Source of the DNA: a virus
Taxonomy: Duplodnaviria > Heunggongvirae > Uroviricota > Caudoviricetes
IMG/VR virus record: IMGVR_UViG_2563366840_000010
Coordinates: 1 to 45,700 of that record
Reading direction: 5' to 3' (one strand)
Length of the DNA stretch: 45,700 nucleotides
Shown: piece after piece, positions 1 through 45,700 of the stretch
Position numbering within the stretch: the stretch's first letter is position 1
Layout of the letters: the number at the start of each line of letters is the position of its first letter
The notes under the pieces: generated by a model
What the model saw: only the letters and a program-made list of their open reading frames with translations
What the model was told of the DNA's origin: nothing
The model's database searches: none
Made by a program: the position numbers and the translations under genes

Positions 1-1194
1 ATGATCACCGACACAAAGCTCAGGAAGGCGCTCGGCAAGAAAAGAGATGATATCGAGATTATTTCTGATTCGCACGGGCTCAACGCCAGAATCAGCCAGG
101 CCGGAAAAATATCATTTTTCTATCGGTATCGCTGGGCCGGTAAAGCGGTAAAACTCAATGTTGGTGATTATCCTGCAATGAGTATCACCCAGGCAAGAGA
201 GCGTCGCCAACAATTCAGAAACTGGTTAACTGAGGGACTGGATCCGCGAGAGCAGGTGAAGCTGGATAAGCAGACCCGACAGGAAGCGATGTCCGTTGCC
301 GAAGCGTTCAATTACTGGATTGAAAGGCACTGTATCGCTAACGGGCTAGTTAAAGTCGATTACTATCGCCAGGTGTTTGAGAAACATATCGCCGAACCGA
401 TGAAGAATGTCAAAGTCGATAACACAGCGAAAATGCACTGGATCAACGTCTTCGATTCTATAGAAAGCAGGGTGATGGCTCATTACATGCTTTCGCTGTG
501 CAAACGGGCGTTTAGGTTCTGCGTTAACAGAAGTGTGATCGCCTCAAACCCACTCGAGGGATTACTGCCATCTGATGTCGGGCAAAAGCCTAAAAAGAGA
601 ACTCGCAGGATGGACGATGACGATCTGCGCAAAATCTATCAGTGGTTGAAAAGCCATATGTCGATAGAGTCCGTTTTCCTGGTGAAATTTATTATGCTTA
701 CCGGATGCCGTACGGCTGAGATTCGACTTAGTGAGAGATCATGGTTTCGATTGGATGATAATGAGTGGGTCGTGCCTGCGGGCAGTTATAAAACTCGGGT
801 ACATATTAGAAGGGGACTCTCAGACGCCGCCGTTAACCTGGTCAGAAATCACCTCAAGAAAATAAACACCAATCACCTGGTGACTTCACAACGTAAAATT
901 GATGGCGGGATCAAAGATTCGCCCGTTCATTCACCTGTGGCATCCAATTACGCCCGTTCTATTTGGAATGGAACAGGTATGGCAGAGTGGTCGCTTCATG
1001 ATATGAGGCGGACGATAGCCACAAATCTCTCTGAGTTAGGTTGCCCGCCGCACGTAATTGAAAAGCTGCTCGGGCATCAGATGGTGGGGGTTATGGCGCA
1101 TTACAACCTTCATGACTATATCGATGATCAGAAACACTGGCTCCGCGTTTGGCAGAGCCATCTTGAAGAGATCATCGGAGAGCCCTTCAGTTAA
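1..1194 (+). CDS. int: phage integrase, tyrosine recombinase (397 aa)
   Basis: Complete ORF from ATG at 1; C-terminal region (HDMRRT...LLGH...MAHYNLHDY) fits the R-H-R-Y catalytic layout of tyrosine integrases. Confidence 0.9.
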
Positions 1195-1433
1195 TTTATC
1201 TTCTTTTTATCCTCCCACTCTTTGATTGACTCAGAGCGCCAGCGGTTAGGGTTGCCGGGCCAGTCAGGGGGTGGGAACGGGCATACGAAGCCCCGAGGCA
1301 TTGTGTCTGCACTTTGCCATGACCAAAGGGTTTTGCGTGAAATTTTGTAGCGACTGGTCAGGTCTGACGTTACCAAAATATCATCCATAGCTCTCTCCAG
1401 TTGCCCGTTCGGGCCATTCAAAATCTTTTTCAA
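1191..1433 (-). CDS. putative excisionase-like DNA-binding protein (80 aa)
   Basis: Small ORF convergent with int; FVCPFPPP segment resembles the FPPP motif of lambda Xis; position next to int. Confidence 0.5.
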
Positions 1434-1672
1434 CCAACCTGCCCGGGCAGGGAGCGGAGACGGCGCATGCCGGTCATCGCTGTGGCCACGTAGCTCGCCT
1501 TTCGGTTCACCACCTCCACCCAGACTTTCACGCCTTCAACCTTCACCGTATAAGTCTCTTTCATCTTGCTTCGCCCATAGTCGCCATATGTTTGCAAGTG
1601 AGCTGCCAGCGCGATGTCGCATGCTTGGCGAGCTAAAGGTGATTGCTTACTTCCTCGATTGATCAGTCGCAT
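1430..1672 (-). CDS. hypothetical small phage protein (80 aa)
   Basis: ORF with AGGAG 5 nt upstream of ATG at 1672; stop overlaps the xis-like start (operon-like). Confidence 0.45.
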   Translation of the reverse strand: MRLINRGSKQSPLARQACDIALAAHLQTYGDYGRSKMKETYTVKVEGVKVWVEVVNRKASYVATAMTGMRRLRSLPGQVG

Positions 1673-1710
1673 ATAATCTCCTTGAGGGAGGGGTACCCCT
1701 CCCGGTTTCG

Positions 1711-2829
1711 TCAGGCCACGTATTCCGGTTTCATATCCGCCAGGGTGATGCTGAATTGATCGTGCAGTTCATCGCCTAAGTGACGCTTTGAAGATGCAAG
1801 CATGCGCTCGGCTTCAGCGAACCGTTCGGCTGCATGCGGCTCGTCGGGCTGGGGCAGGGATTTAATAGCCTCCTCAACCTTGTTGCGTGCATCCACTAGG
1901 TAATAACGCTTTACGGCTTTGTTTTTCAGCTCGGTGAATAGTGCGGATCCCAGCGTAGCTTTCGCCGTTTCAATGTCGGCACGCAGCGATTTGGCGCTAT
2001 CCACGTCCTGAGCAGATTCGATGCGTTCGCGGAAATCATCGGCAAGAGAGTCGACATTTACCGACGATTCCTGTGCGCTTTGCGTGGTTGTGACGGTGTC
2101 ACCTGAGATATCAGCCAGGCTAACGCGTTGCGGCGTTGGGTTGATCTCTTTTTCTGTGCGCTGTTCAATCTCATCAGGGGTGTACACACCAAGAACAACT
2201 GCAGGGCAATATAGGCGCGCCCAGTATTTGAGTGCCAGATAAGCGATCTGCTGTTTCGGGTTTGATACCCAAAGTGGAGAATTACGTGTGATTACGCTGG
2301 AGAGGAAAACAGGCTCTCCCCAGGTGATATCACTTTCACCGCGAATAACGGCACCTACCCGTACCGACAGTCCTTGTTCATCAGCACTTTCCCAACCGCG
2401 TACCATTTCTTTCTTGTCGTACGTCCCGCCACCTTTCGCAGGCTTTTTAACGGTTATCTCGCGGCTGCTGGCACATTTCGACCAGTCGCCCTCGTACTCA
2501 TAGTGAAAGCGGCCAACGATGGCGTTTGAGCTGGAGATCACCGCATTAACCAGTTGCGCTTCGTATCCCAGGACACCGTTAACCAGGTGCGTCTTTTGCG
2601 CCACGGCGTAAGGGTTCATACCCCACTGCATCGCCTGCATGATGATGGCCATGCAGTCTGCCGGATTGCCGCGGAGGTGCTCAGGCACCGTTACGGCTGC
2701 CTGTGCCATCAACCCGGCGACAGACTGAAGCTGGGTTAAAGCCTGCACGTTGAAAATGGCATTGCTGGCTGAGATCGTGTTTGGAGTCTGCTGTTCAGCG
2801 GTTACGATATTCGTGTTTTCCATCATCAT
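1711..2829 (-). CDS. recT: RecT-like single-strand annealing recombinase (372 aa)
   Basis: Start overlaps the stop of the upstream RecE-like gene as in recET operons; central region has RecT-like character by eye; family call is from motif recollection only. Confidence 0.65.
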   Translation of the reverse strand: MMMENTNIVTAEQQTPNTISASNAIFNVQALTQLQSVAGLMAQAAVTVPEHLRGNPADCMAIIMQAMQWGMNPYAVAQKTHLVNGVLGYEAQLVNAVISSSNAIVGRFHYEYEGDWSKCASSREITVKKPAKGGGTYDKKEMVRGWESADEQGLSVRVGAVIRGESDITWGEPVFLSSVITRNSPLWVSNPKQQIAYLALKYWARLYCPAVVLGVYTPDEIEQRTEKEINPTPQRVSLADISGDTVTTTQSAQESSVNVDSLADDFRERIESAQDVDSAKSLRADIETAKATLGSALFTELKNKAVKRYYLVDARNKVEEAIKSLPQPDEPHAAERFAEAERMLASSKRHLGDELHDQFSITLADMKPEYVA

Positions 2830-2834
2830 TCCCC

Positions 2835-5800
2835 TTATGCCTGAGTACGCAGCGCTTCAAGGCGGCGCAGGTCGAAGTCGTTCAGTTCGTCGGTGTAGTC
2901 AGCAGTGATTGGCGCTGGCCATTCACCTGTGTCGAATCCGGTTGCGATATTGCGCATCGCTTTGCGGTACTCGAGCATACCCAGCTCCAGTAGTTCAGCG
3001 GATGCCTCGATGATGGCGATCCAGTGGTAGTTCTCGTCTTTGTTGACGAAAATCCAGAAGAACTGATCCAGCGCTGCGGTTTCGCAGTACATAGCCGCGC
3101 TCAGGTGATAATCACGTTCAATAATTTCCCGGTGTAGCCTGGCGCGCAGGCTTTCCTGCTTAACATTCCACATGCTGATGGTTTTCAGGTCTGCACCTAT
3201 ACGCACGCCATCCAGGTCGATCTCAAGGTCAGGGCGCACACGAACTTCCAAGCCCGTCTCCTCGTCAAAACCAAAGTAGCTCACCTCAACGGCTCGGCTA
3301 GGGTGGGTCAGCAGCATGCCGGCGGTCGGGTGTGCCAGAAGCGCTTTTTGAATATTCAGCGCGGTGCTCAGCTGCTGGCGGGTGACCAGCACTTTTCCTT
3401 CCGGGTTATCGCGCCAGGCATCCAGCAGTTCGTCGGCAAATACGGCATCTGGTTTGACTGCCTTCACGGCCTGGATCATGTCTGCTTTGGTACCGGACAC
3501 TTTCAGTGGTGCCGGTTTCTGTGCTTCCTGAGCCACAAGGTCAGGGTTGATGATTGCCAACTGCTCCAGTAGCGCGTCACGGCTGCCGCTGGTTTTAACC
3601 GGCGGCGGCAGGGTGGCGTTGTACTCTTTAATGCATGCCTTCATTGCCGTCGCCGTCTGCTTCTGGTCACCATCAATACGCTGGAAGTCAGCTGGCAGCG
3701 CCATATAGTTCTGTGCCGTTTCTTCCAGGTTAGCGCCAAGCGGAACCTGCGGCGGCAGGGTGGCGTTGTACTCTTCCAGTAACACCTTGATGTCGTCGGC
3801 AGACAGCAGCGCCGGCAGGCTGGCATTGTGCTCATCGATAAAGGCGCGCAGGGTCGCGGCCGTTGTGAATGCGCCTTCAGGGATCACCGGTTCAACGCTG
3901 AATTCTGCGTCCAGTAGTTCAGGCTGCAACGCCAGCGCATGCACCAAGTTGCCCATGTCCAGCACCGCTGAGCGCTCTTTGACGATGGTTTTCTCTACGT
4001 GGCGCGCATTGAAGTACATCAGCGAAACGCGCGCATCTTTCACCTGGGTTGAGCTGATGCCGTTGGCGGCGTGGTAAACCTCGTTTGGCAGCCCTTCATA
4101 GCGGCCTGGCTCGAAATAAGCGGGATAAACAACAGCTGGTTCGTCAGATTGCGCTTCTGGCTCGGTTTGTGCTGCAACTGGTTCGGTTTGGCTTACAGAA
4201 TCGCTATTTTTGGCGACAGAATCCGTATTCTGGTTTACATCGTCCTTCTGGCTGGTATCTGACTCTTCACCAGACTCCAGACTGCTTTCGCCTGGCTGTA
4301 CTTCATCACCAGCTTGTTTTTCATCACTGACAGTTTCTTGAACCTGCACATTGCTGGTGGTCTCCGAAGCCTTTTTCGTGCCATGAGTTGCTGAGTTCTG
4401 CAGCAAAGCCGTAACGTCGAATATTCCGTTGCCGACATTTTTAACCAGTTCTTGTTCGACTTTCTGCGGTTGTGCTGCCGCTTCCTCTGCGCGGCGGCGT
4501 GCTCCTTCTTCACGCACGCGTTGCAGGTTCTCTTCGTGAGTGCAGAAGGATTTGCGCGGAGACTCCTTACCTTCAGGTTGGGGAATTTCCTGTGCTGCGG
4601 GTTCAGCCTCATGCAACGGCAATAACTCGACCGCGGAATTGAACGCGGCTGTCATGGTCTGGTTAACAAATTCCAGGTGAGCGACAGGAGTTAAATGAAT
4701 ATTTTCCGGTGCGATACGTACCAGGTTAAAAATAGCCGTGCGGTTAACACCCAGAACGCCTGGCTGATTGCGCAGGATGTTGCTCCATGATTTCCATGGT
4801 TCTTCTTTTTTGGTCACGATTTCTTTAGCGCGACGAAGAATGCTGCCCGGGATCTCGAAGTGGTTGAAGTCCATAGGCAGAAGGGCACACGCAATCTCTA
4901 AATCGAGAGTGTCCAGTGTGTGGTGTGCGTCAGGTCCACGGTCAGTGACGTAACCGCCGTCGGCATTAGTGCCGGAATCAGTACGCTGCACACTACTGAT
5001 GCGATTACCGGCGGCCCATTCGCGAACGAGGATACCGCGGTCGATGTGAACTGTAGCGAACCACAATTTCAAAAACTGGATTAAGGTTGCGAGTTCAGGG
5101 ATTTTTCCATCGACAGGGAAGACTTTCTTAACGGCATTCACGACTTTATGAATATCGTGCTCAATGGCTTTTTTGAATGCTTCCACATTCTCAGCTGCCA
5201 GCAGCAGGTTCTGGACGTACGCGTCATCGGTGTCCATCTCAAGGCGGACAATCTCATTTTTCTGCCCTGCGTCGATGTGATAGAGATATTCACCATCACC
5301 GATGAACTGAGCCAGTACGCGCTGGCGGAATGGCAGGGTGGCAACAACGATCAGGTTCGGTTGCTGTGTCTGCTGGGATTGCTCTTCGGTATCGACTTCA
5401 CCATCAACGACGCCACCTTCTGCCCGGCCGTTCTCGTCGGTCTGGATACCGTCCTCAACAGTGAGATCTTGACCCGTTGTAACGTCAGCAGCGTTGCTGG
5501 TTTCAGTTTTGAGCAACTGCAACTTACCACTGCGCCAGTCTTCTACCAGTTGATTGCGGTCACCGGCATCGGTGTTCACCCAGTCAGACATGAATGCAGC
5601 GATCAATCTTGGTTCGTGCTCTTCGTCTGGTGTGAAAATGTCCTTAACCGCCCGAATCATTTTCCACTCAGCATTCAGGCTGAGTTTGGCGGTCGCGGGC
5701 ACATCGTTCCTTGCCACAAGCAGGCTATGGAGATATGTATTGCCTTCATCCAGTGACATTTCGCTGGCAGCCAACTGCTGCTCTTTAGTGACGTGGGTTT

Positions 5801-6224
5801 GGTATTTATCGTTCATCAGATGGACGGCAAAGCGGACCGCTGGAGTACGGTTTTCAACCGGGACAATTTCGGACGCAGTCGCATCTTCAACGATTACGGT
5901 CGGAGTAGGTGTGTAGGGGGCGTCAACGGAACCAGTAGACACACCAGCGGCTTTTGGCAGCCAGGTGCGCCCATCGTCCTGAAGCTCGTAGCGATCACAC
6001 CAGGTAAAATCAACTTCACCTTCTTTCGGCAGGCCGTCGACAACTGGGAAATCAGTGCGAATCGGTTTGGCGTAGTCCTTACCCCGACCTGTTTCGATAC
6101 CTGCATCTTCCAGCGCAACATCCAGCATCAGATTGGCGCGAGCCTCGGTTTTAGCAGTGAACCAGACCACTGCATCTTGCTTTCCGGATTTCTGAGTGGC
6201 TTTAACCACATTAAAGAATTCCAT
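2835..6224 (-). CDS. recE: RecE-like exodeoxyribonuclease VIII (1129 aa)
   Basis: N-terminal DFPVVDGLPKEGEVDFTW, mid GNRISSVQRTDSGTNADGGYVTDRG and C-terminal nuclease-domain region GLPNEVYHAANGISSTQ resemble E. coli Rac RecE as I recall it; sits directly upstream of the recT-like gene. Confidence 0.85.
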   Translation of the reverse strand: MEFFNVVKATQKSGKQDAVVWFTAKTEARANLMLDVALEDAGIETGRGKDYAKPIRTDFPVVDGLPKEGEVDFTWCDRYELQDDGRTWLPKAAGVSTGSVDAPYTPTPTVIVEDATASEIVPVENRTPAVRFAVHLMNDKYQTHVTKEQQLAASEMSLDEGNTYLHSLLVARNDVPATAKLSLNAEWKMIRAVKDIFTPDEEHEPRLIAAFMSDWVNTDAGDRNQLVEDWRSGKLQLLKTETSNAADVTTGQDLTVEDGIQTDENGRAEGGVVDGEVDTEEQSQQTQQPNLIVVATLPFRQRVLAQFIGDGEYLYHIDAGQKNEIVRLEMDTDDAYVQNLLLAAENVEAFKKAIEHDIHKVVNAVKKVFPVDGKIPELATLIQFLKLWFATVHIDRGILVREWAAGNRISSVQRTDSGTNADGGYVTDRGPDAHHTLDTLDLEIACALLPMDFNHFEIPGSILRRAKEIVTKKEEPWKSWSNILRNQPGVLGVNRTAIFNLVRIAPENIHLTPVAHLEFVNQTMTAAFNSAVELLPLHEAEPAAQEIPQPEGKESPRKSFCTHEENLQRVREEGARRRAEEAAAQPQKVEQELVKNVGNGIFDVTALLQNSATHGTKKASETTSNVQVQETVSDEKQAGDEVQPGESSLESGEESDTSQKDDVNQNTDSVAKNSDSVSQTEPVAAQTEPEAQSDEPAVVYPAYFEPGRYEGLPNEVYHAANGISSTQVKDARVSLMYFNARHVEKTIVKERSAVLDMGNLVHALALQPELLDAEFSVEPVIPEGAFTTAATLRAFIDEHNASLPALLSADDIKVLLEEYNATLPPQVPLGANLEETAQNYMALPADFQRIDGDQKQTATAMKACIKEYNATLPPPVKTSGSRDALLEQLAIINPDLVAQEAQKPAPLKVSGTKADMIQAVKAVKPDAVFADELLDAWRDNPEGKVLVTRQQLSTALNIQKALLAHPTAGMLLTHPSRAVEVSYFGFDEETGLEVRVRPDLEIDLDGVRIGADLKTISMWNVKQESLRARLHREIIERDYHLSAAMYCETAALDQFFWIFVNKDENYHWIAIIEASAELLELGMLEYRKAMRNIATGFDTGEWPAPITADYTDELNDFDLRRLEALRTQA

Positions 6225-6355
6225 GTGAGATCCTCATTTTTGGGTGTTAGAATCCCCGGACCATTGATAGCGCCCATTGGGTTAACTTTGGTTTTAATGT
6301 TGTTTCCGGTGTAACTTTGGTCGGTACCACCGGAGCCTTTCAGCATTGCGCTGGG

Positions 6356-6859
6356 TTATGAATTCCTGGCAAATGAACCATGATTCGCTTTGCGGAAGTC
6401 GCGTATTGCTTCCGCAGCCTTTTCTAATTCAATAAAAGTTCCTACCGTGAATCTTTTGCCATTAACTCGGCACATGGCTGTCCAGCGTTGTTTCCCTTTG
6501 TGCCAATAAACTCCTTTCACTCCGCTCGTATTATTTTTCTGAAGCGGTTTATTGAAGTTATTCTGTGAGCAAGTAGCCTCGCGGAGATTCTCCAGCCTGT
6601 TGTCAGAGCAATTTCCATTCACATGGTCAATCTGGTCTTCAGGCCATTTTCCGTGTGTATAAAGCCAGGCCAAGCGGTGTGCTCTGTATTTCTTTCCATC
6701 GATGATGATTCGTACATAGCCGCGCGTATCTAAATTTCCAGCAAAATCACCTGCGGTTATCCGTCCGCGATTTTTGAGCCATGTGAATGCTCCTGTTTCA
6801 GGCGAGTAGCTGAGCAATTCCTTCAGTCGTGCCAGTGATAATTTTTCTCGCATATTCAT
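6356..6859 (-). CDS. HNH endonuclease with AP2-like DNA-binding domain (~167 aa from internal ATG; ORF extends to 6913)
   Basis: HNH motif region DHVNGNCSDNRLENLREATCSQNN plus GVKGVYWHKGKQRWTA..EKAAEAI AP2-type segment. Confidence 0.8.
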   Translation of the reverse strand: MNMREKLSLARLKELLSYSPETGAFTWLKNRGRITAGDFAGNLDTRGYVRIIIDGKKYRAHRLAWLYTHGKWPEDQIDHVNGNCSDNRLENLREATCSQNNFNKPLQKNNTSGVKGVYWHKGKQRWTAMCRVNGKRFTVGTFIELEKAAEAIRDFRKANHGSFARNS

Positions 6860-6864
6860 CACCG

Positions 6865-7026
6865 TTAGCCTTCGTGAGCCATCTGGTCGTGCGAAGCGCA
6901 ACGTTTGGAGCAATACTCTTTTTCTTTGCGCGCCAGCTGTGAGCCGTTGCGATAGAGAAGGGTGCTCTTGATTACTTCCTCCGTTTTAACCGGCTTGCCG
7001 CAATATCCGCATTTCTTGTCTAACAT
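6865..7026 (-). CDS. small zinc-ribbon protein (53 aa, CxxC...CxxxC)
   Basis: Unlisted short ORF MLDKKCGYCGKPV...CSKRCASHDQMAHEG; GGAGG 7 nt upstream of the ATG; fits between two co-oriented genes. Confidence 0.5.
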   Translation of the reverse strand: MLDKKCGYCGKPVKTEEVIKSTLLYRNGSQLARKEKEYCSKRCASHDQMAHEG

Positions 7027-7037
7027 GACATCCTCCG

Positions 7038-7388
7038 CTAGTGGCTGAGTCCATGCCCCAGACCGTTCAGATAAACTTCAACCAGCAAATCCTTGGTGTA
7101 AGTCATTTCTACGCCGCGATGCAGATACAAACGTCCGCGAGCGTTAGCTGATGCCGTCCAGGTTGAGTCTTTGTGTTTGACGAGCATCCCCGGCTGAACT
7201 GCGCCGCGGTTTACTGTCTGTGTACCGTAGTGCTGATGAACCATGATGTTCTCCAGTTTTTCTGAGTGAACTTCGCTGGTGGTGCCGCGGCGCTGATCTT
7301 CACAGTTGAGCGTTTTAACTCTGCAATTCACCACCGCGAAGCTCACTTCTGTGTTTGCCCTTGTCGCCAGGCTGGCGGAACGTTTCAA
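7038..7388 (-). CDS. hypothetical protein (116 aa ORF; alternative start at 7244 gives 68 aa with a better RBS)
   Basis: First gene downstream of the putative pL-like promoter; no recognisable motifs. Confidence 0.35.
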   Translation of the reverse strand: MKRSASLATRANTEVSFAVVNCRVKTLNCEDQRRGTTSEVHSEKLENIMVHQHYGTQTVNRGAVQPGMLVKHKDSTWTASANARGRLYLHRGVEMTYTKDLLVEVYLNGLGHGLSH

Positions 7389-7493
7389 ACCTACTGCGCG
7401 TTAATATCACCACCTCATTCCGGTTTTCGTATGCCCCGGACGGCTACTTCGTGGGCTCCATGCCTGGGTGGTTCGTGGTGCGTCTTGGTGAGT

Positions 7494-7523
7494 TAGATTA
7501 AATCACTGGTTTATATATATGTC
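7494..7523 (-). promoter_or_regulatory. putative leftward early promoter (pL-like): TTGACA-17-TTTAAT on the minus strand
   Basis: Reverse complement of 7518..7523 is TTGACA, of 7495..7500 is TTTAAT; overlaps an operator-like site. Confidence 0.45.
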
Positions 7524-7562
7524 AACTTAAGGTTGGTGTTAATTGTAAATCTGAGGTTTATG
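7496..7562. promoter_or_regulatory. two operator-like sites (oL): TAAAT-N5-GTTTAT at 7496..7514 and 7544..7562
   Basis: Same motif recurs twice between cI-like and cro-like genes. Confidence 0.45.
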
Positions 7563-7599
7563 TGGCTGGGTTTTGTGACACGTCTGCAGAATCGCAGGC

Positions 7600-7640
7600 A
7601 AAAAAAATCCCGACGCTAAGGTCGAGATCGGGGACTTCGT
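7600..7640 (-). terminator. intrinsic terminator (hairpin + T8 on minus strand)
   Basis: Reverse complement reads CCCGA..TCGGG stem followed by TTTTTTTT. Confidence 0.5.
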
Positions 7641-7680
7641 GGCTGGGTGTTGGCGGCTGAGATGGTGGGTGAGGGTGTAA

Positions 7681-7712
7681 AAAACCCGGCGCTGTGGCCG
7701 GGTTTTTTCATT
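7681..7712 (-). terminator. intrinsic terminator, bidirectional (CCCGGC-gctgtg-GCCGGG flanked by A/T runs)
   Basis: aaaaaCCCGGCgctgtgGCCGGGtttttt; downstream of the AT-rich gene on the minus strand. Confidence 0.7.
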
Positions 7713-7832
7713 ACTGCTGGTTAAATCCTTTCGGCGAGTGCTGCTGTTCTTTATTACCAAATTTTTGATTTACAATGATTTTATAAGCGTTATTGAGAGC
7801 TTGCTTTATAGACATTAATATCTCCTTATGTG

Positions 7833-9236
7833 TTATTGACGATTAAAGTAGTTAGAGTTTAGCTCTTTAGGGAAGTAGTGTTTACGATTTACCCAAACAA
7901 ATCCATCAACTTTTGATATCACAGCGACATCAACAGGCCCACCGACAGTTTCATAATCATGTGATACTTTTCTTTTGAATGCAGTGATGTTCACTAATGA
8001 TTCGGCCATATACGCAAGATCTGCCTTCCCAAGTGATTGCAACATCGATATCATTTTATTTGTATGGTTATTAACAATATAGCTTTCAAGTTTAGTATCG
8101 TGATCTTGTAAAAGTACGTTTTTGAGTTCCTCAATTTCACTGGAGAAGTGATTGGCTAGTACTCCATTGTTCATTGCAGGGAAAATATTGCTAGAAACAT
8201 AATGATTAAGCCGATCAAAAACTTCCTCTGTAAGAGTTCTGTTAAAATTAATGATGTTAGGGTTGCACCCATCAATGAAAGTTACTACTTCATCTTCTTG
8301 AGCAAATGGTATAACAAACCCCATATTGGTTACCTCATTATGGGATTTATCATCAATATTATGGATCATCAATTTGTTTTTAAAAATGCCGTAGATATGA
8401 AGAGTGCAAATGGAAGGGTAATATTCTTCCTCTCCATAACCTGTTATAACAATCCCTGAATATGTACGACTAGCATGGACTTTGAAAATTAAACAAGTGG
8501 AATATAATATGACTTTTTCCATAAGCTCTTGCTGTATATTTTCACAGTTATCAAGAACAATAATTGATGAAATGTATGGCGATATTAAATCTTGTATATA
8601 TGCTAAAGCATCATTAAACTCTTCTGTATCAAACCCTTCGAAAAAGAGATTATTCCTTAAGATTCCTATCTCTAAATCAAAGGCTTGCTTAACTATGTTT
8701 TGAAAAATAACATTGTCGAGTTCAACGGCGGGGTTCATTGTTAAATAGTTTACTACATTATTATCATTAATGTATCTCATCAAACCTTTGAGGTTATCAA
8801 CAACAAGGTTTATAACGCAAGCCTCTCTCATTTCATTTGTTATAAGGTCTGAGTTACCATTGATGAATTTTACAAAGTCATTAACATATTCTTTAATGGT
8901 AGGGAAACTAGTTTTCCCCAATTGTTTTCTATAGGATTTAATTATAAGTTCCCACGGTGCGCCACCCAGTGTCGCATTATTATAAATCATGATCCCCACG
9001 GGATGGTGTTTAGATAGTTCGAATAGTTTTTCCGCACTATTATTTATTTTTACTAATCTATTATGCTCTGTGGTGACTGCAGAGTCAGCAGCAAGGGCGA
9101 TTCCAGTATTATTTATTACAACAATCTCAGCTGTCATTGCAAAACATCCCGTGTAGTAGTGATAAATATTAATTAAATTGATAGTTTTTTTCAATCTAAC
9201 ATAAATGGCGGAATCACCCCCCAGTAAAGACATCAT
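7833..9236 (-). CDS. AT-rich accessory (moron) protein with proteasome-beta/HslV-like motifs; likely true start at 9137 (434 aa)
   Basis: Long ORF co-oriented with and 43 bp downstream of the repressor gene; visibly AT-rich; internal start gives MTAEIVVINNTGIALAADSAVTT; C-terminal VGGPVDVAVISKVDGFVWV. Confidence 0.7.
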   Translation of the reverse strand: MMSLLGGDSAIYVRLKKTINLINIYHYYTGCFAMTAEIVVINNTGIALAADSAVTTEHNRLVKINNSAEKLFELSKHHPVGIMIYNNATLGGAPWELIIKSYRKQLGKTSFPTIKEYVNDFVKFINGNSDLITNEMREACVINLVVDNLKGLMRYINDNNVVNYLTMNPAVELDNVIFQNIVKQAFDLEIGILRNNLFFEGFDTEEFNDALAYIQDLISPYISSIIVLDNCENIQQELMEKVILYSTCLIFKVHASRTYSGIVITGYGEEEYYPSICTLHIYGIFKNKLMIHNIDDKSHNEVTNMGFVIPFAQEDEVVTFIDGCNPNIINFNRTLTEEVFDRLNHYVSSNIFPAMNNGVLANHFSSEIEELKNVLLQDHDTKLESYIVNNHTNKMISMLQSLGKADLAYMAESLVNITAFKRKVSHDYETVGGPVDVAVISKVDGFVWVNRKHYFPKELNSNYFNRQ

Positions 9237-9278
9237 TGTCTCATGGGAACTAAAAATTCAGGACAAACCTAAAGCGAT

Positions 9279-9662
9279 TCAGTCCCCCTGCGAGCGAATC
9301 CGCCCCTTCATGTACTTCTCGTACAGCTCATCTAACTCTTTCAGGCGAAGCGCAAAAATGCGGAGCATGTTCTGCTGCTCTTCTTCCGGTAACTGGCGGT
9401 AGAGCTCGAGCAAACGCTGTTCGTCCGGTTTGAGACCGTCTTTCTCTCCAACGTCTTCACCGAGTAGCCAGGCGACAGAAATACCAACAGCGTCGGCTAT
9501 GGCCAGTGCCGATTTCTTACTAATCACGCCTTTTTTGAACCAGCCGTTTACGGCCTGAGGGGTGACTCCAGCTATTCTTGCCATGTCTGCTTTGGTAACG
9601 CCGCGATCAGTGATCTCAGTAAGGCGCTCCACCAGAACGAGGTTGGGTTCTTCTTTTCTCAT
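9279..9662 (-). CDS. CI-like prophage repressor, HTH-XRE type, no peptidase domain (127 aa)
   Basis: HTH segment KADMARIAGVTPQAVNGWFKKG; divergent from cro-like gene; the listed 217-aa ORF is an upstream extension without RBS. Confidence 0.8.
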   Translation of the reverse strand: MRKEEPNLVLVERLTEITDRGVTKADMARIAGVTPQAVNGWFKKGVISKKSALAIADAVGISVAWLLGEDVGEKDGLKPDEQRLLELYRQLPEEEQQNMLRIFALRLKELDELYEKYMKGRIRSQGD

Positions 9663-9670
9663 ATGGTCAT

Positions 9671-9736
9671 TGTAAATATTTGGTTTATGCACGCAATAAA
9701 TCCAAAGTTTGCATGAAGTATAAATCTGTGGTTTAC
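9671..9736. promoter_or_regulatory. oR-like operator region: TGTAAATatttgGTTTATG (9671..9689) and TATAAATctgtgGTTTAC (9719..9736) plus divergent promoters
   Basis: Repeated sites matching the oL copies; candidate pR TTGCAT-17-TTTACT upstream of cro. Confidence 0.5.
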
Positions 9737-9764
9737 TTCTGCTATCAATAAGCAGGAGAAGCAC

Positions 9765-9983
9765 ATGTCCGCACTCGATAAAGCAATTAAAGCCGCTGGC
9801 TCTGCCAGAAAGCTCAGCATCGCGCTTGGTGTGACGAGTATGTCTGTAAGTCATTGGAAGAATCGTGACCAAGGGATCGTCCCGCCAAGCTATATCTTCC
9901 CGATTTTCAAAATGACAGGCGTAACCCCCCACGAGCTGCGCCCTGATCTCTATCCAAATCCCACTGACGGATTACCAAAGTAG
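9765..9983 (+). CDS. Cro-like / YdaS-family HTH regulator (72 aa)
   Basis: AGGAGAAG RBS; small HTH protein divergent from the repressor. Confidence 0.8.
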   Translation: MSALDKAIKAAGSARKLSIALGVTSMSVSHWKNRDQGIVPPSYIFPIFKMTGVTPHELRPDLYPNPTDGLPK

Positions 9984-9994
9984 GAGCACTGACA

Positions 9995-10552
9995 ATGCAA
10001 ACACTTTCTTTTCAACAGAATAACAGAGCGCCATCAGAGCACCTGAAATTCCAGTATCAACACAGTGAGGCTGAAGGCCAGCCGGTCGATCACCGGGCTA
10101 TCTGTTCTGCCGTCCGCGCCTGGGCGGCGGCAGAGGGCCGCGTGGCGGTCGCTCTGGCGATTAAAGAGGCTGCCGAACAGGCCGAGCTTGACAGCATTGA
10201 CATGACCGGCAGCGCCGATGTGTGGAACGTGAAGCTGTTTCGCTGGCTGGACAACCACGAGAAATCACCGGCCTACCGGGCGAACGTCGAGCAGCTGGCG
10301 CCGGTAATAATTTCGGTTCTGCCGCTGGCGTACCGGGATCGCGTGATTAAGCACGACTGCTTTGCGGTTCGTGTCGCCAGGTCGGTGAAAGAAGACGCTG
10401 AGGCGATACAGGCTGTCGTCCTCAAAGCCCCCAGACACGAACGGATGAAGGAAATCAGCGAGAGCATCGTAGCCAAGCTCTACCTGGACGGACCTGATTC
10501 TGTGGCGCCCATTATGGCGATGGTTACAACGATGCTGGGTGGTGCGCTATGA
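9995..10552 (+). CDS. YdaT-like / CII-position regulatory protein (185 aa)
   Basis: Follows the cro-like gene with AGGAG RBS; segment FRWLDNHEKSP..LAPVIISVLPLAYRDRV resembles Rac YdaT from memory. Confidence 0.6.
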   Translation: MQTLSFQQNNRAPSEHLKFQYQHSEAEGQPVDHRAICSAVRAWAAAEGRVAVALAIKEAAEQAELDSIDMTGSADVWNVKLFRWLDNHEKSPAYRANVEQLAPVIISVLPLAYRDRVIKHDCFAVRVARSVKEDAEAIQAVVLKAPRHERMKEISESIVAKLYLDGPDSVAPIMAMVTTMLGGAL

Positions 10553-10636
10553 CGGGCTCAGAAATGGCGAAAGCCGCGGTGCTCGAACACCAACGGCTTT
10601 CAGGTGCAAAAACTGTGCGTAATTGCGGAGAACAGT

Positions 10637-11545
10637 ATGTCAAATACCGCTGAAATAATCAATTTCCCAAATAAAACCGAACAACCGGGAGGTCGTATGG
10701 CCGACCTGTCGAACGGGTATACCAAGGTCGCTAACGAGATCCAACAGCTTAAGCCTCGCCTGAGACTGTCAGGCCGGGAATGGCAATGTTTTGAGGCGGT
10801 GATCTGGCTTACCTACGGCTGGAACAAGAAACAGGACCGCGTGACAAATACGGTTATTGCCGAGCTTACGGGCCTGAGCGATACGCATGTATCGGACGCG
10901 CTTAAGTCTCTCGCAGAACGCAAAATCATCTTTTCACAGAAGCAGGGCATGATGAAAATCGTCGGTGTAAACACTGACCTTTCAGCATGGATTTTAGACA
11001 AACCGGAAACGGGAAGAAAATTCCCGAAAACGGGAAAATCCTTCCCGAAATCAGGAATAACCTTCCCGAAAACGGTAGACACCCAATACAAGAACAAGAA
11101 CAGTATTAAAAGATCTTCGTCCGAGAATTCTGACGAATCCTCTGACGCACGTCTGAAGAAATTTTTATCAACTCATCCTGAAGCTGCGGTCTACACACCA
11201 TCCGGTGCGAAGTGGGGCTCTGCTGAAGACCTCGAGACAGCTAAGTGGATTTCCTCCAGGGTGAAGCTGATTAACCCAACCTGCAAAGCCCCGGACATGA
11301 CCTCCTGGTCTAACACTGTTCGCCTGATGCGCCAGATAGACAACCGGTCGCACCAGGACATCTGCGCGCTGTATGACTGGGCTAGCAAACACCACTTCTG
11401 GCAGACCAACATCCTGAGTCCCGAAAGCCTGCGTAAGCAGTGGGACAAGCTGACAATGCAGCGTAACGCCGGAGGTGAGCAGCGCGCTGTCAAGCCAGAT
11501 CTGGACTTCAACAACACTGACTGGGCCTATGGGGTGATCCGATGA
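10637..11545 (+). CDS. O: replication initiator, lambda O-like (302 aa)
   Basis: N-terminus MSNTAEIINFPN parallels lambda O MTNTAKILNF; GGAGAA RBS; iterons inside the gene. Confidence 0.8.
   Translation: MSNTAEIINFPNKTEQPGGRMADLSNGYTKVANEIQQLKPRLRLSGREWQCFEAVIWLTYGWNKKQDRVTNTVIAELTGLSDTHVSDALKSLAERKIIFSQKQGMMKIVGVNTDLSAWILDKPETGRKFPKTGKSFPKSGITFPKTVDTQYKNKNSIKRSSSENSDESSDARLKKFLSTHPEAAVYTPSGAKWGSAEDLETAKWISSRVKLINPTCKAPDMTSWSNTVRLMRQIDNRSHQDICALYDWASKHHFWQTNILSPESLRKQWDKLTMQRNAGGEQRAVKPDLDFNNTDWAYGVIR
11003..11075. repeat. origin iterons: four copies of TTCCCGAAAACGGGAA-like inverted-repeat units at ~20 bp spacing, followed by an A/T-rich tract
   Basis: Seen directly at 11004..11017, 11021..11038, 11041..11057, 11061..11075; encodes the GRKFPKTGKSFPKSGITFPKT protein repeat. 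Confidence 0.65.
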
Positions 11546-12231
11546 AATCTCTTGCAGAGCAGATGCGTAACCACGACCGCGAGCAGATGAGCCGCATGGC
11601 CCATAACCTGCCAGAGCAGTACCAGGAGTGCGCGCCGGTCGAGCAGGTGGCGCAGGTATTCAACAAGCTGTTCAACGAGCTGCGCGCCGCGTTCCCGGCC
11701 AGCATGGCGAACTTCCGCACCCAGGAAGACCTGAACGAATTCCGCCGTCAGTGGCTGCTGGCGTTTCAGGAGAACGGGATCCACACCATGGCTCAGGTCG
11801 ATGCCGGCATGCGCATTGCCCGCCGCCAGGAGCGCCCATTCCTGCCGTCGCCGGGCCAGTTCGTCGCCTGGTGCAAGCAGAGCGGCGGCGCGCTGGGCGT
11901 CAACGTTGACCAGGTGATCGCCGAATACTGGGACTGGCGTAACCGCTCGTTCGAATTCATCTCCAGCGAGCAATTTCCATGGTCGCAGCCGGTCATGTAC
12001 CACATTTGCGTAGAATTGCGCCACCGCAGCACCGAGCGCCAGTTAACGCATGGTGAACTGGCACGCGAGGCAGGCGATCTGCTGGACATGTGGGAAAGGC
12101 GCGTCACCGAGGGTAAGCCAGTGCCGCCGGTACGCCGGGCTATTGCCGCACCAGCTGCCGAGCAAGGGCCGACGCCGATCCAGCTGCTGCTGGCCAAGTA
12201 CAACCGCAACAAGTCGAACGGGATGGTGTGA
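11542..12231 (+). CDS. P: replication protein P-like helicase loader (229 aa)
   Basis: Start overlaps O stop; position and size as lambda P. Confidence 0.7.
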   Translation: MKSLAEQMRNHDREQMSRMAHNLPEQYQECAPVEQVAQVFNKLFNELRAAFPASMANFRTQEDLNEFRRQWLLAFQENGIHTMAQVDAGMRIARRQERPFLPSPGQFVAWCKQSGGALGVNVDQVIAEYWDWRNRSFEFISSEQFPWSQPVMYHICVELRHRSTERQLTHGELAREAGDLLDMWERRVTEGKPVPPVRRAIAAPAAEQGPTPIQLLLAKYNRNKSNGMV

Positions 12232-12290
12232 CATGAACATAACAATCCGTGAGCAGGTGCTGGCAGCCCTGCGCAACAACCCAGGGTTGA

Positions 12291-12473
12291 ACAACGCCAA
12301 ACTGGCAGGGCTTCCCGGAGTGGTACATCATCGATCAGGACTATCGGGGGCAGAAGTACGCGAAGGACAAGCAGGTTGCGCGTTGTGGCAACGCAGTTCC
12401 GCCGCCATTCGCCGAGGCACTGGTGAGGGCTAATTTACCGGAGCTTTGTCAGCAGAAAGAGATCGCAGCTTAA
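12291..12473 (+). pseudogene. remnant of a DNA cytosine methyltransferase 3' end (...ARCGNAVPPPFAEALVRANLPELCQQKEIAA)
   Basis: Frame opens after a stop at 12288 with no start codon; GNAV motif-X-like tail; overlaps a 66-aa ORF from 12233 in another frame. Confidence 0.5.
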
Positions 12474-12537
12474 TGTCCGAGTTTCAGAACATGGTGTAAC
12501 AAATCCTGCTACTTCAATGACGTAGATTCAAACCTGA

Positions 12538-12543
12538 TATAAT
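12538..12543 (+). promoter_or_regulatory. TATAAT -10 hexamer of a putative promoter for the 78-aa gene
   Basis: Perfect TATAAT 30 bp upstream of the ATG, with a TGAC-containing -35-like region. Confidence 0.4.
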
Positions 12544-12572
12544 TAGGCTCTTCACAACACGAGGAGCCTAAA

Positions 12573-12809
12573 ATGCACCATTACATGATCCCTATCAACG
12601 GAACTGTTCACCTGATCAAGACTGACTCTCTAATCCCTGAAGGGACTGAGTATAGCTTTGAAGGAGAAAGTCTAATCTGCGCTCATGCCACTTTTAAATC
12701 TGGGACGTATGGCTTCCTGATACCAAAGGGAAATCAGTTGAATAGAGAGCATGCGTTCTGGCATGTAAGTGGAATTCACCCTAATCCCCTGGGAATGGAT
12801 AAATCGTAA
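12573..12809 (+). CDS. hypothetical small protein (78 aa), moron
   Basis: GAGGAG RBS; lies between two diverged copies of the methyltransferase 3' end. Confidence 0.6.
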   Translation: MHHYMIPINGTVHLIKTDSLIPEGTEYSFEGESLICAHATFKSGTYGFLIPKGNQLNREHAFWHVSGIHPNPLGMDKS

Positions 12810-12827
12810 TCCATAATATGCATGCCA

Positions 12828-12864
12828 TCGTCCTGAACATACGGTGGCATGCATCCGGCACTAC
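12828..12864 (+). terminator. 13-bp-stem hairpin (ATGCATGCCATCG...CGGTGGCATGCAT) just after the 78-aa gene; no T-tract
   Basis: Inverted repeat with one mismatch seen directly. Confidence 0.4.
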
Positions 12865-12920
12865 AACAGAAACGTTAAAGTGCAAACAATACAATTCGAG
12901 CAATATTCAACCTGTCACAG

Positions 12921-13064
12921 ATGGCGAATACCACCGCCATTTCGTGCATTCTGTGGTTTCTATTACCCATTGCGTTAATGCTGTCCAATCATCAGCTCGC
13001 TGAGGCGCTGGTTAGGGCTAACCTACAGGAGCTTTGTCAGCAGAAACAAATAGCGGCGTAATAA
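12921..13064 (+). pseudogene. second methyltransferase 3'-end remnant (47-codon ORF ending ...AEALVRANLQELCQQKQIAA)
   Basis: ~80% identical at DNA level to 12411..12472. Confidence 0.4.
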
Positions 13065-13078
13065 AACATCGCTAATTC

Positions 13079-13106
13079 AACCCGCTACGGCGGGTTTTCT
13101 TTTTTT
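13079..13106 (+). terminator. intrinsic terminator (CCCGC-tacg-GCGGG + T-rich run)
   Basis: Seen directly. Confidence 0.65.
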
Positions 13107-13168
13107 ACTACTGACAGAAAATTAACAATTTGTGCTCTTAAAGCGTTGATCATTTCCGCGCATAGGTA

Positions 13169-13188
13169 TACTGTATAAAAACACAGTA
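13169..13188. promoter_or_regulatory. LexA (SOS) box TACTGTATAAAAACACAGTA
   Basis: Exact CTGT-N8-ACAG with TA flanks, 19 bp upstream of the dinI-like ATG. Confidence 0.8.
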
Positions 13189-13206
13189 AATGCAATGGGG
13201 GCCATT

Positions 13207-13440
13207 ATGAAAGTTGAATTAACCATTGATCGCATGAAAGAACTTCCTAAAGGCGCAGTACCAGCACTGGAGAAAGAACTGCTTAAGCGCCTGAATGATC
13301 ACTATGACAATTGCAGGCTCACAATCCGCCGTGCCGGGGCCGATGGGTTAAGTGTTTTTGGTGGTGACAAGGACGATAAAAAGAAAATTGAATCAATCCT
13401 CCAGGATACCTGGGAAAGCGCTGACGACTGGTTTTATTAG
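13207..13440 (+). CDS. dinI: DinI-like SOS-inducible protein (77 aa)
   Basis: MKVELTIDR...ILQDTWESADDWFY closely parallels E. coli DinI including the WESADDWF C-terminus. Confidence 0.85.
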   Translation: MKVELTIDRMKELPKGAVPALEKELLKRLNDHYDNCRLTIRRAGADGLSVFGGDKDDKKKIESILQDTWESADDWFY

Positions 13441-13557
13441 AATTGCGCTTAAGGCTGGCGCGCATTTTTCAGAATACCGCAATTTGCGTAACCCTCTGAT
13501 GCTGCTGCCGACAATCTTTAATCGCGTCTGTTAGTCGCTCGAAGGGAGAACATAAAT

Positions 13558-13806
13558 GTGAGTGATTCAGCTTTGCAAACGTCAGAAGACAACTGGTATG
13601 ACATTGTAAGAAGGTCTGACGGCTGCGTGGTGTTTAGCTTTCCTTCATCGGGCAGGCATCTAATTTATCGCGTCAATGGCATGGTTTCTATGCGGCCTTT
13701 GCTGGATGATGAAGAGGTCTTTACTCCTAATGGTTTTATGCAGTTTATTCACCGTCTCGGCTACCGGGTAACCCCACCTTCTGATAATATGAAATCAACG
13801 GTCTGA
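13558..13806 (+). CDS. hypothetical protein (82 aa, GTG start); candidate LexA-controlled antirepressor
   Basis: GAAGGGAGAA RBS; directly downstream of dinI in the same unit. Confidence 0.45.
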   Translation: MSDSALQTSEDNWYDIVRRSDGCVVFSFPSSGRHLIYRVNGMVSMRPLLDDEEVFTPNGFMQFIHRLGYRVTPPSDNMKSTV

Positions 13807-13840
13807 ACAACCGTAACCTACTGCGCCACGGAGAGAAACC

Positions 13841-14440
13841 ATGGCGCACGAACTACAACTCATCAAGCATTCCTCAGGAATCCTGATCCCCGCTACGCCG
13901 GAGACCAGTGATTTACTGCAATCAAAAATCAAACTCGGCTCCGTACTGGTGGCTGAGTTCCGGCAGGTACGCAACCCGGCCTTTCACCGTCGTTTCTTCG
14001 CGTTACTCAATCTCGGTTTCGAATACTGGGAACCCACCGGCGGGGCAATCTCCTCCAACGAACGCAAGCTGGTAACCGGCTATGCCAAGTTCCTTGCCTC
14101 ATTCGCGGGAAGTGAAGCAGCACTCCTGGATGCTGCTGAGCAATATCTGGACCGCATCGCCGATAAGCGCGCCGGTAGTATCAGCATCTGCAAATCCTAT
14201 GACGCATATCGTGCATGGGTGATCATCGAGTCTGGCCACTACGACGCCATACAGCTTCCCGACGGCACCCTTCGCAAACACCCCCGCAGCATTGCCTTTG
14301 CCAACATGGACGAAACCGAGTTCCAGCAGCTGTACAAAGCCGCGCTCGATGTTCTGTGGCGCTGGGTATTGTCCCGGGCATTCAAGGACCAGCGTGAAGC
14401 GGAAAACGCCGCATCGCAGCTCATGAGCTTTGCGGGGTGA
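13841..14440 (+). CDS. conserved phage protein of unknown function, nin-region (199 aa)
   Basis: Clean ORF with plausible start. Confidence 0.6.
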   Translation: MAHELQLIKHSSGILIPATPETSDLLQSKIKLGSVLVAEFRQVRNPAFHRRFFALLNLGFEYWEPTGGAISSNERKLVTGYAKFLASFAGSEAALLDAAEQYLDRIADKRAGSISICKSYDAYRAWVIIESGHYDAIQLPDGTLRKHPRSIAFANMDETEFQQLYKAALDVLWRWVLSRAFKDQREAENAASQLMSFAG

Positions 14441-14646
14441 TGGCGATGAAATATTCCTGGTTCCACCATCACGAATGCACAACCGATCAGGCCGACGAGC
14501 TGGTGGCCAGTTACCGTCGTCGTGGCGCCACGGTAGAACGTAGCCTGAATCGCGACAACATCACCTGGACTATCAGCGCAAAATTGCCTGAATGCGAGCA
14601 TCCGGCGCGTACACCAAGAACCTTTCGACAAAAGGTCTGGGGGTGA
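14437..14646 (+). CDS. hypothetical small protein (69 aa)
   Basis: Start overlaps upstream stop; ends just before the ninG start. Confidence 0.4.
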   Translation: MMAMKYSWFHHHECTTDQADELVASYRRRGATVERSLNRDNITWTISAKLPECEHPARTPRTFRQKVWG

Positions 14647-14648
14647 TT

Positions 14649-15260
14649 ATGGCTAAGTTACCGCGCCGGAAGTGCGCCAACAAGGAATGCCGCCAGTGGT
14701 TCAATCCAGTACGCGACACGCAGACCGTCTGCGGTTATGAGTGCGCCAGCGCCGTCGGGAAAGAGCAGACCAGAAAAGCCCGGGAGGCTGCACAACGCAA
14801 AGAGTCTGCCAAGCAGCGCGCCACTGAGAAGAAAGAACGTGCAGCCTGGCGCCAGCGTAAAGCTGCAGTTAAGCCGCTGAAGCACTGGATTGACCTGACT
14901 CAGCGTGCCTTCAACGACTGGCGGCGTGAAATGCTGCTGGCCGCCGGGCACGGCTGTATCTCCTGCGGAACCAAGACTGCGTTTGCCTGGCATGCCGGGC
15001 ATTACCGGACCACGGCAGCCGCACCACAGCTTCGCTTTAACCTGGACAATATCTGGCTTCAGTGCTCCGCCTGCAACGTCCACAAATCCGGAAACATCGA
15101 GGCGTACCGAGCCGCGCTGGTGGAACGTTATGGCGAAGAGCTGGTACTAGCGCTCGAGAACAATAACGCTCCGCATCGTTGGACTATTGAAGAACTGAAG
15201 GAAATCAGACTGACCGCGCTGGCTGACCTGCGCGCGCTGAAAAAGCAGGAGGCAGCATGA
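14649..15260 (+). CDS. ninG: NinG/Rap-like recombination protein (203 aa)
   Basis: Cys-rich motifs (CANKEC, CGYEC, CISCG, CSACN); listed ORF start trimmed to the ATG with GGGGGTG RBS. Confidence 0.75.
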   Translation: MAKLPRRKCANKECRQWFNPVRDTQTVCGYECASAVGKEQTRKAREAAQRKESAKQRATEKKERAAWRQRKAAVKPLKHWIDLTQRAFNDWRREMLLAAGHGCISCGTKTAFAWHAGHYRTTAAAPQLRFNLDNIWLQCSACNVHKSGNIEAYRAALVERYGEELVLALENNNAPHRWTIEELKEIRLTALADLRALKKQEAA

Positions 15261-15397
15261 CATTCGAATCCTATTTTGCCGATCACCTCCGCGTTCGCTG
15301 GCAGCGGCTTCGCTTATACCACTTTCCCGGCTCTGTGCTAACGGACTACCGGATACTGAAGAATTACGTGAAAACTTATGCTGGAGAAGCGCTATGA
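15257..15397 (+). CDS. small protein (46 aa) translationally coupled between ninG and Q
   Basis: ATG overlaps the ninG stop; stop overlaps the Q ATG. Confidence 0.35.
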   Translation: MTFESYFADHLRVRWQRLRLYHFPGSVLTDYRILKNYVKTYAGEAL

Positions 15398-16176
15398 ACC
15401 TTGAAAACACAGTGAAATACCACTTCGCTAAATCCACACTGATTAGCGATTCTCCGCGCGCTACCGCCTCCGATTCACTGACCGGTACCGACATAATGGC
15501 TGCCATGGGCATGACGCAGGAACGCGCCGCAATGGGTTACAGCGCCTTCCTCGGCAAGATGGGCATAAGCAATAACGACCGGGATCGGGCGATCGGTCTG
15601 CTGGCTGAGTACGCGATGACAAAATGCGACAAGGTTGCCGCACTGCGTAAGCTCGGTGCCGCGGTTAAACCTCAGGTGATGCACCAGTTGGCCACCTTCG
15701 CTTTTGAGGACTATTCCCGCAGCGCTGCCAGCGTGAAGCAGTGCGATTGTTGTGACGGTCAGGGCTTCATTGAGGCTGACGTGTTTACCAATAAATTCCG
15801 TAAGCCAGAAGGGAGAATGACCGTGTCCGGGATGGTGAAGGTCAAAGAATCCATCAAAGTGCTATGCAAAAAGTGTAATGGCTCTGGTGTGGTTAGTGCT
15901 TCTTGCAGTGATTGCCATGGGCGCGGCAAGGCAGTGAACCAGGCTCTTACTGAGAAACAGGGCGTTCCTGTTCTGGCTGACTGTAAGCGCTGCGGAGGGC
16001 GTGGGTATGAACGACTTCCGTCGACTGAAGCCTATGCTGCTGTATGCCAGATTACTGACGCCATTAGCCTGGACACCTGGAAAAAGTCTGTTAAGCCATT
16101 CTACGACCTGCTGATCACGAAATTTGATATCGAAGAGTCCTGGGCCGAAAAACAGCTTAAGCAGATAACGCGGTAA
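15394..16176 (+). CDS. Q: late antiterminator Q, lambda-Q family (260 aa)
   Basis: SDSPRATASDSLTGTDIMAAMGM matches lambda Q; zinc-finger CxxC pairs; followed by a pR'/qut-like sequence. Confidence 0.85.
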   Translation: MNLENTVKYHFAKSTLISDSPRATASDSLTGTDIMAAMGMTQERAAMGYSAFLGKMGISNNDRDRAIGLLAEYAMTKCDKVAALRKLGAAVKPQVMHQLATFAFEDYSRSAASVKQCDCCDGQGFIEADVFTNKFRKPEGRMTVSGMVKVKESIKVLCKKCNGSGVVSASCSDCHGRGKAVNQALTEKQGVPVLADCKRCGGRGYERLPSTEAYAAVCQITDAISLDTWKKSVKPFYDLLITKFDIEESWAEKQLKQITR

Positions 16177-16224
16177 CGCCTATAGCGATAGCCTATGATT
16201 TTGTCTTGGGCTATTTACTTTTCC

Positions 16225-16300
16225 CGAATCTGTGTTAATTTTGTCCCAACGATGGGTTAATTCGCTCGTTGTGGTAGTGAGATAAAAAGAGGCGGCGCTT
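16225..16300 (+). promoter_or_regulatory. late promoter pR' / qut-like region
   Basis: caacgatgggttaattcgctcgttgtggtagtgagat... appears near-identical to the lambda pR'-qut sequence as I recall it. Confidence 0.5.
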
Positions 16301-16381
16301 ACTACCGATTCCGCCTAGTTGGTCACTTCGACGTATCGTCTGGAACTCCAACCATCGCAGGCTGAGAGGTCTGCAAATGCA

Positions 16382-16441
16382 ATCCCGAAACAGTTCGCAG
16401 GTAATAGTTAGAGCCTGCATAACGGTTTCGGGATTTTTTAT
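16382..16441 (+). terminator. tR'-like terminator (long hairpin atcccgaaac...gtttcgggat + T-run), end of a 6S-like leader
   Basis: Seen directly; matches the lambda tR' region from memory. Confidence 0.75.
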
Positions 16442-16443
16442 TT

Positions 16444-16518
16444 GGGTCAGTCGTATAAAGGTCATTACGGAAGGCTGTTAACCTTCTTATCGTGGTTCGA
16501 GTCCACGCTGTCCCGCCA
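16444..16518 (+). tRNA. tRNA-Asn (anticodon GTT), phage-encoded
   Basis: Hand-folded cloverleaf: acceptor stem with one T-T mismatch, D-loop with GG, anticodon stem GAAGG/CCTTC and loop CTGTTAA, T-arm CGTGG-TTCGAGT-CCACG, discriminator G, CCA. Confidence 0.55.
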
Positions 16519-16554
16519 AACATGCTGGTTTAGCTCCAATGGTAGAGGTGGTAA

Positions 16555-16980
16555 ATGCCGAGCAAAGATTACTATCTTAATCGAAGGGCTAGGCTTGCTA
16601 AGGCCGTGGAAAAGTTGGGTGGTCGTTGCGCGAGTTGCGGATCCGAATATTCGCTTCAGTTTGACCACATAGACCCTTCCACCAAATCAGCAAATGTAAG
16701 CGAGATGCACTATCACTCAGATTCGGTGTTTTATGCTGAGGTTGAAAAGTGCCAACTACTATGTTCTGCATGCCACATTCAGAAAACCAAATTTGACCTT
16801 AGCTACTTAGTAGCTGGTGAGCTGAATGGTATGAGCAAGCTAACAATGGACAGCGTCCAGTTCATCAGAGAAAACTACATTCCACGACATAAGGTTTATG
16901 GAGCCAGAGGGCTAGGGAGAATGTTTGGTGTAACACATCAAACAGTGCTTTCAGCCTTAAATGGCGAAACCTGGAAATAA
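16555..16980 (+). CDS. HNH endonuclease (141 aa)
   Basis: CASCGS...DHIDP...CQLLCSACH HNH motif. Confidence 0.8.
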   Translation: MPSKDYYLNRRARLAKAVEKLGGRCASCGSEYSLQFDHIDPSTKSANVSEMHYHSDSVFYAEVEKCQLLCSACHIQKTKFDLSYLVAGELNGMSKLTMDSVQFIRENYIPRHKVYGARGLGRMFGVTHQTVLSALNGETWK

Positions 16981-17397
16981 GCTGCGCGTCAGAGGTTCGA
17001 TTCCTTTGCCCGCTCCAGTAAAAGCTTTCCAGTCTGCGATGATGGGTTCCCCGGAGTGACTGGAAAGCGACCTGGTTTTGAATGGGCGCTGCTTTTTGCA
17101 AAATTGCTGTGTGAAAATACTGACCTTTGGGTTCAGCGCTCATCCAAAAGCATCACGTGAATTCACCAACGCTCATGTACTCTCCAGGAAACAATAAGTG
17201 ATTCTGAAAAGTTCCGGTTAGATATTGCCCCGGTCACCGGATGATTTTATCTTTTGGTTCGTGGTGAATCCCCCTATGCGGCGGGGCGTCCAGTCAAACT
17301 TTTTTGTCCAGGTTTGTTTGCGCGGAACTAGTCGGCTGGGGCTGTTCCACCGGGAGGCACCCGGCGCCACCTCCTTGACGGTATTGTTATTTTTCAT

Positions 17398-17424
17398 GCC
17401 TGTTCGTCCGAGCAGGCTTTTTTT
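17398..17424 (+). terminator. intrinsic terminator (GCCTG-ttcgtccgag-CAGGC + T7)
   Basis: Seen directly; no convincing plus-strand CDS upstream. Confidence 0.6.
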
Positions 17425-17455
17425 GCCCGCATTATCTTCATTGAAAACTGGCAAC

Positions 17456-17626
17456 TCAGAGAATCATCCAAATTAAAAAAGCAGCAACGAGAGCGATTAC
17501 TAATACATTCTTCGCTTTTTCTCTTCTGCTGGCCTTCACAAAAGGATTCACTATCCGGCAGTGGCTACACACAAGTGATTCTGGGTTAATTAACTTTCCG
17601 CAGTAGGGGCAGGGCTTGATAATCAT
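17456..17626 (-). CDS. possible small zinc-ribbon membrane protein (56 aa)
   Basis: Unlisted ORF MIIKPCPYCGKLINPESLVCSHCRIV... with hydrophobic C-terminus; no clear RBS. Confidence 0.25.
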   Translation of the reverse strand: MIIKPCPYCGKLINPESLVCSHCRIVNPFVKASRREKAKNVLVIALVAAFLIWMIL

Positions 17627-17833
17627 TGGTACTAATTAAGTTGTGAGAACGTAGTCTCATTTAACCACATTTATCGAGTTGTTTTACTAATGGTCTAGTT
17701 ATTTCAGACATATTCATCAATTTCAGGCTCACGGGAATCATCCGCTACGTGCTTTGTTGATAAATCCAGCCCGTGAAGCCTGACCCTTTTCAAACACACA
17801 CACAGCGCCATCCGAAAAATCGGAGGTGAGGCT

Positions 17834-18112
17834 ATGACCAGAATGAGCACCATTTACAGCAGACTTTCATATGGAACAGGAACCACGCTGACCGGCTGCG
17901 GTGTATCAGCGAAGGCATATGCCGAAACAGCTAAAACAGCAAAAGAGGTGTCCTGGATGTTGGCCGACAGAATTGCAGGGTTAAGCCTGAGCGACTGGGC
18001 AATTATTGTCGGTATCGCATGCACTGTTATTACCTGTGCAGTGAACTGGTATTTCCGCTGGAAAGAACGGGAGGATCGGCGCAATGGCTATGCCACCAAA
18101 GCTGAAGAATAG
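17834..18112 (+). CDS. pinholin, phage-21 S21-like (92 aa)
   Basis: GGAGGTGA RBS; two TMDs; C-terminus [11 protein letters not shown] parallels S21 YFKIREDRRK. Confidence 0.8.
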
Positions 18113-18656
18113 CGTTATTGCAGCGATACCCGCTGGCGCTATTGCTATCGCTGCGGCGTTGATTACTGGCCCAACGGGTAATGATGGCCTTGAAGGTGTA
18201 CGCTATCAGCCTTATCGGGATGTTGTTGGAGTGTGGACTGTATGCTGGGGCCATACTGGTAAAGATATTATCCTCGGCAAGACCTACACCAAAGCAGAGT
18301 GCCAGGCGCTGCTGGATAAAGACCTGAATATTGTCGCCCGACAGATTAACCCATATATCAATGCTCCGATCCCCGAAACGATGAGAGGGGCGCTGTACTC
18401 ATTTGCGTATAACGTAGGCGCGGGAAACTTCAAAACCTCCACACTGTTACGAAAAATCAACCAGGGTGATTCGAAAGGCGCATGCGAACAACTGCGGCGC
18501 TGGATCTATGCTGGTGACAAACAGTGGAAGGGTTTAATCACGAGGCGTGAGATTGAGCGTGAAGTTTGCCTGTGGGCAGAGAAACCTCAGGTTCTGGGGG
18601 ATGGACTCGGGCCGCTTAACCCTGGCATTCCGGTATCAGTTCCGGGGGTATTCTGA
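18084..18656 (+). CDS. SAR endolysin, GH24 lysozyme, R21-like (190 aa)
   Basis: N-terminal signal-anchor [27 protein letters not shown] and lysozyme core close to phage 21 R as recalled. Confidence 0.85.
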
Positions 18657-19192
18657 TGAAACCCAGAAAAATTACGATTGTTGCGGTTCTGCTGGTGGCT
18701 GTCGTAATCATTATTGCAGTGCTTAGCGTATTACTGGTTCGTAGCCGCTCAGCTCTTGAAACAGAACAGAGTGAGAATCGGGTATTACGTAATGATAACG
18801 CGCTGCAGGCGACGGTGATAACTACACAGGCTTTCAACTTCAATCGGTTTAACCAGATAGCAGAGAACGCCAACCGCCTTAACTCGCTGATCGATGCCGG
18901 TACTGAGAAAACTGTCATCGAATACCGGGAGATTCTCCGACGTGAAAAGACCTGTGATCTGCCTGTTCCTGCTGATGTCGCTGGTGGGCTGCTCAAATAC
19001 GCGTACCGTTTACGTGCCAGCGCAATGCACCCCGATACCGGGAACACTAACGCAACCGATGATAGTACCGCTGCCGCCAGCTCAATGACGTATTGCCAGG
19101 CCGTCCTCTGGATTGAACCTTTGCTGGCTGTTATTGAGAAGGGCAACAATAACCTGGCGGGTATACGAGAGATTGAGAAGTTACGAAAATGA
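18656..19192 (+). CDS. i-spanin (Rz-like), N-terminal TMD (178 aa)
   Basis: ATG overlaps the endolysin stop; embedded lipoprotein ORF in +1 frame. Confidence 0.6.
   Translation: MKPRKITIVAVLLVAVVIIIAVLSVLLVRSRSALETEQSENRVLRNDNALQATVITTQAFNFNRFNQIAENANRLNSLIDAGTEKTVIEYREILRREKTCDLPVPADVAGGLLKYAYRLRASAMHPDTGNTNATDDSTAAASSMTYCQAVLWIEPLLAVIEKGNNNLAGIREIEKLRK
18894..19088 (+). CDS. o-spanin (Rz1-like) lipoprotein embedded in Rz; start possibly GTG at 18942
   Basis: Lipobox LVGC, Pro-rich C-terminus. Confidence 0.55.
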   Translation: MPVLRKLSSNTGRFSDVKRPVICLFLLMSLVGCSNTRTVYVPAQCTPIPGTLTQPMIVPLPPAQ

Positions 19193-19454
19193 ATAATGTC
19201 CGTTGACATTGTTAGGGTGATTCTCATTTAACAACCTCAACTGCTACATTACAGTGCTTCATCATGCAATTAGCTTTTTCACCAATGGCTTAGATCCAGT
19301 GAAAGTTACTGACGTTATCTAATGACAAGATGAACGTAGCTTTTGTGTAGTTTTTCAGCGAATAGGATTATCTGAATTTAGCATTTTTGGCTTGTATAAA
19401 CTGTGGGTAAGTAGCTATAGTCACGTCATAGATAGTATTTTTGCATCTTTTTCA

Positions 19455-19480
19455 AGCCTCTTTTGAGGCTTTTTGCACAT
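19455..19480 (+). terminator. hairpin AAGCCTC-tttt-GAGGCTT + TTTTG
   Basis: Seen directly, ~260 bp after Rz. Confidence 0.4.
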
Positions 19481-19562
19481 TTAAATATGACAACAATGGC
19501 ACATATAGTATGTCCCCCTTGGCACAGGCACTATATGTAGCGCTATAAAAGGAGCTATCATT

Positions 19563-19763
19563 ATGACCCCAGCTGAGTTCTACGATGTTTACAATATCAA
19601 ACCGGCAGAAATGTTGACTGGTGAAACTGTTAACAACTTCGCTTCTCGTGTAATGGCACAGCAAACTAGTACGAGTGGAAACACAGGTGTTTGGTACTCA
19701 CAAGGTACCGCTACACAATCGAAGCAAAACCAAACTACAAGTCATCAACTTTACACGTACTGA
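19563..19763 (+). CDS. hypothetical small protein (66 aa), first gene of an AT-rich two-gene cassette
   Basis: AAAGGAG RBS; Q/T/S-rich C-terminus. Confidence 0.6.
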   Translation: MTPAEFYDVYNIKPAEMLTGETVNNFASRVMAQQTSTSGNTGVWYSQGTATQSKQNQTTSHQLYTY

Positions 19764-19766
19764 TTT

Positions 19767-20669
19767 ATGCCTAATTGGAGCGACGTACTGGGCGAGATAA
19801 CGGCTCTCGCCCATAAAAGTCCTATGGATGAGGTTCGCCGTAAATACTTATCTCAACTTTCGAATCATACTGGAAGAAATGTAATCACATATTACTCAGG
19901 GTGGTTACAGCATGGTGGTGCAGAAGTACGCCATCTTACTCAGATGACTGATGATGATAAGAACGGGTTGATGACAGCCATCAATGGTTTAGATGTATCA
20001 AAAGGGTTGGATTTGATACTTCATACTCCAGGTGGTGATATTGCCGCTTTGGAATCAATCGGGCATTACTTAAGGTCGAAGTTTGGAACTAACATCAGAG
20101 CAATTGTTCCTATGATTTCAATGTCCTGCGGAACTATGCTTGCATGTTGTGCCAATGAAATCATCATGGGTAAACAGTCCAACATTGGCCCAATTGATCC
20201 TCAGTTCAACGGTTTCTCCACCCATGCCATCATTGAAGAATGGAATCGTGCGCAGACGGAAATTTTTCAAAATCCCGCAGCTGTTCAGATGTGGCAGTTC
20301 ATTCTTCAAAAGCTAAACCCGACGATCATCGGCGAGTGTGAGAAAGCAATCAAATGGGCAAATGAGATTGTTAAGCATTGGCTTATGACAGGCATGTTTG
20401 ATAATGATCCTGAGGCAGAATCAAAAGCAACACATGTTTGTTCAGAGTTAAACAACCATCACACAACCTATACCCACTCGCGTCATATTCATTTTGATAA
20501 GGCGCAGAAAATTGGGTTGAATGTTACCGAACTTGAAAGTGATCAAGTACTTCAAGATTTGGTTTTGACTATACATCACAGCTACATGCATTCTTTTGGT
20601 GGAGCACCACTGGCAAAAATCATTGAAAATCATAACGGTAACGCAATGATTTGGAATATCCAGTCTTAA
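19767..20669 (+). CDS. ClpP/S49-fold (SDH-type) serine peptidase-like protein (300 aa)
   Basis: LHTPGGDIAALESIGHYL and SMSCGTMLACCANEI segments resemble ClpP/SppA-fold peptidases; start 3 nt after the upstream stop. Confidence 0.65.
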   Translation: MPNWSDVLGEITALAHKSPMDEVRRKYLSQLSNHTGRNVITYYSGWLQHGGAEVRHLTQMTDDDKNGLMTAINGLDVSKGLDLILHTPGGDIAALESIGHYLRSKFGTNIRAIVPMISMSCGTMLACCANEIIMGKQSNIGPIDPQFNGFSTHAIIEEWNRAQTEIFQNPAAVQMWQFILQKLNPTIIGECEKAIKWANEIVKHWLMTGMFDNDPEAESKATHVCSELNNHHTTYTHSRHIHFDKAQKIGLNVTELESDQVLQDLVLTIHHSYMHSFGGAPLAKIIENHNGNAMIWNIQS

Positions 20670-20687
20670 TCCCCCCTGTCTGATTCC

Positions 20688-20716
20688 AGCCTCGCCTATG
20701 CGGGGCTTTTTTATTT
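20688..20716 (+). terminator. intrinsic terminator (AGCCTCGC-ctat-GCGGGGCT + TTTTTTATTT)
   Basis: Seen directly after the cassette. Confidence 0.7.
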
Positions 20717-20790
20717 GCGGTACGCAGCACACAGAACCCACTACCTGGGACCCTTCGGCCAGAGAGCCGACATTGCCTTACCCTCACATT

Positions 20791-20816
20791 GCCAGCCTGT
20801 CGCTGGCTTTTTTATT
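20791..20816 (+). terminator. second intrinsic terminator (GCCAGC-ctgtc-GCTGGC + TTTTTTATTT)
   Basis: Seen directly. Confidence 0.7.
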
Positions 20817-20889
20817 TGCGATGTCCGGTCGTTGTTTCCTGGCATCCTTCCACTCTACACAAACAGCACCCCGTTCCTTCGGAGGTGAT

Positions 20890-21207
20890 ATGGCAAAGCG
20901 TATGAATGACGACCACAAAATTGTAGGCCTGTCCTGGTTAGTCCTGCTCGGCATTGCATGCTGGGGCGGTTTAGTTCGCTACCTGATCGACGTAAAGCAG
21001 AATAAAGCGACATGGAGCTGGATAAACGCGCTGGCACAGATCGCTGTCTCCGGCTTTACCGGTTTGATTGGCGGGTTGATAAGCGTGGAGAGTGGGTTGA
21101 GTTTTCACATGATCCTTGTCACGTCCGGCATTAGCGGGGCGATGGGTTCAGTGGCTCTGACCTATTTCTGGGAACGCTTGACGGGGATGAAGAATGCAAA
21201 CCAGTGA
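20890..21207 (+). CDS. holin, class I, 3 TMD (105 aa), second lysis cassette
   Basis: GGAGGTGA RBS; three hydrophobic segments, charged C-terminus. Confidence 0.7.
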   Translation: MAKRMNDDHKIVGLSWLVLLGIACWGGLVRYLIDVKQNKATWSWINALAQIAVSGFTGLIGGLISVESGLSFHMILVTSGISGAMGSVALTYFWERLTGMKNANQ

Positions 21208-21634
21208 TAAAGGCATTGCCCTGATCAAAGAGTTCGAAGGTTGCAAGCTCACTGCCTATCAGGACAGCGTCGGCGTTTGGACGATCGGTTATGGCTGGAC
21301 TCAGCCCGTCGACGGGAAACCAATCCGTGCCGGGATGACAATTAAGCAGGAAACGGCAGAACGCCTGCTGAAGACAGGAATGGTCAGTTACGAAAGTGAC
21401 GTGTCACGACTGGTTAAAGTTGGCCTGACTCAGGGGCAATTCGATGCCCTGGTGTCGTTCACGTATAACCTCGGTGCGCGGTCATTGTCGACATCGACTC
21501 TCCTGCGAAAACTCAACGCCGGAGATTACGCTGGTGCAGCCGATGAGTTCCTGCGCTGGAATAAAGCTGGTGGGAAGGTGCTGAATGGGCTGACACGTCG
21601 GCGGGAGGCAGAGCGGGCTCTGTTCCTGTCATGA
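21194..21634 (+). CDS. soluble endolysin, GH24 lysozyme (146 aa)
   Basis: EFEGCKLTAYQDSVGVWTIGYG catalytic region typical of T4/P22-type lysozymes. Confidence 0.85.
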   Translation: MQTSDKGIALIKEFEGCKLTAYQDSVGVWTIGYGWTQPVDGKPIRAGMTIKQETAERLLKTGMVSYESDVSRLVKVGLTQGQFDALVSFTYNLGARSLSTSTLLRKLNAGDYAGAADEFLRWNKAGGKVLNGLTRRREAERALFLS

Positions 21635-22101
21635 TTGGCGCGCTGGTTAAGCGTTACTGGCTGCAACTGATTGTGGTGTCGGTAATCGGCGTGCTGGCGT
21701 TCTTCGTTAACCACTACCGCGACAACGCCATCACCTACAAAGACCAGCGCGACAAGGCAATTGAGAATCTCAGCCTTGCGAAAAATACCATCGATGACAT
21801 GAAGGTGCGCCAGCGTGATGTCGCTGCACTGGATGCCAAATACACCGGAGAACTGGCTGATGCGAAAGAAACCATTGAGCGTCTGCATAGCGATGTCATT
21901 GCTGGCCGTAAGCGGCTGCAGCTCAACGCAAACTGTCCCGCGAACGGAACGACCAGCACCGGCGGCCTGGGCGATGTTACCGGCCCCCGACTTACTGACT
22001 CCGCTGAACGGGATTATTTCACCCTCAGAGAGCGAATCGTCACAGTGACGAAACAGGTTGGATATTTGCAGGAATACATCAAAGAGCAGTGCTTAAATTG
22101 A
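21631..22101 (+). CDS. i-spanin Rz (156 aa)
   Basis: N-terminal TMD, coiled-coil-like body, embedded Rz1. Confidence 0.7.
   Translation: MIGALVKRYWLQLIVVSVIGVLAFFVNHYRDNAITYKDQRDKAIENLSLAKNTIDDMKVRQRDVAALDAKYTGELADAKETIERLHSDVIAGRKRLQLNANCPANGTTSTGGLGDVTGPRLTDSAERDYFTLRERIVTVTKQVGYLQEYIKEQCLN
21860..22048 (+). CDS. o-spanin Rz1 lipoprotein (62 aa)
   Basis: Lipobox LLAVSGC; C-terminal TPLNGIISPSE matches lambda Rz1. Confidence 0.7.
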   Translation: MRKKPLSVCIAMSLLAVSGCSSTQTVPRTERPAPAAWAMLPAPDLLTPLNGIISPSESESSQ

Positions 22102-22133
22102 TGTTAAATTAACCTTTTACATACGGAGGGGTT

Positions 22134-22538
22134 ATGCAAATAGATCAAGAATACCTTAAAGGTTTGCTCGAGGCTTTCGAGGCATCGGATTCACCTGATA
22201 CCGATATTATTCGATTAAATGATTTAGGGTTCAATTGTGAAACTGACACATTTGTGTTTCATATGCGTTTGCTTGAGGATAGAGGGCTGATTATCAGGAG
22301 TGATGGAGAGCCCGGCTTTGGTGCTATTCAGTCTTTAGACGGAATGACTCACTGGGCTGTAATGCCCTTGCGATTGACCGCGATGGGGCATGACTTCTTG
22401 GATGCTCTCCGTAACAAAGAGGTTTGGGCAACATTAAAAACCGGATTCAAAGATGCCAGTATGGGCACGCTGATGACAGTTTCGAAGGAGCTGTTTAACC
22501 GAGCTCTAGCTAAGCAACTTGATAAAATGTTCGACTAA
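22134..22538 (+). CDS. hypothetical protein (134 aa), moron-like
   Basis: Lower-GC ORF followed immediately by a terminator. Confidence 0.6.
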   Translation: MQIDQEYLKGLLEAFEASDSPDTDIIRLNDLGFNCETDTFVFHMRLLEDRGLIIRSDGEPGFGAIQSLDGMTHWAVMPLRLTAMGHDFLDALRNKEVWATLKTGFKDASMGTLMTVSKELFNRALAKQLDKMFD

Positions 22539-22560
22539 CCGCCTACGGGCGGTTTTTTAT
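22539..22560 (+). terminator. intrinsic terminator (CCGCC-tacg-GGCGG + T6)
   Basis: Seen directly. Confidence 0.75.
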
Positions 22561-22614
22561 TGTCAACTTTATGAGCAAACTGATCTTAATTACTGTAACT
22601 AGGTGGTCAATGAT

Positions 22615-23253
22615 ATGGCAACGCTTAAGGACCTTTCCAGTCAGTTAAGACAGCTGCAGAAGCAAATACCGTTTGCGACTGCCCAGGCTATGACTAAAGT
22701 GGTTCGCCAGATAGAAGCGGCCCAAAAAACAGCATTTGAGCGGAATCTGGATAATCCAACACCTTTTACAGTTAAATCGGTTGGGTCAGTTGGTGCCAGG
22801 AAAAACAGCCTTCGTGCGAAGGTGTTTGTTCGTGATACTGCTGCTGGTTACCTTGAACCCTTCGAGTTCGGCGGAGAGCACAAGCTTAATGGAAGTGCTT
22901 TGCTTAACCCGAAAGACATAAAGCTTAATAAATACGGCAACCTGCCGCGTAATAAGCTCTCACAGCTTAAAGCAAAGGAAAATGTATTCGTAGGTGAGGT
23001 TGATGGCGTTAACGCTGTCTGGCAGCGTAAGAAGCCGATGAAAGCTAAGAAGCGACGGGCCAAACGTTCCGCTAACGGGACGCGAAGACCGAAACGCAAA
23101 CAGCGTTCTCCAAAGCTTTTGATCCGGTTTGGTGATGCGCTACCTGTGACTCCAGTGCTGGGGTATATGGATAGGGCCCGTACCATGGCGAACGCACTGC
23201 TACCGTCTGCTTTAAATCAGGCGATAGCAGAAGCCATCAGGACGGCAAAATAA
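22615..23253 (+). CDS. hypothetical phage protein, basic C-terminal region (212 aa from ATG; ORF opens at 22603)
   Basis: AGGTGG RBS before ATG 22615. Confidence 0.5.
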   Translation: MATLKDLSSQLRQLQKQIPFATAQAMTKVVRQIEAAQKTAFERNLDNPTPFTVKSVGSVGARKNSLRAKVFVRDTAAGYLEPFEFGGEHKLNGSALLNPKDIKLNKYGNLPRNKLSQLKAKENVFVGEVDGVNAVWQRKKPMKAKKRRAKRSANGTRRPKRKQRSPKLLIRFGDALPVTPVLGYMDRARTMANALLPSALNQAIAEAIRTAK

Positions 23254-23263
23254 AAGCAGTAAC

Positions 23264-23767
23264 TTATAAGTTAATTTCGCAAGCTTTTATGAAGCTGTTT
23301 ACTGCAGTTGTCGATCCAGAAACATTGGCTGACATGGAATGCTGGTTTCCGCCATCCTTTGTTTGCACACCAACTAACACTTTGGATTTCGCCCCCTGAA
23401 GCTGCTTAAGCACTGTTTTTAGTTGGTCCGCGTCATCCGATTGAATCTGGAGGCTCTGAACATTACGTCTTGAAAGGGTAGCATCGAGCTTCACTGCGGT
23501 ATTCCCGTCGACCTTCATTATCAGGTCCATTGGTACCTCTGATAGTGATTCGGTGCTTTTATCCATTTCAACGTATGCCGCCGATAGCTTTTCTTTAGTG
23601 CAGTCAAACACAATGGCGCCATTGTCGGATGAAACCTCGCCAAGCATCATTGCTTTCTTACCACCAGAGAAAAGGTCATCTTCAGTATTAGTTACCCACT
23701 GGGCATGAGCAATTGGTGATGCCAGCACTGCGGCTACGAAAGTTATTTTGATTATATTGTTACCCAT
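23264..23767 (-). CDS. secreted hypothetical protein with signal peptide (167 aa)
   Basis: MGNNIIKITFVAAVLASPIAHA-QW signal peptide; AGGAGA RBS; opposite strand to the late operon. Confidence 0.6.
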   Translation of the reverse strand: MGNNIIKITFVAAVLASPIAHAQWVTNTEDDLFSGGKKAMMLGEVSSDNGAIVFDCTKEKLSAAYVEMDKSTESLSEVPMDLIMKVDGNTAVKLDATLSRRNVQSLQIQSDDADQLKTVLKQLQGAKSKVLVGVQTKDGGNQHSMSANVSGSTTAVNSFIKACEINL

Positions 23768-23910
23768 TACATTCTCCTTGTATTGAATAGGAATAATCAT
23801 AGTCGGAGCGAATGGTCGAAGCCATTAAAAAAATGGGTCCTTCCTGAGACTTTTGTAAGGTACGGGCATTGCGCGCCGCGGTGTTTTCCTAGCTACAACT
23901 TTCAGATTTG

Positions 23911-24058
23911 TGTCCCATGTCCCACCTCTGGCGATCATTACGGACACCTCGCCAGCTCTGGCTATTCCAGTTTATTCCAGTGGGACATTCTGGTGGGACA
24001 TGGCAAAAATGTCCCAGGCGAATGTCCCACCCCAGAAAATGTCCCAGGTGATGTCCCA
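23911..24058. repeat. array of eight ATGTCCCA-type heptamer repeats (six direct, two inverted) upstream of the small terminase gene; candidate cosB-like sites
   Basis: TGTCCCA at 23911, 23919, 24010, 24023, 24039, 24052; TGGGACA at 23981, 23994. Confidence 0.5.
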
Positions 24059-24627
24059 TGACCACGATGAACCAGAGTCAGTACGCACAACATTCAGGTG
24101 TGGATCGCAAAACAATTGGCCGGTGGATTAAAGCCGGGCGCTTCATTGTGATGGACGGAGACCTGATTGACGTAGAGGCCAGCGATGCGGCATTGAAGAA
24201 AAACCGCGATGGCAAAGACCCGCGCGCCTCGAACGCGAAGAAAAAGAAAACTCCCGTCGTTAGCGATAACGATGATGACGGTGATGAAATCAATAAAACT
24301 GTCCGCCAGATAATGCTCACTGAAGGGGCAGATCTTTCGAGAGAGGAAGCGGGACGTATCCGCGAGAATTACATGGCCCTGCAGGCAAAGCTGCAGTATG
24401 AAAAAGACAGCGGCCAGCTTATTGAGCTGACAGCAGCCGAGGAGGTTTTATTCAACGCCTTTCGCCAACAGCGTGATGCCTGGCTTAACTGGCCGTCCAG
24501 GGTGGCGCCGCTAATGGCTGCTGATCTGGATGTACCGGCGGACAGGATGACAGAGGTGCTGATTGAACATGTCCACAAACACATCTCAGTCCTCGGAGAG
24601 CCAGAGTTTAACCCGGCAGAAGATTGA
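24058..24627 (+). CDS. terminase small subunit, Nu1-like (189 aa)
   Basis: N-terminal HTH (RKTIGRWIKAG) and position before the gpA-like large subunit. Confidence 0.7.
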   Translation: MTTMNQSQYAQHSGVDRKTIGRWIKAGRFIVMDGDLIDVEASDAALKKNRDGKDPRASNAKKKKTPVVSDNDDDGDEINKTVRQIMLTEGADLSREEAGRIRENYMALQAKLQYEKDSGQLIELTAAEEVLFNAFRQQRDAWLNWPSRVAPLMAADLDVPADRMTEVLIEHVHKHISVLGEPEFNPAED

Positions 24628-26692
24628 GCGTCTTGAATTAAGCGTCCGCAAAGGCTGGACACCCCCGCCGCGTATCAGTGTGCCGCAGTGGGCAGATGAC
24701 TATCGTAAGCTGGCAAAAGAGGCTGGGAGCACTTCGGGAAACTGGGAAACATCGACGGTAGAAATTGCCCGCGGACCGATGCTTGCCGCGACGGAGTCCG
24801 GGGTTCATATCATCACTGTAATGTGCTGTACCCAGTTGATGAAGACAGCACTGCTGGAAAACCTTTTTGGCTATTTTGCCCACCTCGATCCTTGTCCGAT
24901 ACTGCTGCTGCAGCCGAAAGAAGAAGCCGCTGAACAGTTTTCGAAAGAGCGTATTAGCCCGCTGGTAAGGGTGACGCCGGTACTGCGTAAAATCATCGGT
25001 GATTCGAAACAGAAAAGCTCGAAAGAAACCATTCTTTACAAGGCATTCACTGGCGGATTTCTGGCGCTGGCGGGTGCTGGTAGCCCTGATAACCTTGCGC
25101 GTCGTCCGATTCGTGTCCTGCTGGCGGATGAAGTGGACAAGTACCCGATAACCCGCGAAGGCGATCCAATTGCGCTGGCCGAAGAGCGTACAGCGACATT
25201 TGGCCTGACCTGGCTGTCTGTACGCGCCTGTTCGCCGACGGTGGAGGATGAGAGCCGCATTGCTGACAGCTACGCCGACTCCGATCAGCGCCGGGCATCT
25301 GTGGTTTGCCCGCACTGTGGCCACCGCCAGTTCCCCGACTTTTTCAAACACGTTCAGTGGCCGAAAGAGGGAGATAAACACCTGACTAAATCGGCGATGC
25401 TCTATTGCGAATGCTGTGGTAGTGGCTGGTCCGAAGGACAGCGCCTCAGAGCTCTGCACACTATTCGATGGCATCAGACGCGCCCATTTGAGTGCTGCGG
25501 GGAGCGGCACTCACCGCTGATGGATTATGACCTTGCCTGGCGGGCGGCAGACGAGGGCAGCGTTGAAAAGGTCTGGCAATGGTCAGAGTCGGAACGGCAT
25601 GCGGTCTATCGCGCAATCTGCCCCTCCTGTGGAAAGGAGGCAGTCGATAACCACCACGCGGGGTACCAGGCATCCAAGCTTTTCAGCCCCTGGCAAAAAG
25701 ATAAGCCGTCGGATATTGCGAAAAAATATATCGATGCGAAGGGCGATCCGGATAAGGAACAGGCGTGGTGGAATACCCAGATGGGGCTTCCGCACCGACC
25801 TAATCATGGGAAACAGCTCCCTGTTGATGTTCTGCTGGCGCGCCGGGAAATATTTCCGGCCGTCGTTCCGGACGGGGTGGCATTGTTAACAGCTGGAGTT
25901 GATACCCAGGACGATCGCTTCGAAATTACGATCACCGGCTGGGGGAGAGATGAAGAATCGTGGTCGGTCGCGCATGACGTTATTTATGGTGACCTTGAGA
26001 CGGAAGAACCCTGGAAGCGACTGGATGCATACCTGAAACAGATCTGGCGACGTGGTGACGGGCGCGGCCTGAATATCATGGCAACGTGCATGGACTCCGG
26101 CGGCCACCATACGCAGAAGGTATACGAATTCGCCAAAGAGCGTCTTGGCCGTCGTGTCTGGGCAATTAAGGGGGAGTCTGCACAGGGAGGCAAACGCAAT
26201 CCTGTCTGGCCGACCAAACGACCATCATCGAAAAGCAAAGCCAGTTTCCGCCCTGTCATTCTGGGGGTTAACTCAGCGAAAGACGTGATACGCGGTCGCC
26301 TGCATCTTGAGCCACCCAAACCTGGCGCCGCCGCTGCGGGTTATATGCATTTTCCTGACGATCGCGATCTCGGGTACTTCAATCAGCTGCTGGCGGAGCG
26401 ACTGGTTTACAAAGTCATTTCCGGGCAGCGGTACAGTATCTGGGAAGCAATACCAGGACGAGCTAACGAAGCGCTTGACTGCCTCGTTTACAGCTATGCC
26501 GCGCTGTGCGGTCTCAAACATATGGGGTTAAAACTCAACGTCCGGGCCGCCAACCTCGAAGCCGATCCGGATAAGTTCCTGCCAGCGCCAGTTGGACAGG
26601 AAGAAAAAATCAATTACGAGCTGCCGGGTGCGGTTATTGAAGAACCAGCGCCGGTCAAACGTAAGCGAATATCGCAACTCCTGCCGAAATAA
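24563..26692 (+). CDS. terminase large subunit, lambda gpA family (709 aa)
   Basis: N-terminus MNMSTNT..VPQWADDYRKL parallels lambda A; CPHCGHRQF zinc-finger region. Confidence 0.9.
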   Translation: MNMSTNTSQSSESQSLTRQKIERLELSVRKGWTPPPRISVPQWADDYRKLAKEAGSTSGNWETSTVEIARGPMLAATESGVHIITVMCCTQLMKTALLENLFGYFAHLDPCPILLLQPKEEAAEQFSKERISPLVRVTPVLRKIIGDSKQKSSKETILYKAFTGGFLALAGAGSPDNLARRPIRVLLADEVDKYPITREGDPIALAEERTATFGLTWLSVRACSPTVEDESRIADSYADSDQRRASVVCPHCGHRQFPDFFKHVQWPKEGDKHLTKSAMLYCECCGSGWSEGQRLRALHTIRWHQTRPFECCGERHSPLMDYDLAWRAADEGSVEKVWQWSESERHAVYRAICPSCGKEAVDNHHAGYQASKLFSPWQKDKPSDIAKKYIDAKGDPDKEQAWWNTQMGLPHRPNHGKQLPVDVLLARREIFPAVVPDGVALLTAGVDTQDDRFEITITGWGRDEESWSVAHDVIYGDLETEEPWKRLDAYLKQIWRRGDGRGLNIMATCMDSGGHHTQKVYEFAKERLGRRVWAIKGESAQGGKRNPVWPTKRPSSKSKASFRPVILGVNSAKDVIRGRLHLEPPKPGAAAAGYMHFPDDRDLGYFNQLLAERLVYKVISGQRYSIWEAIPGRANEALDCLVYSYAALCGLKHMGLKLNVRAANLEADPDKFLPAPVGQEEKINYELPGAVIEEPAPVKRKRISQLLPK

Positions 26693-26700
26693 GGAAAATC

Positions 26701-26964
26701 ATGTTCAACCGGAACACCAGCCTGCTTGCCGGCGCAATGACTGACGATCAGCTCAGGGATGCGCTTGCGAAAGCTCAGCAGGCGTACATTGATTTAGCAA
26801 CCGGGAGCCACGGTGTTTCGTTTTCCTATACGCAGGGAGACGGGACGCGATCAGTGTCCTATCAGCAAAGCACCCTGGCTGATCTGCTGGCCCTGATTCA
26901 ACTTCTGCAGGCGCAACTGGGGATTATCTCTCGTCCCCGGAAACCAGCGAGGTTTAGATTCTGA
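26701..26964 (+). CDS. head-tail joining protein, gpW-like (87 aa)
   Basis: Size and position; C-terminus RPRKPARFRF resembles lambda W. Confidence 0.65.
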   Translation: MFNRNTSLLAGAMTDDQLRDALAKAQQAYIDLATGSHGVSFSYTQGDGTRSVSYQQSTLADLLALIQLLQAQLGIISRPRKPARFRF

Positions 26965-37623: not shown

Positions 37624-37650
37624 AAACCGCCGACATGGCGGTTTTTTTAT
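37624..37650 (+). terminator. intrinsic terminator (ACCGCC-gacat-GGCGGT + T7)
   Basis: Seen directly. Confidence 0.7.
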
Positions 37651-37663
37651 TTCCGGAGGCGTG

Positions 37664-39067
37664 ATGCCGTCAATTATCCAGGACGCAATAACTTCTCTTT
37701 TGGGGGGAGATACCAGCGATGACTGGCAGGGGCAGTTACGGCCCAGCTCATTCAGAGGTGTGCCATTTGCAATTGTTGCTGAGGAAGGGAGCCACGGCCG
37801 ACGCCAGGCGGTACATGAATATCCCTACCGTGATACAGCCTGGATAGAGGATATCGGGCGGGCAACACGGCGATTTGTTATTCGCGGTTTCTTGATCCAG
37901 AACAGCCAGGTTTACGGCGGCGGCGATGCTATCACGCAGCGCCAGTCACTGATTGAAGCCTGTGAACAAAAAGGTAGCGGTACGCTTGTCCATCCGACAC
38001 TGGGCGAATTAACGGTTTCCATCCCTGAGAATGGTTTGCGTATTTCCGGTTCGATGGAGAACGGGCGAGTATTTGAATTTACCCTGATGGCAATTGAATC
38101 AGGGCTTAAAGTGTTTGCTGTCACGGGCAGTACCGTTGCAGGCGCCACGGTGAAAACCAACTATCTGAAACTGGTCAGCACTGCTGTGCTGAGCACGATT
38201 GCCAGAGTTAAGAGTGAAATCCGCGGTGTCACACAGGCTATAAACACCATCAGAGGCACGGTCACGTTCTGGACTAACATGGTTGACAGCACCATCAGTC
38301 AGGTCACGAATCTCAGCAATGTCCTGAACTCCACGTTCGGGAATACCCGGTACGGACGTTACAGTAAAGGCTCTGTGGGCGGTAGTTCCTCTGCTGTTGC
38401 TGGCAAATCGTCAGTTGCTGATGTGGATGATGAGAGAGCACTGGCTGACAAGGTAACAGCCCAGTCGGTAATGGACCGGAAAAATGTTACCGACAGGTCG
38501 AGCCAGCTTAGCAGCTCCAACACACCTGATGAGTTTGTCCAGGGCGTCGCCGACGTGGTAAACGCAATTCTTAACAGCGCCGGCAGCGTTAATGACCGAA
38601 TCACAGCGCTGGAAAAACTGGCTAATTCAATCAGCACGGAGTACCAGCAGTCCGACAGCAGCAAAGCGATTTCGGCGACCATGAACACGCTGATTGTTGT
38701 GCTATGTACTGGTGCCATGACCAGTGCCGCTGCGGACTCCAGACCAGCCAGTACAGACGAGGCAGAAGAGTTAACTCAACGAGTTTCTGTGCAACTTGAT
38801 ACGGCGCTGGTTCTGGCTGGAGACCGCGCGGACGATGATATGTATAACGCGCTTCTCGCCGTCAGATCGGCATTCCTTTCTACGATGAGTGAGCGTGCTT
38901 CTGGTCTGAGCGAGCTTCTGCAGGTTACTACCGCTCAGCCGCTTCCGGCGCTGACGCTGGCAAACCGATTATACCAGGATGCCACCCGTGCAGATGAACT
39001 GGTACAGGAAGCGCGCGTACCGCATCCGGCGTTTATGCCGACAACCATGAAGGTACTGAGGCAATGA
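37664..39067 (+). CDS. DNA circulation protein, Mu gpN-like (467 aa)
   Basis: GGAGG RBS before ATG 37664; position after tape measure in a Mu-type tail module. Confidence 0.75.
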   Translation: MPSIIQDAITSLLGGDTSDDWQGQLRPSSFRGVPFAIVAEEGSHGRRQAVHEYPYRDTAWIEDIGRATRRFVIRGFLIQNSQVYGGGDAITQRQSLIEACEQKGSGTLVHPTLGELTVSIPENGLRISGSMENGRVFEFTLMAIESGLKVFAVTGSTVAGATVKTNYLKLVSTAVLSTIARVKSEIRGVTQAINTIRGTVTFWTNMVDSTISQVTNLSNVLNSTFGNTRYGRYSKGSVGGSSSAVAGKSSVADVDDERALADKVTAQSVMDRKNVTDRSSQLSSSNTPDEFVQGVADVVNAILNSAGSVNDRITALEKLANSISTEYQQSDSSKAISATMNTLIVVLCTGAMTSAAADSRPASTDEAEELTQRVSVQLDTALVLAGDRADDDMYNALLAVRSAFLSTMSERASGLSELLQVTTAQPLPALTLANRLYQDATRADELVQEARVPHPAFMPTTMKVLRQ

Positions 39068-40149
39068 ATGCAGACAGCGATCTGGATGTTGTTTCTTTGA
39101 CGGTCGACGGCAAAATCATCGAGGGGTGGGATTCTGTCCGGGTAACGCGGGGTATTGAGCGTTTTCCCTCTGATTTCGATCTTGGGCTAATGGATTACTT
39201 CCCTGGCAACGAAGATCGTCAACTTGTTGAAGAGGGAATGTCTTGTGAAGTTCGTATCGGAGATGATCTGACACTGACGGGATATGTTGATGACTGGGAA
39301 CCCGCACTATCGCGCTCCCGCCATGAGGTCCGCGCCACGGGCAGGAGCAAATGTCAGGACCTGGTGGATTGCTCAGCCGAGTGGCCTAACAACGTCATCA
39401 ATGCCAGTAATGCGCTTGAAATTGCTTCTCGCCTGGCATCCTACTACGGCATCACCGTAACCACGGATGTTGATGAACTTGTGAAGGTACCCCAGTTCAC
39501 TCTGAACTGGGGTGAGTCTCCGCAAGAAGTCATCGATCGGGTGGCCAGATGGTCTGCTCTGCTTTACTACGATCAGCCCGATGGAAACCTGTTACTGACC
39601 CGGGTGGGAACACGTCGTGCGGCAAGTGGGATAGCCGAAGGGGTAAATGTCGAGCAGGCATACTACCGCAAATCGATGGCTGACAGGTTTTCAGATTATG
39701 TCGGTGTATCAATGAGCGTTTCTCCAATTGCAGGGTATTCGCCTGATACGGCCTATGACGCTGTGACTCTGGCAACGGCGAGAGATCCGGAGGCCGCCCG
39801 CATGCGGTACCGAAAACATATATCGATTGTGGAAAGTACCCTGATGGCTACTCAACAGGCACAAAGTGCGATCGACTGGGAAATGAACCGGCGGTACGGA
39901 CGTTCAAAACAGCTCTCGGTAACCATCGATTCCTGGCGGGATAAAGACGGGAAACTGTGGGAACCAAACACATTGATCCCCGTTGATCTTCCCACCTTAC
40001 GGTTGCCGAAGACTGAATTGCTACTGGCAGAAGTCACCTATATGCGCGATGACTACGGCACCCATGCACGCATGACGCTGATGCCGCCTGAAGCATTCTC
40101 CGTTCAGCCATATGCCTTCTACCAGAACCTGGCGGGATTCAATACATGA
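39064..40149 (+). CDS. baseplate hub protein, Mu gpP / P2 gpD-like (361 aa)
   Basis: Position and size in a Mu-type tail gene order. Confidence 0.75.
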   Translation: MNADSDLDVVSLTVDGKIIEGWDSVRVTRGIERFPSDFDLGLMDYFPGNEDRQLVEEGMSCEVRIGDDLTLTGYVDDWEPALSRSRHEVRATGRSKCQDLVDCSAEWPNNVINASNALEIASRLASYYGITVTTDVDELVKVPQFTLNWGESPQEVIDRVARWSALLYYDQPDGNLLLTRVGTRRAASGIAEGVNVEQAYYRKSMADRFSDYVGVSMSVSPIAGYSPDTAYDAVTLATARDPEAARMRYRKHISIVESTLMATQQAQSAIDWEMNRRYGRSKQLSVTIDSWRDKDGKLWEPNTLIPVDLPTLRLPKTELLLAEVTYMRDDYGTHARMTLMPPEAFSVQPYAFYQNLAGFNT

Positions 40150-40730
40150 AGCAACTATTTAAACATGCAGCGATCAGGATCGCCGGCATGCTGGGGATTG
40201 GCCGGATCACGGCTATGAAAGATGGTGGGGTGGTGCAGTCTATCCAGTACCAGACTCCGCTGGAGGTGGCCAGCGCTCCGCGGATGGCAGAATTTGGCTT
40301 TTCATCCGGCCTGCCGTCAGGGACTGACGTGGTTCTGGCTTTTATTGGCGGTGATCGTTCCAGCGCGGTGGTAATTGCGTCCAACCATCAGGGGTTCCGT
40401 CATACAGGCCTGAAAGCGGGCGAAACGGTCATGTATAACCAGTGGGGCCTTAATATTCTCCTGACGGAGAAGGGGATCTTCCTGGATGCAAAGGGCCAGA
40501 ATGTTGAGGTCAATAACGCCACTAACGTGACCATCAATGCCAGCCAGGGGATCCTTGCAAATACCCCGATCCTGAGGTGCACGGGTGACATTGTTGATAA
40601 CTGTGAAACCAATACCCGAACACTGAAAGAGCTGCGGGATGCACATAATGACCATGATCATGTGGTTAAAAATGCCCAGAGTGGCAATGACAATATCCGC
40701 AGCCAAAAAACAGAGGATCAGGTGACATGA
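40146..40730 (+). CDS. baseplate spike/assembly protein V-like (194 aa)
   Basis: Position and size. Confidence 0.7.
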   Translation: MKQLFKHAAIRIAGMLGIGRITAMKDGGVVQSIQYQTPLEVASAPRMAEFGFSSGLPSGTDVVLAFIGGDRSSAVVIASNHQGFRHTGLKAGETVMYNQWGLNILLTEKGIFLDAKGQNVEVNNATNVTINASQGILANTPILRCTGDIVDNCETNTRTLKELRDAHNDHDHVVKNAQSGNDNIRSQKTEDQVT

Positions 40731-41164
40731 GTGACATCGCTTCATTCTGGAATGTGGATGAGATGTTTGCTGACTGGCAGAAAGGGCTGGGTGAACTCAC
40801 CACGGGGAACGATTTACAGACTGCAATACTGGACAGCCTGTTTACCGACAGGCTGGCGCGCGCTGACGATGATTATGAGGATAGCGATCGCCGCGGCTGG
40901 TGGGGGGATTCCGGGGAGGAATCCCAACTGGGATCCCGGCTGTGGCTGCTACGGCGGAAAAAACTGACCCCGGATGTAGCAAAAAAAGCGGAGGAATACT
41001 CGAGTGAAGCGCTCAACTGGTTAAAGGTTGATGGCGTTGTCAGCGAGGTTATTCCTGTTGCAAGGATCGTCCTGCCTGACCGGCTCAATCTCATTATCCG
41101 CTATCAGGCACCGGGGAAGGACTGGCAGGAATTCAGGTTTTACTGGATATGGGAGCAACGTTAA
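40727..41164 (+). CDS. baseplate protein, Mu gp46 / gpW-like (145 aa)
   Basis: Position and size. Confidence 0.7.
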   Translation: MSDIASFWNVDEMFADWQKGLGELTTGNDLQTAILDSLFTDRLARADDDYEDSDRRGWWGDSGEESQLGSRLWLLRRKKLTPDVAKKAEEYSSEALNWLKVDGVVSEVIPVARIVLPDRLNLIIRYQAPGKDWQEFRFYWIWEQR

Positions 41165-41165
41165 T

Positions 41166-42308
41166 ATGCCGTTTAAACGACCGACGCTGAGCGAACTCCG
41201 CGACGAAAACCGGAAATTTATGCAGGCGGAGCTTGAGGATGTTGGTGCGCTCCTGCGCTTCGCGAACCTGAAGGTACTGGCTGACATGGATGCGGGGATG
41301 GGGCATCTGCATTACGCCTACCTTGACTATATTGCCCTGCAGACAAACCCGTTTACCTCTACCGATGAGTATCTCGCCGGGTGGATGGCCCTTAAGCAGG
41401 TATTCAGAAAACCAGCTGCAGCGGCGAAGTCGCCTGCGGTACAGGCTAGTGGCAGTGTTGACTGTATTATCCCTGTTGGCTCGATCATTAACCGCGGGGA
41501 CGGATACCAGTACCGGACGGATGCAGATCTTAAAATTCAGGCAGATGGATTTGGTATCGTCGCGGTGACGGCCATACTGCCGGATATTACCAGTGATGTA
41601 ACGGGTGGAGGCGCGCGCGGTAACGCTGATGCCGGGACCATAATGACCCTGGACGCGAATATTGCTGGCGTGGATCCACAGGTAACGTTACTGTCCGCTG
41701 CGACCGGCGGAGCCGATATTGAAACGGAAGAGGATTTTCGCAGTCGTGGCTTGCTGGCATGGCAGAATCCGCCTCAGGGTGGAAGCGACGCCGATTATAA
41801 AAAATGGGCGCTTGAGGTTTCGGGCGTCACCCGCGCGTGGGTAAAGCGGCGTCTGAACGGGGCCGGGACCGTTGGCGTGTATATCATGTGTGATCGGAAT
41901 GACAATGGTGGGTTTCCGGTCGGTACCGACGGAATATCCCAACTTGAGGACTGGGGGGCTGTTAAAGCCACCGGAGACCAGCTCGCTGTCGCCGACCACA
42001 TCTATCCGCAGCAGACAGACACTGCCATTGTTTTCGTATGTTCCCCGATCAAGAAAGTCATCAATATTGAAATCTCTGGGATCAAAAATGCCGACAGCAC
42101 CACAGTTCAGGGGATAAAAGACGCGCTGACGGCGCTGTTTTTTGATGAAGCTAACCCTGATGGTTCTGGGAAAGTTTACCTCTCTGATATTAACGGGAGT
42201 ATCGGCGGTGTTAGCGGCACGACGGGCTATATTCTTAACTCTCCGACGGCCAATATCACCTTTGCTGTTGGCGAAATTCCGGTGCTTGGCGGGGTGAATT
42301 TTGTATGA
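41166..42308 (+). CDS. baseplate J-like protein, Mu gp47 (380 aa)
   Basis: Listed ORF start trimmed to ATG 41166 just after the upstream stop. Confidence 0.8.
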   Translation: MPFKRPTLSELRDENRKFMQAELEDVGALLRFANLKVLADMDAGMGHLHYAYLDYIALQTNPFTSTDEYLAGWMALKQVFRKPAAAAKSPAVQASGSVDCIIPVGSIINRGDGYQYRTDADLKIQADGFGIVAVTAILPDITSDVTGGGARGNADAGTIMTLDANIAGVDPQVTLLSAATGGADIETEEDFRSRGLLAWQNPPQGGSDADYKKWALEVSGVTRAWVKRRLNGAGTVGVYIMCDRNDNGGFPVGTDGISQLEDWGAVKATGDQLAVADHIYPQQTDTAIVFVCSPIKKVINIEISGIKNADSTTVQGIKDALTALFFDEANPDGSGKVYLSDINGSIGGVSGTTGYILNSPTANITFAVGEIPVLGGVNFV

Positions 42309-42898
42309 GCCTCTTTTCAAAAAATGATTATGCCGGTGCGCTTGGTGCGCTGCTACCGACGGGCAGGGCGTGGCCCCGGTCGCAAAGAACGGTACAGGCT
42401 GCGGTATTACGGGCACTGGGCAGCGCGTTTCAGCGTTCTGACAACGATGCGCAAAGCCTGATTACTGGTGCTTTTCCCCCTACAGCGACGGTAATGTTGT
42501 CAGAATGGGAAAGCTCTCTGGGGTTACCAGATGATTGTGCGATTGGTGAATCCGGTGGCGTCAGCGATCGCCAGCGCGCCGTGGTGGCAAAGTTAATCAG
42601 CACCGGCGGCCTGAACCGCGATTATTACATCCGGGTGGCTGCAGCTCTTGGTTATACCATCACTATCACACAGTTCCGGCCCGCTATGAGTGGCATGTCA
42701 GTATGCGGTGATGCGCTTAACGGTGACGAGTGGCCATTTACCTGGCGGATAAATGCGCCACAAACAACGATCAAGTATTCGCTTGCTGGCGCGTCCTACT
42801 GCGGAGATCCGCTCGCATCGTGGGGCAATAAACAACTGGAGTGTTCAATCAACAAAATTGCCCCATCCCATCTGAACATCATTTTCAATTATTCATAA
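42305..42898 (+). CDS. tail protein, Mu gp48 / YmfQ-like (197 aa)
   Basis: Position before tail fibre, as in e14 ymfQ. Confidence 0.7.
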   Translation: MSLFSKNDYAGALGALLPTGRAWPRSQRTVQAAVLRALGSAFQRSDNDAQSLITGAFPPTATVMLSEWESSLGLPDDCAIGESGGVSDRQRAVVAKLISTGGLNRDYYIRVAAALGYTITITQFRPAMSGMSVCGDALNGDEWPFTWRINAPQTTIKYSLAGASYCGDPLASWGNKQLECSINKIAPSHLNIIFNYS

Positions 42899-42949
42899 CT
42901 GATATTTCCCCCTCTGATTTTATCGCTTAACACTAAGTGAGGATTAACT

Positions 42950-43282
42950 ATGCTCCGAATCGGGCAAGTCGAAGCCACTGCAACGCAGGATGGCAAATAT
43001 ACTGATGGAAGTGTTGCTGGTGGTATTGCCGCAACGAGGCTGCGGGCAGCAGCGTTTAATGCCATGCAGGAAGAGTTAGCGCATATCGTAGAGTCAGCAG
43101 GATTGGCGCTCGACATTAACGATATGACTCAGGTTTTAAAAGCCATTCAAAAACTCACACTGAGCCGTGCAAACCCATTTGCCGATATCAAATCAGATGG
43201 TGCAGCGGCGATTTCTACGGCTCTCACAAACCTTGGTTTGGGAGAAGCGGCAGCACTACATGTTGGGATACCTGAAACGTAG
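42950..43282 (+). CDS. tail fibre, conserved N-terminal part only (110 aa), stops 13 codons after the inversion crossover site
   Basis: Prophage tail-fibre N-terminal character; crossover site lies inside the coding sequence. Confidence 0.6.
   Translation: MLRIGQVEATATQDGKYTDGSVAGGIAATRLRAAAFNAMQEELAHIVESAGLALDINDMTQVLKAIQKLTLSRANPFADIKSDGAAAISTALTNLGLGEAAALHVGIPET
43221..43246. promoter_or_regulatory. left inversion crossover site (gix/hix-like): CTCTCACAAACC-TT-GGTTTGGGAGAA
   Basis: 26-bp imperfect palindrome with AAACC-NN-GGTTT core. Confidence 0.6.
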
Positions 43283-45079
43283 ACTCCGGCCACGCCCTCA
43301 ACAGCCTGGGGTAATTGAAAGGTTACGTCTCTCACTGGTAAAATCCACCCAGATCTGGCTGAGGCTGTCCCGACGAATATATCGCCGCAATCACGGAGAG
43401 ATTCTTTCCGTAGCTGTGTTCATAGGCGCGCGGAGTGCGCCATGCGTGGTTTGTTGGCTTATGGCGATCCTCCTTTAGCCTCTGGTGGGGGGTTGGTTAA
43501 GAATTCCTATGGCCTAACAGGTATCGACCCAAAGGGAGGTTACTGAGCGTTAACGACCGGTGCTATGGTAGAGATGAATAACACATGTTCAATTTTTGGT
43601 GAGTCATTTTATTGAGGGTAATCCATACCAAGGAACGTGTCTTTTAACTAAGTCATAATGCCTTTCTCCTGATTAATGCCGTTGTAAATAACGAACTAGA
43701 GGGATGGAAGGCATCAGACGCTAACGAATAGAATTTAAATGCTAACAGGAAGGTTTAGGCTGCACCGCCACACGAAAAAATCCTTATTGCTGGCGATATT
43801 CCGCCGCATTCCTGTTCAGATGTTCCTCCACTCAATCAGGCTGGGCTTACTGTCTTCCCTGCATCAGATATAAAGTTATTGAAAAATCTGGCCAACGAAC
43901 ACGGTAACAGCATACATAGCCCCGAAAAAGGAGCTTCGGATGGTCTGAAAGCTCCGGAACTGTAGCCAGATAATATGACCCCTAATGACCCGTTCACGCC
44001 GTACCTGGATGGTGATGCCGGGGAATCGGATATTGAAAGGCCTACGCAGCCGGCAGTTCCGGTAGGCGCGGAAGAGGCGCGGCGCCAGTAACTGATTGCG
44101 TCAGCGCGTCCATCTAACCGACCGCATCAGTTGGACTGGCAGGTCCGACGTGAACCAGCGTACGTACAACCTACCATCTCTAATGCAGTGCACGGATGGA
44201 TGGAATCGCTGCATGAAACAGTGACCGGCGCTGCGCTTGTTCTCCGTTTGCCGCAGCAGTCGGCTGCGTAGCAGTTTCCATAACTGGTTTACCACAATCA
44301 TCATCCTGCTATAGGGTATACAGATCGATAGTGGTCATATTTTCAGGCGACTGTTCCTGACCTTTGAGTTGTCTCGAAGCTGCCGTTTCGGGCCTATATA
44401 TGCTTTCAACGCGATGGTTTGCCAGATATTTCAATAATTTTCTTTCTGATGCAGTAAATTCAATATGACCAGCATTCGTGGGACCAGGAATATCTGACCA
44501 CGCAGGCGCCGCAATACCGACGGCCACACGAATATATTCTGTTGGCGGTTAAAGATTAAACTCCCTCACAATATTTTGATTATCATCGGTAGCATCTCAT
44601 GAATCCGAACCATCGGATTTATTTTTAACAATGACTTCCATCATCAGGAAGGCATTATGCTATGGGCTATAGAGATGTTCGTTCGTATGATTCCCCCACA
44701 ATCAACCTATACCCTAACAATTCACTTAGTGTAATTCAGCGCTACCATGTCACTAGCTGATGATATGCTGCGACCAGAAGTTGAATCGGAACACGTTGGC
44801 GCATCGTCCGTGACCACGCACCGCCGCTCAGAGCCAAAAAAAGCGTCGCGAGAAGCAGAAAAAGTAAGCGTGGAGCAGACCCCTCGCTTGGCATACGAGA
44901 TGCTGAATATAACACTGCGTATATGAGGCAATTTAGTTGGCGTATACGCCTTTGCCAGATCCGGCTGTACTTCCGCGGTAAGAAACGCCACATAGCATTT
45001 AAGACTGGCAGAAGACGGAGTGGCCGAAATCCGAGGTTCCCCCGTCCCAACAGGTAATGCTGAGCCTTCTCCCAAACCA
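43234..45079. other. ~1.85 kb invertible segment between inverted crossover sites; no intact ORF >125 aa
   Basis: Flanking sites share 15 nt (cttctcccaaaccaa) in inverted orientation; central dinucleotides TT and AA. Confidence 0.5.
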
Positions 45080-45092
45080 ACCTTTTTTATAA
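45067..45092. promoter_or_regulatory. right inversion crossover site: TTCTCCCAAACC-AA-CCTTTTTTATAA
   Basis: About 20/26 match to Salmonella hixL as recalled; inverted relative to the left site. Confidence 0.55.
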
Positions 45093-45151
45093 CCATCAAA
45101 AATCTGGTGATGCTTCGCCGTTTCTCCTGTTTTCATAACAGGAGAAATCCC

Positions 45152-45700
45152 ATGATTTACGGTTATGCCCGAGTATCAACAAACCACCAGGACACTGAAT
45201 TGCAACTAACGGCGCTCAAGTCAGCGGGTTGTGAGAAAATTTTTGAAGAGCATGCCAGCGGGAGGAAATCGAATCGGCCGGTTCTAAAACGGCTGATCGC
45301 CACTATGCAGCCGGGGGATGAACTGGTGGTCTGGAAGCTGGACAGGATAGGCCGCAACGTTCTGCATGCGCTGTTGATGTTCCAGCAGTTACAGGAAAAG
45401 GGTATCAACTTCCGCAGTATTACCGATGGCGTGGATCTCAAAACAGCCAGCGGCCGCTATAACTTTCGTAACATCCTTTCCGCAGCACAATATGAATCTG
45501 ATCTTAATAGCGAACGTACCTTAGCAGGGCTGGCCGTAGCCAGGGCAAAAGGGCGAGTTGGTGGTCGCAGGCCTAAGTTCACGGATGAGCAATGGCGGGA
45601 AATGGGGGAGCGGATGGCAACCGGTGAATCACGACAAAGCGTATCAAAAACGTATGGAGTAGGGCTCTCAACTCTGTATAAAAAGTTTCCAGCTAGCTGA
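45152..45700 (+). CDS. serine DNA invertase, Hin/Gin/Pin/Cin family (182 aa)
   Basis: MIYGYARVSTNHQ catalytic-Ser start, LVVWKLDRIGRN, C-terminal HTH; AGGAGAAA RBS. Confidence 0.9.
   Translation: MIYGYARVSTNHQDTELQLTALKSAGCEKIFEEHASGRKSNRPVLKRLIATMQPGDELVVWKLDRIGRNVLHALLMFQQLQEKGINFRSITDGVDLKTASGRYNFRNILSAAQYESDLNSERTLAGLAVARAKGRVGGRRPKFTDEQWREMGERMATGESRQSVSKTYGVGLSTLYKKFPAS

Follow-up and report, generated by a model that had tools for sequence, protein, structure and literature searches.

A split tRNA-Thr gene, a tRNA-Gly trailer and an STnc100 small RNA gene side by side in the late-operon leader of a lambdoid phage

Setting of the interval in the late region

The interval at positions 16991-17430 of the window (the whole 45,700-nt stretch of phage DNA that was analysed) is probably a mosaic segment of a lambdoid phage's late-operon leader, in which three unrelated modules lie side by side: a split tRNA gene, the trailer of a tRNA-Gly gene, and a small RNA (sRNA) gene of the STnc100 family. 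Sequence identities, family membership, RNA structures and an insertion polymorphism were all observed for the interval. Most of the tRNA-like and structured stretch, for which the initial annotation had offered a decayed tRNA, an att-core relic or an sRNA as possible readings, is explained by known kinds of element; the interval is ordinary in kind, with two modestly novel structural observations.

As a whole, the window resembles the phages mEp237, HK225 and phi80. The modules of the late region follow each other in the order Q, lambda-type pR'/6S/tR', tRNA-Asn, the region comprising tRNA remnant, trailer and STnc100, and then holin and lysozyme:

15394-16176: Q, matching Pfam Antiterm
16236..16443, + strand: lambda-type pR' leader (6S-RNA homologue), ending in tR'; 97% identity to lambda 44575-44781
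16444..16518, + strand: intact tRNA-Asn(GUU) (ARAGORN; Rfam tRNA, 55.3 bits)
17834-18112: holin (Pfam scan of local ORFs)
18084-18656: lysozyme (Pfam scan of local ORFs)

The tR' signal is an inverted repeat (16381-16395 / 16421-16435) followed by a T-run. The stretch with the tRNA remnant, the trailer and STnc100 follows downstream of the pR' leader and shares its late transcription unit. In the lytic cycle, RNA polymerase modified by Q and coming from pR' would pass tR', both tRNA stumps with the HNH gene, the trailer and the STnc100 terminator and continue into the holin, lysozyme and Rz genes.

The split tRNA-Thr gene and the HNH cassette

16524..16547, + strand: 5' piece (left stump) of a tRNA-Thr gene of the Sf6/phage-21 type, nt 1-24, with acceptor 5' strand and D-arm
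16555..16980, + strand: HNH endonuclease ORF of 141 codons (CxxC...DH...N...CxxCH), plus an HTH-like C-terminal part
16978..17017, + strand: 3' piece of tRNA-Thr(UGU), nt 36-76, with nt 36-38, anticodon-stem 3' strand, variable loop, T-arm, acceptor 3' strand and CCA

Judged by its sequence, the fragment at 16978-17017 is what remains on the right-hand side of a phage tRNA-Thr(UGU) gene after an HNH endonuclease ORF inserted into it; mutational decay was not the cause. Positions 16978-17012 match intact Enterobacter phage tRNA-Thr genes from nt 36 on (35/35 identical), and from 16982 on there is identity with the chimeric tRNA-Thr of E. coli OW1E2. The description as a decayed tRNA thus holds insofar as a remnant of a tRNA gene is present, but not with respect to decay, as the gene was truncated by the ORF insertion and what is left (35 nt) shows 100% identity to intact phage tRNA-Thr genes. 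A T-arm (AGAGG/TTCGATT/CCTTT, 16991-17007), an acceptor strand (17008-17014) and CCA (17015-17017) had been recognized correctly; however, the homology does not begin at 16991 but further upstream at 16978, and includes the anticodon-stem 3' strand and the variable loop. The absence of a matching 5' half upstream, which had also been claimed, holds only in part, because nt 1-24 of a tRNA-Thr are found at 16524-16547, beyond the HNH ORF, albeit from a different allele, so that the acceptor strands of the two stumps would pair at only 5/7 positions. This difference in origin means that at least one further recombination event must be assumed. Identity to HK446, mEp506 and Sf6 stops exactly at 16547, and Sf6 possesses an intact tRNA-Thr. 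Neither ARAGORN nor Rfam called a complete cloverleaf at 16978-17017, both calling only the tRNA-Asn at 16444-16518.

The fragment ends with CTCCA, five bases of the tRNA-Gly(UCC) type at which the joint of an older Thr/Gly fusion can be recognized. At the equivalent position, strain OW1E2 has a complete chimeric tRNA-Thr, and FAM21845 has a tRNA-Gly. CTCCA and everything downstream of it would derive from a tRNA-Gly(UCC) gene, whose 3' end and trailer were joined to the tRNA-Thr by an earlier recombination. Chimeras and fusions of the Thr/Gly kind were found in OW1E2, HK639, Fels-1 and the loci L022 and L082, and show tRNA genes to be recombination joints between late-region modules of lambdoid phages. 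The orphan tRNA 3' end is accounted for without new biology.

The inserted DNA comprises positions 16548-16977 (430 nt, of which 426 belong to the ORF). The Shine-Dalgarno sequence of the ORF (GAGG) straddles the left junction, and its stop codon TAA coincides with tRNA nt 36-38. Its match to Pfam HNH (PF01844) is marginal (23.4 bits, cut-off 21.4); a tblastn search with the ORF retrieved phage HNH endonucleases, and PGAP labels it "HNH endonuclease" in E. coli strain KL53, whose prophage shows 99.9% identity to the window across positions 16434-17850 of the late region. The same ORF occurs in at least 18 IMG/VR loci with the same junctions inside tRNA-Thr and diverse outer flanks, and in 14 of 18 contigs among the matches listed it is flanked, at the same split point, by both halves of a single tRNA-Thr of the ENT1 type. 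Among 5426 E. coli genomes, four contain the ORF, and closely related prophages lack it. The same split point in varied flanks indicates that the ORF is a mobile cassette, and we infer a free-standing homing-endonuclease cassette with putative activity and target. The cassette would have gone in and replaced nt 25-35 of the tRNA, and the tRNA-Thr would be dead; the survival of the stumps would be due to the recent date of the insertion and to their use by the HNH ORF as the source of its ribosome-binding site and stop codon. The locus neatly illustrates how a phage tRNA gene may be targeted and destroyed by a homing-endonuclease cassette which takes its ribosome-binding site and stop codon from that tRNA. 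Free-standing homing endonucleases occur in phage tRNA clusters, e.g., SegB of T4 and the HNH enzymes of the T5 tRNA region. Like these, the ORF in the window is a small nuclease ORF in a phage tRNA cluster, here with a presence/absence polymorphism and several flanking contexts, implying mobility; in contrast to them, it is located not between genes but inside the tRNA gene, which it destroys by replacing 12 nt.

Two other explanations of the tRNA fragment deserve consideration. Integrases often target tRNA 3' ends and duplicate 20-45 nt including T-arm and CCA, and the fragment is of about that size and composition; it might thus be the core of an attachment site, i.e., a duplicate of a host tRNA 3' end left by integration of this phage or of another element. 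This att-core interpretation, already put forward in the initial annotation, is very improbable and was abandoned, since only 12 of 5426 complete E. coli genomes contain the 46-mer, each time within a prophage tRNA-Thr or HNH context, and relatives carry a whole phage-borne tRNA at the same position. Moreover, on its left the fragment is bounded by the stop codon of the HNH ORF, which splits one tRNA in at least 14 other contigs. The site belongs to the late-operon leader, with Q on one side and the holin gene on the other, whereas the integrase region, whose match is at the window start, is far away. Equally hard to credit is the idea that a functional tRNA-Thr is still made, either because the HNH ORF resides in a group I type intron in the anticodon loop or because the pieces act as a split tRNA. 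The right junction in the anticodon loop (nt 35/36) is indeed the classic site of tRNA introns, and both stumps are perfectly conserved, but every copy listed lacks twelve nucleotides of the tRNA (24-35), among them two bases of the anticodon and the 5' strand of the anticodon stem. The 430-nt insert, being nearly all ORF, leaves no space for a ribozyme core, and an Rfam scan of positions 15000-19000 returned no intron family at E <= 1. In the window, moreover, the stumps stem from different alleles, with acceptor pairing at only 5/7 positions.

The tRNA-Gly trailer

17018..17158, + strand: tRNA-Gly trailer RNA with two hairpins, hairpin 1 (17024-17034 / 17058-17068) and the long hairpin 2 (17076-17091 / 17134-17149)

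Among the matches listed, an intact tRNA-Gly(UCC) precedes this trailer in 97 of 112 loci. Within the alignment, 97.2% of the cells of the trailer helices are paired, as compared to 38-53% when the helices are slid; nine pairs change on both sides, and none of 500 shuffles reached this result. The alignment also contains conserved G-U pairs, and the RNAfold z of the trailer is -3.09. Hairpin 1 is a perfect inverted repeat of 11 nt, of which about 0.05 would by estimate be expected by chance in a 1.7-kb stretch. The inverted repeat with a 10-bp stem that had been placed at 17021..17064 is therefore real, whereas its actual length is 11 nt and its actual position 17024-17034 / 17058-17068.

The trailer would act as a + strand RNA, co-transcribed with the tRNAs, and might be a processing or stability element or give rise to a trailer-derived RNA. 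E-value scans of the window, PhiR47_1 and phi467 against Rfam yielded no family match to it. The tRNA-Gly trailer could represent a second, new phage RNA class separate from STnc100; missing from Rfam, it is a possible new RNA family and a candidate for curation. RNAs derived from the 3' external transcribed spacers of tRNAs, e.g., 3'ETS-leuZ, are established. Like RNAs of this type, the stretch 17018-17158 starts immediately behind the CCA end of a tRNA and is structured and conserved as an RNA; it differs in that it is phage-borne and has lost its own tRNA in the window. Identity of the trailer with the EPEC sRNA PasA was considered and rejected, as the PasA gene of E2348/69, located upstream of the holin gene, has the opposite orientation, and its sequence shows no relationship to the trailer.

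The STnc100 gene and its fold

17159..17256, + strand: linker, lineage-specific and unstructured (RNAfold z = +1.09)
17257..17375, + strand: STnc100 structured core (Rfam match; P1-P5 reproduced by the MFE fold)
17261-17266 / 17365-17370, + strand: P1
17270-17274 / 17280-17285, + strand: P2
17289-17295 with 17335-17341, + strand: pseudoknot
17295-17301 / 17310-17316, + strand: P3 (variable)
17324-17331 / 17342-17348, + strand: P4
17350-17354 / 17360-17364, + strand: P5, with the loop AGGCA

On covariance-model evidence, positions 17236-17428 belong to STnc100 (RF02076): the full-length Rfam model matches with 71.7 bits (gathering threshold 47; E 1.5e-14), and a covariance model built in this analysis scores 91.8 bits on the window copy. 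A covariance-model scan thus identified STnc100 but did not call the upstream fragment as a tRNA, and the suggestion of an sRNA applies to the 3' part at 17236-17428, the rest being tRNA-Thr remnant and tRNA-Gly trailer. The family helices P1, P2, P4 and P5 as well as the terminator are all formed in the window copy, the RNAfold z of which is only -1.05. In HK639-type relatives, homology stops at about 17158.

The family set was chosen by an exact 18-mer. For P1, P2 and P4, 94.3% of the cells are paired, as compared to 40-48% when slid, and 177 compensatory cells were counted (shuffled mean 54; 0/500 shuffles); covariation of P5 was seen in hits which had not been selected by the search pattern. 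Since both the MAFFT and the covariance-model alignments shift the P4 loop, a column-wise count was impossible for the pseudoknot, which was examined by a cognate-versus-non-cognate permutation instead; the value of 6.38, as compared to 4.38 +/- 0.15, was reached in none of 5000 permutations. The covarying pseudoknot in the STnc100 core is a new observation of this analysis and is absent from the Rfam STnc100 consensus line printed by cmscan. A literature search by sequence strings retrieved only a qPCR primer for STnc100. STnc100 is among the most frequently annotated sRNA families, and its fold is more elaborate than the label suggests. A pseudoknotted 5' domain with such heavy conservation is an unusual feature in an sRNA that works purely by base pairing, and its strong covariation suggests that the conserved domain does more than present a seed. 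The GGAGG...CCTCC repeat noticed earlier exists as far as its letters are concerned (GGGAGG at 17352-17357, CCTCC at 17370-17374), but does not form a conserved helix: GGG is part of the P5 stem, AGG of the P5 loop, and C17370 of P1, while the rest of CCTCC is variable.

Among the matches listed, contigs with several STnc100 copies contain two to five of them, some in tandem with a 253-nt period; in Fels-1, three copies lie between Q and the holin gene. The ORFs downstream of STnc100 (at least 73 distinct ones) include up to 27 matches to holin families (two of these families may overlap) and 16 NanS-p esterases.

Candidate promoter, linker and terminator

17376..17397, + strand: U-rich single-stranded linker, unpaired in the centroid fold
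17398..17424, + strand: intrinsic terminator of the STnc100 transcript, with an 8-bp stem (17398-17417, 5 GC pairs) followed by TTTTTTT

A weak sigma-70-like candidate promoter (-35 TTGCCC at 17225-17230, 17-nt spacer, -10 TATCTT at 17248-17253) would place the transcription start at about 17260. It was read by eye, with 8/12 matches, and relatives possess stronger promoters at the same offset; a promoter scan of 16100-17900 reported none, the candidate being below the threshold of the tool. A promoter in front of every STnc100 copy is not supported overall: across 98 upstream regions among the matches listed, the promoter score was 7.67, as compared to 7.19 for shuffled sequences, and only about a quarter had a well-placed good promoter, suggesting that many copies may be processed from longer transcripts.

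The linker at 17376-17397 is likely the Hfq-binding and seed region, as judged by analogy: the seed UGUGAG of PasD maps to the equivalent linker (PMC8550237; compared with copy L096). The strong terminator at 17398..17424 recorded in the initial annotation was confirmed as canonical, with its U-run extending to 17424; it is the STnc100 terminator and aligns with the terminator hairpin of the Rfam model. Members of the family are transcribed and Hfq-bound in EHEC and EPEC lysogens (PMC5331693, PMC7873438, PMC8550237). Strain EDL933 harbors 11 STnc100 copies, most of which are transcribed, one being confirmed by Northern blot (PMC5331693). In a lysogen carrying the window, STnc100 would appear as a separate transcript of about 165 nt which binds Hfq and pairs with mRNAs through the linker, and its terminator would help to silence the lysis genes, acting as a barrier before them when Q is lacking.

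Comparison with known small RNAs

EcOnc27/sRNA103 of EHEC Stx2 prophages, which belongs to STnc100, binds Hfq, and sRNA dyads have been described between late promoter and lysis genes (PMC7873438); STnc100 overlaps EcOnc27 (PMC12711010). The window copy shares the helices and the terminator of EcOnc27/sRNA103 as well as the position in lambdoid prophages, with Q/pR' on one side and the lysis genes on the other (PMC7873438, PMC12711010), but it is preceded by a tRNA trailer instead of stx2B. The linker of the window copy (the putative seed) shows no sequence relationship to the linkers of other STnc100 copies. An Rfam scan of the window detected no antisense partner of the AsxR or AgvB type.

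PasD1/PasD2 of EPEC E2348/69 are Hfq-dependent sRNAs encoded next to Q in a prophage, with the seed in the linker before the terminator (PMC8550237), and PasD has been related to STnc100 (bioRxiv 10.64898/2026.05.13.724894). The covariance model of this analysis matched PasD2 with 28.2 bits (E 3e-6), indicating a distant relative of the STnc100 core. PasD2 lacks the P5 hairpin and differs from the window copy in linker and terminator; the window copy is a canonical STnc100, not a PasD. Like lambda 6S RNA and StxS, which are short, terminated, constitutive pR'-tR' RNAs acting as sRNAs, STnc100 is short and terminated and is located in the late leader of lambdoid prophages. In contrast to them, it is found beyond tR' and shows no relationship to these RNAs in sequence or fold, nor is it the Q-loading leader; a lambda 6S-type copy is present separately at 16236-16443 of the window.

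Alternative functions of the structured stretch

Rather than serving as an sRNA gene, the stretch 17018-17430 might act mainly in cis on late transcription, as a riboswitch-like, RNA-polymerase-binding or tRNA-like processing core which, together with terminator and trailer, gates or times the lysis genes or marks processing sites. The architecture resembles that of aptamers or ribozymes (a closing P1, a multi-helix junction, the covarying pseudoknot and an adjacent terminator), and unpaired nucleotides are near-invariant in J1/2 (AAU), the P2 loop (CUnnGCG) and the P5 loop (AGGCA). P5 abuts the P1 3' strand without a linker, resulting in a 7+5-bp stack like a tRNA acceptor/T minihelix, and in L022 the core occupies the exact usual place of tRNA-Gly and is followed by UCCA. 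The position of most copies directly upstream of holin or nanS-p genes, their multiplicity including the three copies of Fels-1, and the lack of a convincing own promoter in most of them also fit a role in cis. However, the genes that follow the copies are of mixed kinds (Kil, GnsAB, Exc, YfbR-like and others), inspection of the window by eye revealed no complementarity through which P2 and the terminator could form an antiterminator pairing, and the element has no known ligand or protein partner. Family members are, moreover, abundant, discrete and Hfq-bound RNAs with RIL-seq partners in lysogens (PMC8550237, PMC7873438, PMC5331693). On balance, a predominantly cis-acting element appears unlikely, and the sRNA gene is preferred. 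It is likewise doubtful, if conceivable, that STnc100-class RNAs as a whole are not ordinary base-pairing sRNAs, their 5' domain being a binding or processing module (a tRNA mimic cleaved by RNase P, or a domain that binds a ligand, a protein or RNA polymerase) that controls RNA maturation or read-through into the lysis genes. That the stretch encodes small proteins is exceedingly unlikely. ORFs of 34-92 codons are present on both strands, among them those of 34, 39 and 83 codons on the + strand and one of 78 codons on the - strand that could be candidates, but the local ORFs have no Pfam match and start with GTG or TTG without an evident Shine-Dalgarno sequence. Homologues differ by indels of 1-2 nt and by compensatory stem changes, which fits selection on RNA and not on codons, and the earlier judgment that the stretch contains no convincing CDS stands.

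A separate observation concerns STnc100 copies of the Stx type, in which the P2 3' arm and the terminator 3' arm both read GAGGGGC, hinting at an antiterminator; this feature is absent from the window and from HK639.

Genomic context of the 16991–17430 region

The window belongs to a lambdoid phage or prophage and, within the phage collection, is most closely related to mEp237, HK225, and phi80. The following features surround the region 16991–17430.

15394–16176, plus strand: Q antiterminator (Pfam Antiterm)
16236–16441, plus strand: pR' transcript (6S RNA) and tR' (97% identity to lambda 44575–44781)
16381–16443, plus strand: tR' hairpin and T-run (inverted-repeat inspection)
16444–16518, plus strand: tRNA-Asn (ARAGORN, Rfam)
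16555–16980, plus strand: 141-codon ORF with HNH motif, between two tRNA-Thr stumps
17834–18112, plus strand: holin (Pfam)
18084–18656, plus strand: lysozyme (Pfam)

The order of Q, pR'/tR', tRNA-Asn, the region under study, holin, and lysozyme identifies the region as late-operon leader, downstream of tR'. It is real and mostly ordinary, comprising a tRNA remnant left by insertion of a homing endonuclease gene, a tRNA trailer that is conserved, and an additional STnc100 family member. The initial annotation had seen no convincing CDS here, and the local ORFs indeed gave zero Pfam matches.

Within 16177–16443, the late leader is lambda-like (97%) where it is transcribed (6S RNA and tR'), whereas the promoter/QBE region upstream of it and the 260-aa Q protein (PF03589) are not; a mosaic joint lies approximately at the transcription start. 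The U-run of tR' leads without a gap into tRNA-Asn. In phage ENT1, leader and terminator just upstream of tRNA-Asn (locus L006, 924–997) match the Rfam family isrJ with 72.7 bits; IsrJ-type “sRNAs” may therefore represent pR'-tR' leader transcripts in this phage group.

A tRNA-Thr gene split by an HNH ORF

The tRNA features initially read at 16991–17017 (T-arm, 3' strand of the acceptor, CCA) are present, but the tRNA homology starts farther upstream, at 16978. Positions 16978–17012 (TAAGCTGCGCGTCAGAGGTTCGATTCCTTTGCCCG) are identical (35/35) to tRNA-Thr(UGU) of Enterobacter phages; given this match and the intact gene of ENT1 (GCCGGTCTAGTTCAGTGGCAGAACGGCAGCCTTGTAAGCTGCGCGTCAGAGGTTCGATTCCTTTGCCCGGCACCA), the fragment spans anticodon nucleotide 36 to the 3' end. 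Neither ARAGORN nor Rfam called a tRNA at 16978–17017. A 5' tRNA piece, where none had been seen, is present upstream at 16524–16547, which corresponds to the first 24 nt of the tRNA-Thr of Sf6/phage-21 type; homology with HK446, mEp506 and Sf6 ends at 16547. The HNH motif of the intervening ORF scores 23.4 bits in Pfam (cut-off 21.4) and is also visible in the translation, and PGAP names the ORF HNH endonuclease in E. coli strain KL53. Its ribosome-binding site, GAGG, straddles the left junction, and its stop codon TAA coincides with tRNA nucleotides 36–38.

Of 5426 complete E. coli genomes, only 4 contain the HNH ORF, closely related prophages being devoid of it; it also occurs in 18 IMG/VR loci (93–100% identity, one copy truncated). 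In 14 of these loci it separates both halves of one ENT1-type tRNA-Thr, the left junction running from GTGGCAGA into GGTGGTAAATG and the right one from AAA into TAAGCTGC...GCCCGGCACCA. The outer flanks vary, with tRNA-Asn, tRNA-Gly or another tRNA upstream and unrelated DNA, another tRNA, or the Gly trailer downstream. Its rarity in E. coli, its absence from close prophages, and the same split of tRNA-Thr in diverse flanks are the signature of a mobile cassette that probably inserts into tRNA-Thr, replacing nucleotides 24–35. The “decayed tRNA” of the initial annotation thus is a tRNA gene remnant, attributable to homing-endonuclease insertion. An intron was rejected, as no intron family of Rfam matched, the insert is nearly all ORF, and 12 tRNA nucleotides are missing. 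The proposal of an att-core relic was likewise discarded: the 46-mer 16978–17023 is present in just 12 of 5426 E. coli genomes, each time within a prophage and next to tRNA-Thr or HNH sequence.

The 3' piece of tRNA-Thr itself carries an older Thr/Gly fusion joint. GCCCG is followed by CTCCA in the window, as opposed to GCACCA in ENT1; CTCCA and the downstream GT(A/T)AAAGC... correspond to the 3' end and flank of phage tRNA-Gly(UCC), as in E. coli FAM21845. A complete Thr/Gly chimeric tRNA occupies exactly this position in E. coli OW1E2, which shares 99.7% identity with the window from 16978 on.

Other unusual tRNAs were observed in the comparison loci. The “tRNA-Gly” of phage HK639 (L001, 2451–2525) is a chimera of an ENT1-type 5' half and a glyT-type tRNA-Gly 3' half joined at the anticodon loop, with mismatched acceptor strands and no ARAGORN call. 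Between tRNA-Ile/Met and tRNA-Thr of the FAM21845 prophage, ARAGORN reported a tRNA-like gene whose anticodon is abnormal, with 2 bases (tRNA-???; L004, 1296–1369), and which lacks a PGAP annotation; at the equivalent position of a different locus, the record of the related phage PhiR47_1 annotates tRNA-Lys (L154, 1293–1369).

A conserved RNA element 3' of the tRNA

The stump is followed by a two-hairpin element, the trailer (17018–17158). The inverted repeat reported as a 10-bp stem at 17021–17064 is real and perfect, but measures 11 nt and lies at 17024–17034/17058–17068. The loop motif of hairpin 1 occurs in many viral contigs. Among 112 loci carrying the trailer, the immediate 5' neighbor is an intact tRNA-Gly(UCC) in 97, the HNH/tRNA-Thr stump in nine, a Gly-type 3' end only in three (HK639 twice, OW1E2), and something else in three. 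In an alignment of 26 distinct sequences, from which the two hairpins were derived, 97.2% of cells are paired, compared to 38–53% with partners slid, and nine pairs changed on both sides, a number matched by none of 500 shuffles. G-U pairs are kept, for example at columns 21–43 in all sequences and at 16–47 in 16, which points to a plus-strand RNA rather than a DNA structure. RNAfold gave z = –3.09 for 16982–17160. No Rfam family matched the trailer in the window, PhiR47_1 or phi467, and this uncatalogued RNA is modestly novel.

In phages of the HK639 and PhiR47_1 types, the trailer extends into a third hairpin and a terminator that immediately precede the holin gene; the lineage of the window has, from 17159 on, an unstructured segment of unrelated sequence (z = +1.09) in their place. 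Similarity to part of tRNA-Gly (GCTGATGATGCGGGTTCGATTCCC) is seen in the loop of hairpin 1 (CTGCGATGATGGGTTCCCC), and in locus L082 (1827–2086) the 5' half of tRNA-Gly is fused directly to this loop at the shared GATGATG. The trailer may thus have arisen by duplication and decay of a tRNA-Gly. We infer a role in processing or stability, or as source of a trailer-derived RNA.

An STnc100 copy with a covarying pseudoknot

An sRNA, also among the initial suggestions, is supported for the 3' part: in a covariance-model scan, 17236–17428 matched the full STnc100 model (Rfam RF02076) with 71.7 bits (threshold 47, E 1.5e-14). The terminator recognized at 17398–17424 is canonical and aligns with the terminator hairpin of the family. 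GGGAGG (17352–17357) and CCTCC (17370–17374), noted earlier as a repeat, are present, but their pairing is not part of the conserved STnc100 fold.

Among 59 representatives, the core helices P1, P2 and P4 covary strongly, with 94.3% of cells paired compared to 40–48% when slid, and 177 compensatory cells as against a shuffled mean of 54, reached by none of 500 shuffles. P5 is invariant in this set only because of the way the set was selected; it was tested on covariance-model matches in loci fetched for other reasons, where P5 reads CCUGG/CCAGG instead of CCGGG/CCCGG, with an unchanged AGGCA loop. A pseudoknot is formed between the P4 loop and a strand of about 7 nt adjoining P2 on its 3' side. 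In a permutation test on 45 sequences with distinct 5' strands, complementary runs averaged 6.38 nt for cognate and 4.38 ± 0.15 nt for non-cognate strands, the cognate value being reached by 0 of 5000 permutations, and the strands vary widely (e.g., CCAGUC/GACUGG, CUGGUG/CACCGG, AAGGUUG/CAACCUU, AGACUGACAAA/UUUGUCAGUCU). In the window, UCCAGUC (17289–17295) pairs with GGCUGGG (17335–17341). The pseudoknot evidence for STnc100 is modestly novel.

Few sRNA families are annotated as often as STnc100, to which no function has been assigned (PMC9029176). Strain EDL933 has 11 copies, most of them transcribed and one confirmed by Northern blot (PMC5331693). The family overlaps EcOnc27/sRNA103, which binds Hfq and is encoded shortly downstream of stx2B (PMC12711010, PMC7873438, PMC12370729); in Sakai, at least eight prophages have sRNAs of this kind as dyads between late promoter and lysis genes (PMC7873438). 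PasD1 and PasD2 of EPEC have been proposed as relatives (bioRxiv 10.64898/2026.05.13.724894, PMC8550237), and PasD2 matched our own STnc100 covariance model with 28.2 bits.

The invariant 18-mer CACCGGGAGGCACCCGGC is found in at least 120 IMG/VR contigs. Among the matches listed, contigs often contain two to five copies, some in tandem at a 253-nt period, and the 73 distinct downstream ORFs include up to 27 matches to holin families (two of which may overlap), 16 NanS-p esterases, and Kil, GnsAB, Exc and others. Such mixed neighbors are more in keeping with an sRNA gene in its own right than with a regulator that serves a single gene downstream. In phage Fels-1 (L007, 936–2691), three matches, scoring 138, 59, and 83 bits, lie between Q and holin. 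About a quarter of STnc100 copies are preceded by a good sigma-70 promoter ending approximately 11 nt before the GAAU motif; that of the window (TTGCCC, 17-nt spacer, TATCTT; 17225–17253) is weaker and below the promoter-scan threshold.

Proposed expression and an alternative reading

Lambdoid late regulation and the literature on relatives suggest that in the lysogen, pR' transcripts would stop at tR', and the STnc100 unit would be transcribed by itself or processed from read-through transcripts. The RNA would end at 17424, bind Hfq via its U-rich 3' part, and pair with targets via the linker 17376–17397, by analogy with PasD, whose seed lies in the equivalent region. During lytic growth, Q-modified polymerase would pass tR', tRNA-Asn, the dead tRNA-Thr with the HNH gene, the trailer, and the STnc100 terminator to reach the lysis genes. 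A cis-acting or tRNA-mimicking module has also been considered, in view of the 5' domain, which is pseudoknotted and near-invariant, with P5 stacking directly on P1 like a tRNA minihelix, of the copies piling up in tandem, and of the tRNA-Gly trailer. We regard this as improbable and favor the sRNA.

Several arrangements of STnc100-type cores were observed besides. Head-to-tail tandems of three cores at the 253-nt period, in which every core has a terminator-like hairpin of its own, occur at L056 458–981, L069 1811–2334, and L106 4464–4988, the last locus having five cores in total. In Fels-1, a decayed 3' half of tRNA-Gly and a diverged trailer copy come after the second match. At L022 1316–1432 (minus strand), a core with an 8-bp P1 followed by UCCA sits exactly at the usual place of tRNA-Gly, between tRNA-Thr and trailer, which may simply reflect recombination at GC/TCCAG or hint at the core replacing the tRNA in processing. 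In a subclass of the core (L043 3973–4110, L059 9762–9900, L048 3470–3608, and similar), P2 is GCG.../...CGC and P3 is longer; this subclass lacks the terminator and is directly followed by the SD sequence and start codon of small ORFs, resembling a 5'-UTR. In the window, a 56-codon minus-strand ORF (MIIKPCPYCGKLINPESLVCSHCRIVNPFVKASRREKAKNVLVIALVAAFLIWMIL; 17456–17626), convergent with STnc100 and just upstream of the holin gene, codes for a zinc ribbon, matching DUF2116 and Zn_ribbon weakly, and for a hydrophobic helix at the C-terminus, with no clear SD sequence.

Follow-up and report, generated by a model that had tools for sequence, protein, structure and literature searches.

The timing of lysis is of central importance to the fitness of bacteriophages, and the textbook picture is that of one holin-endolysin-spanin set per phage. 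The preliminary description of the DNA studied here also took a single cassette to be the norm, and the literature agrees (PMC9025707). Phage P1 (Lyz, LydA, LydB, LydC, LydD) has several holins: LydA, a pinholin and others cooperate with a SAR endolysin (PMC9025707). It possesses only one endolysin and one spanin pair, encoded in unlinked operons, and the arrangement is old, conserved and shared with P7. Among the lambdoid phages three types of cassette are pertinent: that of phage 21 (S21 68/71, R21, Rz/Rz1), that of HK225 and mEp237, and those of lambda and the P22-like and Gifsy-type phages, in which a gene 13-type holin and a gp19-related lysozyme are combined with embedded spanins of the Rz/Rz1 Pfam families. 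The mosaicism of these genomes is characterized by sharp junctions at intergenic terminators, by AT-rich morons carrying their own terminator, and by the joint movement of Q and pR'; its usual result is the replacement of a module by an analogue.

The window, by which we mean the whole stretch of 45,700 nucleotides analysed here (IMGVR_UViG_2563366840_000010:1-45700), is a lambdoid Escherichia coli prophage with two complete, intact and unrelated host-lysis sets in tandem on its putative late operon. It has the mosaic features just listed, but here the outcome is addition, with two analogues coexisting. As in P1, a LydA-family holin, a small pinholin-type holin and a SAR endolysin occur in one phage; unlike in P1, they belong to two complete, presumably self-sufficient tandem cassettes that appear to have been brought together by recent recombination. 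The stacked arrangement is rare, yet all of its parts are known, and it involves no new type of molecule or mechanism.

The late region of the prophage

The gene order is integrase, RecET, repressor, O/P and Q, followed by the lysis genes and then by a lambda-type head and a contractile tail. The late antiterminator Q (15394..16176, + strand) is of the PF03589 type (1.9e-45), as in HK225 and the related sequence L006, and directly after its stop codon comes a block, GCTATTTACTTTTCCCGAATCTGTGTTAATTTTGTCCCAACGATGGGTTAAT, which is conserved in both. Here we place a putative pR'/qut late promoter region (16195..16262, +), in which the promoter may be read as TTTACT-N16-TAATTT with a TG extension. 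Further downstream a tR'-like terminator, recognized from its hairpin and T-run (CCCGAAAC...GTTTCGGGATTTTTTATTT; 16385..16443, +), stands immediately 5' of a tRNA-Asn gene with anticodon GTT (16444..16518, +; ARAGORN; Rfam tRNA, 55.3 bits). A gene for an HNH endonuclease (16555..16980, +; phrog_4234 at 1.5e-21), the homologue of which carries this annotation in L6-21 and KL53, is followed by an STnc100-family prophage sRNA (17236..17428, +; Rfam RF02076, 71.7 bits versus a gathering score of 47) with its terminator at 17398-17417 (+; terminator scan).

The first virion genes, those for the small and large terminase subunits (24058..26692, +; phrog_57 and phrog_15), lie 3' of the two cassettes and on their strand, and precede portal, protease, major head, sheath, tube, tape measure and baseplate genes. 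The virion gene set appears complete, and the window stops within the tail-fibre region. The terminator scan returned five terminators on the + strand; a 16-nt repeat motif, D1, has copies in the tails of the terminators at 16385..16443 and 20791..20813. The Q family, the post-Q block conserved in HK225, the five terminators and the gene order are all compatible with a single Q-dependent late operon.

Two lysis cassettes of different lineage

Cassette 1 occupies 17834-19192 as first described, with all of its ORFs on the + strand. Its holin (17834..18112) is a 92-residue protein of the class II type with matches to PF16080 (1.7e-11), PF04971 (1.6e-7) and the phrog_20 holins. The HP1-type family PF16080 scores higher (44.3 bits) than the S21 family PF04971 (31.6 bits; cut-off 26), and the Pfam matches span residues 38-80 only. 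The protein has a dual-start motif, MTRM, and by hydropathy one strong transmembrane domain (TMD) at about residues 54-72 (KD 2.05), while the Gly/Thr-rich N-terminal segment is weakly hydrophobic (KD 0.32 versus 0.56 for TMD1 of an S21-type holin). It is 97.8% identical to its counterpart in mEp237 and 94.6% to that of HK225, compared with 28% across 60 residues for the 71-residue S21-type holin. With the holin of phage 21 it shares small size, dual start, charged C-terminus and a gene overlapping that of the endolysin; it differs in a linker that is 20 residues longer and in the weaker first hydrophobic segment. It may act as a pinholin.

The SAR endolysin of this cassette (18084..18656) belongs to GH24 (PF00959 at 1.9e-44), with the catalytic triad E37-D46-T52 (E-x8-D-x5-T) and a Gly/Ala-rich SAR segment at about residues 11-29 (KD 2.5 for residues 11-27). 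It matches PDB 3HDE, which we take to be R21, the phage 21 lysozyme, over the whole length including the N-terminus (E = 7.8e-90, ~82% identity), and RrrD (4ZPU) at 3.7e-89. The 178-residue i-spanin (18656..19192), with an N-terminal TMD, is a phrog_214 'Rz-like spanin' (1.4e-56) for which the Pfam search returned no family. Embedded within its gene in the +1 frame is the o-spanin (18942..19088; phrog_456 at 4.9e-7); the ORF opens at 18894, and a probable GTG start behind GGGAG leads to a lipobox, LVGC, and a Pro-rich mature part of 32 residues. In the Pfam search both spanins thus fall outside the Rz/Rz1 families (PF03245/PF06085) of phage 21. The preliminary description had called cassette 1 phage-21-like, a label that fully fits the endolysin alone. 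Judged by sequence, cassette 1 in its entirety resembles those of HK225 and mEp237: the gene order is the same and the proteins are near-identical (HK225 endolysin 175/190, i-spanin 166/178, o-spanin ORF 62/64), and HK225 shares the Q type and the pR' block. HK225 differs from the window in that its genome, which ends with cos after this type of cassette, has neither the SDH moron described below nor a second cassette.

Cassette 2 (20890-22101), also where it had been placed and entirely on the + strand, has the composition originally proposed. Its 105-residue holin (20890..21207) is a member of the LydA family (PF16083 at 6e-21) with three TMDs (hydropathy peaks at 17-33, 48-64 and 74-90) and the dual-start motif MAKRM, two Met codons with Lys-Arg between them; a strong Shine-Dalgarno sequence, GGAGGTGAT, precedes the gene, which shows 87.6% nucleotide identity to gene 13 of phages L, ST64T and PS3. 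The soluble GH24 lysozyme (21194..21634; 146 residues; PF00959 at 2e-50, residues 12-140) has the triad E15-D24-T30 and, by hydropathy, no hydrophobic segment across its 146 residues. Its structural matches are PDB 9KBQ (1.7e-51) and 2ANV (2.2e-32; P22 lysozyme, end to end), and it is 97.9% identical to the protein of Enterobacter phage ENT1 and 48.6% to P22 gp19. The i-spanin Rz (21631..22101; 156 residues; PF03245 at 5.5e-42) contains, embedded in the +1 frame, the 62-residue o-spanin Rz1 (21860..22048; PF06085 at 1.4e-14), which lies within an ORF at 21815-22048, has the lipobox VSGC and ends in TPLNGIISPSE. Cassette 2 differs from P22-like and Gifsy-type cassettes in its position, behind another complete cassette and without the usual preceding pR'.

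Family or structure matches for all eight genes, with E-values that chance cannot account for, bear out the original proposal of two complete cassettes of different lineages in one prophage. Their holin-endolysin logics do differ: one pairs a small class II holin with a SAR endolysin, the other a 3-TMD holin with a soluble lysozyme. The two lysozymes are 39% identical and the holins come from different families; pairwise comparison gave no significant similarity between the two i-spanins, and a repeat search found no long direct repeats. The lysozyme identity, the dissimilar i-spanins and the lack of such repeats show the cassettes to be heterologous and rule out duplication as the origin of the second.

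The eight lysis genes are all full length, with good Shine-Dalgarno sites and translational-coupling overlaps throughout. The proteins of cassette 1 are 100% identical to those of the single-cassette prophages KL53 and L007 (91-98% to plaque-forming phage HK225); the holin, lysozyme and Rz1 (62/62) of cassette 2 are 100% identical to those of ET881, and its exact Rz allele occurs in the single-cassette prophages L027, L029 and L032. Each cassette is therefore the sole lysis cassette in relatives with identical proteins, which lends indirect support to the idea that either might be enough for timed lysis. A hidden inactivating mutation, raised from the outset as an objection to two working sets, was sought and none was found, all eight proteins being identical to those of single-cassette prophages.

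The junction and its distribution

An AT-rich, two-gene moron (19563..20669, +; GC about 42-45%) separates the cassettes. It comprises orf66 (19563-19763) and a gene for an SDH-type ClpP-fold serine protease (19767-20669; PF01972 at 8.4e-23); both products belong to function-unassigned phrogs (phrog_25714 and phrog_11747), and PADLOC returned no match in the moron. This SDH moron sits 3' of many different lysis cassettes, and in ten different contexts BLAST homology to it stops at 20713-20715. At this point lies the junction terminator, a hairpin AGCCTCGCC-TA-TGCGGGGCTTTTTTA (20688..20713, +), defined by three-way alignment, BLAST boundaries, terminator scan and fold. The window tracks KL53 up to 20713 and ET881, L032 and L029 from 20688 onward; the overlap is the hairpin, of which only the loop differs, and which is common to the terminator of the SDH moron and the tR' of the cassette 2 parent. 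Since L032 also matches the window at 12305-15375 (97.7%), the backbone is common and the swap is confined to 15376-20687.

In the cassette 2 parent a promoter of the ET881 type (TTGCAA-N17-TATATT) overlaps the Q stop and heads a 75-nt IsrJ-family RNA which ends in the junction terminator. According to the three-way alignment this stretch, promoter and RNA, is missing from the window. Cassette 2 has been deprived of its native pR' late promoter, and nothing but two terminators precedes it: that of the junction and a second one in its leader (20791..20813, +; terminator scan), which derives from the cassette 2 parent and is identical in ET881. The apparent crossover lies in the terminator in which a prophage sRNA ends and which the two parents share.

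The stacked block recurs in the IMG/VR sequence L004 and in 20 of the 24 longest contigs carrying the Rz allele; in all, it is present in at least 20 contigs besides the window, their sources being NCBI, ENA and Logan. Its left edge is at 17261, inside the STnc100-family sRNA, and there it is joined to four different upstream modules, while the 4.3-kb block itself shows zero substitutions over nine loci. None of 5426 complete E. coli genomes contains the junction, and of 2011 phage records that include a GH24 lysozyme no more than 9 carry two separate GH24 loci. An assembly chimera, fusing two prophages of one genome at a short repeat, might be suspected from a junction in a sequence of about 25 nt common to two prophage types and from a source that is a scaffold-level assembly. 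However, assemblers usually work with k-mers longer than 25 nt, and the identical junction and flanks are present in one IMG/VR contig, several assemblies from NCBI, one ENA metagenome scaffold and one Logan SRA assembly, made with differing pipelines and having different upstream sequences. Identity of the block in at least 20 other contigs behind four upstream modules means that it is not an artefact of assembly, and a chimera is so improbable as to be effectively refuted.

Origin and expression of the tandem cassettes

We consider it likely that the tandem cassettes arose recently as a side effect of Q-module exchange, giving a redundant and probably transient lysis programme on one late transcript. 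The recipient would have been a phage of the L032/ET881 type with the order Q, pR', 75-nt IsrJ-like leader, tR', cassette 2 and terminase; the donor, a KL53/HK225-type segment bringing another Q and pR', tRNA-Asn, HNH, the STnc100 sRNA, cassette 1 and the SDH-protease moron. The right crossover presumably missed a site 5' of the donor lysis genes and landed in the hairpin of about 25 nt shared by the moron terminator and the recipient tR', with the consequence that the donor cassette was stacked ahead of that of the recipient. The prophage encodes RecT/RecE, which could catalyse exchange at such short homology. The zero substitutions over nine loci indicate that the arrangement is young, and for the same reason the block gives no information on decay or on purifying selection. 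The four left flanks may have come about through subsequent exchanges upstream, or else the stacking may have arisen several times independently at this hairpin.

With the pR' of cassette 2 lost and the virion genes farther 3' on the same strand, Q-modified polymerase would have to traverse both cassettes. We infer that it starts from the single pR' and reads on through the virion genes, read-through at the terminators at 17398, 20688 and 20791 being assumed from the operon layout. By analogy with established lysis biology, both holins would build up in the membrane and the first to trigger would collapse the proton motive force, thereby freeing the tethered SAR endolysin and setting off the other holin early. 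The 3-TMD holin would let the soluble lysozyme exit, and the outer membrane could then be broken by either spanin pair. The faster clock would fix the time of lysis and the slower cassette would be masked, which is compatible with the redundant or hybrid programme originally envisaged. This redundant state would probably be a transient stage of cassette replacement, in which the new cassette is added first and the old one lost later.

An alternative, which we regard as unlikely, is that the double cassette is kept by selection for fail-safe or condition-dependent lysis, comparable to the multi-holin system of P1, in which the relative weight of the holins varies with the host and with the conditions of growth (PMC9025707). 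With two independent clocks and two ways of exporting endolysin, lysis might be robust across hosts, growth states and lysis-inhibiting competitors, and the stacked block would on that account spread among prophages of E. coli by exchanging the regulatory module upstream of it, a proposition to which we give equally little credence. The identical block is indeed found with four upstream modules and in at least 20 contigs, all eight genes being free of inactivating changes; but with zero substitutions this intactness is uninformative on selection, the arrangement is rare (as seen in the complete genomes), and one-step recombination at a shared terminator suffices with no benefit needed. It is also quite improbable that one cassette alone matters and the other is silent or ineffective through attenuation of cassette 2 by the terminators ahead of it, poor translation or a defective prophage in which the lysis genes are inert cargo. 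The two intrinsic terminators between the SDH gene and the second holin, together with the loss of the native promoter, would favour silence of cassette 2, and since the window stops in the tail-fibre region the completeness of the prophage cannot be shown from it. Against this, cassette 2 stands behind these two terminators in its single-cassette parents as well, where it is the sole lysis system, and the genes from terminase to baseplate farther 3' depend on the same read-through; moreover, Shine-Dalgarno sites and coupling overlaps are kept in all genes and every protein is identical to that of single-cassette relatives.

If the selected, two-clock interpretation were true, the prophage would be a natural tandem analogue of the multi-holin strategy of P1 and a testable case of lysis timing evolving by module addition. 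On either account it places the two main lysis logics of phages infecting Gram-negative bacteria on what is probably one transcript in nature, with isogenic-looking single-cassette relatives for both. This provides a ready-made system for asking which of the clocks prevails, whether one holin, by depolarising the membrane, sets off the other in vivo, and how costly redundancy is. As a by-product of Q-module exchange, the preferred interpretation, it would capture an exchange of modules at its midpoint, the addition made and the loss still to come, and show how lambdoid mosaic junctions arise.

Prophage layout and late regulatory region

At the start of the window stands an integrase gene, after which come RecT/RecE, a repressor-like HTH protein and the O and P replication genes. 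Late regulation and lysis in this lambdoid prophage are encoded at 15.4–24.7 kb, and the window then runs on into genes for terminase, portal, protease, major head, tail sheath, tube, tape measure and baseplate. The early region is Rac-like (integrase, RecET, YdaT, O/P) and is combined with a lambda-type terminase, portal and head, and with a contractile tail (sheath, 33093–34595; tube; baseplate). The same integrase is found beside opp-cls-kch in related loci, in E. coli-type contexts. Two adjacent prophages can be dismissed, since integrase, Q, terminase and the structural set each occur once in the window. Adjoining the repressor gene is a 33% GC island with a 467-amino acid ORF (7833–9236, − strand), which has no match in Pfam or PADLOC and is a candidate moron or defence gene. 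The tape measure protein (35392–37320) contains an internal lytic-transglycosylase-like segment (residues ~393–526; phrog_873/phrog_7182), a third muralytic activity of the prophage, presumably serving entry rather than lysis.

All the major genes from the Q antiterminator (15394–16176, + strand, PF03589) to the small terminase subunit, which starts at 24058 on the + strand, are carried on that strand, including both lysis sets, here called cassettes 1 and 2. The block right after Q is conserved with the plaque-forming lambdoid coliphage HK225 and with the compared locus L006, and is likely the pR’/qut of the window. An insertion between Q/pR’ and the lysis genes (16444–16980) consists of tRNA-Asn(GTT) and a gene for an HNH endonuclease; the pair is found in L6-21 and KL53, relatives with cassette 1 alone, and is missing from variants B–D of the dual-cassette arrangement. 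The prophage sRNA STnc100 (RF02076; 71.7 bits, full-length match) is located on the + strand at 17236–17428, just 5’ of cassette 1, and its match ends in a terminator (17398–17417). Position 17261, the left edge of the block common to three of the four dual-cassette variants, falls inside this sRNA, and in variant B a promoter-like TTGAAA-N17-TAAATT stands directly 5’ of it. Just 5’ of the small terminase gene, AAAATGTCCCAGG(C/T)GA occurs twice, 30 nt apart (24006–24051); these may be terminase- or cos-associated binding repeats.

Two lysis cassettes of different lineage

The preliminary description placed two full lysis gene sets at 17834–19192 and 20890–22101, and both are present at exactly these coordinates. 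The cassette 1 holin (92 amino acids) matches PF16080 (HP1-type holins; 1.7e-11), PF04971 (S21 holins; 1.6e-7) and phrog_20. Its N-terminus, MTRM, is a dual-start motif in which the longer form has one more positive charge. A single strong TMD follows a Gly/Thr-rich segment of weak hydrophobicity (KD 0.32, versus 0.56 for TMD1 of an S21-type holin), and the protein is only 28% identical to a genuine S21-type 71-amino acid holin (locus L011). Given its size and family, and the SAR enzyme with which it is paired, it may be a pinholin. The GH24 lysozyme gene overlaps the holin gene by 29 nt and specifies a typical N-terminal SAR segment and a preserved E37-D46-T52 triad; the protein resembles PDB 3HDE (7.8e-90), the phage 21 endolysin, and the DLP12 lysozyme RrrD (4ZPU; 3.7e-89) at ~82% identity, N-terminus included. 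The third gene product is a type II membrane protein (phrog_214, “Rz-like spanin”; 1.4e-56), in the +1 frame of which lies a lipoprotein ORF (phrog_456) with the lipobox LVGC and a Pro-rich mature part, probably starting at a GTG after GGGAG. The description of this cassette as phage-21-like holds for the endolysin; the cassette as a whole is HK225-like, the sole lysis cassette of HK225 and of mEp237, another plaque-forming lambdoid coliphage, being 87–98% identical to it at the protein level.

In cassette 2 the holin (105 amino acids, PF16083, LydA family) has three hydropathy peaks, the dual start MAKRM and a strong Shine-Dalgarno sequence. It is followed by a 146-amino acid GH24 lysozyme (triad E15-D24-T30) with no hydrophobic segment, and by Rz (PF03245) with an embedded Rz1 (PF06085; lipobox VSGC; C-terminus TPLNGIISPSE). 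The holin gene shares 87.6% nucleotide identity with gene 13 of Salmonella phages L and ST64T, and for the lysozyme, identity is 97.9% with the Enterobacter phage ENT1 enzyme and 48.6% with P22 gp19.

That the cassettes differ in lineage is borne out by their comparison. Tandem duplication is ruled out because the two sets are heterologous: the lysozymes share 39% identity, no significant similarity was found between the i-spanins, the holins belong to separate families, and no long direct repeat joins the cassettes. A second possibility, raised in the preliminary description, was that one cassette had been inactivated by mutations not visible by eye. Gene lengths, internal stops and amino acid differences were therefore checked for each gene against single-cassette relatives; no visible damage was found in either set, and the comparison excludes a hidden inactivating mutation. 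Every protein of cassette 1 is matched at 100% identity in KL53 and L007, which have this cassette alone; the cassette 2 holin, lysozyme and Rz1 are likewise matched at 100% in ET881, where cassette 2 is the only one. Rz is the sole divergent gene, with 34 nt and 15 amino acid differences from ET881, all within its first 177 nt (21631–21807); the changes are mostly conservative and in the TMD, and the rest of the gene, including the embedded Rz1, is identical. No match to this allele above 93.4% identity was found in any complete E. coli genome. The exact allele is common to the single-cassette prophages L027, L029 and L032; the divergent 5’ part is an ordinary mosaic patch and not decay. L027 pairs it with a lambda-S-type holin (PF05106).

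The moron and the junction

The cassettes are separated by an AT-rich moron comprising a 66-amino acid ORF and a 300-amino acid SDH-type ClpP-fold serine protease (PF01972), with an intrinsic terminator at its end. None of the SDH protease, orf66, DUF2513 and the 467-amino acid low-GC ORF was assigned to defence by PADLOC. The moron (19563–20669) is always directly 3’ of a phrog_214-type i-spanin, be it with S21-type, HP1-type or GH19 plus two holins upstream and with any terminase downstream, and the shared block begins within the spanin gene at about 18766–18804. Homology to the SDH moron stops at 20713–20715 in ten distinct genomic settings, so this terminator regularly forms its right-hand edge.

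The window was bracketed by three single-cassette relatives. In L6-21 the order is Q, tRNA-Asn, HNH, cassette 1 and then the same terminase as in the window; in KL53 cassette 1 and the SDH moron are followed by a terminase unlike it; and in ET881 Q, cassette 2 and the same terminase follow one another. Three-way alignment revealed one sharp junction: the window is KL53-like up to 20713 (3 mismatches in 4280 nt) and ET881-like from 20688 onward. The 26-nt overlap is a terminator hairpin, AGCCTCGCC-loop-TGCGGGGCTTTTTTA, which is present in both parents, the loop in the window being that of KL53. On the right-hand side L032 and L029 are the closest parents: from 20688 on, they differ from the window in the loop and in a few distant SNPs only. 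L032, in addition, aligns with window positions 12305–15375 at 97.7%.

In the cassette 2 parents the same hairpin terminates a 75-nt RNA, assigned by Rfam to the IsrJ family, the start of which lies immediately 3’ of a TTGCAA-N17-TATATT promoter that overlaps the stop codon of Q; this RNA is the short pR’-to-tR’ transcript. IsrJ-family RNAs (RF01393; 68.7 bits) are found in L003 (4951–5024) and L032 (4006–4079), prophages with a PF06323 Q, and the window keeps only the terminator (20688–20713). This suggests that IsrJ-like “sRNAs” are terminated late-promoter leaders.

A single recombination at the shared terminator would explain the arrangement. In the simplest history an L032-type phage swapped its Q/pR’ module for a KL53/HK225-type one, the right crossover falling in the shared terminator 3’ of the donor’s lysis cassette and moron and not 5’ of them; the RecET of the prophage could catalyze such a short-homology exchange. 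The native pR’ of the cassette 2 parent sits left of the junction, and cassette 2 has lost its native promoter. A consensus scan of the + strand at 20670–20890 gave no cassette 2 promoter above chance, and only the hybrid terminator and a second one (20791) precede the cassette, the same pair as in the single-cassette parents.

A 16-nt terminator tail, GG(C/A)TTTTTTATTTG(C/G)G, is found at 16431–16446, 20704–20719 and 20805–20820, 3’ of three different hairpins in late leader regions. Exchange between copies could delete cassette 1 and the moron, and the copies may serve as recurrent module boundaries.

Recurrence and consequences for lysis

The window is 100% identical to scaffold KB732923.1 (GCA_000351905.1), and the same junction occurs in the IMG/VR contig L004 and in GCA_002228335.1 (L019). 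Among contigs drawn from NCBI, ENA and Logan assemblies, 20 of the 24 longest that encode the exact Rz allele carry the full block of cassette 1, moron and cassette 2. The block is tied to four different upstream modules: the PF03589 Q of the window together with the tRNA and HNH genes, two distinct regions with a PF06323 Q, and one encoding a kinase and a PP2C phosphatase. An assembly chimera is excluded by this recurrence in independent assemblies and many contigs with four upstream modules. These four modules reflect either upstream exchanges after the junction had formed or its formation more than once at the hairpin, the SNP pattern fitting both. In eight dual-cassette loci all ten genes are 100% identical in nucleotide sequence; with zero substitutions, intactness carries no information on selection. 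The junction was found in none of 5426 complete E. coli genomes, nor by exact-junction scans of a metagenome collection and of a one-genome-per-species collection, the last saying little since each species has one genome. Two GH24 lysozyme genes per phage are uncommon, 2011 phage records with a GH24 lysozyme including at most 9 extra loci. No description of tandem, double or second complete lysis cassettes in lambdoid phages was found in the literature. The arrangement is real, recurrent, rare and young.

Because the terminase-to-tail genes lie 3’ of both cassettes, the Q-modified polymerase would have to cross them, and both would be made late in infection. On reaching a threshold, holins and pinholins fire and the proton motive force collapses, SAR endolysins are freed by depolarisation, and soluble endolysins exit through large-hole holins only (PMC9025707). 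In P1 LydA-family holins act together with a SAR endolysin (PMC9025707), so cross-talk between the cassettes is plausible. The SAR lysozyme would be activated whichever holin fires first, and the soluble lysozyme should leave once the LydA-type holin makes holes. Depolarisation also triggers holins prematurely. Because collapse of the proton motive force thus both frees the SAR enzyme and sets off holins early, the first holin to fire should set off the entire system, and lysis could be completed by either spanin pair. The faster clock would set the lysis time, leaving the slower cassette masked in phenotype and free to be lost.

The core interpretation, two complete lysis sets in one prophage, stands, once corrected in one respect: cassette 1 is HK225-like, and its endolysin alone is 21-like. 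The modules are known and no new mechanism is involved; what is new is their arrangement, which makes it a natural system in which to study lysis timing experimentally, and a snapshot of modules being exchanged.

Follow-up and report, generated by a model that had tools for sequence, protein, structure and literature searches.

A moron-borne ClpP-fold serine protease and its small partner in a lambda-like prophage: a gene pairing conserved across bacteria and archaea

The cassette and its two genes

The window, by which we mean the whole 45,700-nt stretch of DNA analysed, contains an AT-rich insert of 1.4 kb in a lambda-like prophage. The insert is an autonomous unit, a classic moron with a putative promoter, and it encodes a 66-aa protein followed by a 300-aa protease. 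The features of the unit and of its downstream border are as follows.

about 19343..20731, + strand: whole mobile unit (moron), about 1.4 kb, with promoter-like site, leader, two genes and terminator
19392..19421, + strand: promoter-like site P1, TTGTAT-18 nt-TATAGT, conserved across 8 diverged enteric copies
19454..19474, + strand: leader hairpin 1, AAGCCTC-TTTT-GAGGCTT and then a T-run, terminator- or attenuator-like (RNAalifold consensus)
19501..19538, + strand: leader hairpin 2 or palindrome, ACATATAGT-20 nt-ACTATATGT, a perfect 9-nt inverted repeat just 5' of the ribosome-binding site
19550..19554, + strand: Shine-Dalgarno sequence AGGAG of the small gene, 8 nt before the ATG at 19563 (read from the sequence)
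19563..19763, + strand: small partner gene, 66 aa, with two helices in the N-terminal part and then a disordered tail, rich in Q, T and S, that has QLYTY at its end
19767..20669, + strand: SDH-type ClpP-fold serine protease gene, 300 aa, starting 3 nt after the stop of the small gene and in the same frame
20688..20715 (hairpin 20688-20707), + strand: intrinsic terminator belonging to the cassette, a GC-rich stem of 8 bp and then T6 (terminator scan)
20791..20815 (hairpin 20791-20807), + strand: second terminator, part of the resident Q-to-holin leader and not of the cassette (terminator scan)

The first-pass annotation had placed two open reading frames, separated by a 3-nt gap, at 19563-20669. 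Both were found there, as was the strong ribosome-binding site that it had given the small gene, but the functional unit is larger, extending over about 19343-20731.

The larger protein had been read as a ClpP/SppA-like peptidase on the basis of two motifs, which lie at residues 86-90 (HTPGG) and 119-122 (MSCG), and the profile search agreed, placing the protease above threshold in Pfam PF01972 (SDH_protease, formerly DUF114), with 81.2 bits against a cut-off of 31.3 (E 8e-23, residues 22-255). RefSeq names identical proteins 'SDH family Clp fold serine proteinase'. The score against the NCBIfam equivalog NF047768 (Clp_like_SDH) was 95.9 bits, below its cut-off of 250, so that the protease belongs to a distinct subfamily of about 300 aa, which had 716 representatives at E<=1e-30 (at least 716 clusters at 50% identity). 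The protease also has relatives in giant viruses. The PF01972 family is catalogued and named without a described function, and our literature search found no paper on the biology of the PF01972/SDH family.

The predicted structure of the protease was a confident ClpP-like model, and the protein has an additional C-terminal helical domain of about 130 residues that is rich in invariant histidines. Ser120 (20124-20126) aligns to the nucleophilic serine of ClpP, as expected of a member of the ClpP/crotonase fold. The candidate catalytic residues are Ser120, Asp144 and one of His237, His240 and His271, in the sequence order S-D-H, and all five positions were invariant in 79 homologues. The fear that the catalytic residues would prove absent on alignment was therefore not borne out, and the protease appears to be of the active type, with the candidate Ser, Asp and His retained. 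Its dN/dS of 0.01-0.03 indicates strong purifying selection. Sequence identity to ClpP (S14), SppA and lambda gpC (S49) and NfeD 1510-N is 10-17%. The triad order of ClpP is Ser-His-Asp, or a Ser-Lys dyad is used in relatives, whereas the candidates in the cassette protease run Ser..Asp..His; PF00574 (ClpP, S14) was not matched and no invariant histidine lies between Ser120 and Asp144, which places the protein outside S14. Unlike ClpP, SppA and NfeD 1510-N, the cassette protease has no AAA+ partner, membrane anchor or stomatin partner. Most long forms among its homologues have only Q/P-rich C-terminal tails.

The small open reading frame goes beyond chance, given its low dN/dS (0.04-0.14 at dS>0.8, strong purifying selection), its match to a dedicated family, PHROG 25714 (E 4e-44), and its conserved position beside the protease, described below. 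In most E. coli copies the 66-aa gene is not annotated by RefSeq, and the protein had no match in Pfam or NCBIfam. AF2 predicted helices at residues 3-9 and 23-36, with pLDDT<50 over residues 38-66, and the model contained no recognisable DNA-binding fold. The extreme C-terminus, QLY[ST]Y, is conserved in the enteric small proteins.

Composition, control regions and carriers of the mobile unit

The proposal that the pair is an AT-rich autonomous unit in the late operon held up. The GC content is 0.42 over 19001-20500 and 0.50-0.57 in the flanks. The block 19343-20731 is 80-83% identical to diverged copies in other prophage backbones (L015, L016 and L018), and a 100%-identical block, ending at 20714, occurs in at least 42 E. 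coli genomes. The cassette is carried by about 1.5% of complete E. coli genomes, with a median of one copy of the family per genome; among them is E. coli Nissle 1917, in which prophage 3 has a copy between Q and the lysis genes. It moves between two slots of lambdoid late regions, Q-to-holin and spanin-to-terminase. We call the unit autonomous because one block of promoter-like site, leader, genes and terminator is found in different backbones and slots, and because a 98%-identical relative, L004, is without it. These are the marks of a moron: P1 and a terminator travel with the genes, the GC content is deviant (0.42 vs about 0.53), and the unit is absent from L004. The lambdoid morons (bor, lom, or stx between Q and S) are likewise AT-rich inserts with a promoter-like site and a terminator; they occupy the same Q-to-lysis and lysis-to-terminase slots between conserved late genes and are present or absent among near-identical phages. 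Their cargo, however, is a membrane or virulence protein, whereas that of the cassette is a protease with its partner, a pair that, unlike lambdoid morons, is found far outside phages too.

Promoter-like and inverted-repeat sequence had been noted upstream of the genes, and both are real, being conserved with compensatory changes in diverged copies. P1 reads TTGTCA-18-TATAGT in the Nissle 1917 copy (promoter scan score 10/12). P1 belongs to the cassette, as its conservation does not depend on which Q family precedes it. We rejected its reading as the Q-dependent late promoter pR', since it is conserved 3' of two unrelated Q families and after spanin genes; a separate strong terminator between Q and P1 in Nissle 1917 also counts against that reading. 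A second candidate promoter, TTTAAA-18-TATAGT (19480-19509), was rejected as well, because it is not kept as a promoter in diverged copies.

When the diverged copies were aligned, leader hairpin 1 had compensatory changes in 3 of its 7 pairs. In hairpin 2, with arms at 19501-19509 and 19530-19538, both bases differ in 2 of the 9 pairs when other copies are compared, and three one-sided changes give G-U pairs. The repeat at 19501-19538 may act as a stem in the RNA or as an operator in the DNA; as the small protein lacks a recognisable DNA-binding fold, the palindrome cannot be assigned to it. The folding energy of the leader was unremarkable (z -1.4), and an Rfam search with the leader and the 3' region gave sub-threshold chance matches only.

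Downstream of the genes, two tandem terminators had been described. Both hairpins are present, but only that at 20688-20707 is the cassette's own. All diverged copies have a hairpin and T-run at this place behind the protease gene, with compensatory changes in the stem, and this first terminator coincides with the recombination joint to the L004-type backbone. The second, which is found in the cassette-less L004 and is absent from the other contexts of the cassette, belongs to the resident leader; the 90-nt stretch that contains it also occurs in Enterobacter phages.

Pairing of the protease with a small partner across prokaryotes

A gene-neighbourhood survey of homologues had been suggested with the first-pass annotation. 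In 63 of 64 testable loci, representing nearly all bacterial phyla and the Methanosarcinales, the protease abuts an open reading frame of 50-120 aa, compared with 84 of 272 control genes (31%; Fisher p 8e-26). The gap between partner and protease, 3 nt here, ranges from -4 to +28 nt elsewhere, with stop and start often overlapping, and in Clostridia the gene order is reversed while the pairing is kept. Among 10,272 open reading frames, HMMs of the partners matched only those adjacent to the protease. No third conserved gene was found beside the pair in the loci surveyed across bacteria and archaea (80 diverse genomes).

Searches with the small protein by tblastn and by a word-indexed method returned enteric relatives only; distant partners were located by their position beside the protease and then linked by profiles. 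The small protein matched the partner family of non-enteric loci with a profile-profile probability of 89% (E 2e-6), profile links of partner subtypes C, D and E to the rest were non-significant, and nothing in Pfam or NCBIfam matched the partners across the loci. The partners are hypervariable, whereas the identity of the protease does not fall below 49% over the span from E. coli to the Methanosarcinales. In 77 of 81 cases the nearest relative of a protease has the same type of partner. Partner types track the protease clades, which points to co-evolution, and the protease positions that discriminate the types are residues 11-20, 51-60, 231-233, 265-279 and 292-297. One homologue, P0219, has a group-B partner fused in frame to the N-terminus of the protease (HMM E 5e-9), and P0221 looks similar. 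We considered N-terminally extended homologues as partner fusions in general and rejected this, as only P0219 and probably P0221 are such fusions.

The pairing is the new result: a small protein is translationally coupled to the protease, and the arrangement is conserved across bacteria and archaea. As in type II toxin-antitoxin (TA) loci, the two genes are adjacent, co-directional and coupled (63/64 loci) and are inherited together (77/81). Library descriptions of the protease family mention no obligate small partner. Neither protein matched any family in PADLOC-DB v2 at E<=1, we found no named system or paper describing the pair in the literature, and the DefensePredictor supplements do not mention it. 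The initial impression that the pairing matches no named system thus stands for PADLOC, for the literature and, as regards the small protein, for Pfam and NCBIfam.

Integrases made up 8 of 114 immediate neighbours of the family loci, and some neighbours were MTases, BrxL, AbiEii-like or PDC candidates. Phage-borne copies of the pair adjoin HicAB or an Acb2/Tad1-like gene. Only 4 of 72,556 plasmid records and 7 of 50,697 sequenced phages carry the family, which is thus rare in both, and none of the phage carriers found was virulent. Porphyromonas CRISPR spacers target DUF114 genes (PMC5570325).

Possible functions of the pair

Its recurrence in both bacteria and archaea makes the pair look like a protease module with a regulator that has so far gone undescribed; a conflict system, either toxin-antitoxin-like or anti-phage, is the likeliest kind. 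Our preferred reading, which we put forward tentatively, takes the protease to be the effector of a TA-like or abortive-infection module and the half-disordered small protein to be its cognate inhibitor or pro-peptide. The small protein would bind its cognate protease through the two N-terminal helices and a conserved strand-like 'h-x-Y/W-S-[ST]' segment and would keep it inactive, acting in effect as a trans-encoded pro-peptide or a type II antitoxin, and its disordered tail may make it labile or displaceable. If the partner were lost, titrated or degraded, for example when another phage infects or when the element is lost, the protease would be freed to attack a target that is highly conserved in cells (or a phage target), and the cell would arrest. 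The prophage would profit from the module as a means of abortive infection, exclusion or stabilisation. Expression in the lysogen would be held low by P1 and the leader hairpins, and after induction Q-modified polymerase would read through the cassette.

Several points count for the inhibitor reading, namely the autonomy of the unit, the selective constraint on both genes, the active-type protease, the strict pairing with co-evolution, the specificity of the partner HMMs, the P0219 fusion, the short-helical and disordered shape of the partner (AF2), the evolutionary asymmetry between a hypervariable partner and a conserved enzyme, and the mobile, conflict-type context, to which the lack of a third conserved gene, the integrases and defence-type neighbours and the CRISPR spacers against DUF114 genes contribute. 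Counted against it are the weak or undetectable homology between several partner subtypes, the lack of a DNA-binding fold that would tie the small protein to the upstream palindrome, the purifying rather than diversifying selection on the small protein among close relatives, the absence of a PADLOC match, and the rarity of the family on plasmids and in sequenced phages. That the genes directly beside the pair are mostly ordinary ones in diverse genomes is a further point against it.

The Lit protease of prophage e14 is a precedent for a protease as a harmful effector. Like type II TA and TA-like Abi systems such as IetAS and Lit, the cassette is a two-gene, co-directional, coupled module on mobile elements, its half-disordered partner evolves faster than the enzyme, and the gene order can flip. 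The fold of its protease differs from both the subtilisin-like IetS and the metalloprotease Lit. Unlike in type II TA systems, the partner has no DNA-binding fold and both toxicity and neutralisation are putative, and unlike classic addiction modules the family is rare on plasmids and in sequenced phages. A further precedent is IetAS, cited in PMC13069673 as a TA and defence system whose toxin is a serine protease. Protease zymogens offer a second comparison: as with the pro-regions of subtilisin and alpha-lytic protease, which are also active in trans, the small protein is encoded just before the protease, is occasionally fused to its N-terminus (P0219) and is predicted to be partly disordered alone (AF2). 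Unlike those pro-peptides, it usually has a gene of its own, in some loci placed downstream of the protease gene, and any folding assistance or cleavage would be putative.

A bolder form of the proposal, conceivable if on the unlikely side, is a hitherto unrecognised pan-prokaryotic two-component system in which an ultra-conserved, self-compartmentalising SDH/ClpP-fold protease would be held latent by a hypervariable trans 'cap'. The cap would double as a sensor, for example as a bait removed by invading phage proteins or proteases, and the protease, once activated, would cleave some target that is conserved from bacteria to archaea. Such a system would be a new class of abortive-infection immunity, carried on prophage morons.

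The pair might instead be a precursor with its processing enzyme. The small protein would be a dedicated substrate whose N-terminal helices serve as a leader recognised by the protease, and cleavage near Y/W-S-[ST] would release a variable Ser/Thr-rich peptide or an N-terminal piece with signalling, regulatory or toxic activity. The layout is precursor-like, with a recognisable N-terminal motif and then a variable, disordered S/T-rich C-terminal part; the strict, co-evolving pairing suits it, the fusions put the partner where a cleavable pro-region would be, and SppA-type relatives bind and self-process C-terminal peptides, according to the title of PDB entry 4kwb. Nevertheless, no signal peptide, exporter, receptor or modifying enzyme lies nearby, the tail is not conserved between subtypes even in length, the conserved enteric C-terminus is ill-suited to a hypervariable 'core', and the extreme divergence of the partners is hard to square with a universal peptide function. 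We regard this explanation as unlikely.

Copies of the unit in enteric and Mu-like phages are without exception part of the late transcription unit, beside the lysis genes (Q-cassette-holin, spanin-cassette-terminase, or late regulator C-cassette-lysis), where Q-modified polymerase would read through it, and one copy adjoins an Acb2/Tad1-like anti-defence gene. Such placement would suit a lytic-cycle accessory or counter-defence function, in which a protease made in late growth degrades a host factor (a defence or stress protein, or a regulator of lysis timing) and the small protein is an adaptor, chaperone or timing brake. Most members in the 80 diverse genomes, however, lie outside recognisable phage late regions, and the family's scarcity in sequenced phage genomes, with no virulent carrier, also speaks against this function. 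An own promoter-like site and terminator are typical of morons expressed in the lysogen, and a host-specific target fits poorly with so conserved a protease across phyla and domains. This possibility seems distinctly unlikely.

We consider it improbable that the module is a classical addiction (post-segregational killing) TA system that only stabilises its mobile element and has no anti-phage role. The two-gene architecture, coupling, labile-looking partner and association with mobile elements would fit it as well as they fit the inhibitor reading, and the first description of IetAS, according to PMC13069673, was of a protease TA system that stabilises a plasmid. The family is almost absent from plasmids, however, it is usually single-copy, and prophage moron slots usually hold host-benefit or exclusion genes.

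An ordinary structural or maturation (prohead/scaffold) protease, which the first-pass annotation had named as an outcome that would undo its reading, with a small open reading frame beside it by chance, has a negligible probability and is effectively refuted: the similarity to head-maturation profiles is weak (phrog_53, E 6e-5; NF045542, 20.9 bits, far under the cut-off of 120), the prophage's own Peptidase_S49 gene after the portal gene (28598-29464) fills the structural slot, the cassette is absent from 98%-identical relatives, the protease family is widespread outside phages, and purifying selection and synteny across phyla argue against a chance open reading frame.

If the inhibitor reading holds, a protease family so far uncharacterised would acquire both a function and an obligate partner, one that is mostly missed by annotation pipelines, and the few TA and defence systems based on proteases would be joined by one with a ClpP-fold effector. 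Because prophage 3 of E. coli Nissle 1917 carries a copy, the system is directly testable in a tractable strain. Even with another function, a universal partner of about 65 aa that co-evolves with a near-invariant enzyme would be a clean case for the study of small, fast-evolving protease controllers.

Layout and mobility of the cassette

The prophage is lambdoid; it runs, in its early part, from integrase through RecT/RecE, a cI-like repressor, O and NinG to Q, and continues with lysis cassette 1, the two-gene cassette, lysis cassette 2, DUF2513, terminase, portal, S49 protease and capsid genes. The position between two lysis cassettes given in the first-pass annotation is correct, and both are complete (17834-19192 and 20890-22101).

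Features of the cassette and of the flanking lysis cassettes
17834-18112: holin, lysis cassette 1
18084-18656: lysozyme, lysis cassette 1
18656-19192: i/o-spanin, lysis cassette 1
19392-19421: promoter-like site P1, TTGTAT-18-TATAGT
19454-19474: 7-bp hairpin, then a T-run
19501-19538: 9-bp hairpin or palindrome, just 5' of the ribosome-binding site
19563-19763, + strand: 66-aa small partner
19767-20669, + strand: 300-aa protease
20-30 nt past the protease stop: GC-rich hairpin with a T-run
20890-21207: LydA-type holin, lysis cassette 2
21194-21634: lysozyme, lysis cassette 2
21631-22101: i/o-spanin, lysis cassette 2

Both genes were recovered in the ORF list as first described, with AGGAG 8 nt 5' of the ATG of the small gene and the protease ATG 3 nt past its stop. 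No Shine-Dalgarno sequence precedes the protease ATG, suggesting that the two genes may be translationally coupled. The AT-richness reported earlier was also seen (GC 0.42 over 19001-20500 versus 0.50-0.57 in both flanks), and the inverted repeat is perfect over 9 nt (19501-19509/19530-19538).

A block from 18793, inside the upstream spanin gene, to 20714 is 98% identical in other E. coli prophages, and in L001 and L002, two of the compared loci, it sits between spanin and KilA-N or terminase genes; the cassette part (19200-20714) is 100% identical in at least 42 complete E. coli genomes. Diverged copies (70-83% DNA identity) have only about 19343-20731 in common. The slot lies directly 3' of Q and 5' of the holins in L003, L019, L020, L021 and prophage 3 of E. 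coli Nissle 1917; at L015 the cassette follows a CHAP endolysin and DUF2514 and precedes Nu1, and at L018 it adjoins an Acb2/Tad1-like gene. A relative, L004, is 98% identical from 20688 onward and lacks the unit wholly. In E. coli, about 85 of 5,426 complete genomes (1.6%) have the cassette, always on the chromosome and with a median of one per genome.

Leaders and terminators were compared by aligning eight diverged copies. P1, both leader hairpins and the terminator travel with the genes from slot to slot; compensatory changes occur at five leader pairs, and one-sided changes are mostly G-U. The P1 of the Nissle copy has a promoter score of 10/12. We rejected P1 as pR', the Q-dependent late promoter of the phage, because it is kept behind two unrelated Q families (PF06323 and PF03589) and also behind spanin genes, indicating that P1 is the cassette's own. 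Both hairpins of the tandem terminators proposed earlier were found (20688-20707 and 20791-20807), but the cassette owns only the first; the second, with the sequence past 20714, is the resident Q-to-holin leader. As judged from these alignments and from the L004 locus, the cassette is a moron, a mobile, self-contained transcription unit with a predicted promoter, in line with its first description as an autonomous unit.

Within the resident leader, the 90 nt at 20727-20817, including the second terminator, are 98% identical to Enterobacter phages ENT1 and BHUENT3/6 and 89% identical to CobraSix; the rest of the query 19200-20900 had no match in any sequenced phage. Comparison with L004 and L001 showed that a segment of another lambdoid phage, comprising Q, lysis cassette 1 and the moron, replaced only the Q region in an L004-like phage, with the right-hand joint (20688-20714) in terminator sequence common to both parents. 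The same arrangement occurs in IMG/VR contig UViG_2778261573_000004 (L014; 99.96% over 17261-26666). The 70%-identical Nissle moron (L103, NZ_CP058217.1 2188910-2190028) lies between Q and a DNA methyltransferase/holin and has the same promoter, hairpins and terminator; its 68-aa partner is annotated, and PGAP calls the protease start at locus position 6065, which is 29 nt past the conserved MPNW start (6036).

The late leader holds more accessory cargo between Q and the first holin, namely an HNH-like 141-aa ORF (16555-16980, + strand) and a 56-aa DUF2116/zinc-ribbon ORF (17456-17626, - strand) followed by a terminator-like hairpin (17398-17417). Elsewhere, an AT-rich 467-aa ORF (7833-9236, - strand; GC 0.32-0.40) matched neither Pfam nor PADLOC; it shares the orientation of the cI-like HTH repressor (9279-9932) and comes immediately downstream of it. 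In lambda, the slot downstream of the repressor is that of rexAB, which makes this ORF a candidate prophage defence or exclusion gene.

The protease family

The HMM search proposed in the first-pass annotation matched the large protein to Pfam PF01972, 'ClpP-like SDH-type serine proteinase' (E 8e-23; 81 bits, gathering score 31), a family formerly named DUF114. It also matched PHROG 11747 (E 2e-138), which has no assigned function, and identical proteins in RefSeq are named 'SDH family Clp fold serine proteinase'. We place the protein in PF01972; against the NCBIfam equivalog NF047768 it scores 96 bits where 250 are required, so that it belongs to a separate subfamily. The family as such is catalogued in Pfam, NCBIfam and PHROGs without a described function, and no solved structure was detectable by sequence among the relatives. 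Some RefSeq records call the protease 'S49 family peptidase' and shorten its start.

The motifs quoted earlier were found (HTPGG, residues 86-90; MSCG, residues 119-122). The best profile alignment places Ser120 at the active-site serine motif of ClpP, and none of Ser120, Asp144, His237, His240 and His271 varies in 79 sequences. This argues against an absence of catalytic residues, which the first-pass annotation had allowed for, and indicates that the protease keeps its candidate active site.

A scan with one genome per species gave at least 528 relatives; the best 80 of these, drawn from almost every bacterial phylum and from Methanosarcinales, each share 49% identity or more with the prophage protein. 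Scanned in full with HMMER (cut-off E<=1e-30), 1.84 billion cluster representatives yielded 716, almost all single-domain and about 300 aa long. P0065, named as a Dehalobacter (Firmicutes) protein, P0068, P0092, P0096 and P0117 exceed this length by C-terminal Q/P-rich low-complexity extensions of 20-45 residues, which the enteric proteases lack. Several 'serine dehydrogenase proteinase' homologues of giant viruses (Marseillevirus, Klosneuvirus, Hyperionvirus, Harvfovirus and others) have full-length fold similarity; the best giant-virus match to protease model m2850046a5351 in BFVD had E 2e-10 and TM 0.64. By this fold similarity, the SDH family reaches into nucleocytoplasmic large DNA viruses.

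The small partner

Among enteric copies the small ORF keeps 66-68 codons, with dN/dS of 0.04-0.14 at dS>0.8, and the protease has dN/dS of 0.01-0.03; both genes are under strong constraint. RefSeq has no partner gene call in L001, L002 or L003 despite this purifying selection.

In 63 of the 64 loci with enough flanking DNA, the protease gene has an abutting ORF of 50-120 aa, upstream in 56 and only downstream in 7, all Clostridia; other large ORFs of the same loci had an abutting small ORF in 84 of 272 cases (Fisher p 8e-26). The partner stop and the protease start often overlap, and the frequent partner endings '...AKLE' and '...AKLV' come from reading the conserved protease N-terminus MPNWNEVL in another frame.

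Diversity among the partners is extreme, with at least six sequence types, and none of 79 matched Pfam or NCBIfam; a PHROG exists for the enteric type only. The largest type has the motif h-F-x2-h-x-I ... Y-x-N-P-x2-F-A-x2-F-x-K-C-[ST]-I ... h-x-Y-S-[ST], and its HMM found untrained members, including downstream-encoded ones, with no other match among 10,272 ORFs. Profile-profile comparison (probability 89%, E 2e-6, 49 columns) and reciprocal HMM matches (E 6e-4 to 1e-2) link the enteric type, including the prophage protein, to this largest type. Links among the remaining types are weak or undetectable. The relationships drawn among the types are in part based on position, not on detectable homology.

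The nearest protease relative shares the partner type in 77 of 81 cases, a signal that is partly taxonomic. P0219 is a natural fusion, with a group-B partner in frame ahead of protease Met1 (HMM E 5e-9); a second apparent fusion, P0221, is suggestive by eye only. Both are metagenomic representatives with a partner-like N-terminal region of about 65 aa. By these comparisons, the partner is obligate, co-inherited and co-evolving with the protease, and sometimes fused to it. AlphaFold2 predicted two short helices (3-9 and 23-36) and a disordered second half, and the conserved GVWYSQGTA and QLYTY segments fall inside the disordered half, suggesting that this half may fold upon binding.

Neighbourhood and possible function

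No third conserved gene was found beside the pair in the diverse loci surveyed. The neighbours are heterogeneous: integrases account for 8 of 114 immediate neighbours, with a handful of methyltransferases, BrxL, AbiEii-like ATPases and PADLOC candidate families. Among 50,697 sequenced phage records, 7 carry the family, in accessory slots: flanked by late regulator C and the lysis genes in a Shewanella Mu-like phage and adjoining HicAB in Porphyromonas phages, each with a small annotated gene ahead, and 3' of the tail genes of a Gordonia phage, behind a 254-nt gap with no annotated gene. At L018, the gene immediately upstream of the moron (4676-5068) encodes an Acb2/Tad1-hairpin domain protein (E 4e-18), of an anti-CBASS/anti-Thoeris sponge family, suggesting a slot common to defence-related and anti-defence cargo. 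A survey of Porphyromonas CRISPR spacers found several directed against 'protein of unknown function DUF114' (PMC5570325), which fits a family that travels on mobile elements against which hosts defend themselves.

The enzyme is ultra-conserved, and its partner is hypervariable, partly disordered, encoded upstream and coupled to it; such a layout is that of a protease with a cognate inhibitor, and the prophage moron slots and integrase-linked islands point to a conflict function. We tentatively favor, at somewhat less than even chances, a conflict module in which the partner would hold the protease in check, like a pro-peptide supplied in trans or a type II antitoxin, and the pair would act in abortive infection, exclusion or stabilisation of the element. 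IetAS, cited in PMC13069673 as a pair for TA and defence whose toxin is a serine protease, is a precedent. Since the protease hardly varies between E. coli and archaea, its target may be universally conserved. In the leader, the promoter-like site is followed at once by the hairpin with its T-run and then by the second conserved stem; one reading is that P1 output would be low in lysogens, with read-through by Q-modified polymerase after induction.

The constrained, co-inherited partner might instead be a dedicated substrate or precursor of the protease, which we consider unlikely. That the pair works for the phage in late lytic growth is somewhat less probable again. A pure addiction module is improbable, given the rarity of the family on plasmids (4 of 72,556, rarer than in phages). 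A structural or maturation protease is effectively refuted, since head-protease profiles scored far below threshold and a separate Peptidase_S49 gene follows the portal gene (28598-29464).

The literature search found no paper on the biology of the protease family or on the pairing, and a published transcriptome study of Nissle prophage 3 does not mention the two genes. PADLOC has no model for the pair, which is also absent from the DefensePredictor supplementary tables, so that the earlier failure to match it to a named system stands: the module lies outside every named system. The pairing holds robustly over a broad range of hosts and has apparently gone unreported, and by analogy the module may represent a further, new form of TA-like conflict module built on a protease.

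Follow-up and report, generated by a model that had tools for sequence, protein, structure and literature searches.

A conserved gene between two cargo slots at the probable right genome end of a cos-packaging temperate myophage

The genes bor and lom of phage lambda are morons, expressed from the prophage. For lambda bor, expression in the lysogen and a phenotype are established, whereas both are predictions for ORF3, the gene for a putative exported protein described here. Tail completion proteins (TCP/Ne1) provide a second point of reference. Their architecture was described for gp51 of phage 80alpha and modelled for gpZ (PMC11661146), and 80alpha gp51 is the case in which such a protein was, very recently, localised within a virion. 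A third is the Serratia phage vB_SspM_BZS1 (BZS1). Its cohesive end was mapped experimentally, and its authors already pointed out that the homologue of our ORF2 has a conserved position upstream of the small terminase gene (terS) and is similar to minor tail proteins (PMC7556043).

We analysed three adjacent genes, ORF1 to ORF3, in a window of 45,700 nucleotides, i.e., the whole stretch of this phage DNA. We consider it probable (about 0.6) that they make up the right end of the packaged DNA of a temperate cos-type myophage, in which one conserved gene is flanked by two slots with swappable cargo. Of these three "hypothetical" genes, which belong to a prophage type that is widespread in enterobacteria, two can now be classed as cargo and one as core. 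The two cargo hot spots defined around the conserved right-end gene should aid the annotation of such prophages and the hunt for conversion genes. None of these results overturns current understanding.

Layout of the segment and the cos region

The early genes of the phage are lambdoid, its terminase and head are lambda-like, and its tail is Mu-like; the layout at its right end is an ordinary phage arrangement. The three-gene segment is bounded on the left by Rz (21631-22101; Phage_lysis match, E 5.5e-42) and on the right by terS (24058-24627; phrog_57). Both flanks agree with an earlier note on this DNA, which had placed the genes between lysis and packaging. The three are real genes, as indicated by a Pfam match for ORF1, by more than 1,000 homologues for ORF2, and by a large family and the dN/dS ratio for ORF3. 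Rfam and tRNA scans matched nothing within the segment. Single-sequence searches of the PDB with the three proteins gave no meaningful match, and PADLOC and NCBIfam gave no credible match for any of them.

The genes are adjacent, their G+C is below that of the flanks, and none has a known function, as might be expected of a single functional system, e.g., a defence or toxin-antitoxin-like module. We find this hardly credible. ORF1 and ORF3 are each found in loci that lack the other, and ORF2 in loci that lack both, i.e., the three genes vary independently among relatives and hence are not one functional unit. The conservation of ORF2 also extends well past the range of ORF1 and ORF3, and the lack of a PADLOC match counts in the same direction.

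A conserved cos core lies at 23835-23877 on the plus strand, where a 31-nt block in the cosQ position is followed by cosN (23866-23877, plus strand; GCATTGCGCGCC). The latter is a putative cohesive end, since its 12-mer is identical to the cohesive end of BZS1. The block of the cos core was invariant in all six relatives that we aligned, phiNP included. Between cosN and the start of terS the motif ATGTCCCA forms an array (23917-24058), in which it occurs seven times and in either orientation. All seven exact copies fall within 142 nt, whereas 1.68 are expected in the whole window, and none of 100 shuffled sequences reached seven. The array is probably a terS-binding site of the cosB type. The cosN match and the motif array before terS both point to a cos-type right genome end at this segment.

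Cargo in slots A and B

Slot A lies between the lysis genes and ORF2, and holds ORF1 (22134-22538, plus strand). This gene has a G+C of 0.44, is preceded by GGAGG at 22125-22129, and encodes an acidic protein of 134 aa (pI 4.8) of the DUF2513 family. The protein matched Pfam PF10711 (DUF2513) with 41.1 bits (cut-off 29.6, E 2.5e-10), its residues 5-110 aligning on profile positions 4-99 of 100, and also matched phrog_585 (E 3.4e-28). ORF1 was present in 16 of the 80 related loci. Slot A carries other genes in KFu022, phiNP, BZS1, and in Salmonella and Klebsiella prophages, and it is empty in locus L032, because there an Rz-like gene is only 57 nt from ORF2. ORF1 is variable cargo in a slot after Rz. 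The earlier note had listed it as one of three unknown genes; it is cargo, and belongs to a named family.

Directly after the ORF1 stop codon there is a terminator-like hairpin with a T-run (22537-22564, plus strand; AACCGCCTACGGGCGGTT then TTTTATTGTC), in agreement with the previous description of a 134-aa gene with its own terminator. The hairpin (22537-22554) has seven pairs, five of them G-C, and is followed by TTTTATTG. The terminator scan is weak on its own, because it gave nine such sites in 4.2 kb against 4.4 expected, and it is the position at the end of a gene that gives the site weight. We propose that ORF1 is expressed as part of the late operon, through antitermination by Q.

Slot B corresponds to positions 23254-23834, the stretch by which the window differs from prophages without ORF3. 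The AW1.7 and mussel ST536 prophages lack it and are otherwise collinear with the window in the alignment, with clean boundaries: about 20 nt after the ORF2 stop codon they continue with the conserved block TGGGTCCTTCCTGAG...GGGCATTGCGCGCC. An analysis of homologue neighbourhoods, which the earlier note had suggested, showed this slot to be polymorphic. Across the 80 related loci, 38 carried ORF3, about 30 were empty, and about 11 had other cassettes. The gene was antisense in every one of the 38 carrying loci. The length of the gap between ORF2 and terS follows the content of the slot: around 242 nt when empty, 805-858 nt with ORF3 (except in locus L095, where 805 nt hold another cassette), and 606, 722 or 780-789 nt with other cassettes. 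The G+C of ORF3 is 0.446, against 0.539 in the lysis genes, 0.526 in terS and 0.555 in terL. Besides the cos slot, homologues of ORF3 were found at three other kinds of site, i.e., downstream of com/mom in prophages of the Mu-like kind, in between the genes for the tape measure and for DNA circularisation, and in a chromosome of Leminorella where the surrounding 5 kb contain no phage genes. All the prophage contexts of the family that we saw have Mu-type contractile tails.

ORF3 (23264-23767, minus strand) encodes a 167-aa precursor (about 145 aa when mature, pI 4.95) with a signal peptide, a beta-sandwich and two helices. It is convergent with ORF2, and the two stop codons are 10 nt apart, which leaves no room for an ORF3 terminator. 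A Shine-Dalgarno sequence, AAGGAG (23774-23779, minus strand), lies 6 nt before the ATG and is kept in alleles that are 74-81% identical. The predicted Sec-type signal peptide (23767-23702, minus strand) spans residues 1-22. The N-terminus reads MGNNIIK-ITFVAAVLASPIA-HA/QW (the slash marks the predicted cut); its n-region is positive, its core is hydrophobic, with Kyte-Doolittle values of up to 2.5, and the cleavage motif A-x-A is present. There are small residues at -3 and -1, no Cys at +1 and no lipobox; this is the pattern of signal peptidase I, and it is kept in the family. Most of the 27 aligned homologues share the A-x-A/(Q/R)W junction, with the variants TYA, SYA and VNA. The convergent 167-aa gene with a signal peptide and a strong ribosome-binding site had already been noticed, and these features can be read directly in the sequence. 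The family comprises 270 clusters at 50% identity, has no Pfam model, and W24, C56 and C163 are invariant in 81 representatives. Alleles of ORF3 are under purifying selection (dN 0.114, dS 1.48, dN/dS around 0.08). The scan for consensus sigma-70 promoters on the minus strand upstream of ORF3 called none. By inspection of the sequence, a candidate weak promoter lies at 23796-23824 (minus strand; TGGCTT, 17 nt, TATGAT, with an A/T run before it), the -10 hexamer of which is kept in three alleles.

Searches with ORF3 gave few leads. There was no match by tblastn against 50,697 phage records. Profile searches of the family against PDB sequences gave no useful match and did not find 3dtd; a de novo designed protein (E around 1e-3) was judged spurious. 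The Foldseek search of the ORF3 model against the PDB returned only TEAD and fibre-head noise (TM ≤0.33). A match to DUF7767 (E 0.03), seen in only one of 27 relatives, was rejected. The HMM of the IalB family (PF06776) matched neither ORF3 nor 26 close relatives, and one of 43 distant relatives matched with an E of 0.002. According to the model, the closest known fold is probably that of IalB (PF06776; PDB 3dtd), and the link is at the fold level only. The identity is 14%, and the invariant W and the two cysteines are peculiar to the ORF3 family. A fold match to a flagellar-motor component (8z5n_A) was also obtained. Proteins of KP15 and RB16, two T4-like phages with a lytic life style, have a similar predicted fold (Foldseek E 4e-5, TM around 0.5).

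ORF3 behaves as a moron, in parallel to lambda bor; transcription in the lysogen and any conversion phenotype are inferred. The earlier note had proposed the gene as a candidate for lysogenic conversion, and its presence/absence pattern, antisense strand, replacement within the slot, occurrence at other sites and low G+C all favour that proposal. An antisense ORF3 cannot be read from the late promoter. We propose that it sits in slot B as a self-contained, moron-type cassette whose transcription runs opposite to that of the late operon and probably starts at a weak promoter of its own, so that it could be made in the lysogen. The protein would be translated from the strong Shine-Dalgarno sequence, exported by Sec, cut after Ala22, and probably disulfide-bonded between Cys56 and Cys163. 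The mature form, a 15.5-kDa beta-sandwich, would stay in the periplasm. Our best guess is that ORF3 changes an envelope property of the lysogen, with exclusion of other phages being somewhat more likely than host-directed virulence. More speculatively, the family might represent a novel group of proteins that exclude phages from the periplasm and are associated with tails of the Mu type.

ORF3 might instead serve the phage in lytic growth or infection and leave the lysogen unchanged, e.g., as a periplasmic envelope factor acting at lysis or, during the burst, against competing phages. The homologues between tape-measure and DNA-circularisation genes are co-oriented with the late tail genes, which makes late expression possible. 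The similar fold in KP15 and RB16, the Mu-type tail in every prophage context, and the lack of a strong ORF3 promoter also fit such a role. Yet, the gene is antisense to the late operon in all the cos-slot loci, and it is dispensable for the phage, as around 30 of the 80 close relatives lack any insert in the slot. Furthermore, the Leminorella homologue has no phage genes around it, and the composition and clean boundaries of ORF3 are those of a moron. We therefore see a lytic role as unlikely. We give even less credit to the idea that ORF3 targets an animal host, as a factor for invasion or virulence of the IalB type. ORF3 has no sequence-level IalB signal, and its carriers come from frogs, chickens, water and humans alike. 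The IalB domain itself has no known mechanism and is also present in non-pathogens, in which it is linked to envelope growth (RgsG; PMC7327166).

The conserved gene beside cos

ORF2 (22615-23253, plus strand) encodes a protein of 212 aa (pI 11.1) and adjoins cos/terS on the upstream side. Its start codon is preceded by AGGTGG, 8 nt upstream, and RefSeq annotates the identical 212-aa frame in E. coli ET881. The basic character noticed earlier is pronounced: the pI is 11.08, with 43 K+R against 15 D+E. The gene is kept in every relative. It adjoins terS in all 76 loci in which the downstream side could be read (among 80 IMG/VR loci), and the same synteny was found in RcCronus, R4C, phiAP1, BZS1 and phiNP. 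In R4C and RcCronus the homologue lies 46-66 nt from the physical DNA end, and in phiAP1 directly before terS. The invariant positions are L, P, F, A, G and R, and no residues of the catalytic type are conserved. ORF2 also carries a K/R-rich insertion (residues around 139-165), which is restricted to the members from enterobacteria, apart from a partial version in phiAP1. The gene belongs to the phage core and is linked to the cos/terminase module. The earlier note had listed it among three unknown genes, and had named conserved virion or packaging components as the kind of outcome that would speak against its reading; a conserved gene of the cos/terminase module is such an outcome, and ORF2 is not cargo.

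Profile comparisons suggest that ORF2 is probably a distant tail completion protein of the gpZ type (TCP/Ne1). The protein matched phrog_1924 ("minor tail protein") with an E of 1.5e-62. When the ORF2 family was compared by hhalign with the single lambda gpZ sequence, the probability was 6%, which is too weak alone, and we therefore built a gpZ alignment of seven members. Against this alignment the family profile gave a probability of 45% in local mode (E 2.2e-4, 162 collinear columns) and of 82% in global mode (E 1.3e-6). The real score (33.1) exceeded those of the reversed controls (19 and 17) and of 30 column-shuffled controls (at most 21.4). Both families have a pI of 10-12.

Other searches were less informative. 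Pfam and NCBIfam gave no match for ORF2, which does not reach the gathering score of Minor_tail_Z (PF06763); only one of 24 relatives touches Minor_tail_Z at all (E 0.013). The profile of the family had no useful match among PDB sequences. The AF2 model places helices at residues 4-42 and 183-211 with strands between them, and such a helix-insert-helix layout would fit the TCP architecture. The model is of low confidence (pLDDT 50.2, shallow alignment), whereas the published TCP models are confident (PMC11784142). The position of ORF2 is atypical, since it lies outside the usual place of TCP genes, i.e., the interval between head-closure and tail-terminator genes. In the stretch from the FII-like gene (31994-32353) to the sheath gene (33093-34595) we detected no other gene resembling gpZ. 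The 181-aa gene at 32350-32895 was considered as a second gpZ-like gene and rejected, as it shows no similarity.

The neighbourhood of ORF2 leaves some room for another role. The gene stays beside cos, terS, the GpA-type terL, gpW and the portal gene in phages of alpha-, beta- and gammaproteobacteria that have different tails, both sipho- and myovirus. This association with the terminase module across tail types speaks against a TCP role. ORF2 could be an accessory factor of lambda-type cos packaging rather than a virion protein, e.g., aiding terS and terL at cos or handling the right DNA end. The family is uniformly very basic, the virion map of R4C (PMC10276861) shows 12 proteins but not the homologue of ORF2, and the authors of BZS1 also doubted a structural role (PMC7556043). 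However, TCPs are usually invisible in such maps, and the absence from R4C thus counts for little. The gpZ-type proteins are themselves basic and contact the DNA end. The profile match is full-length, collinear and above all controls, and ORF2 matched no nuclease or DNA-binding family and has no conserved catalytic-type residues. The virion proteomics in the phiNP, R4C and marine-phage papers gave nothing usable for ORF2 homologues. On balance, a packaging factor seems doubtful. A shade less probable still is the broader claim that ORF2 and its more than 1,000 relatives, as products of the last gene before cos, are a conserved part of the lambda-type (GpA/Nu1) cos packaging machinery that has so far been overlooked. 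If this were true, the target of ORF2 would be the right DNA end or the terminase, comparable to the role of HNH proteins with terminases of the HK97 type.

We thus favour ORF2 as a tail completion protein. By analogy with gpZ and 80alpha gp51, it would be made late and enter the top of the tail lumen, where it would contact the N-termini of the tape measure and the DNA end, and so render the particle infectious.

Comparison with known systems

The gene phiBZS1_p72 of BZS1 is a direct homologue of ORF2 (71% identity), and the cos sequence is the same (PMC7556043). BZS1 differs in having two small plus-strand ORFs between phiBZS1_p72 and the DNA end, where the window has ORF3. The HNH proteins of the HK97 gp74 type resemble ORF2 in being encoded by the last gene before cos and terS and in their conserved linkage to the packaging module. 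Unlike them, ORF2 lacks an HNH motif and conserved His or Cys residues, and goes with the GpA-type instead of the HK97-type terminase.

Among tail completion proteins, ORF2 can be compared with gpZ, SPP1 gp16.1, HK97 gp10 and 80alpha gp51, which it resembles in length (around 190-215 aa) and in its extremely basic pI. The likeness extends to the full-length profile match with the gpZ family and, in the low-confidence model, to a long helix at each terminus with an insert between them. In contrast to gpZ-type TCPs, the ORF2 gene is at the far right end beside cos, and the protein scores below the Pfam threshold for Minor_tail_Z. ORF2 is hence a candidate tail completion gene in an unusual yet conserved place, and a family fixed beside the DNA end that its protein may bind would make a convenient test case for TCPs.

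ORF3 points to an uncharacterised family of predicted exported proteins, with an IalB-like predicted fold, that moves between prophage slots. Like lambda bor, it is a small gene for a putative exported envelope protein downstream of Rz, near the right genome end and against the late operon, and it is dispensable, patchy and atypical in base composition. Bor is a lipoprotein, whereas ORF3 has a predicted signal peptidase I site (AHA/Q) and no lipobox, and the two share neither sequence nor fold.

The segment between the lysis genes and cos

The window holds a prophage-type genome, in which genes for integrase, RecET, lambdoid replication, Q and lysis precede a packaging and head module of lambda type (terS, GpA-type terL, gpW, portal, S49 protease, decoration protein and capsid protein), and the last module is a Mu-like contractile tail. 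E. coli ET881 carries a 98.5% identical prophage. The three genes studied here, ORF1 (22134-22538, plus strand, 134 aa), ORF2 (22615-23253, plus strand, 212 aa) and ORF3 (23264-23767, minus strand, 167 aa), have Rz as left neighbour (21631-22101, Phage_lysis, E = 5.5e-42) and terS as right neighbour (24058-24627, phrog_57, E = 4.6e-36). The earlier note's description of the reading frames, ribosome-binding sites and ORF3 signal peptide is confirmed.

ORF1 and ORF2 occur without ORF3 in E. coli AW1.7 and in the mussel ST536 isolate. In KFu022 both ORF2 and ORF3 are present and two unrelated genes replace ORF1. Other genes fill the space between lysis genes and ORF2 in phiNP, BZS1, and Salmonella and Klebsiella prophages. 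We compared the contents of the segment in 80 related IMG/VR loci. ORF1 was found in 16 of them, and L032 has 57 nt between the end of an Rz-like gene and ORF2. In all of the 76 loci readable on that side, terS came directly after ORF2. The gap between these two genes was about 242 nt in around 30 of the 80 loci, corresponding to an empty slot. Gaps of 805-858 nt contained ORF3 alleles (61-100% identity, always on the opposite strand), and ORF3 was carried by 38 of the 80 loci in all. Gaps of 780-789, 722 or 606 nt corresponded to other cassettes, and so did one gap of 805 nt (L095), although it is within the size range of ORF3. Most of these other cassettes also had a minus-strand gene. Because the three genes vary independently and the slots fall into classes across loci, the gene order is lysis genes, a first cargo slot (slot A), ORF2, a second cargo slot (slot B), cos and terS. 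It is a familiar arrangement for the late lysis region to end in cargo slots beside cos.

One alternative slot-B cassette (L046, L048, L080, L084, L085, L095, L098) encodes a minus-strand protein of 91-106 aa (MAKFTVRVEL...) with a sub-threshold match to GhoS (E = 0.0018), accompanied at most of these loci by a small plus-strand ORF of 47-55 aa. In further loci the slot contains an ORF of 117 aa on the plus strand or one of 90 aa on the minus strand.

Upstream of the segment there are two lysis-type cassettes. The first (18084-19192) consists of a 190-aa Phage_lysozyme gene (E = 1.9e-44) and a 178-aa ORF, and the second (20890-22101), 1.7 kb downstream, has a full set of holin, lysozyme and Rz, with an Rz1 frame carrying a lipobox (LAVSGC) embedded within 21815-22048. 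Within an island of low G+C (0.36-0.44), the region 19767-20807 encodes an SDH-type ClpP-like serine protease of 300 aa (PF01972, E = 8.4e-23); terminator-like hairpins (20688-20707 and 20791-20807) follow this gene just before the second holin. The region resembles a further cargo insertion. We also found a tRNA-Asn (GTT) gene (16444-16518) and a match to the Rfam STnc100 sRNA (17236-17428, 71.7 bits for a gathering score of 47), both downstream of the Q-like region.

The DNA end and ORF2

Judged from its sequence, the segment is predicted to lie at the right end of the packaged DNA. The 12-mer GCATTGCGCGCC at 23866-23877 is an exact copy of the cohesive end of Serratia phage BZS1, which was mapped experimentally (PMC7556043), and BZS1 has homologues of ORF2 and of the terminase. 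Immediately before it, a 31-nt block (23835-23865) does not vary among the six relatives aligned. On the other side, the stretch 23917-24058 is taken up by seven exact ATGTCCCA motifs of both orientations, and the last one overlaps the start codon of terS; 1.7 copies are expected in the whole window, and none of 100 shuffles reached seven. The region 23835-24058 thus has a complete lambda-type cos layout, with the cosQ position, cosN, and an array that TerS probably binds.

ORF2 matches phrog_1924 ("minor tail protein", E = 1.5e-62) and has more than 1000 homologues. In sequenced phages (RcCronus, R4C, BZS1, Yersinia vB_YpM) its gene is the last or nearly the last before the physical right end, 66 nt from the DNA end in RcCronus and 46 nt in R4C. 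In phiNP and Acetobacter phiAP1, terS is the next gene. The authors of BZS1 noted the conserved position and doubted a structural role (PMC7556043). The gene stays with the terminase module in phages of differing tail types, which would suit the main rival explanation, a packaging accessory factor; we regard this as rather unlikely. We favour, with a probability of about 60-65%, a tail completion protein of the type of lambda gpZ, encoded away from the tail genes.

No Pfam model fits ORF2, and only one of 24 relatives touched Minor_tail_Z, the family of gpZ (E = 0.013). With hhalign, we compared the family profile of ORF2 with that of a gpZ alignment (lambda, N15, 1720a-02, mEp043, phi80, PhiR47_1 and Vibrio K243). 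The local comparison aligned 162 columns collinearly, almost end to end (E = 2.2e-4, probability 45%), and the global one gave a probability of 82% (E = 1.3e-6). Reversed alignments and 30 column shuffles scored at most 21.4, against 33.1, and over far shorter stretches. Both families are extremely basic (pI 10.1-12.0). The AF2 model of ORF2 is poor (pLDDT 50), with long N- and C-terminal helices and a mixed middle part; this predicted helix layout would fit the architecture of the 80alpha tail completion protein, modelled also for gpZ (PMC11661146). In 80alpha, one copy of this protein occupies the lumen of the tail, with the DNA end on one side and the tape-measure N-termini on the other (PMC11661146). 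Between the FII-like and sheath genes, the window has only one unassigned gene (181 aa) and a DUF2635 gene, and the 181-aa product showed no similarity to gpZ. For phage R4C, 12 proteins have been placed in the virion, and the ORF2 homologue is not one of them (PMC10276861); this counts for little because tail completion proteins generally escape detection in such maps (PMC11784142, PMC11661146).

Residues ~139-165 of ORF2, the K/R-rich KKPMKAKKRRAKRSANGTRRPKRKQRSPK, are an insertion found in enterobacterial homologues and partly in phiAP1. It is absent from the homologues in Rhodobacter, Dinoroseobacter, Ralstonia and Yersinia phages.

ORF1 and ORF3 as cargo

The earlier note grouped the three genes as unknown and read the secreted, opposite-strand one as a candidate for lysogenic conversion. 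Its interpretation is strengthened for ORF3, which behaves as mobile cargo, and is acceptable for ORF1 as cargo in slot A, but does not hold for ORF2, which is conserved beside terS and probably gpZ-like. ORF1 scores above the DUF2513 cut-off and its product is acidic (pI 4.8). It is preceded by a good GGAGG and directly followed by the terminator that the note had assigned to it (hairpin at 22537-22554). A plus-strand promoter scan in front of ORF1 found none, and the simplest reading is transcription as part of the late operon, with Q antitermination.

The mobility of ORF3 is evident from its cassette boundaries, G+C content, family spread and varied contexts. When prophages without ORF3 are aligned, the cassette is seen to run from 23254 to about 23834 and to stop just short of the conserved cos block. 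Its G+C is 0.446, for 0.53-0.56 in the flanks. Our initial search gave 33 relatives, all in Enterobacterales; a profile search extended the family to 270 clusters at 50% identity, mostly of 160-175 aa with a few multi-domain members, and to Alphaproteobacteria (Aureimonas). Among 81 representatives W24, C56 and C163 are invariant, and the alleles have a dN of 0.114 and a dS of 1.48. We found no fitting family in Pfam, NCBIfam, PADLOC or annotated PHROG. In Mu-like prophages (L014-L017, 6001-6504), a 63% identical homologue comes immediately after com/mom at the right end; these prophages occupy differing E. coli chromosomal sites (>200 contig blocks listed). In Mu-type tail modules, further homologues are sited between the genes for tape measure and DNA circularisation, and share the orientation of the tail genes in a Dryocola prophage (L018, 6001-6504) and a metagenomic contig (L102, 5001-5504); the corresponding 340-nt gap in the window (37320-37661) is empty. 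One homologue in a Leminorella chromosome has no phage genes within 5 kb. Among 5426 complete E. coli genomes, 23 have ORF3 and 63 have ORF2. In L033-L049, ORF3 and terS are 99-100% identical to those of the window where ORF2 is only 91-93% identical, and therefore a recombination joint lies in or next to ORF2.

The AF2 model of ORF3 is confident (pLDDT 86.4, pTM 0.79) and shows a disordered signal peptide, then nine strands and two helices. Foldseek gave no match in the PDB; in BFVD it matched uncharacterised proteins of KP15 and RB16, both T4-like phages (TM about 0.5). One of 43 distant relatives touched Pfam IalB (E = 0.002), a domain with no known mechanism, and this link is a possible resemblance of fold, not membership. 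No promoter was called upstream of ORF3, the sole sequence at hand being a candidate TGGCTT-17-TATGAT (23824-23796, minus strand). ORF3 has no terminator, so its transcript would run antisense into ORF2. The gene would presumably be expressed in lysogens, where it may confer a phenotype.

The uncharacterised exported family of ORF3 and the conserved siting, next to the DNA end, of what is probably a tail completion gene deserve more study. ORF3 closely parallels the lambda moron gene bor, as a gene for a small exported protein, antisense, between Rz and cos. Unlike the bor product, the ORF3 protein is predicted to be cut by signal peptidase I and not lipidated.

Follow-up and report, generated by a model that had tools for sequence, protein, structure and literature searches.

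A probable lambda-type cos region with a TGTCCCA heptamer array as predicted small-terminase binding sites in a temperate Escherichia coli myovirus prophage

The DNA analyzed here, a stretch of 45,700 nucleotides hereafter called the window, is a temperate prophage of E. coli, a myovirus whose head and packaging genes are of the lambda type. Its early genes are lambdoid, its head module is lambda-type and its tail is contractile and Mu-like. In the 1-kb region compared, the window was 100% identical to a prophage of E. coli L6-21, accession NZ_CP123963, and related sequence was detected in 59 of 5,426 complete E. coli genomes. The small terminase TerS (189 aa) is encoded at 24058..24627 on the + strand and was assigned to PHROG 57 (E 4.6e-36). 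The end of its gene is overlapped by that of the large terminase TerL (24569..26692, + strand), a protein of the gpA family according to Pfam (GpA_ATPase, 2.8e-64; GpA_nuclease, 2.2e-78) and to the PGAP annotation. On the left side, a divergent gene (23264..23767, - strand) encodes a 167-aa product with a signal-peptide-like N-terminus, which belongs to PHROG 19473, function unassigned. In Pfam, no match was obtained for this product or for the product of 22603-23253. Further upstream, about 4 kb before the cos described below, the Q antiterminator gene is separated from the lysis genes by a tRNA-Asn gene and an HNH endonuclease gene (15732-16267 of the related locus L001, approximately 19431-19966 of the window). 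In HK97-type phages, cos cleavage is assisted by HNH proteins; with a gpA-type TerL, no HNH protein is expected to be needed.

Upstream of the TerS gene, we observed a dense array of the sequence TGTCCCA. An exact match search of the 45.7-kb window gave 11 matches, 8 of which lie inside 23911-24058 (148 bp), six on the + strand (starts at 23911, 23918, 24010, 24023, 24040 and 24052) and two on the - strand (23981-23987 and 23994-24000). The base located 5' of the heptamer is an A in seven of the eight copies (ATGTCCCA) and a G in the first one (GTGTCCCA). The unit of the array is a 7-mer core, TGTCCCA, with a preferred 5' A. The total number of matches across the window is unremarkable (11 for 5.6 expected, with 11 or more in 2 of 100 shuffles). 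As regards their clustering, the maximum was three matches per 148-bp span, seen twice, when the window was simulated 2000 times with a first-order Markov model. When all 7-mers were considered, TGTCCCA formed the densest cluster of the real window, with 8 copies compared to 3-5 in 60 simulations. These results confirm an earlier note on this DNA, which had reported eight heptamers in both orientations upstream of the small terminase gene. The same note gave ATGTCCCA as the heptamer: the repeats are indeed present, but this sequence is an octamer and the length has to be corrected to the 7-mer core. An independent repeat search found the identical heptamer copies as well as a dyad with arms at 23980-24001 and 24009-24030.

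We numbered the copies H1 to H8 from left to right. H1 and H2 (23911..23924, + strand) form a tandem pair, TGTCCCATGTCCCA, with a 7-bp period. H3 and H4 (23981..24000, - strand, reading TGGGACA on the + strand) are inverted and 13 bp apart, and H5-H8 are four direct copies (24010..24058, + strand). The dyad is formed by H5/H6 with H3/H4. The Shine-Dalgarno sequence AGGTGA is flanked by H7 and H8, and H8 overlaps the start codon of TerS, its last base (24058) being the A of that ATG.

At the left of the array, the 12-mer GCATTGCGCGCC (23866..23877) ends shortly before H1, the first heptamer being located 34 bp to its right. This 12-mer and its flanks (CGG...GCG) are identical to the left cohesive end of the Serratia phage vB_SspM_BZS1 (BZS1), at the annotated start of the BZS1 record. 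According to the available passages of the BZS1 paper, this end was obtained with PhageTerm on virion reads and confirmed by comparing the phage-end sequences with a PCR product across the joined cos of the prophage (PMC7556043); these passages contain no mention of cosB or of repeats. We therefore predict, from this identity with the BZS1 cosL overhang, a 12-nt 5' cohesive end at 23866..23877, with a register uncertain by 1 nt, since the alignment with lambda predicts the stagger GGCATTGCGCGC (23865-23876) and the BZS1 paper reports GCATTGCGCGCC (23866-23877). A cosQ-like element, GGGTCCTTCC (23835..23844, + strand), starts 31 nt before the cohesive-end 12-mer and is conserved as GGGTCC[T/C]TCC in all related loci. 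BZS1 and the Citrobacter phage phiNP share with the window the identical 12-nt end, the cosQ-like element, the spacer and, at the place of H1 and H2, a pair of tandem heptamers, but they have GGTAACAGGTAACA where the window has TGTCCCATGTCCCA. Their heptamer is GGTAACA and is found in only three copies, all direct, the third just before the TerS ATG. Compared to these two phages, the TerS of the window is approximately 33% identical and its TerL 48%. As a separate observation, a 13,890-bp metagenomic viral contig (L095, IMGVR_UViG_3300037466_000051) starts, at its positions 1-13, exactly at GGCATTGCGCGCC, which is the predicted nick site. This start fits with the physical DNA end of a relative, the search pattern itself having required the leading G.

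Separating cosN from the first heptamer is a spacer, GCGGTGTTTTCCTAGCTACAACTTTCAGATTTG (23878..23910, + strand), which occupies the position of the lambda I2 segment and is kept across heptamer classes. It resembles lambda bp 13-45 (CGCGGGTTTTCGCTA...) and contains the palindromic CTAGCTA; in representative loci, it sets the first heptamer at +46 to +48. This spacer may be the counterpart of the lambda I2 segment, which is needed for termination. Between H2 and H3, a 56-bp spacer (23925..23980) stands at the position of lambda I1. A phylogenetic footprint based on an alignment of 19 distinct window-type sequences shows that cosQ, cosN and the heptamers are kept, that the inter-heptamer spacers diverge and that the 56-bp spacer is mostly variable. 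While the rest of this spacer diverges, TTATTCC..TTTATTCCAG is kept in all window-type cosB variants and carries no IHF consensus. It includes a direct repeat of TATTCCAGT with a 10-bp period (23963-23971 and 23973-23981), just before the inverted heptamers. The IHF consensus WATCARNNNNTTR, with at most one mismatch, was absent from 23925-23980 and from the corresponding spacer of the Klebsiella locus L245, a consensus scan being a weak test; the sole IHF-like match lies at 23896-23908 (- strand), with one mismatch, and is at chance level. The 56-bp spacer also contains a 7-bp inverted repeat, CTGGCGA...TCGCCAG (23928-23934 / 23949-23955). The surrounding sequence diverges, but the GATC (Dam site) at 23932-23935 is kept in 18 of the 19 sequences of the footprint.

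In TerS, a winged helix-turn-helix (wHTH) domain covers approximately residues 1-50 (nt 24058-24207) at the N-terminus; a disordered linker connects it to the C-terminal half, which is helical and conserved. The AlphaFold model, with a mean pLDDT of 67.5 and approximately 75 over residues 1-50 (moderate confidence), presents a strand-helix-helix-wing-helix domain, a disordered linker (residues 53-75) and then helices. In this model, the predicted N-terminal wHTH matches the fold of the gpNu1 DNA-binding domain, the next matches being Xis-type excisionases and BldC. Searches with the TerS sequence gave only noise and no significant match in the PDB, no Pfam family at E <= 0.01, hence no Phage_Nu1 match, and a weak match to PHROG 66 ("excisionase and transcriptional regulator"). 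The TerS gene had been called Nu1-like in the earlier note, and this description holds for its position and for the modelled fold, but not for membership of Pfam Phage_Nu1. Using hhalign, TerS residues 4-61 aligned with residues 3-61 of lambda Nu1 (E 0.0036, with a probability of only 9%). This alignment pairs G21 and K25 of the window protein with lambda residues 20 and 24, which are known specificity determinants of Nu1 (PMC4669245), and neither G21 nor K25 is kept in the GGTAACA class.

To define this class and the others, we searched for the cosN core (a 15-mer) in viral contigs and in genomes, one for each species, and used the cosQ-like element and TerL as filters. Before filtering, approximately half of the matches in viral contigs, and many of those in genome contigs, were chance matches in GC-rich genomes. 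After filtering, 66 distinct loci were obtained from Enterobacterales, Pseudomonas, Burkholderiales, Chromobacterium and others, with cosQ, cosN and the spacer common to all. In 66 of 66 distinct loci, a short repeated motif begins at a distance of 45-49 nt, counted from the first base of the cohesive end, and in every class two copies of the class-specific motif, in tandem or nearly so, stand at the position of H1/H2. The motif varies with the helix-turn-helix of TerS: TGTCCCA is found with GV[DN]RKTI.RW, GGTAACA with GVSRKTVT.WK.RGW, GGTTTCA with GVSHTAV.KW, TTCACAC with GMSRR.FYNWE, TTGACAC with GMSRQALY.WE, GTTCGCA with NCSDTLVRRA and GTCCGCA with GCDEKQVRRA. Over the 66 loci, the TerS N-termini had an average identity of 0.78 when the two loci of a pair had the same motif and of 0.36 when their motifs differed, and the few "different" pairs of high identity appear, from their motif labels, to be register-shifted names of one motif. 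This co-variation could be partly due to linkage, since the motif and the TerS N-domain are adjacent and inherited as one block. In a distant search with the cos core, BZS1 and phiNP were the only carriers of this cos among 50,697 deposited phage records, in which no match to 23700-24700 was obtained with megablast. The cos family is widespread, yet among isolated phages it is represented only by BZS1 and phiNP. In the literature searched, the TGTCCCA cosB and the wider cos family are not described beyond the BZS1 paper.

The number of motif copies and the distance to TerS distinguish a short cosB (BZS1, L073, L081), with 2-3 copies and TerS at +55 to +80, from a long cosB (L245, L141, L210, L138, L202), with 6-10 copies and TerS at +190 to +286. 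For GGTAACA, the short form has 3 copies with TerS at +75 (BZS1) and the long form has 8 copies with TerS at +197 to +211 (L245, L141); the GTTCGCA class has 2 copies versus approximately 10. For TGTCCCA, the sampled loci are all of the long form, with 5-9 copies. Short and long forms of cosB recur independently in several specificity classes. Since BZS1 is viable with three heptamers, the eight copies of the window may not all be needed. Two loci have an unexpected origin. A window-type cos with TGTCCCA, and with a TerL 87% identical to that of the E. coli prophage, is present in NZ_JBQPOM010000071.1 ("Vagococcus sp. WN89Y", L145), labelled as a Firmicute, which is probably a contaminated or mislabelled assembly. 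The same cos/TerS module, with three copies of GGTAACA, is carried by an annotated plasmid of Rouxiella badensis (pSP2, CP114059.1, 116,582 bp, L242), which could be a phage-plasmid or a plasmid with an integrated prophage.

A natural swap between two classes was observed in the Klebsiella locus L245. Its TerL protein is 90% identical to that of the window; for TerS, the identity reaches 81% at residues 91-189 but only 50% at residues 1-50, where L245 has a BZS1-like N-domain. The cosB of L245 is composed of GGTAACA in the layout of the window, with 2 direct, 2 inverted and 4 direct copies. At the DNA level, the identity between L245 and the window was 80% at cosN, 30-48% over 23927-24303 (cosB, TerS N-domain and linker) and 86-96% from 24420, and the genes upstream of cos keep 60-83% identity across the class swap. 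This pattern of DNA identity indicates that the heptamers go with the TerS N-domain, and neither with TerL or the C-terminus of TerS nor with the upstream genes.

Taken together, these results make it very probable that 23835-24058 is a cos in the lambda order, in which the eight TGTCCCA copies constitute cosB and are the predicted sites of the wHTH of the TerS encoded just downstream. The region can be considered as a lambda-type cos because it is collinear with the cos of lambda. A resemblance of the repeats to the R sites of lambda cosB had been suggested in the earlier note, and this suggestion is strengthened by the adjoining 12-mer identical to the mapped BZS1 end, by the collinearity with lambda, by the co-variation of heptamer and TerS together with the L245 swap, and by the gpNu1-like fold of the model. 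The locus is thus a known type of element with a previously undescribed recognition sequence, and it reveals no new kind of mechanism.

Recognition of the heptamers by a protein other than TerS, such as a host nucleoid protein, a phage packaging accessory factor or a satellite-type redirecting protein, seems improbable. A precedent is given by the Rpp proteins of PICI satellites, which are non-TerS wHTH proteins able to read cosB (PMC6739421), and the conserved TATTCCAGT pair indicates that at least one other element of the spacer has no known reader. However, a host factor leaves unexplained the existence of at least seven motif classes in related hosts and the swap between E. coli and Klebsiella with a near-identical TerL. 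Moreover, the swapped block ends within the TerS gene at the boundary between linker and C-domain, as expected if the TerS N-domain reads the heptamers.

We consider it slightly less probable again that the heptamers are operators for a transcription factor, acting on the divergent gene (23264-23767, - strand) or on late read-through into the terminase genes. Such a function would suit intergenic repeats located between divergently oriented genes, with H7 and H8 on both sides of the ribosome-binding site and start codon of TerS, and the Xis/MerR-type wHTH proteins, structural neighbours of the TerS N-domain, are often regulators. The weak match of TerS to PHROG 66 can be added to these points. 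By contrast, a scan of 23200-24300 detected no sigma-70-like promoter or terminator, and cosQ and cosN separate the repeats from the divergent gene, at approximately 145 bp or more from its start. The repeats are also kept in relatives with or without a divergent gene: L245 has a gene at the same place and in the same orientation, whereas L244 and BZS1 have same-strand genes instead. In these results, the regulation of the divergent secreted-protein gene, which the earlier note had proposed as an alternative, finds no support. In addition, the register of the motif is fixed to cosN (+45 to +49) and not to any promoter, and only the TerS N-domain was seen to co-vary with the motif, the upstream genes keeping the 60-83% DNA identity mentioned above across the swap. 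Finally, cleavage at cos would put the divergent gene and the repeats at opposite ends of the virion chromosome.

A purely structural role of the inverted copies, as a cruciform or as a hairpin, of RNA or DNA, in the terminase mRNA 5' leader, has in our opinion a close to negligible probability. The dyad arms are 22 nt long and the predicted RNA structure of 23900-24075, in which H3/H4 pair with H5/H6, has an energy of -59.7 kcal/mol (z = -2.74), but such a fold arises from any inverted repeat. H1, H2, H7 and H8 are outside the hairpin and yet have the same sequence, and the short cosB of BZS1 and phiNP has direct copies only. Furthermore, an inverted copy is mutated in L015 (TGGGAAA) and in L059 (TGGGGCA) without a compensating change in the partner, and conservation tracks the heptamer sequence and not the pairing. 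Replication iterons and integrase or Xis arm sites were rejected on account of the position in the packaging module at a fixed cosN register, the repeat length and the co-variation with TerS.

If the heptamers are the cosB sites of TerS, a sequence of events can be proposed by analogy with lambda. The TerS N-domains would bind the cosN-proximal pair H1/H2 and the distal array H3-H8, which probably folds back across the 56-bp spacer. The C-terminal half of TerS would place the gpA-type TerL on cosN, approximately 34 bp away, and TerL would nick both strands, at the positions predicted for this phage, to generate 12-nt 5' cohesive ends. The terminase would then stay on the cosB-bearing left end, and packaging would presumably proceed rightward with the TerS gene entering first, until cosQ and cosN of the next cos bring about termination. 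Packaging specificity would be set by the heptamer sequence, and cosB and the TerS N-domain would constitute an exchangeable cassette, bordered on one side by the conserved cosQ/cosN and on the other by the conserved C-terminus of TerS and by TerL. As for the divergent gene at 23264-23767, it would be found at the far right of the virion chromosome, in the manner of a bor-type moron of lambda.

A bolder hypothesis, which we regard as tentative and rather doubtful, is that the TerS N-domains polymerise head to tail on the 7-bp sites (periods of 7 bp and 12-13 bp), in the manner of Xis and BldC, and wrap cosB without IHF, instead of a TerS dimer bridging an IHF-bent hairpin. It also supposes that cosB and the TerS N-domain form a freely exchangeable cassette, with at least seven "codes" on a single cosQ/cosN/TerL chassis across Proteobacteria. 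The wHTH proteins of the Xis/BldC type do bind short direct-repeat arrays head to tail, but they act in recombination or transcription and not in packaging; head-to-tail oligomerisation of the window TerS is only a possibility. If true, this hypothesis would provide a ready-made toolkit for orthogonal, programmable cos packaging.

The cos proposed here would show where packaging starts and where the virion ends probably lie in a prophage type that is present in E. coli at the frequency given above and in many other Proteobacteria, and would indicate to annotators where to linearise these genomes. It would extend the picture of cosB-TerS specificity drawn from lambda, 21 and N15 to a large and almost unstudied cos family, with at least seven classes, short and long forms of cosB and natural cassette swaps. 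The pairs of motif and recognition helix could be used to study TerS-DNA recognition, which is hard in vitro for lambda, and they represent candidate orthogonal cos/TerS pairs for cosmid or transduction tools.

The elements of the window can be compared one by one with those of lambda. The lambda sequence GGGTCCTTTCC starts 30 nt before the cohesive end and the window GGGTCCTTCC 31 nt before; the two align and share the core GGGTCCTT. In lambda, this position is that of cosQ. The cosQ site has been described as a conserved 7-bp site (PMC4669245). On the right flank of cosN, lambda CGCGGGTTTTCGCTA and window GCGGTGTTTTCCTAGCTA have GCGG.GTTTTC.CTA in common. The cohesive ends are unrelated (GCATTGCGCGCC in the window versus GGGCGGCGACCT in lambda), with 5/12 identical positions in the BZS1 register and 3/12 in the lambda-aligned register. 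The first TerS site is found at +51 in lambda (R3 core CGTTTCC) and at +46 in the window, the start codon of the small terminase at +191 for lambda Nu1 and at +193 for the window TerS, and TerL is of the gpA type in both. The order R3-I1-R2-R1 of lambda cosB has its counterparts in H1-H2, equivalent to R3 by position, the 56-bp spacer, H3-H4, the positional equivalent of the inverted R2, so that both cos have an inverted middle block, and H5-H8, which stand where R1 is located. The differences concern the sites and the proteins. Lambda cosB has three 16-bp R sites, whereas the window has eight 7-bp sites arranged in pairs, the proximal one being a tandem pair with a 7-bp period. Lambda has I1, while no IHF site was recognisable in the window by consensus scan. 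The window TerS, unlike gpNu1, is not a member of Pfam Phage_Nu1.

The relation between heptamer classes parallels that between lambda and phage 21 (and N15), which have cosQ and cosN in common but differ in their cosB R sequences, each matched to the recognition helix of its TerS. In agreement with this parallel, the TerS differences between heptamer classes fall at positions homologous to residues 20 and 24 of lambda Nu1. Three specificity classes are discussed in PMC4669245, compared to at least seven in the cos family of the window, as judged from the co-variation of motif and TerS. Overall, the distinction between the "simple" cosB of N15 and the "complex" cosB of Monarch and lambda (PMC4669245) is mirrored here by the short and long forms that occur within one heptamer specificity.

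Follow-up and report, generated by a model that had tools for sequence, protein, structure and literature searches.

A prophage tail-fibre inversion switch of Escherichia coli KTE119 whose deposited interior is very probably an assembly-made mixture of its two orientations

Inversion of a DNA segment exchanges the receptor-binding end of a tail fibre, together with its chaperone, in the G segment of phage Mu, the C segment of phage P1 and the P segment of the cryptic prophage e14. The small serine recombinases of the Din group have their active-site serine near residue 9-10; in these systems the 5' part of the invertase gene also holds a recombinational enhancer bound by Fis, where DNA conservation is confounded with that of the coding sequence. 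Tail-fibre switching of this kind has been described for E. coli prophages, with a tabulated consensus of the 26-bp crossover sites (PMC4134206), and both orientations of the e14 P segment coexist in clonal cultures (PMC4272514). The locus considered here belongs to a stretch of 45,700 nucleotides, referred to as the window, which spans an entire prophage; base 1 is the start of the integrase and 45700 the stop of the invertase. An initial annotation of its right end had proposed an invertible tail-fibre segment of the Hin/Gin/Pin type, comparable to Mu G or e14 P, and had suggested that the switch might be degenerating or might carry non-canonical cargo. The first proposal is supported by an e14-like crossover site and by a match of the invertase to Gin. 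The second is refuted, as 98.85% of the bases between the sites derive from an intact Sv-Tfa / Tfa'-Sv' segment read in one or the other of its orientations. We conclude with high confidence that the locus is an intact tail-fibre inversion switch and that its deposited interior is a mix of the two orientations made during assembly (Table 1). The underlying system is apparently intact and of a kind that is already known.

The inverted 26-bp sites that had been placed near the invertase are confirmed and are hix/gix/pix-like. They form an inverted pair with a common 2-bp core (TT/AA) and are complementary at 20 of 26 positions, with a perfect match over the inner half-site and the central dinucleotide (14 nt, TTGGTTTGGGAGAA). 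This 14-mer is present in exactly two copies in the window, on opposite strands, where 0.00 are expected from 100 shuffles. A generic repeat finder run on the window did not list the site pair; a direct pattern search did recover it. The left site fits the tabulated consensus (PMC4134206) and is identical at 24 of 26 positions to the e14 site inside stfP (CTCTCGAAAACCTTGGTTTGGGAGAA). The inner half of the right site, TTCTCCCAAACC, recurs in the e14 P segment, at its right end, and in eight related loci. The adjacent invertase has the architecture of a small serine recombinase, with a catalytic Resolvase domain (PF00239, E = 3.6e-39, residues 2-135) and a C-terminal HTH_7 (PF02796, E = 1.5e-9, residues 138-181). 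Its N-terminus reads MIYGYARVSTNHQ, and it matches Mu Gin (PDB 3UJ3) over residues 1-181 with E = 1.4e-56. At the DNA level, identity reaches 99.8% with the HK225 phage invertase and 93.6% with phi80 pinL, and the same protein adjoins yciI in many genomes.

Table 1. Features of the inversion locus in window coordinates; rows marked orientation A refer to the segment as reconstructed in that orientation
Feature	Position	Strand	Details
Constant N-terminal part of tail-fibre gene	42950..43246	+	99 codons; ends at inner edge of left site
Left 26-bp crossover site, pix/gix-like	43221..43246	+	CTCTCACAAACCTTGGTTTGGGAGAA = CTCTCACAAACC TT GGTTTGGGAGAA; inside fibre gene
Invertible-segment interior as deposited	43247..45066	.	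1820 nt; base-by-base superposition of both orientations, non-biological
Variable fibre end A, Tail Collar	43247..43669 (orientation A)	+	Collar PF07484, E = 2.2e-15; with 42950-43246 gives 239 aa
Tfa-A, tail-fibre assembly protein	43669..44271 (orientation A)	+	200 aa; Caudo_TAP PF02413, E = 6.7e-32
Tfa-B	44243..44686 (orientation A)	-	147 aa; Caudo_TAP, E = 3.9e-30; expressed after inversion
Variable fibre end B, Gp53-like_C	44707..45066 (orientation A)	-	PF21882, E = 2.6e-12; after inversion gives 218 aa
Right 26-bp crossover site	45067..45092	-	TTCTCCCAAACCAACCTTTTTTATAA = TTCTCCCAAACC-AA-CCTTTTTTATAA; outer half degenerate
DNA invertase, Hin/Gin/Cin/Pin serine-recombinase group	45152..45700	+	182 aa, intact; Resolvase + HTH_7

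As deposited, the fibre ORF (42950-43282) encodes 110 residues. The first 99, its constant part, share 48% identity with the start of StfP from e14 and are also the N-terminal residues of intact fibres found in nature, such as P0004 (239 aa). The initial annotation was correct that the fibre is truncated past the crossover, but the reading frame continues for 11 residues and a stop codon, not 13 codons; it was also correct that the opposite orientation extends the fibre, by a computed 114 residues and not about 112. The largest interior ORF does have 125 residues, as had been reported (44722-45099, minus strand, in the reading frame of the constant part), and no long ORF lies in the 1820 nt between the sites. 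The product of 72 residues at 44309-44527 (minus strand), previously read as a possibly decayed tail-fibre-assembly fragment, does resemble Tfa proteins (44% identity to one and 33% to the other). The decay part of that reading fails: the fragment looks like Tfa because two Tfa genes that share motifs overlie each other there in the mosaic, and in this region the two orientations agree at 37% of positions.

The absence of any ORF above 125 aa in 1.82 kb, together with a fibre ORF that stops so soon after the site, is what might be expected of a truly decaying segment that has lost its fibre and chaperone genes to mutation, or in which non-canonical cargo has taken their place. Real decay does occur elsewhere: in a few relatives (L014, L015) an IS66 or IS1 element has inserted into the segment, and stfE of e14 is a pseudogene. 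The divergence seen here is of a different character. In sensitive BLAST searches the interior aligns to intact invertible segments at ~63% identity over 91% of its length with zero net indels. As reference we used the intact 1820-nt segment of E. coli TW10690 (locus L003, positions 1497-3316), taken between its own half-sites. Mismatches against one orientation of this reference look random, with 216 transitions to 397 transversions (ts:tv 0.54), the three codon positions about equally affected and each of the 12 substitution types occurring 44-68 times. A divergence of ~37% with these properties and no net indels is unlike natural decay, and the flanks, as far as the edges of the sites, share 99.85-100% identity with other E. 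coli. The uniform substitution spectrum had raised the suspicion of a randomly mutated sequence, which was dropped on finding that the interior aligns equally to both strands of the TW10690 segment (63.8% and 63.6%). The marks of decay, namely indels, frameshifts, a transition bias and the lack of an intact relative that explains the sequence, were not found, and almost all bases can be traced to two orientations of one intact segment. We therefore consider real decay exceedingly improbable; the deposited interior as real DNA is essentially excluded, and the truncated fibre and missing cargo are not real features of the organism.

The mosaic can be followed base by base. The TW10690 segment has exactly the length of window positions 43247-45066. 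Compared position by position, the interior is identical to it at 62.2% in forward orientation and 62.0% in reverse complement, and the TW10690 segment agrees with its own reverse complement at only 25.6%. The proportion of interior bases accounted for by one or the other orientation, given above, compares with a mean of 43.6% (maximum 46.2%) in composition-preserving shuffles and with 41-49% when the register is shifted by 1-3 nt. The mosaic begins and ends exactly at the recombination sites. Among 1337 informative positions the forward base was picked at 670 and the inverted base at 667, with a runs z of 0.08. The picks show no base preference and are independent between mirror positions, and no heterogeneity was found in bins of 20-200 sites nor autocorrelation (~0) at lags 1-100. 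The choice of orientation at each base behaves like an independent fair coin.

The same structure is visible without a reference. The interior is 62.3% self-reverse-complementary, where a 50:50 per-base mix predicts 62.5%, and likewise 62.5% identity to each orientation. A scan of 90,200 symmetry centres in the window returned a single outlier, 0.677 at 44156.5, which is the exact midpoint of the sites, against a background mean of 0.251 (sd 0.026) and a next-best centre of 0.38. This palindrome signal was present in 0 of 18 related loci, whose maximum (0.435) falls at the convergent ends of the Tfa genes. The interior positions explained by neither orientation, 21 of 1820, reduce to 16 distinct variant sites, of which 5 are seen twice, once on each side of the mirror axis, and 13 can be phased so as to be synonymous in a codon of a Tfa or fibre gene. 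This pattern points to a natural allele ~1% diverged from TW10690 as the true parent, and not to noise. A perfect parent was not found among the further references compared (L004, L006, L007, L017), which explain only 4 more of the 21 positions.

Deconvolution brings the genes back. When either orientation of the TW10690 segment is spliced between the window's own sites, the constant part runs in frame into a new C-terminal end: in orientation A this yields a Collar-domain fibre of 239 aa and, behind it, the 200-aa Tfa, and in orientation B a fibre of 218 aa with a Gp53-like_C end and, behind it, the 147-aa Tfa. In each case the unused fibre end and Tfa pair lies as a mirror image on the opposite strand. 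With a constant part of exactly 99 codons both fusions stay in frame; the left site falls within the fibre gene, and inversion exchanges its C-terminal end in frame. The two mirror cassettes, each a variable fibre end with its Tfa, are recovered after deconvolution only and are unreadable in the deposited string. The return of intact fibre ORFs, which the initial annotation had expected from resequencing if its reading were wrong, is thus obtained computationally, as in either orientation the fibre is in frame and both Tfa genes are intact. The natural fibre P0004 is the same as reconstruction A through residue 163. Moreover, traces of all four restored proteins persist in the mosaic as weak tblastn ghost matches, which fall on either strand and at mirrored coordinates; those of Tfa-A, for example, fall at mosaic positions 429-1022 on the plus strand and 1296-799 on the minus strand.

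The mosaic is present in a public genome. Window positions 37950-45700 are identical at 7751 of 7751 positions to KB732923.1, a 4.25-Mb scaffold of the E. coli KTE119 draft (GCA_000351905.1) that contains A, C, G and T only. The truncated 110-aa product, which reads 36 nt into the mosaic, is annotated there as ELF10010.1 / WP_001568798.1 ("hypothetical protein A1Y7_01777 [Escherichia coli KTE119]"), a single record. Random resolution of ambiguity codes during preparation of the dataset, or a synthetic decoy, would scramble the sequence after deposition, and random resolution of two-base codes would indeed yield independent 50:50 choices. Yet the public contig carries the same letters, and the deposited protein carries exactly this mosaic-derived sequence. 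Because the mosaic is present in a real public draft, it was not introduced downstream, and we give next to no weight to scrambling after deposition. Random resolution before submission is possible and forms part of the best explanation, the merging of the two orientations during assembly.

Elsewhere, the interior appears to have no counterpart. A megablast search of 5,426 complete E. coli genomes and of phages found matches to the flanks and the invertase but none to the interior, and an exact 64-mer of the mosaic was found neither in a viral contig collection nor in species-representative genome contigs. The flanks match a prophage of E. coli NCTC_13148 beside yciI-tonB, with 100% identity over 42900-43251 and 99.85% over 45047-45700. 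In the corresponding space, relatives hold a fibre end, two Tfa genes and a second fibre end. The same prophage occurs with intact segments at the same yciI-tonB site in six loci (L002, L005, L006, L011, L016, L019), and most of the places returned for the invertase beside yciI carry intact segments. Two of the six are other drafts with Broad-style accessions (L016, L019); that both are clean also counts somewhat against an origin of the mosaic in assembly. The features that mark an assembly artefact are found together: each base taken from one orientation, branches of equal length, boundaries at the sites, and a single deposited assembly.

In the living prophage, the Gin/Pin-family invertase would invert the 1820-nt segment between the 26-bp sites and so join the constant 99-codon fibre start to either of two C-terminal ends, each with its own chaperone. 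During assembly, two paths of equal length may have been collapsed position by position, one of the two bases being taken arbitrarily wherever they differed; the per-base mixture destroys all four reading frames. Plain read-depth voting with short reads was considered as the source of the choices and is disfavoured, since it would correlate the picks over a read length and no correlation is seen. The uncorrelated picks argue for algorithmic tie-breaking or for random resolution of two-base ambiguities. Genomes of the Broad KTE series were presumably sequenced with Illumina and assembled with ALLPATHS or ALLPATHS-LG. Local ambiguities, mixed sites in the sample among them, are explicitly represented by ALLPATHS-LG (PMC3483556; PMC6434015); the papers on this assembler confirm such encoding and do not describe a flattening step. 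The 50:50 pick rate is not a measure of the orientation ratio in the culture. A literature search found no description of an artefact in which orientations are merged base by base.

We also considered a pure software artefact, in which the culture held a single orientation and the assembler mixed its path with its own reverse complement. Independent fair-coin picks point to an algorithm and not to read counts, and a graph of canonical k-mers treats a segment and its reverse complement as the same node. On the other hand, the perfect part of the inverted repeats is just 14 nt long, much shorter than the k-mers normally used in assembly. For this reason both directions of traversal need junction reads of both kinds, and the reads required for the second exist only if inversion has occurred. 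The exact coincidence of the mosaic with the recombination sites, and the coexistence of both orientations of related switches in clonal cultures (PMC4272514), also speak against a single orientation, which we regard as very unlikely. Junction reads of both kinds would mean that both orientations were in the culture; the switch was therefore probably inverting in the culture that was sequenced, and a merging of two real orientations remains our preferred reading.

No new mechanism is at stake here, and the switch itself is biologically ordinary. The consequence lies in the databases: the KTE119 draft and RefSeq carry a 1.8-kb sequence that does not exist and at least one protein derived from it (ELF10010.1 / WP_001568798.1), and a mosaic of this kind would mislead any scan that looks for "degenerate" or "non-canonical" invertons. 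At the same time the mosaic retains both orientations and is an indirect sign of an active switch in the sequenced culture, and a self-reverse-complement test detects mosaics of this type without a reference. Whether the base-wise superposition of orientations is a systematic, undescribed failure mode of some draft-assembly pipelines is a more speculative matter, which we suggest only tentatively and think rather less likely than not to hold. If it does, a search of public assemblies for noisy palindromes (~62% self-reverse-complementary, with short inverted bounding sites) could show, with no need of a reference, which segments were actively inverting at the time of sequencing, and could flag bogus database proteins.

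Among known systems, the P segment and PinE of e14 from E. coli K-12 are close to this locus in gene order (ymfQ(Gp48)-stfP-tfaP / tfaE-stfE-pinE), in the position of the nearly identical left site inside the fibre gene, in the identical inner half of the right site, and in segment size (1801 nt in e14 and 1820 nt here). They differ in the invertase, which here is 55% identical to PinE and closer to those of HK225 and phi80 (pinL). Whereas e14 is cryptic and its stfE a pseudogene, the prophage here is complete from integrase to invertase over 45.7 kb and its cassettes are intact after deconvolution. Mu G with Gin and P1 C with Cin share with this locus a serine invertase of ~182-193 aa, 26-bp sites with a 2-bp core, and a constant fibre N-terminus with alternative C-termini, each with its chaperone, in mirror arrangement. 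The fibre here is short, at 218-239 aa with a constant part of 99 aa, in contrast to the much longer S protein of Mu, and unlike in Mu G and P1 C its variable ends are of the Collar or Gp53-like_C type. The prophages of E. coli EC958 (PMC4134206) likewise have invertible segments of 2-3 kb with 26-bp sites and Collar-domain ends, and there too assembly was disturbed by mixed orientations. In EC958, however, the PacBio assembler gave extra contigs for the alternative alleles, whereas in KTE119 the alleles were merged base by base.

The window is a complete prophage in which lambdoid/Rac-like early genes are combined with a Mu-like baseplate and tail. An island of 33% GC at 8001-9000 houses a 467-aa ORF that found no match in either Pfam or PADLOC, and whose position is one where prophages typically carry morons or genes for exclusion or defence.

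Features of the prophage, of the mosaic and of the invertase leader
Feature	Window position	Strand	Remark
Integrase	1-1194
RecT	1711-2829	-
RecE-like exonuclease VIII, 1129 aa	2835-6224	-
HNH_3 + AP2 protein	6356-6913	-
ORF, 467 aa	7833-9236	-	between early-left genes and cI-like repressor
cI-like repressor	9279-9932
Mu-like tail genes			DNA_circ_N, Gp45, GP46, Baseplate_J, Gp48
'Hypothetical protein', 110 aa (ELF10010.1 / WP_001568798.1)	42950-43282		E. coli KTE119, L008 5001-5333; gene call on mosaic
ORF, 34 aa	43442-43546		L008 5493-5597; gene call on mosaic
Perfect 12-bp hairpin (TTTCTCCTGTT...AACAGGAGAAA region)	45120-45148		closely 5' of invertase ATG at 45152

The mosaic, the deposited mixture of both orientations of the invertible segment, has left its mark on public databases, which hold its 110-aa and 34-aa gene calls as real proteins; both originate from the artefact. 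In the 90% cluster that holds the window's fibre N-terminus (the cluster of P0001), many members come from the ends of contigs and are recorded as 'partial', some of them under the wrong label 'integrase, partial'. Such a pattern fits the idea that assemblies from short reads usually break off at the invertible segment.

The initial annotation had proposed a decaying switch for the window; genuine cases of such degradation are found in other E. coli strains, where the invertible segment of the same switch is interrupted by IS66 (L014, 248-2518) or by IS1 (L015, 2751-3448). In two related prophages, one from E. coli Z22-7 (L001, 3341-3943) and one at L018 (2491-3432), no genes are called at the expected place of the left fibre end and its Tfa, and the left half-site is missing from both. 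Because neither shows the palindrome signal, the self-reverse-complement peak that marks the mosaic, these gene-less stretches are not the same artefact.

The Shine-Dalgarno sequence of the invertase gene, AGGAGA, is enclosed by the 12-bp hairpin. Folding of window 45105-45165, in which a short 5-bp stem also forms, gives a predicted minimum free energy of -22.7 kcal/mol (z = -4.65 relative to shuffled sequences), and a hairpin so placed could throttle translation of the invertase. In e14 of K-12, by contrast, no such hairpin is present 5' of the invertase gene pinE.
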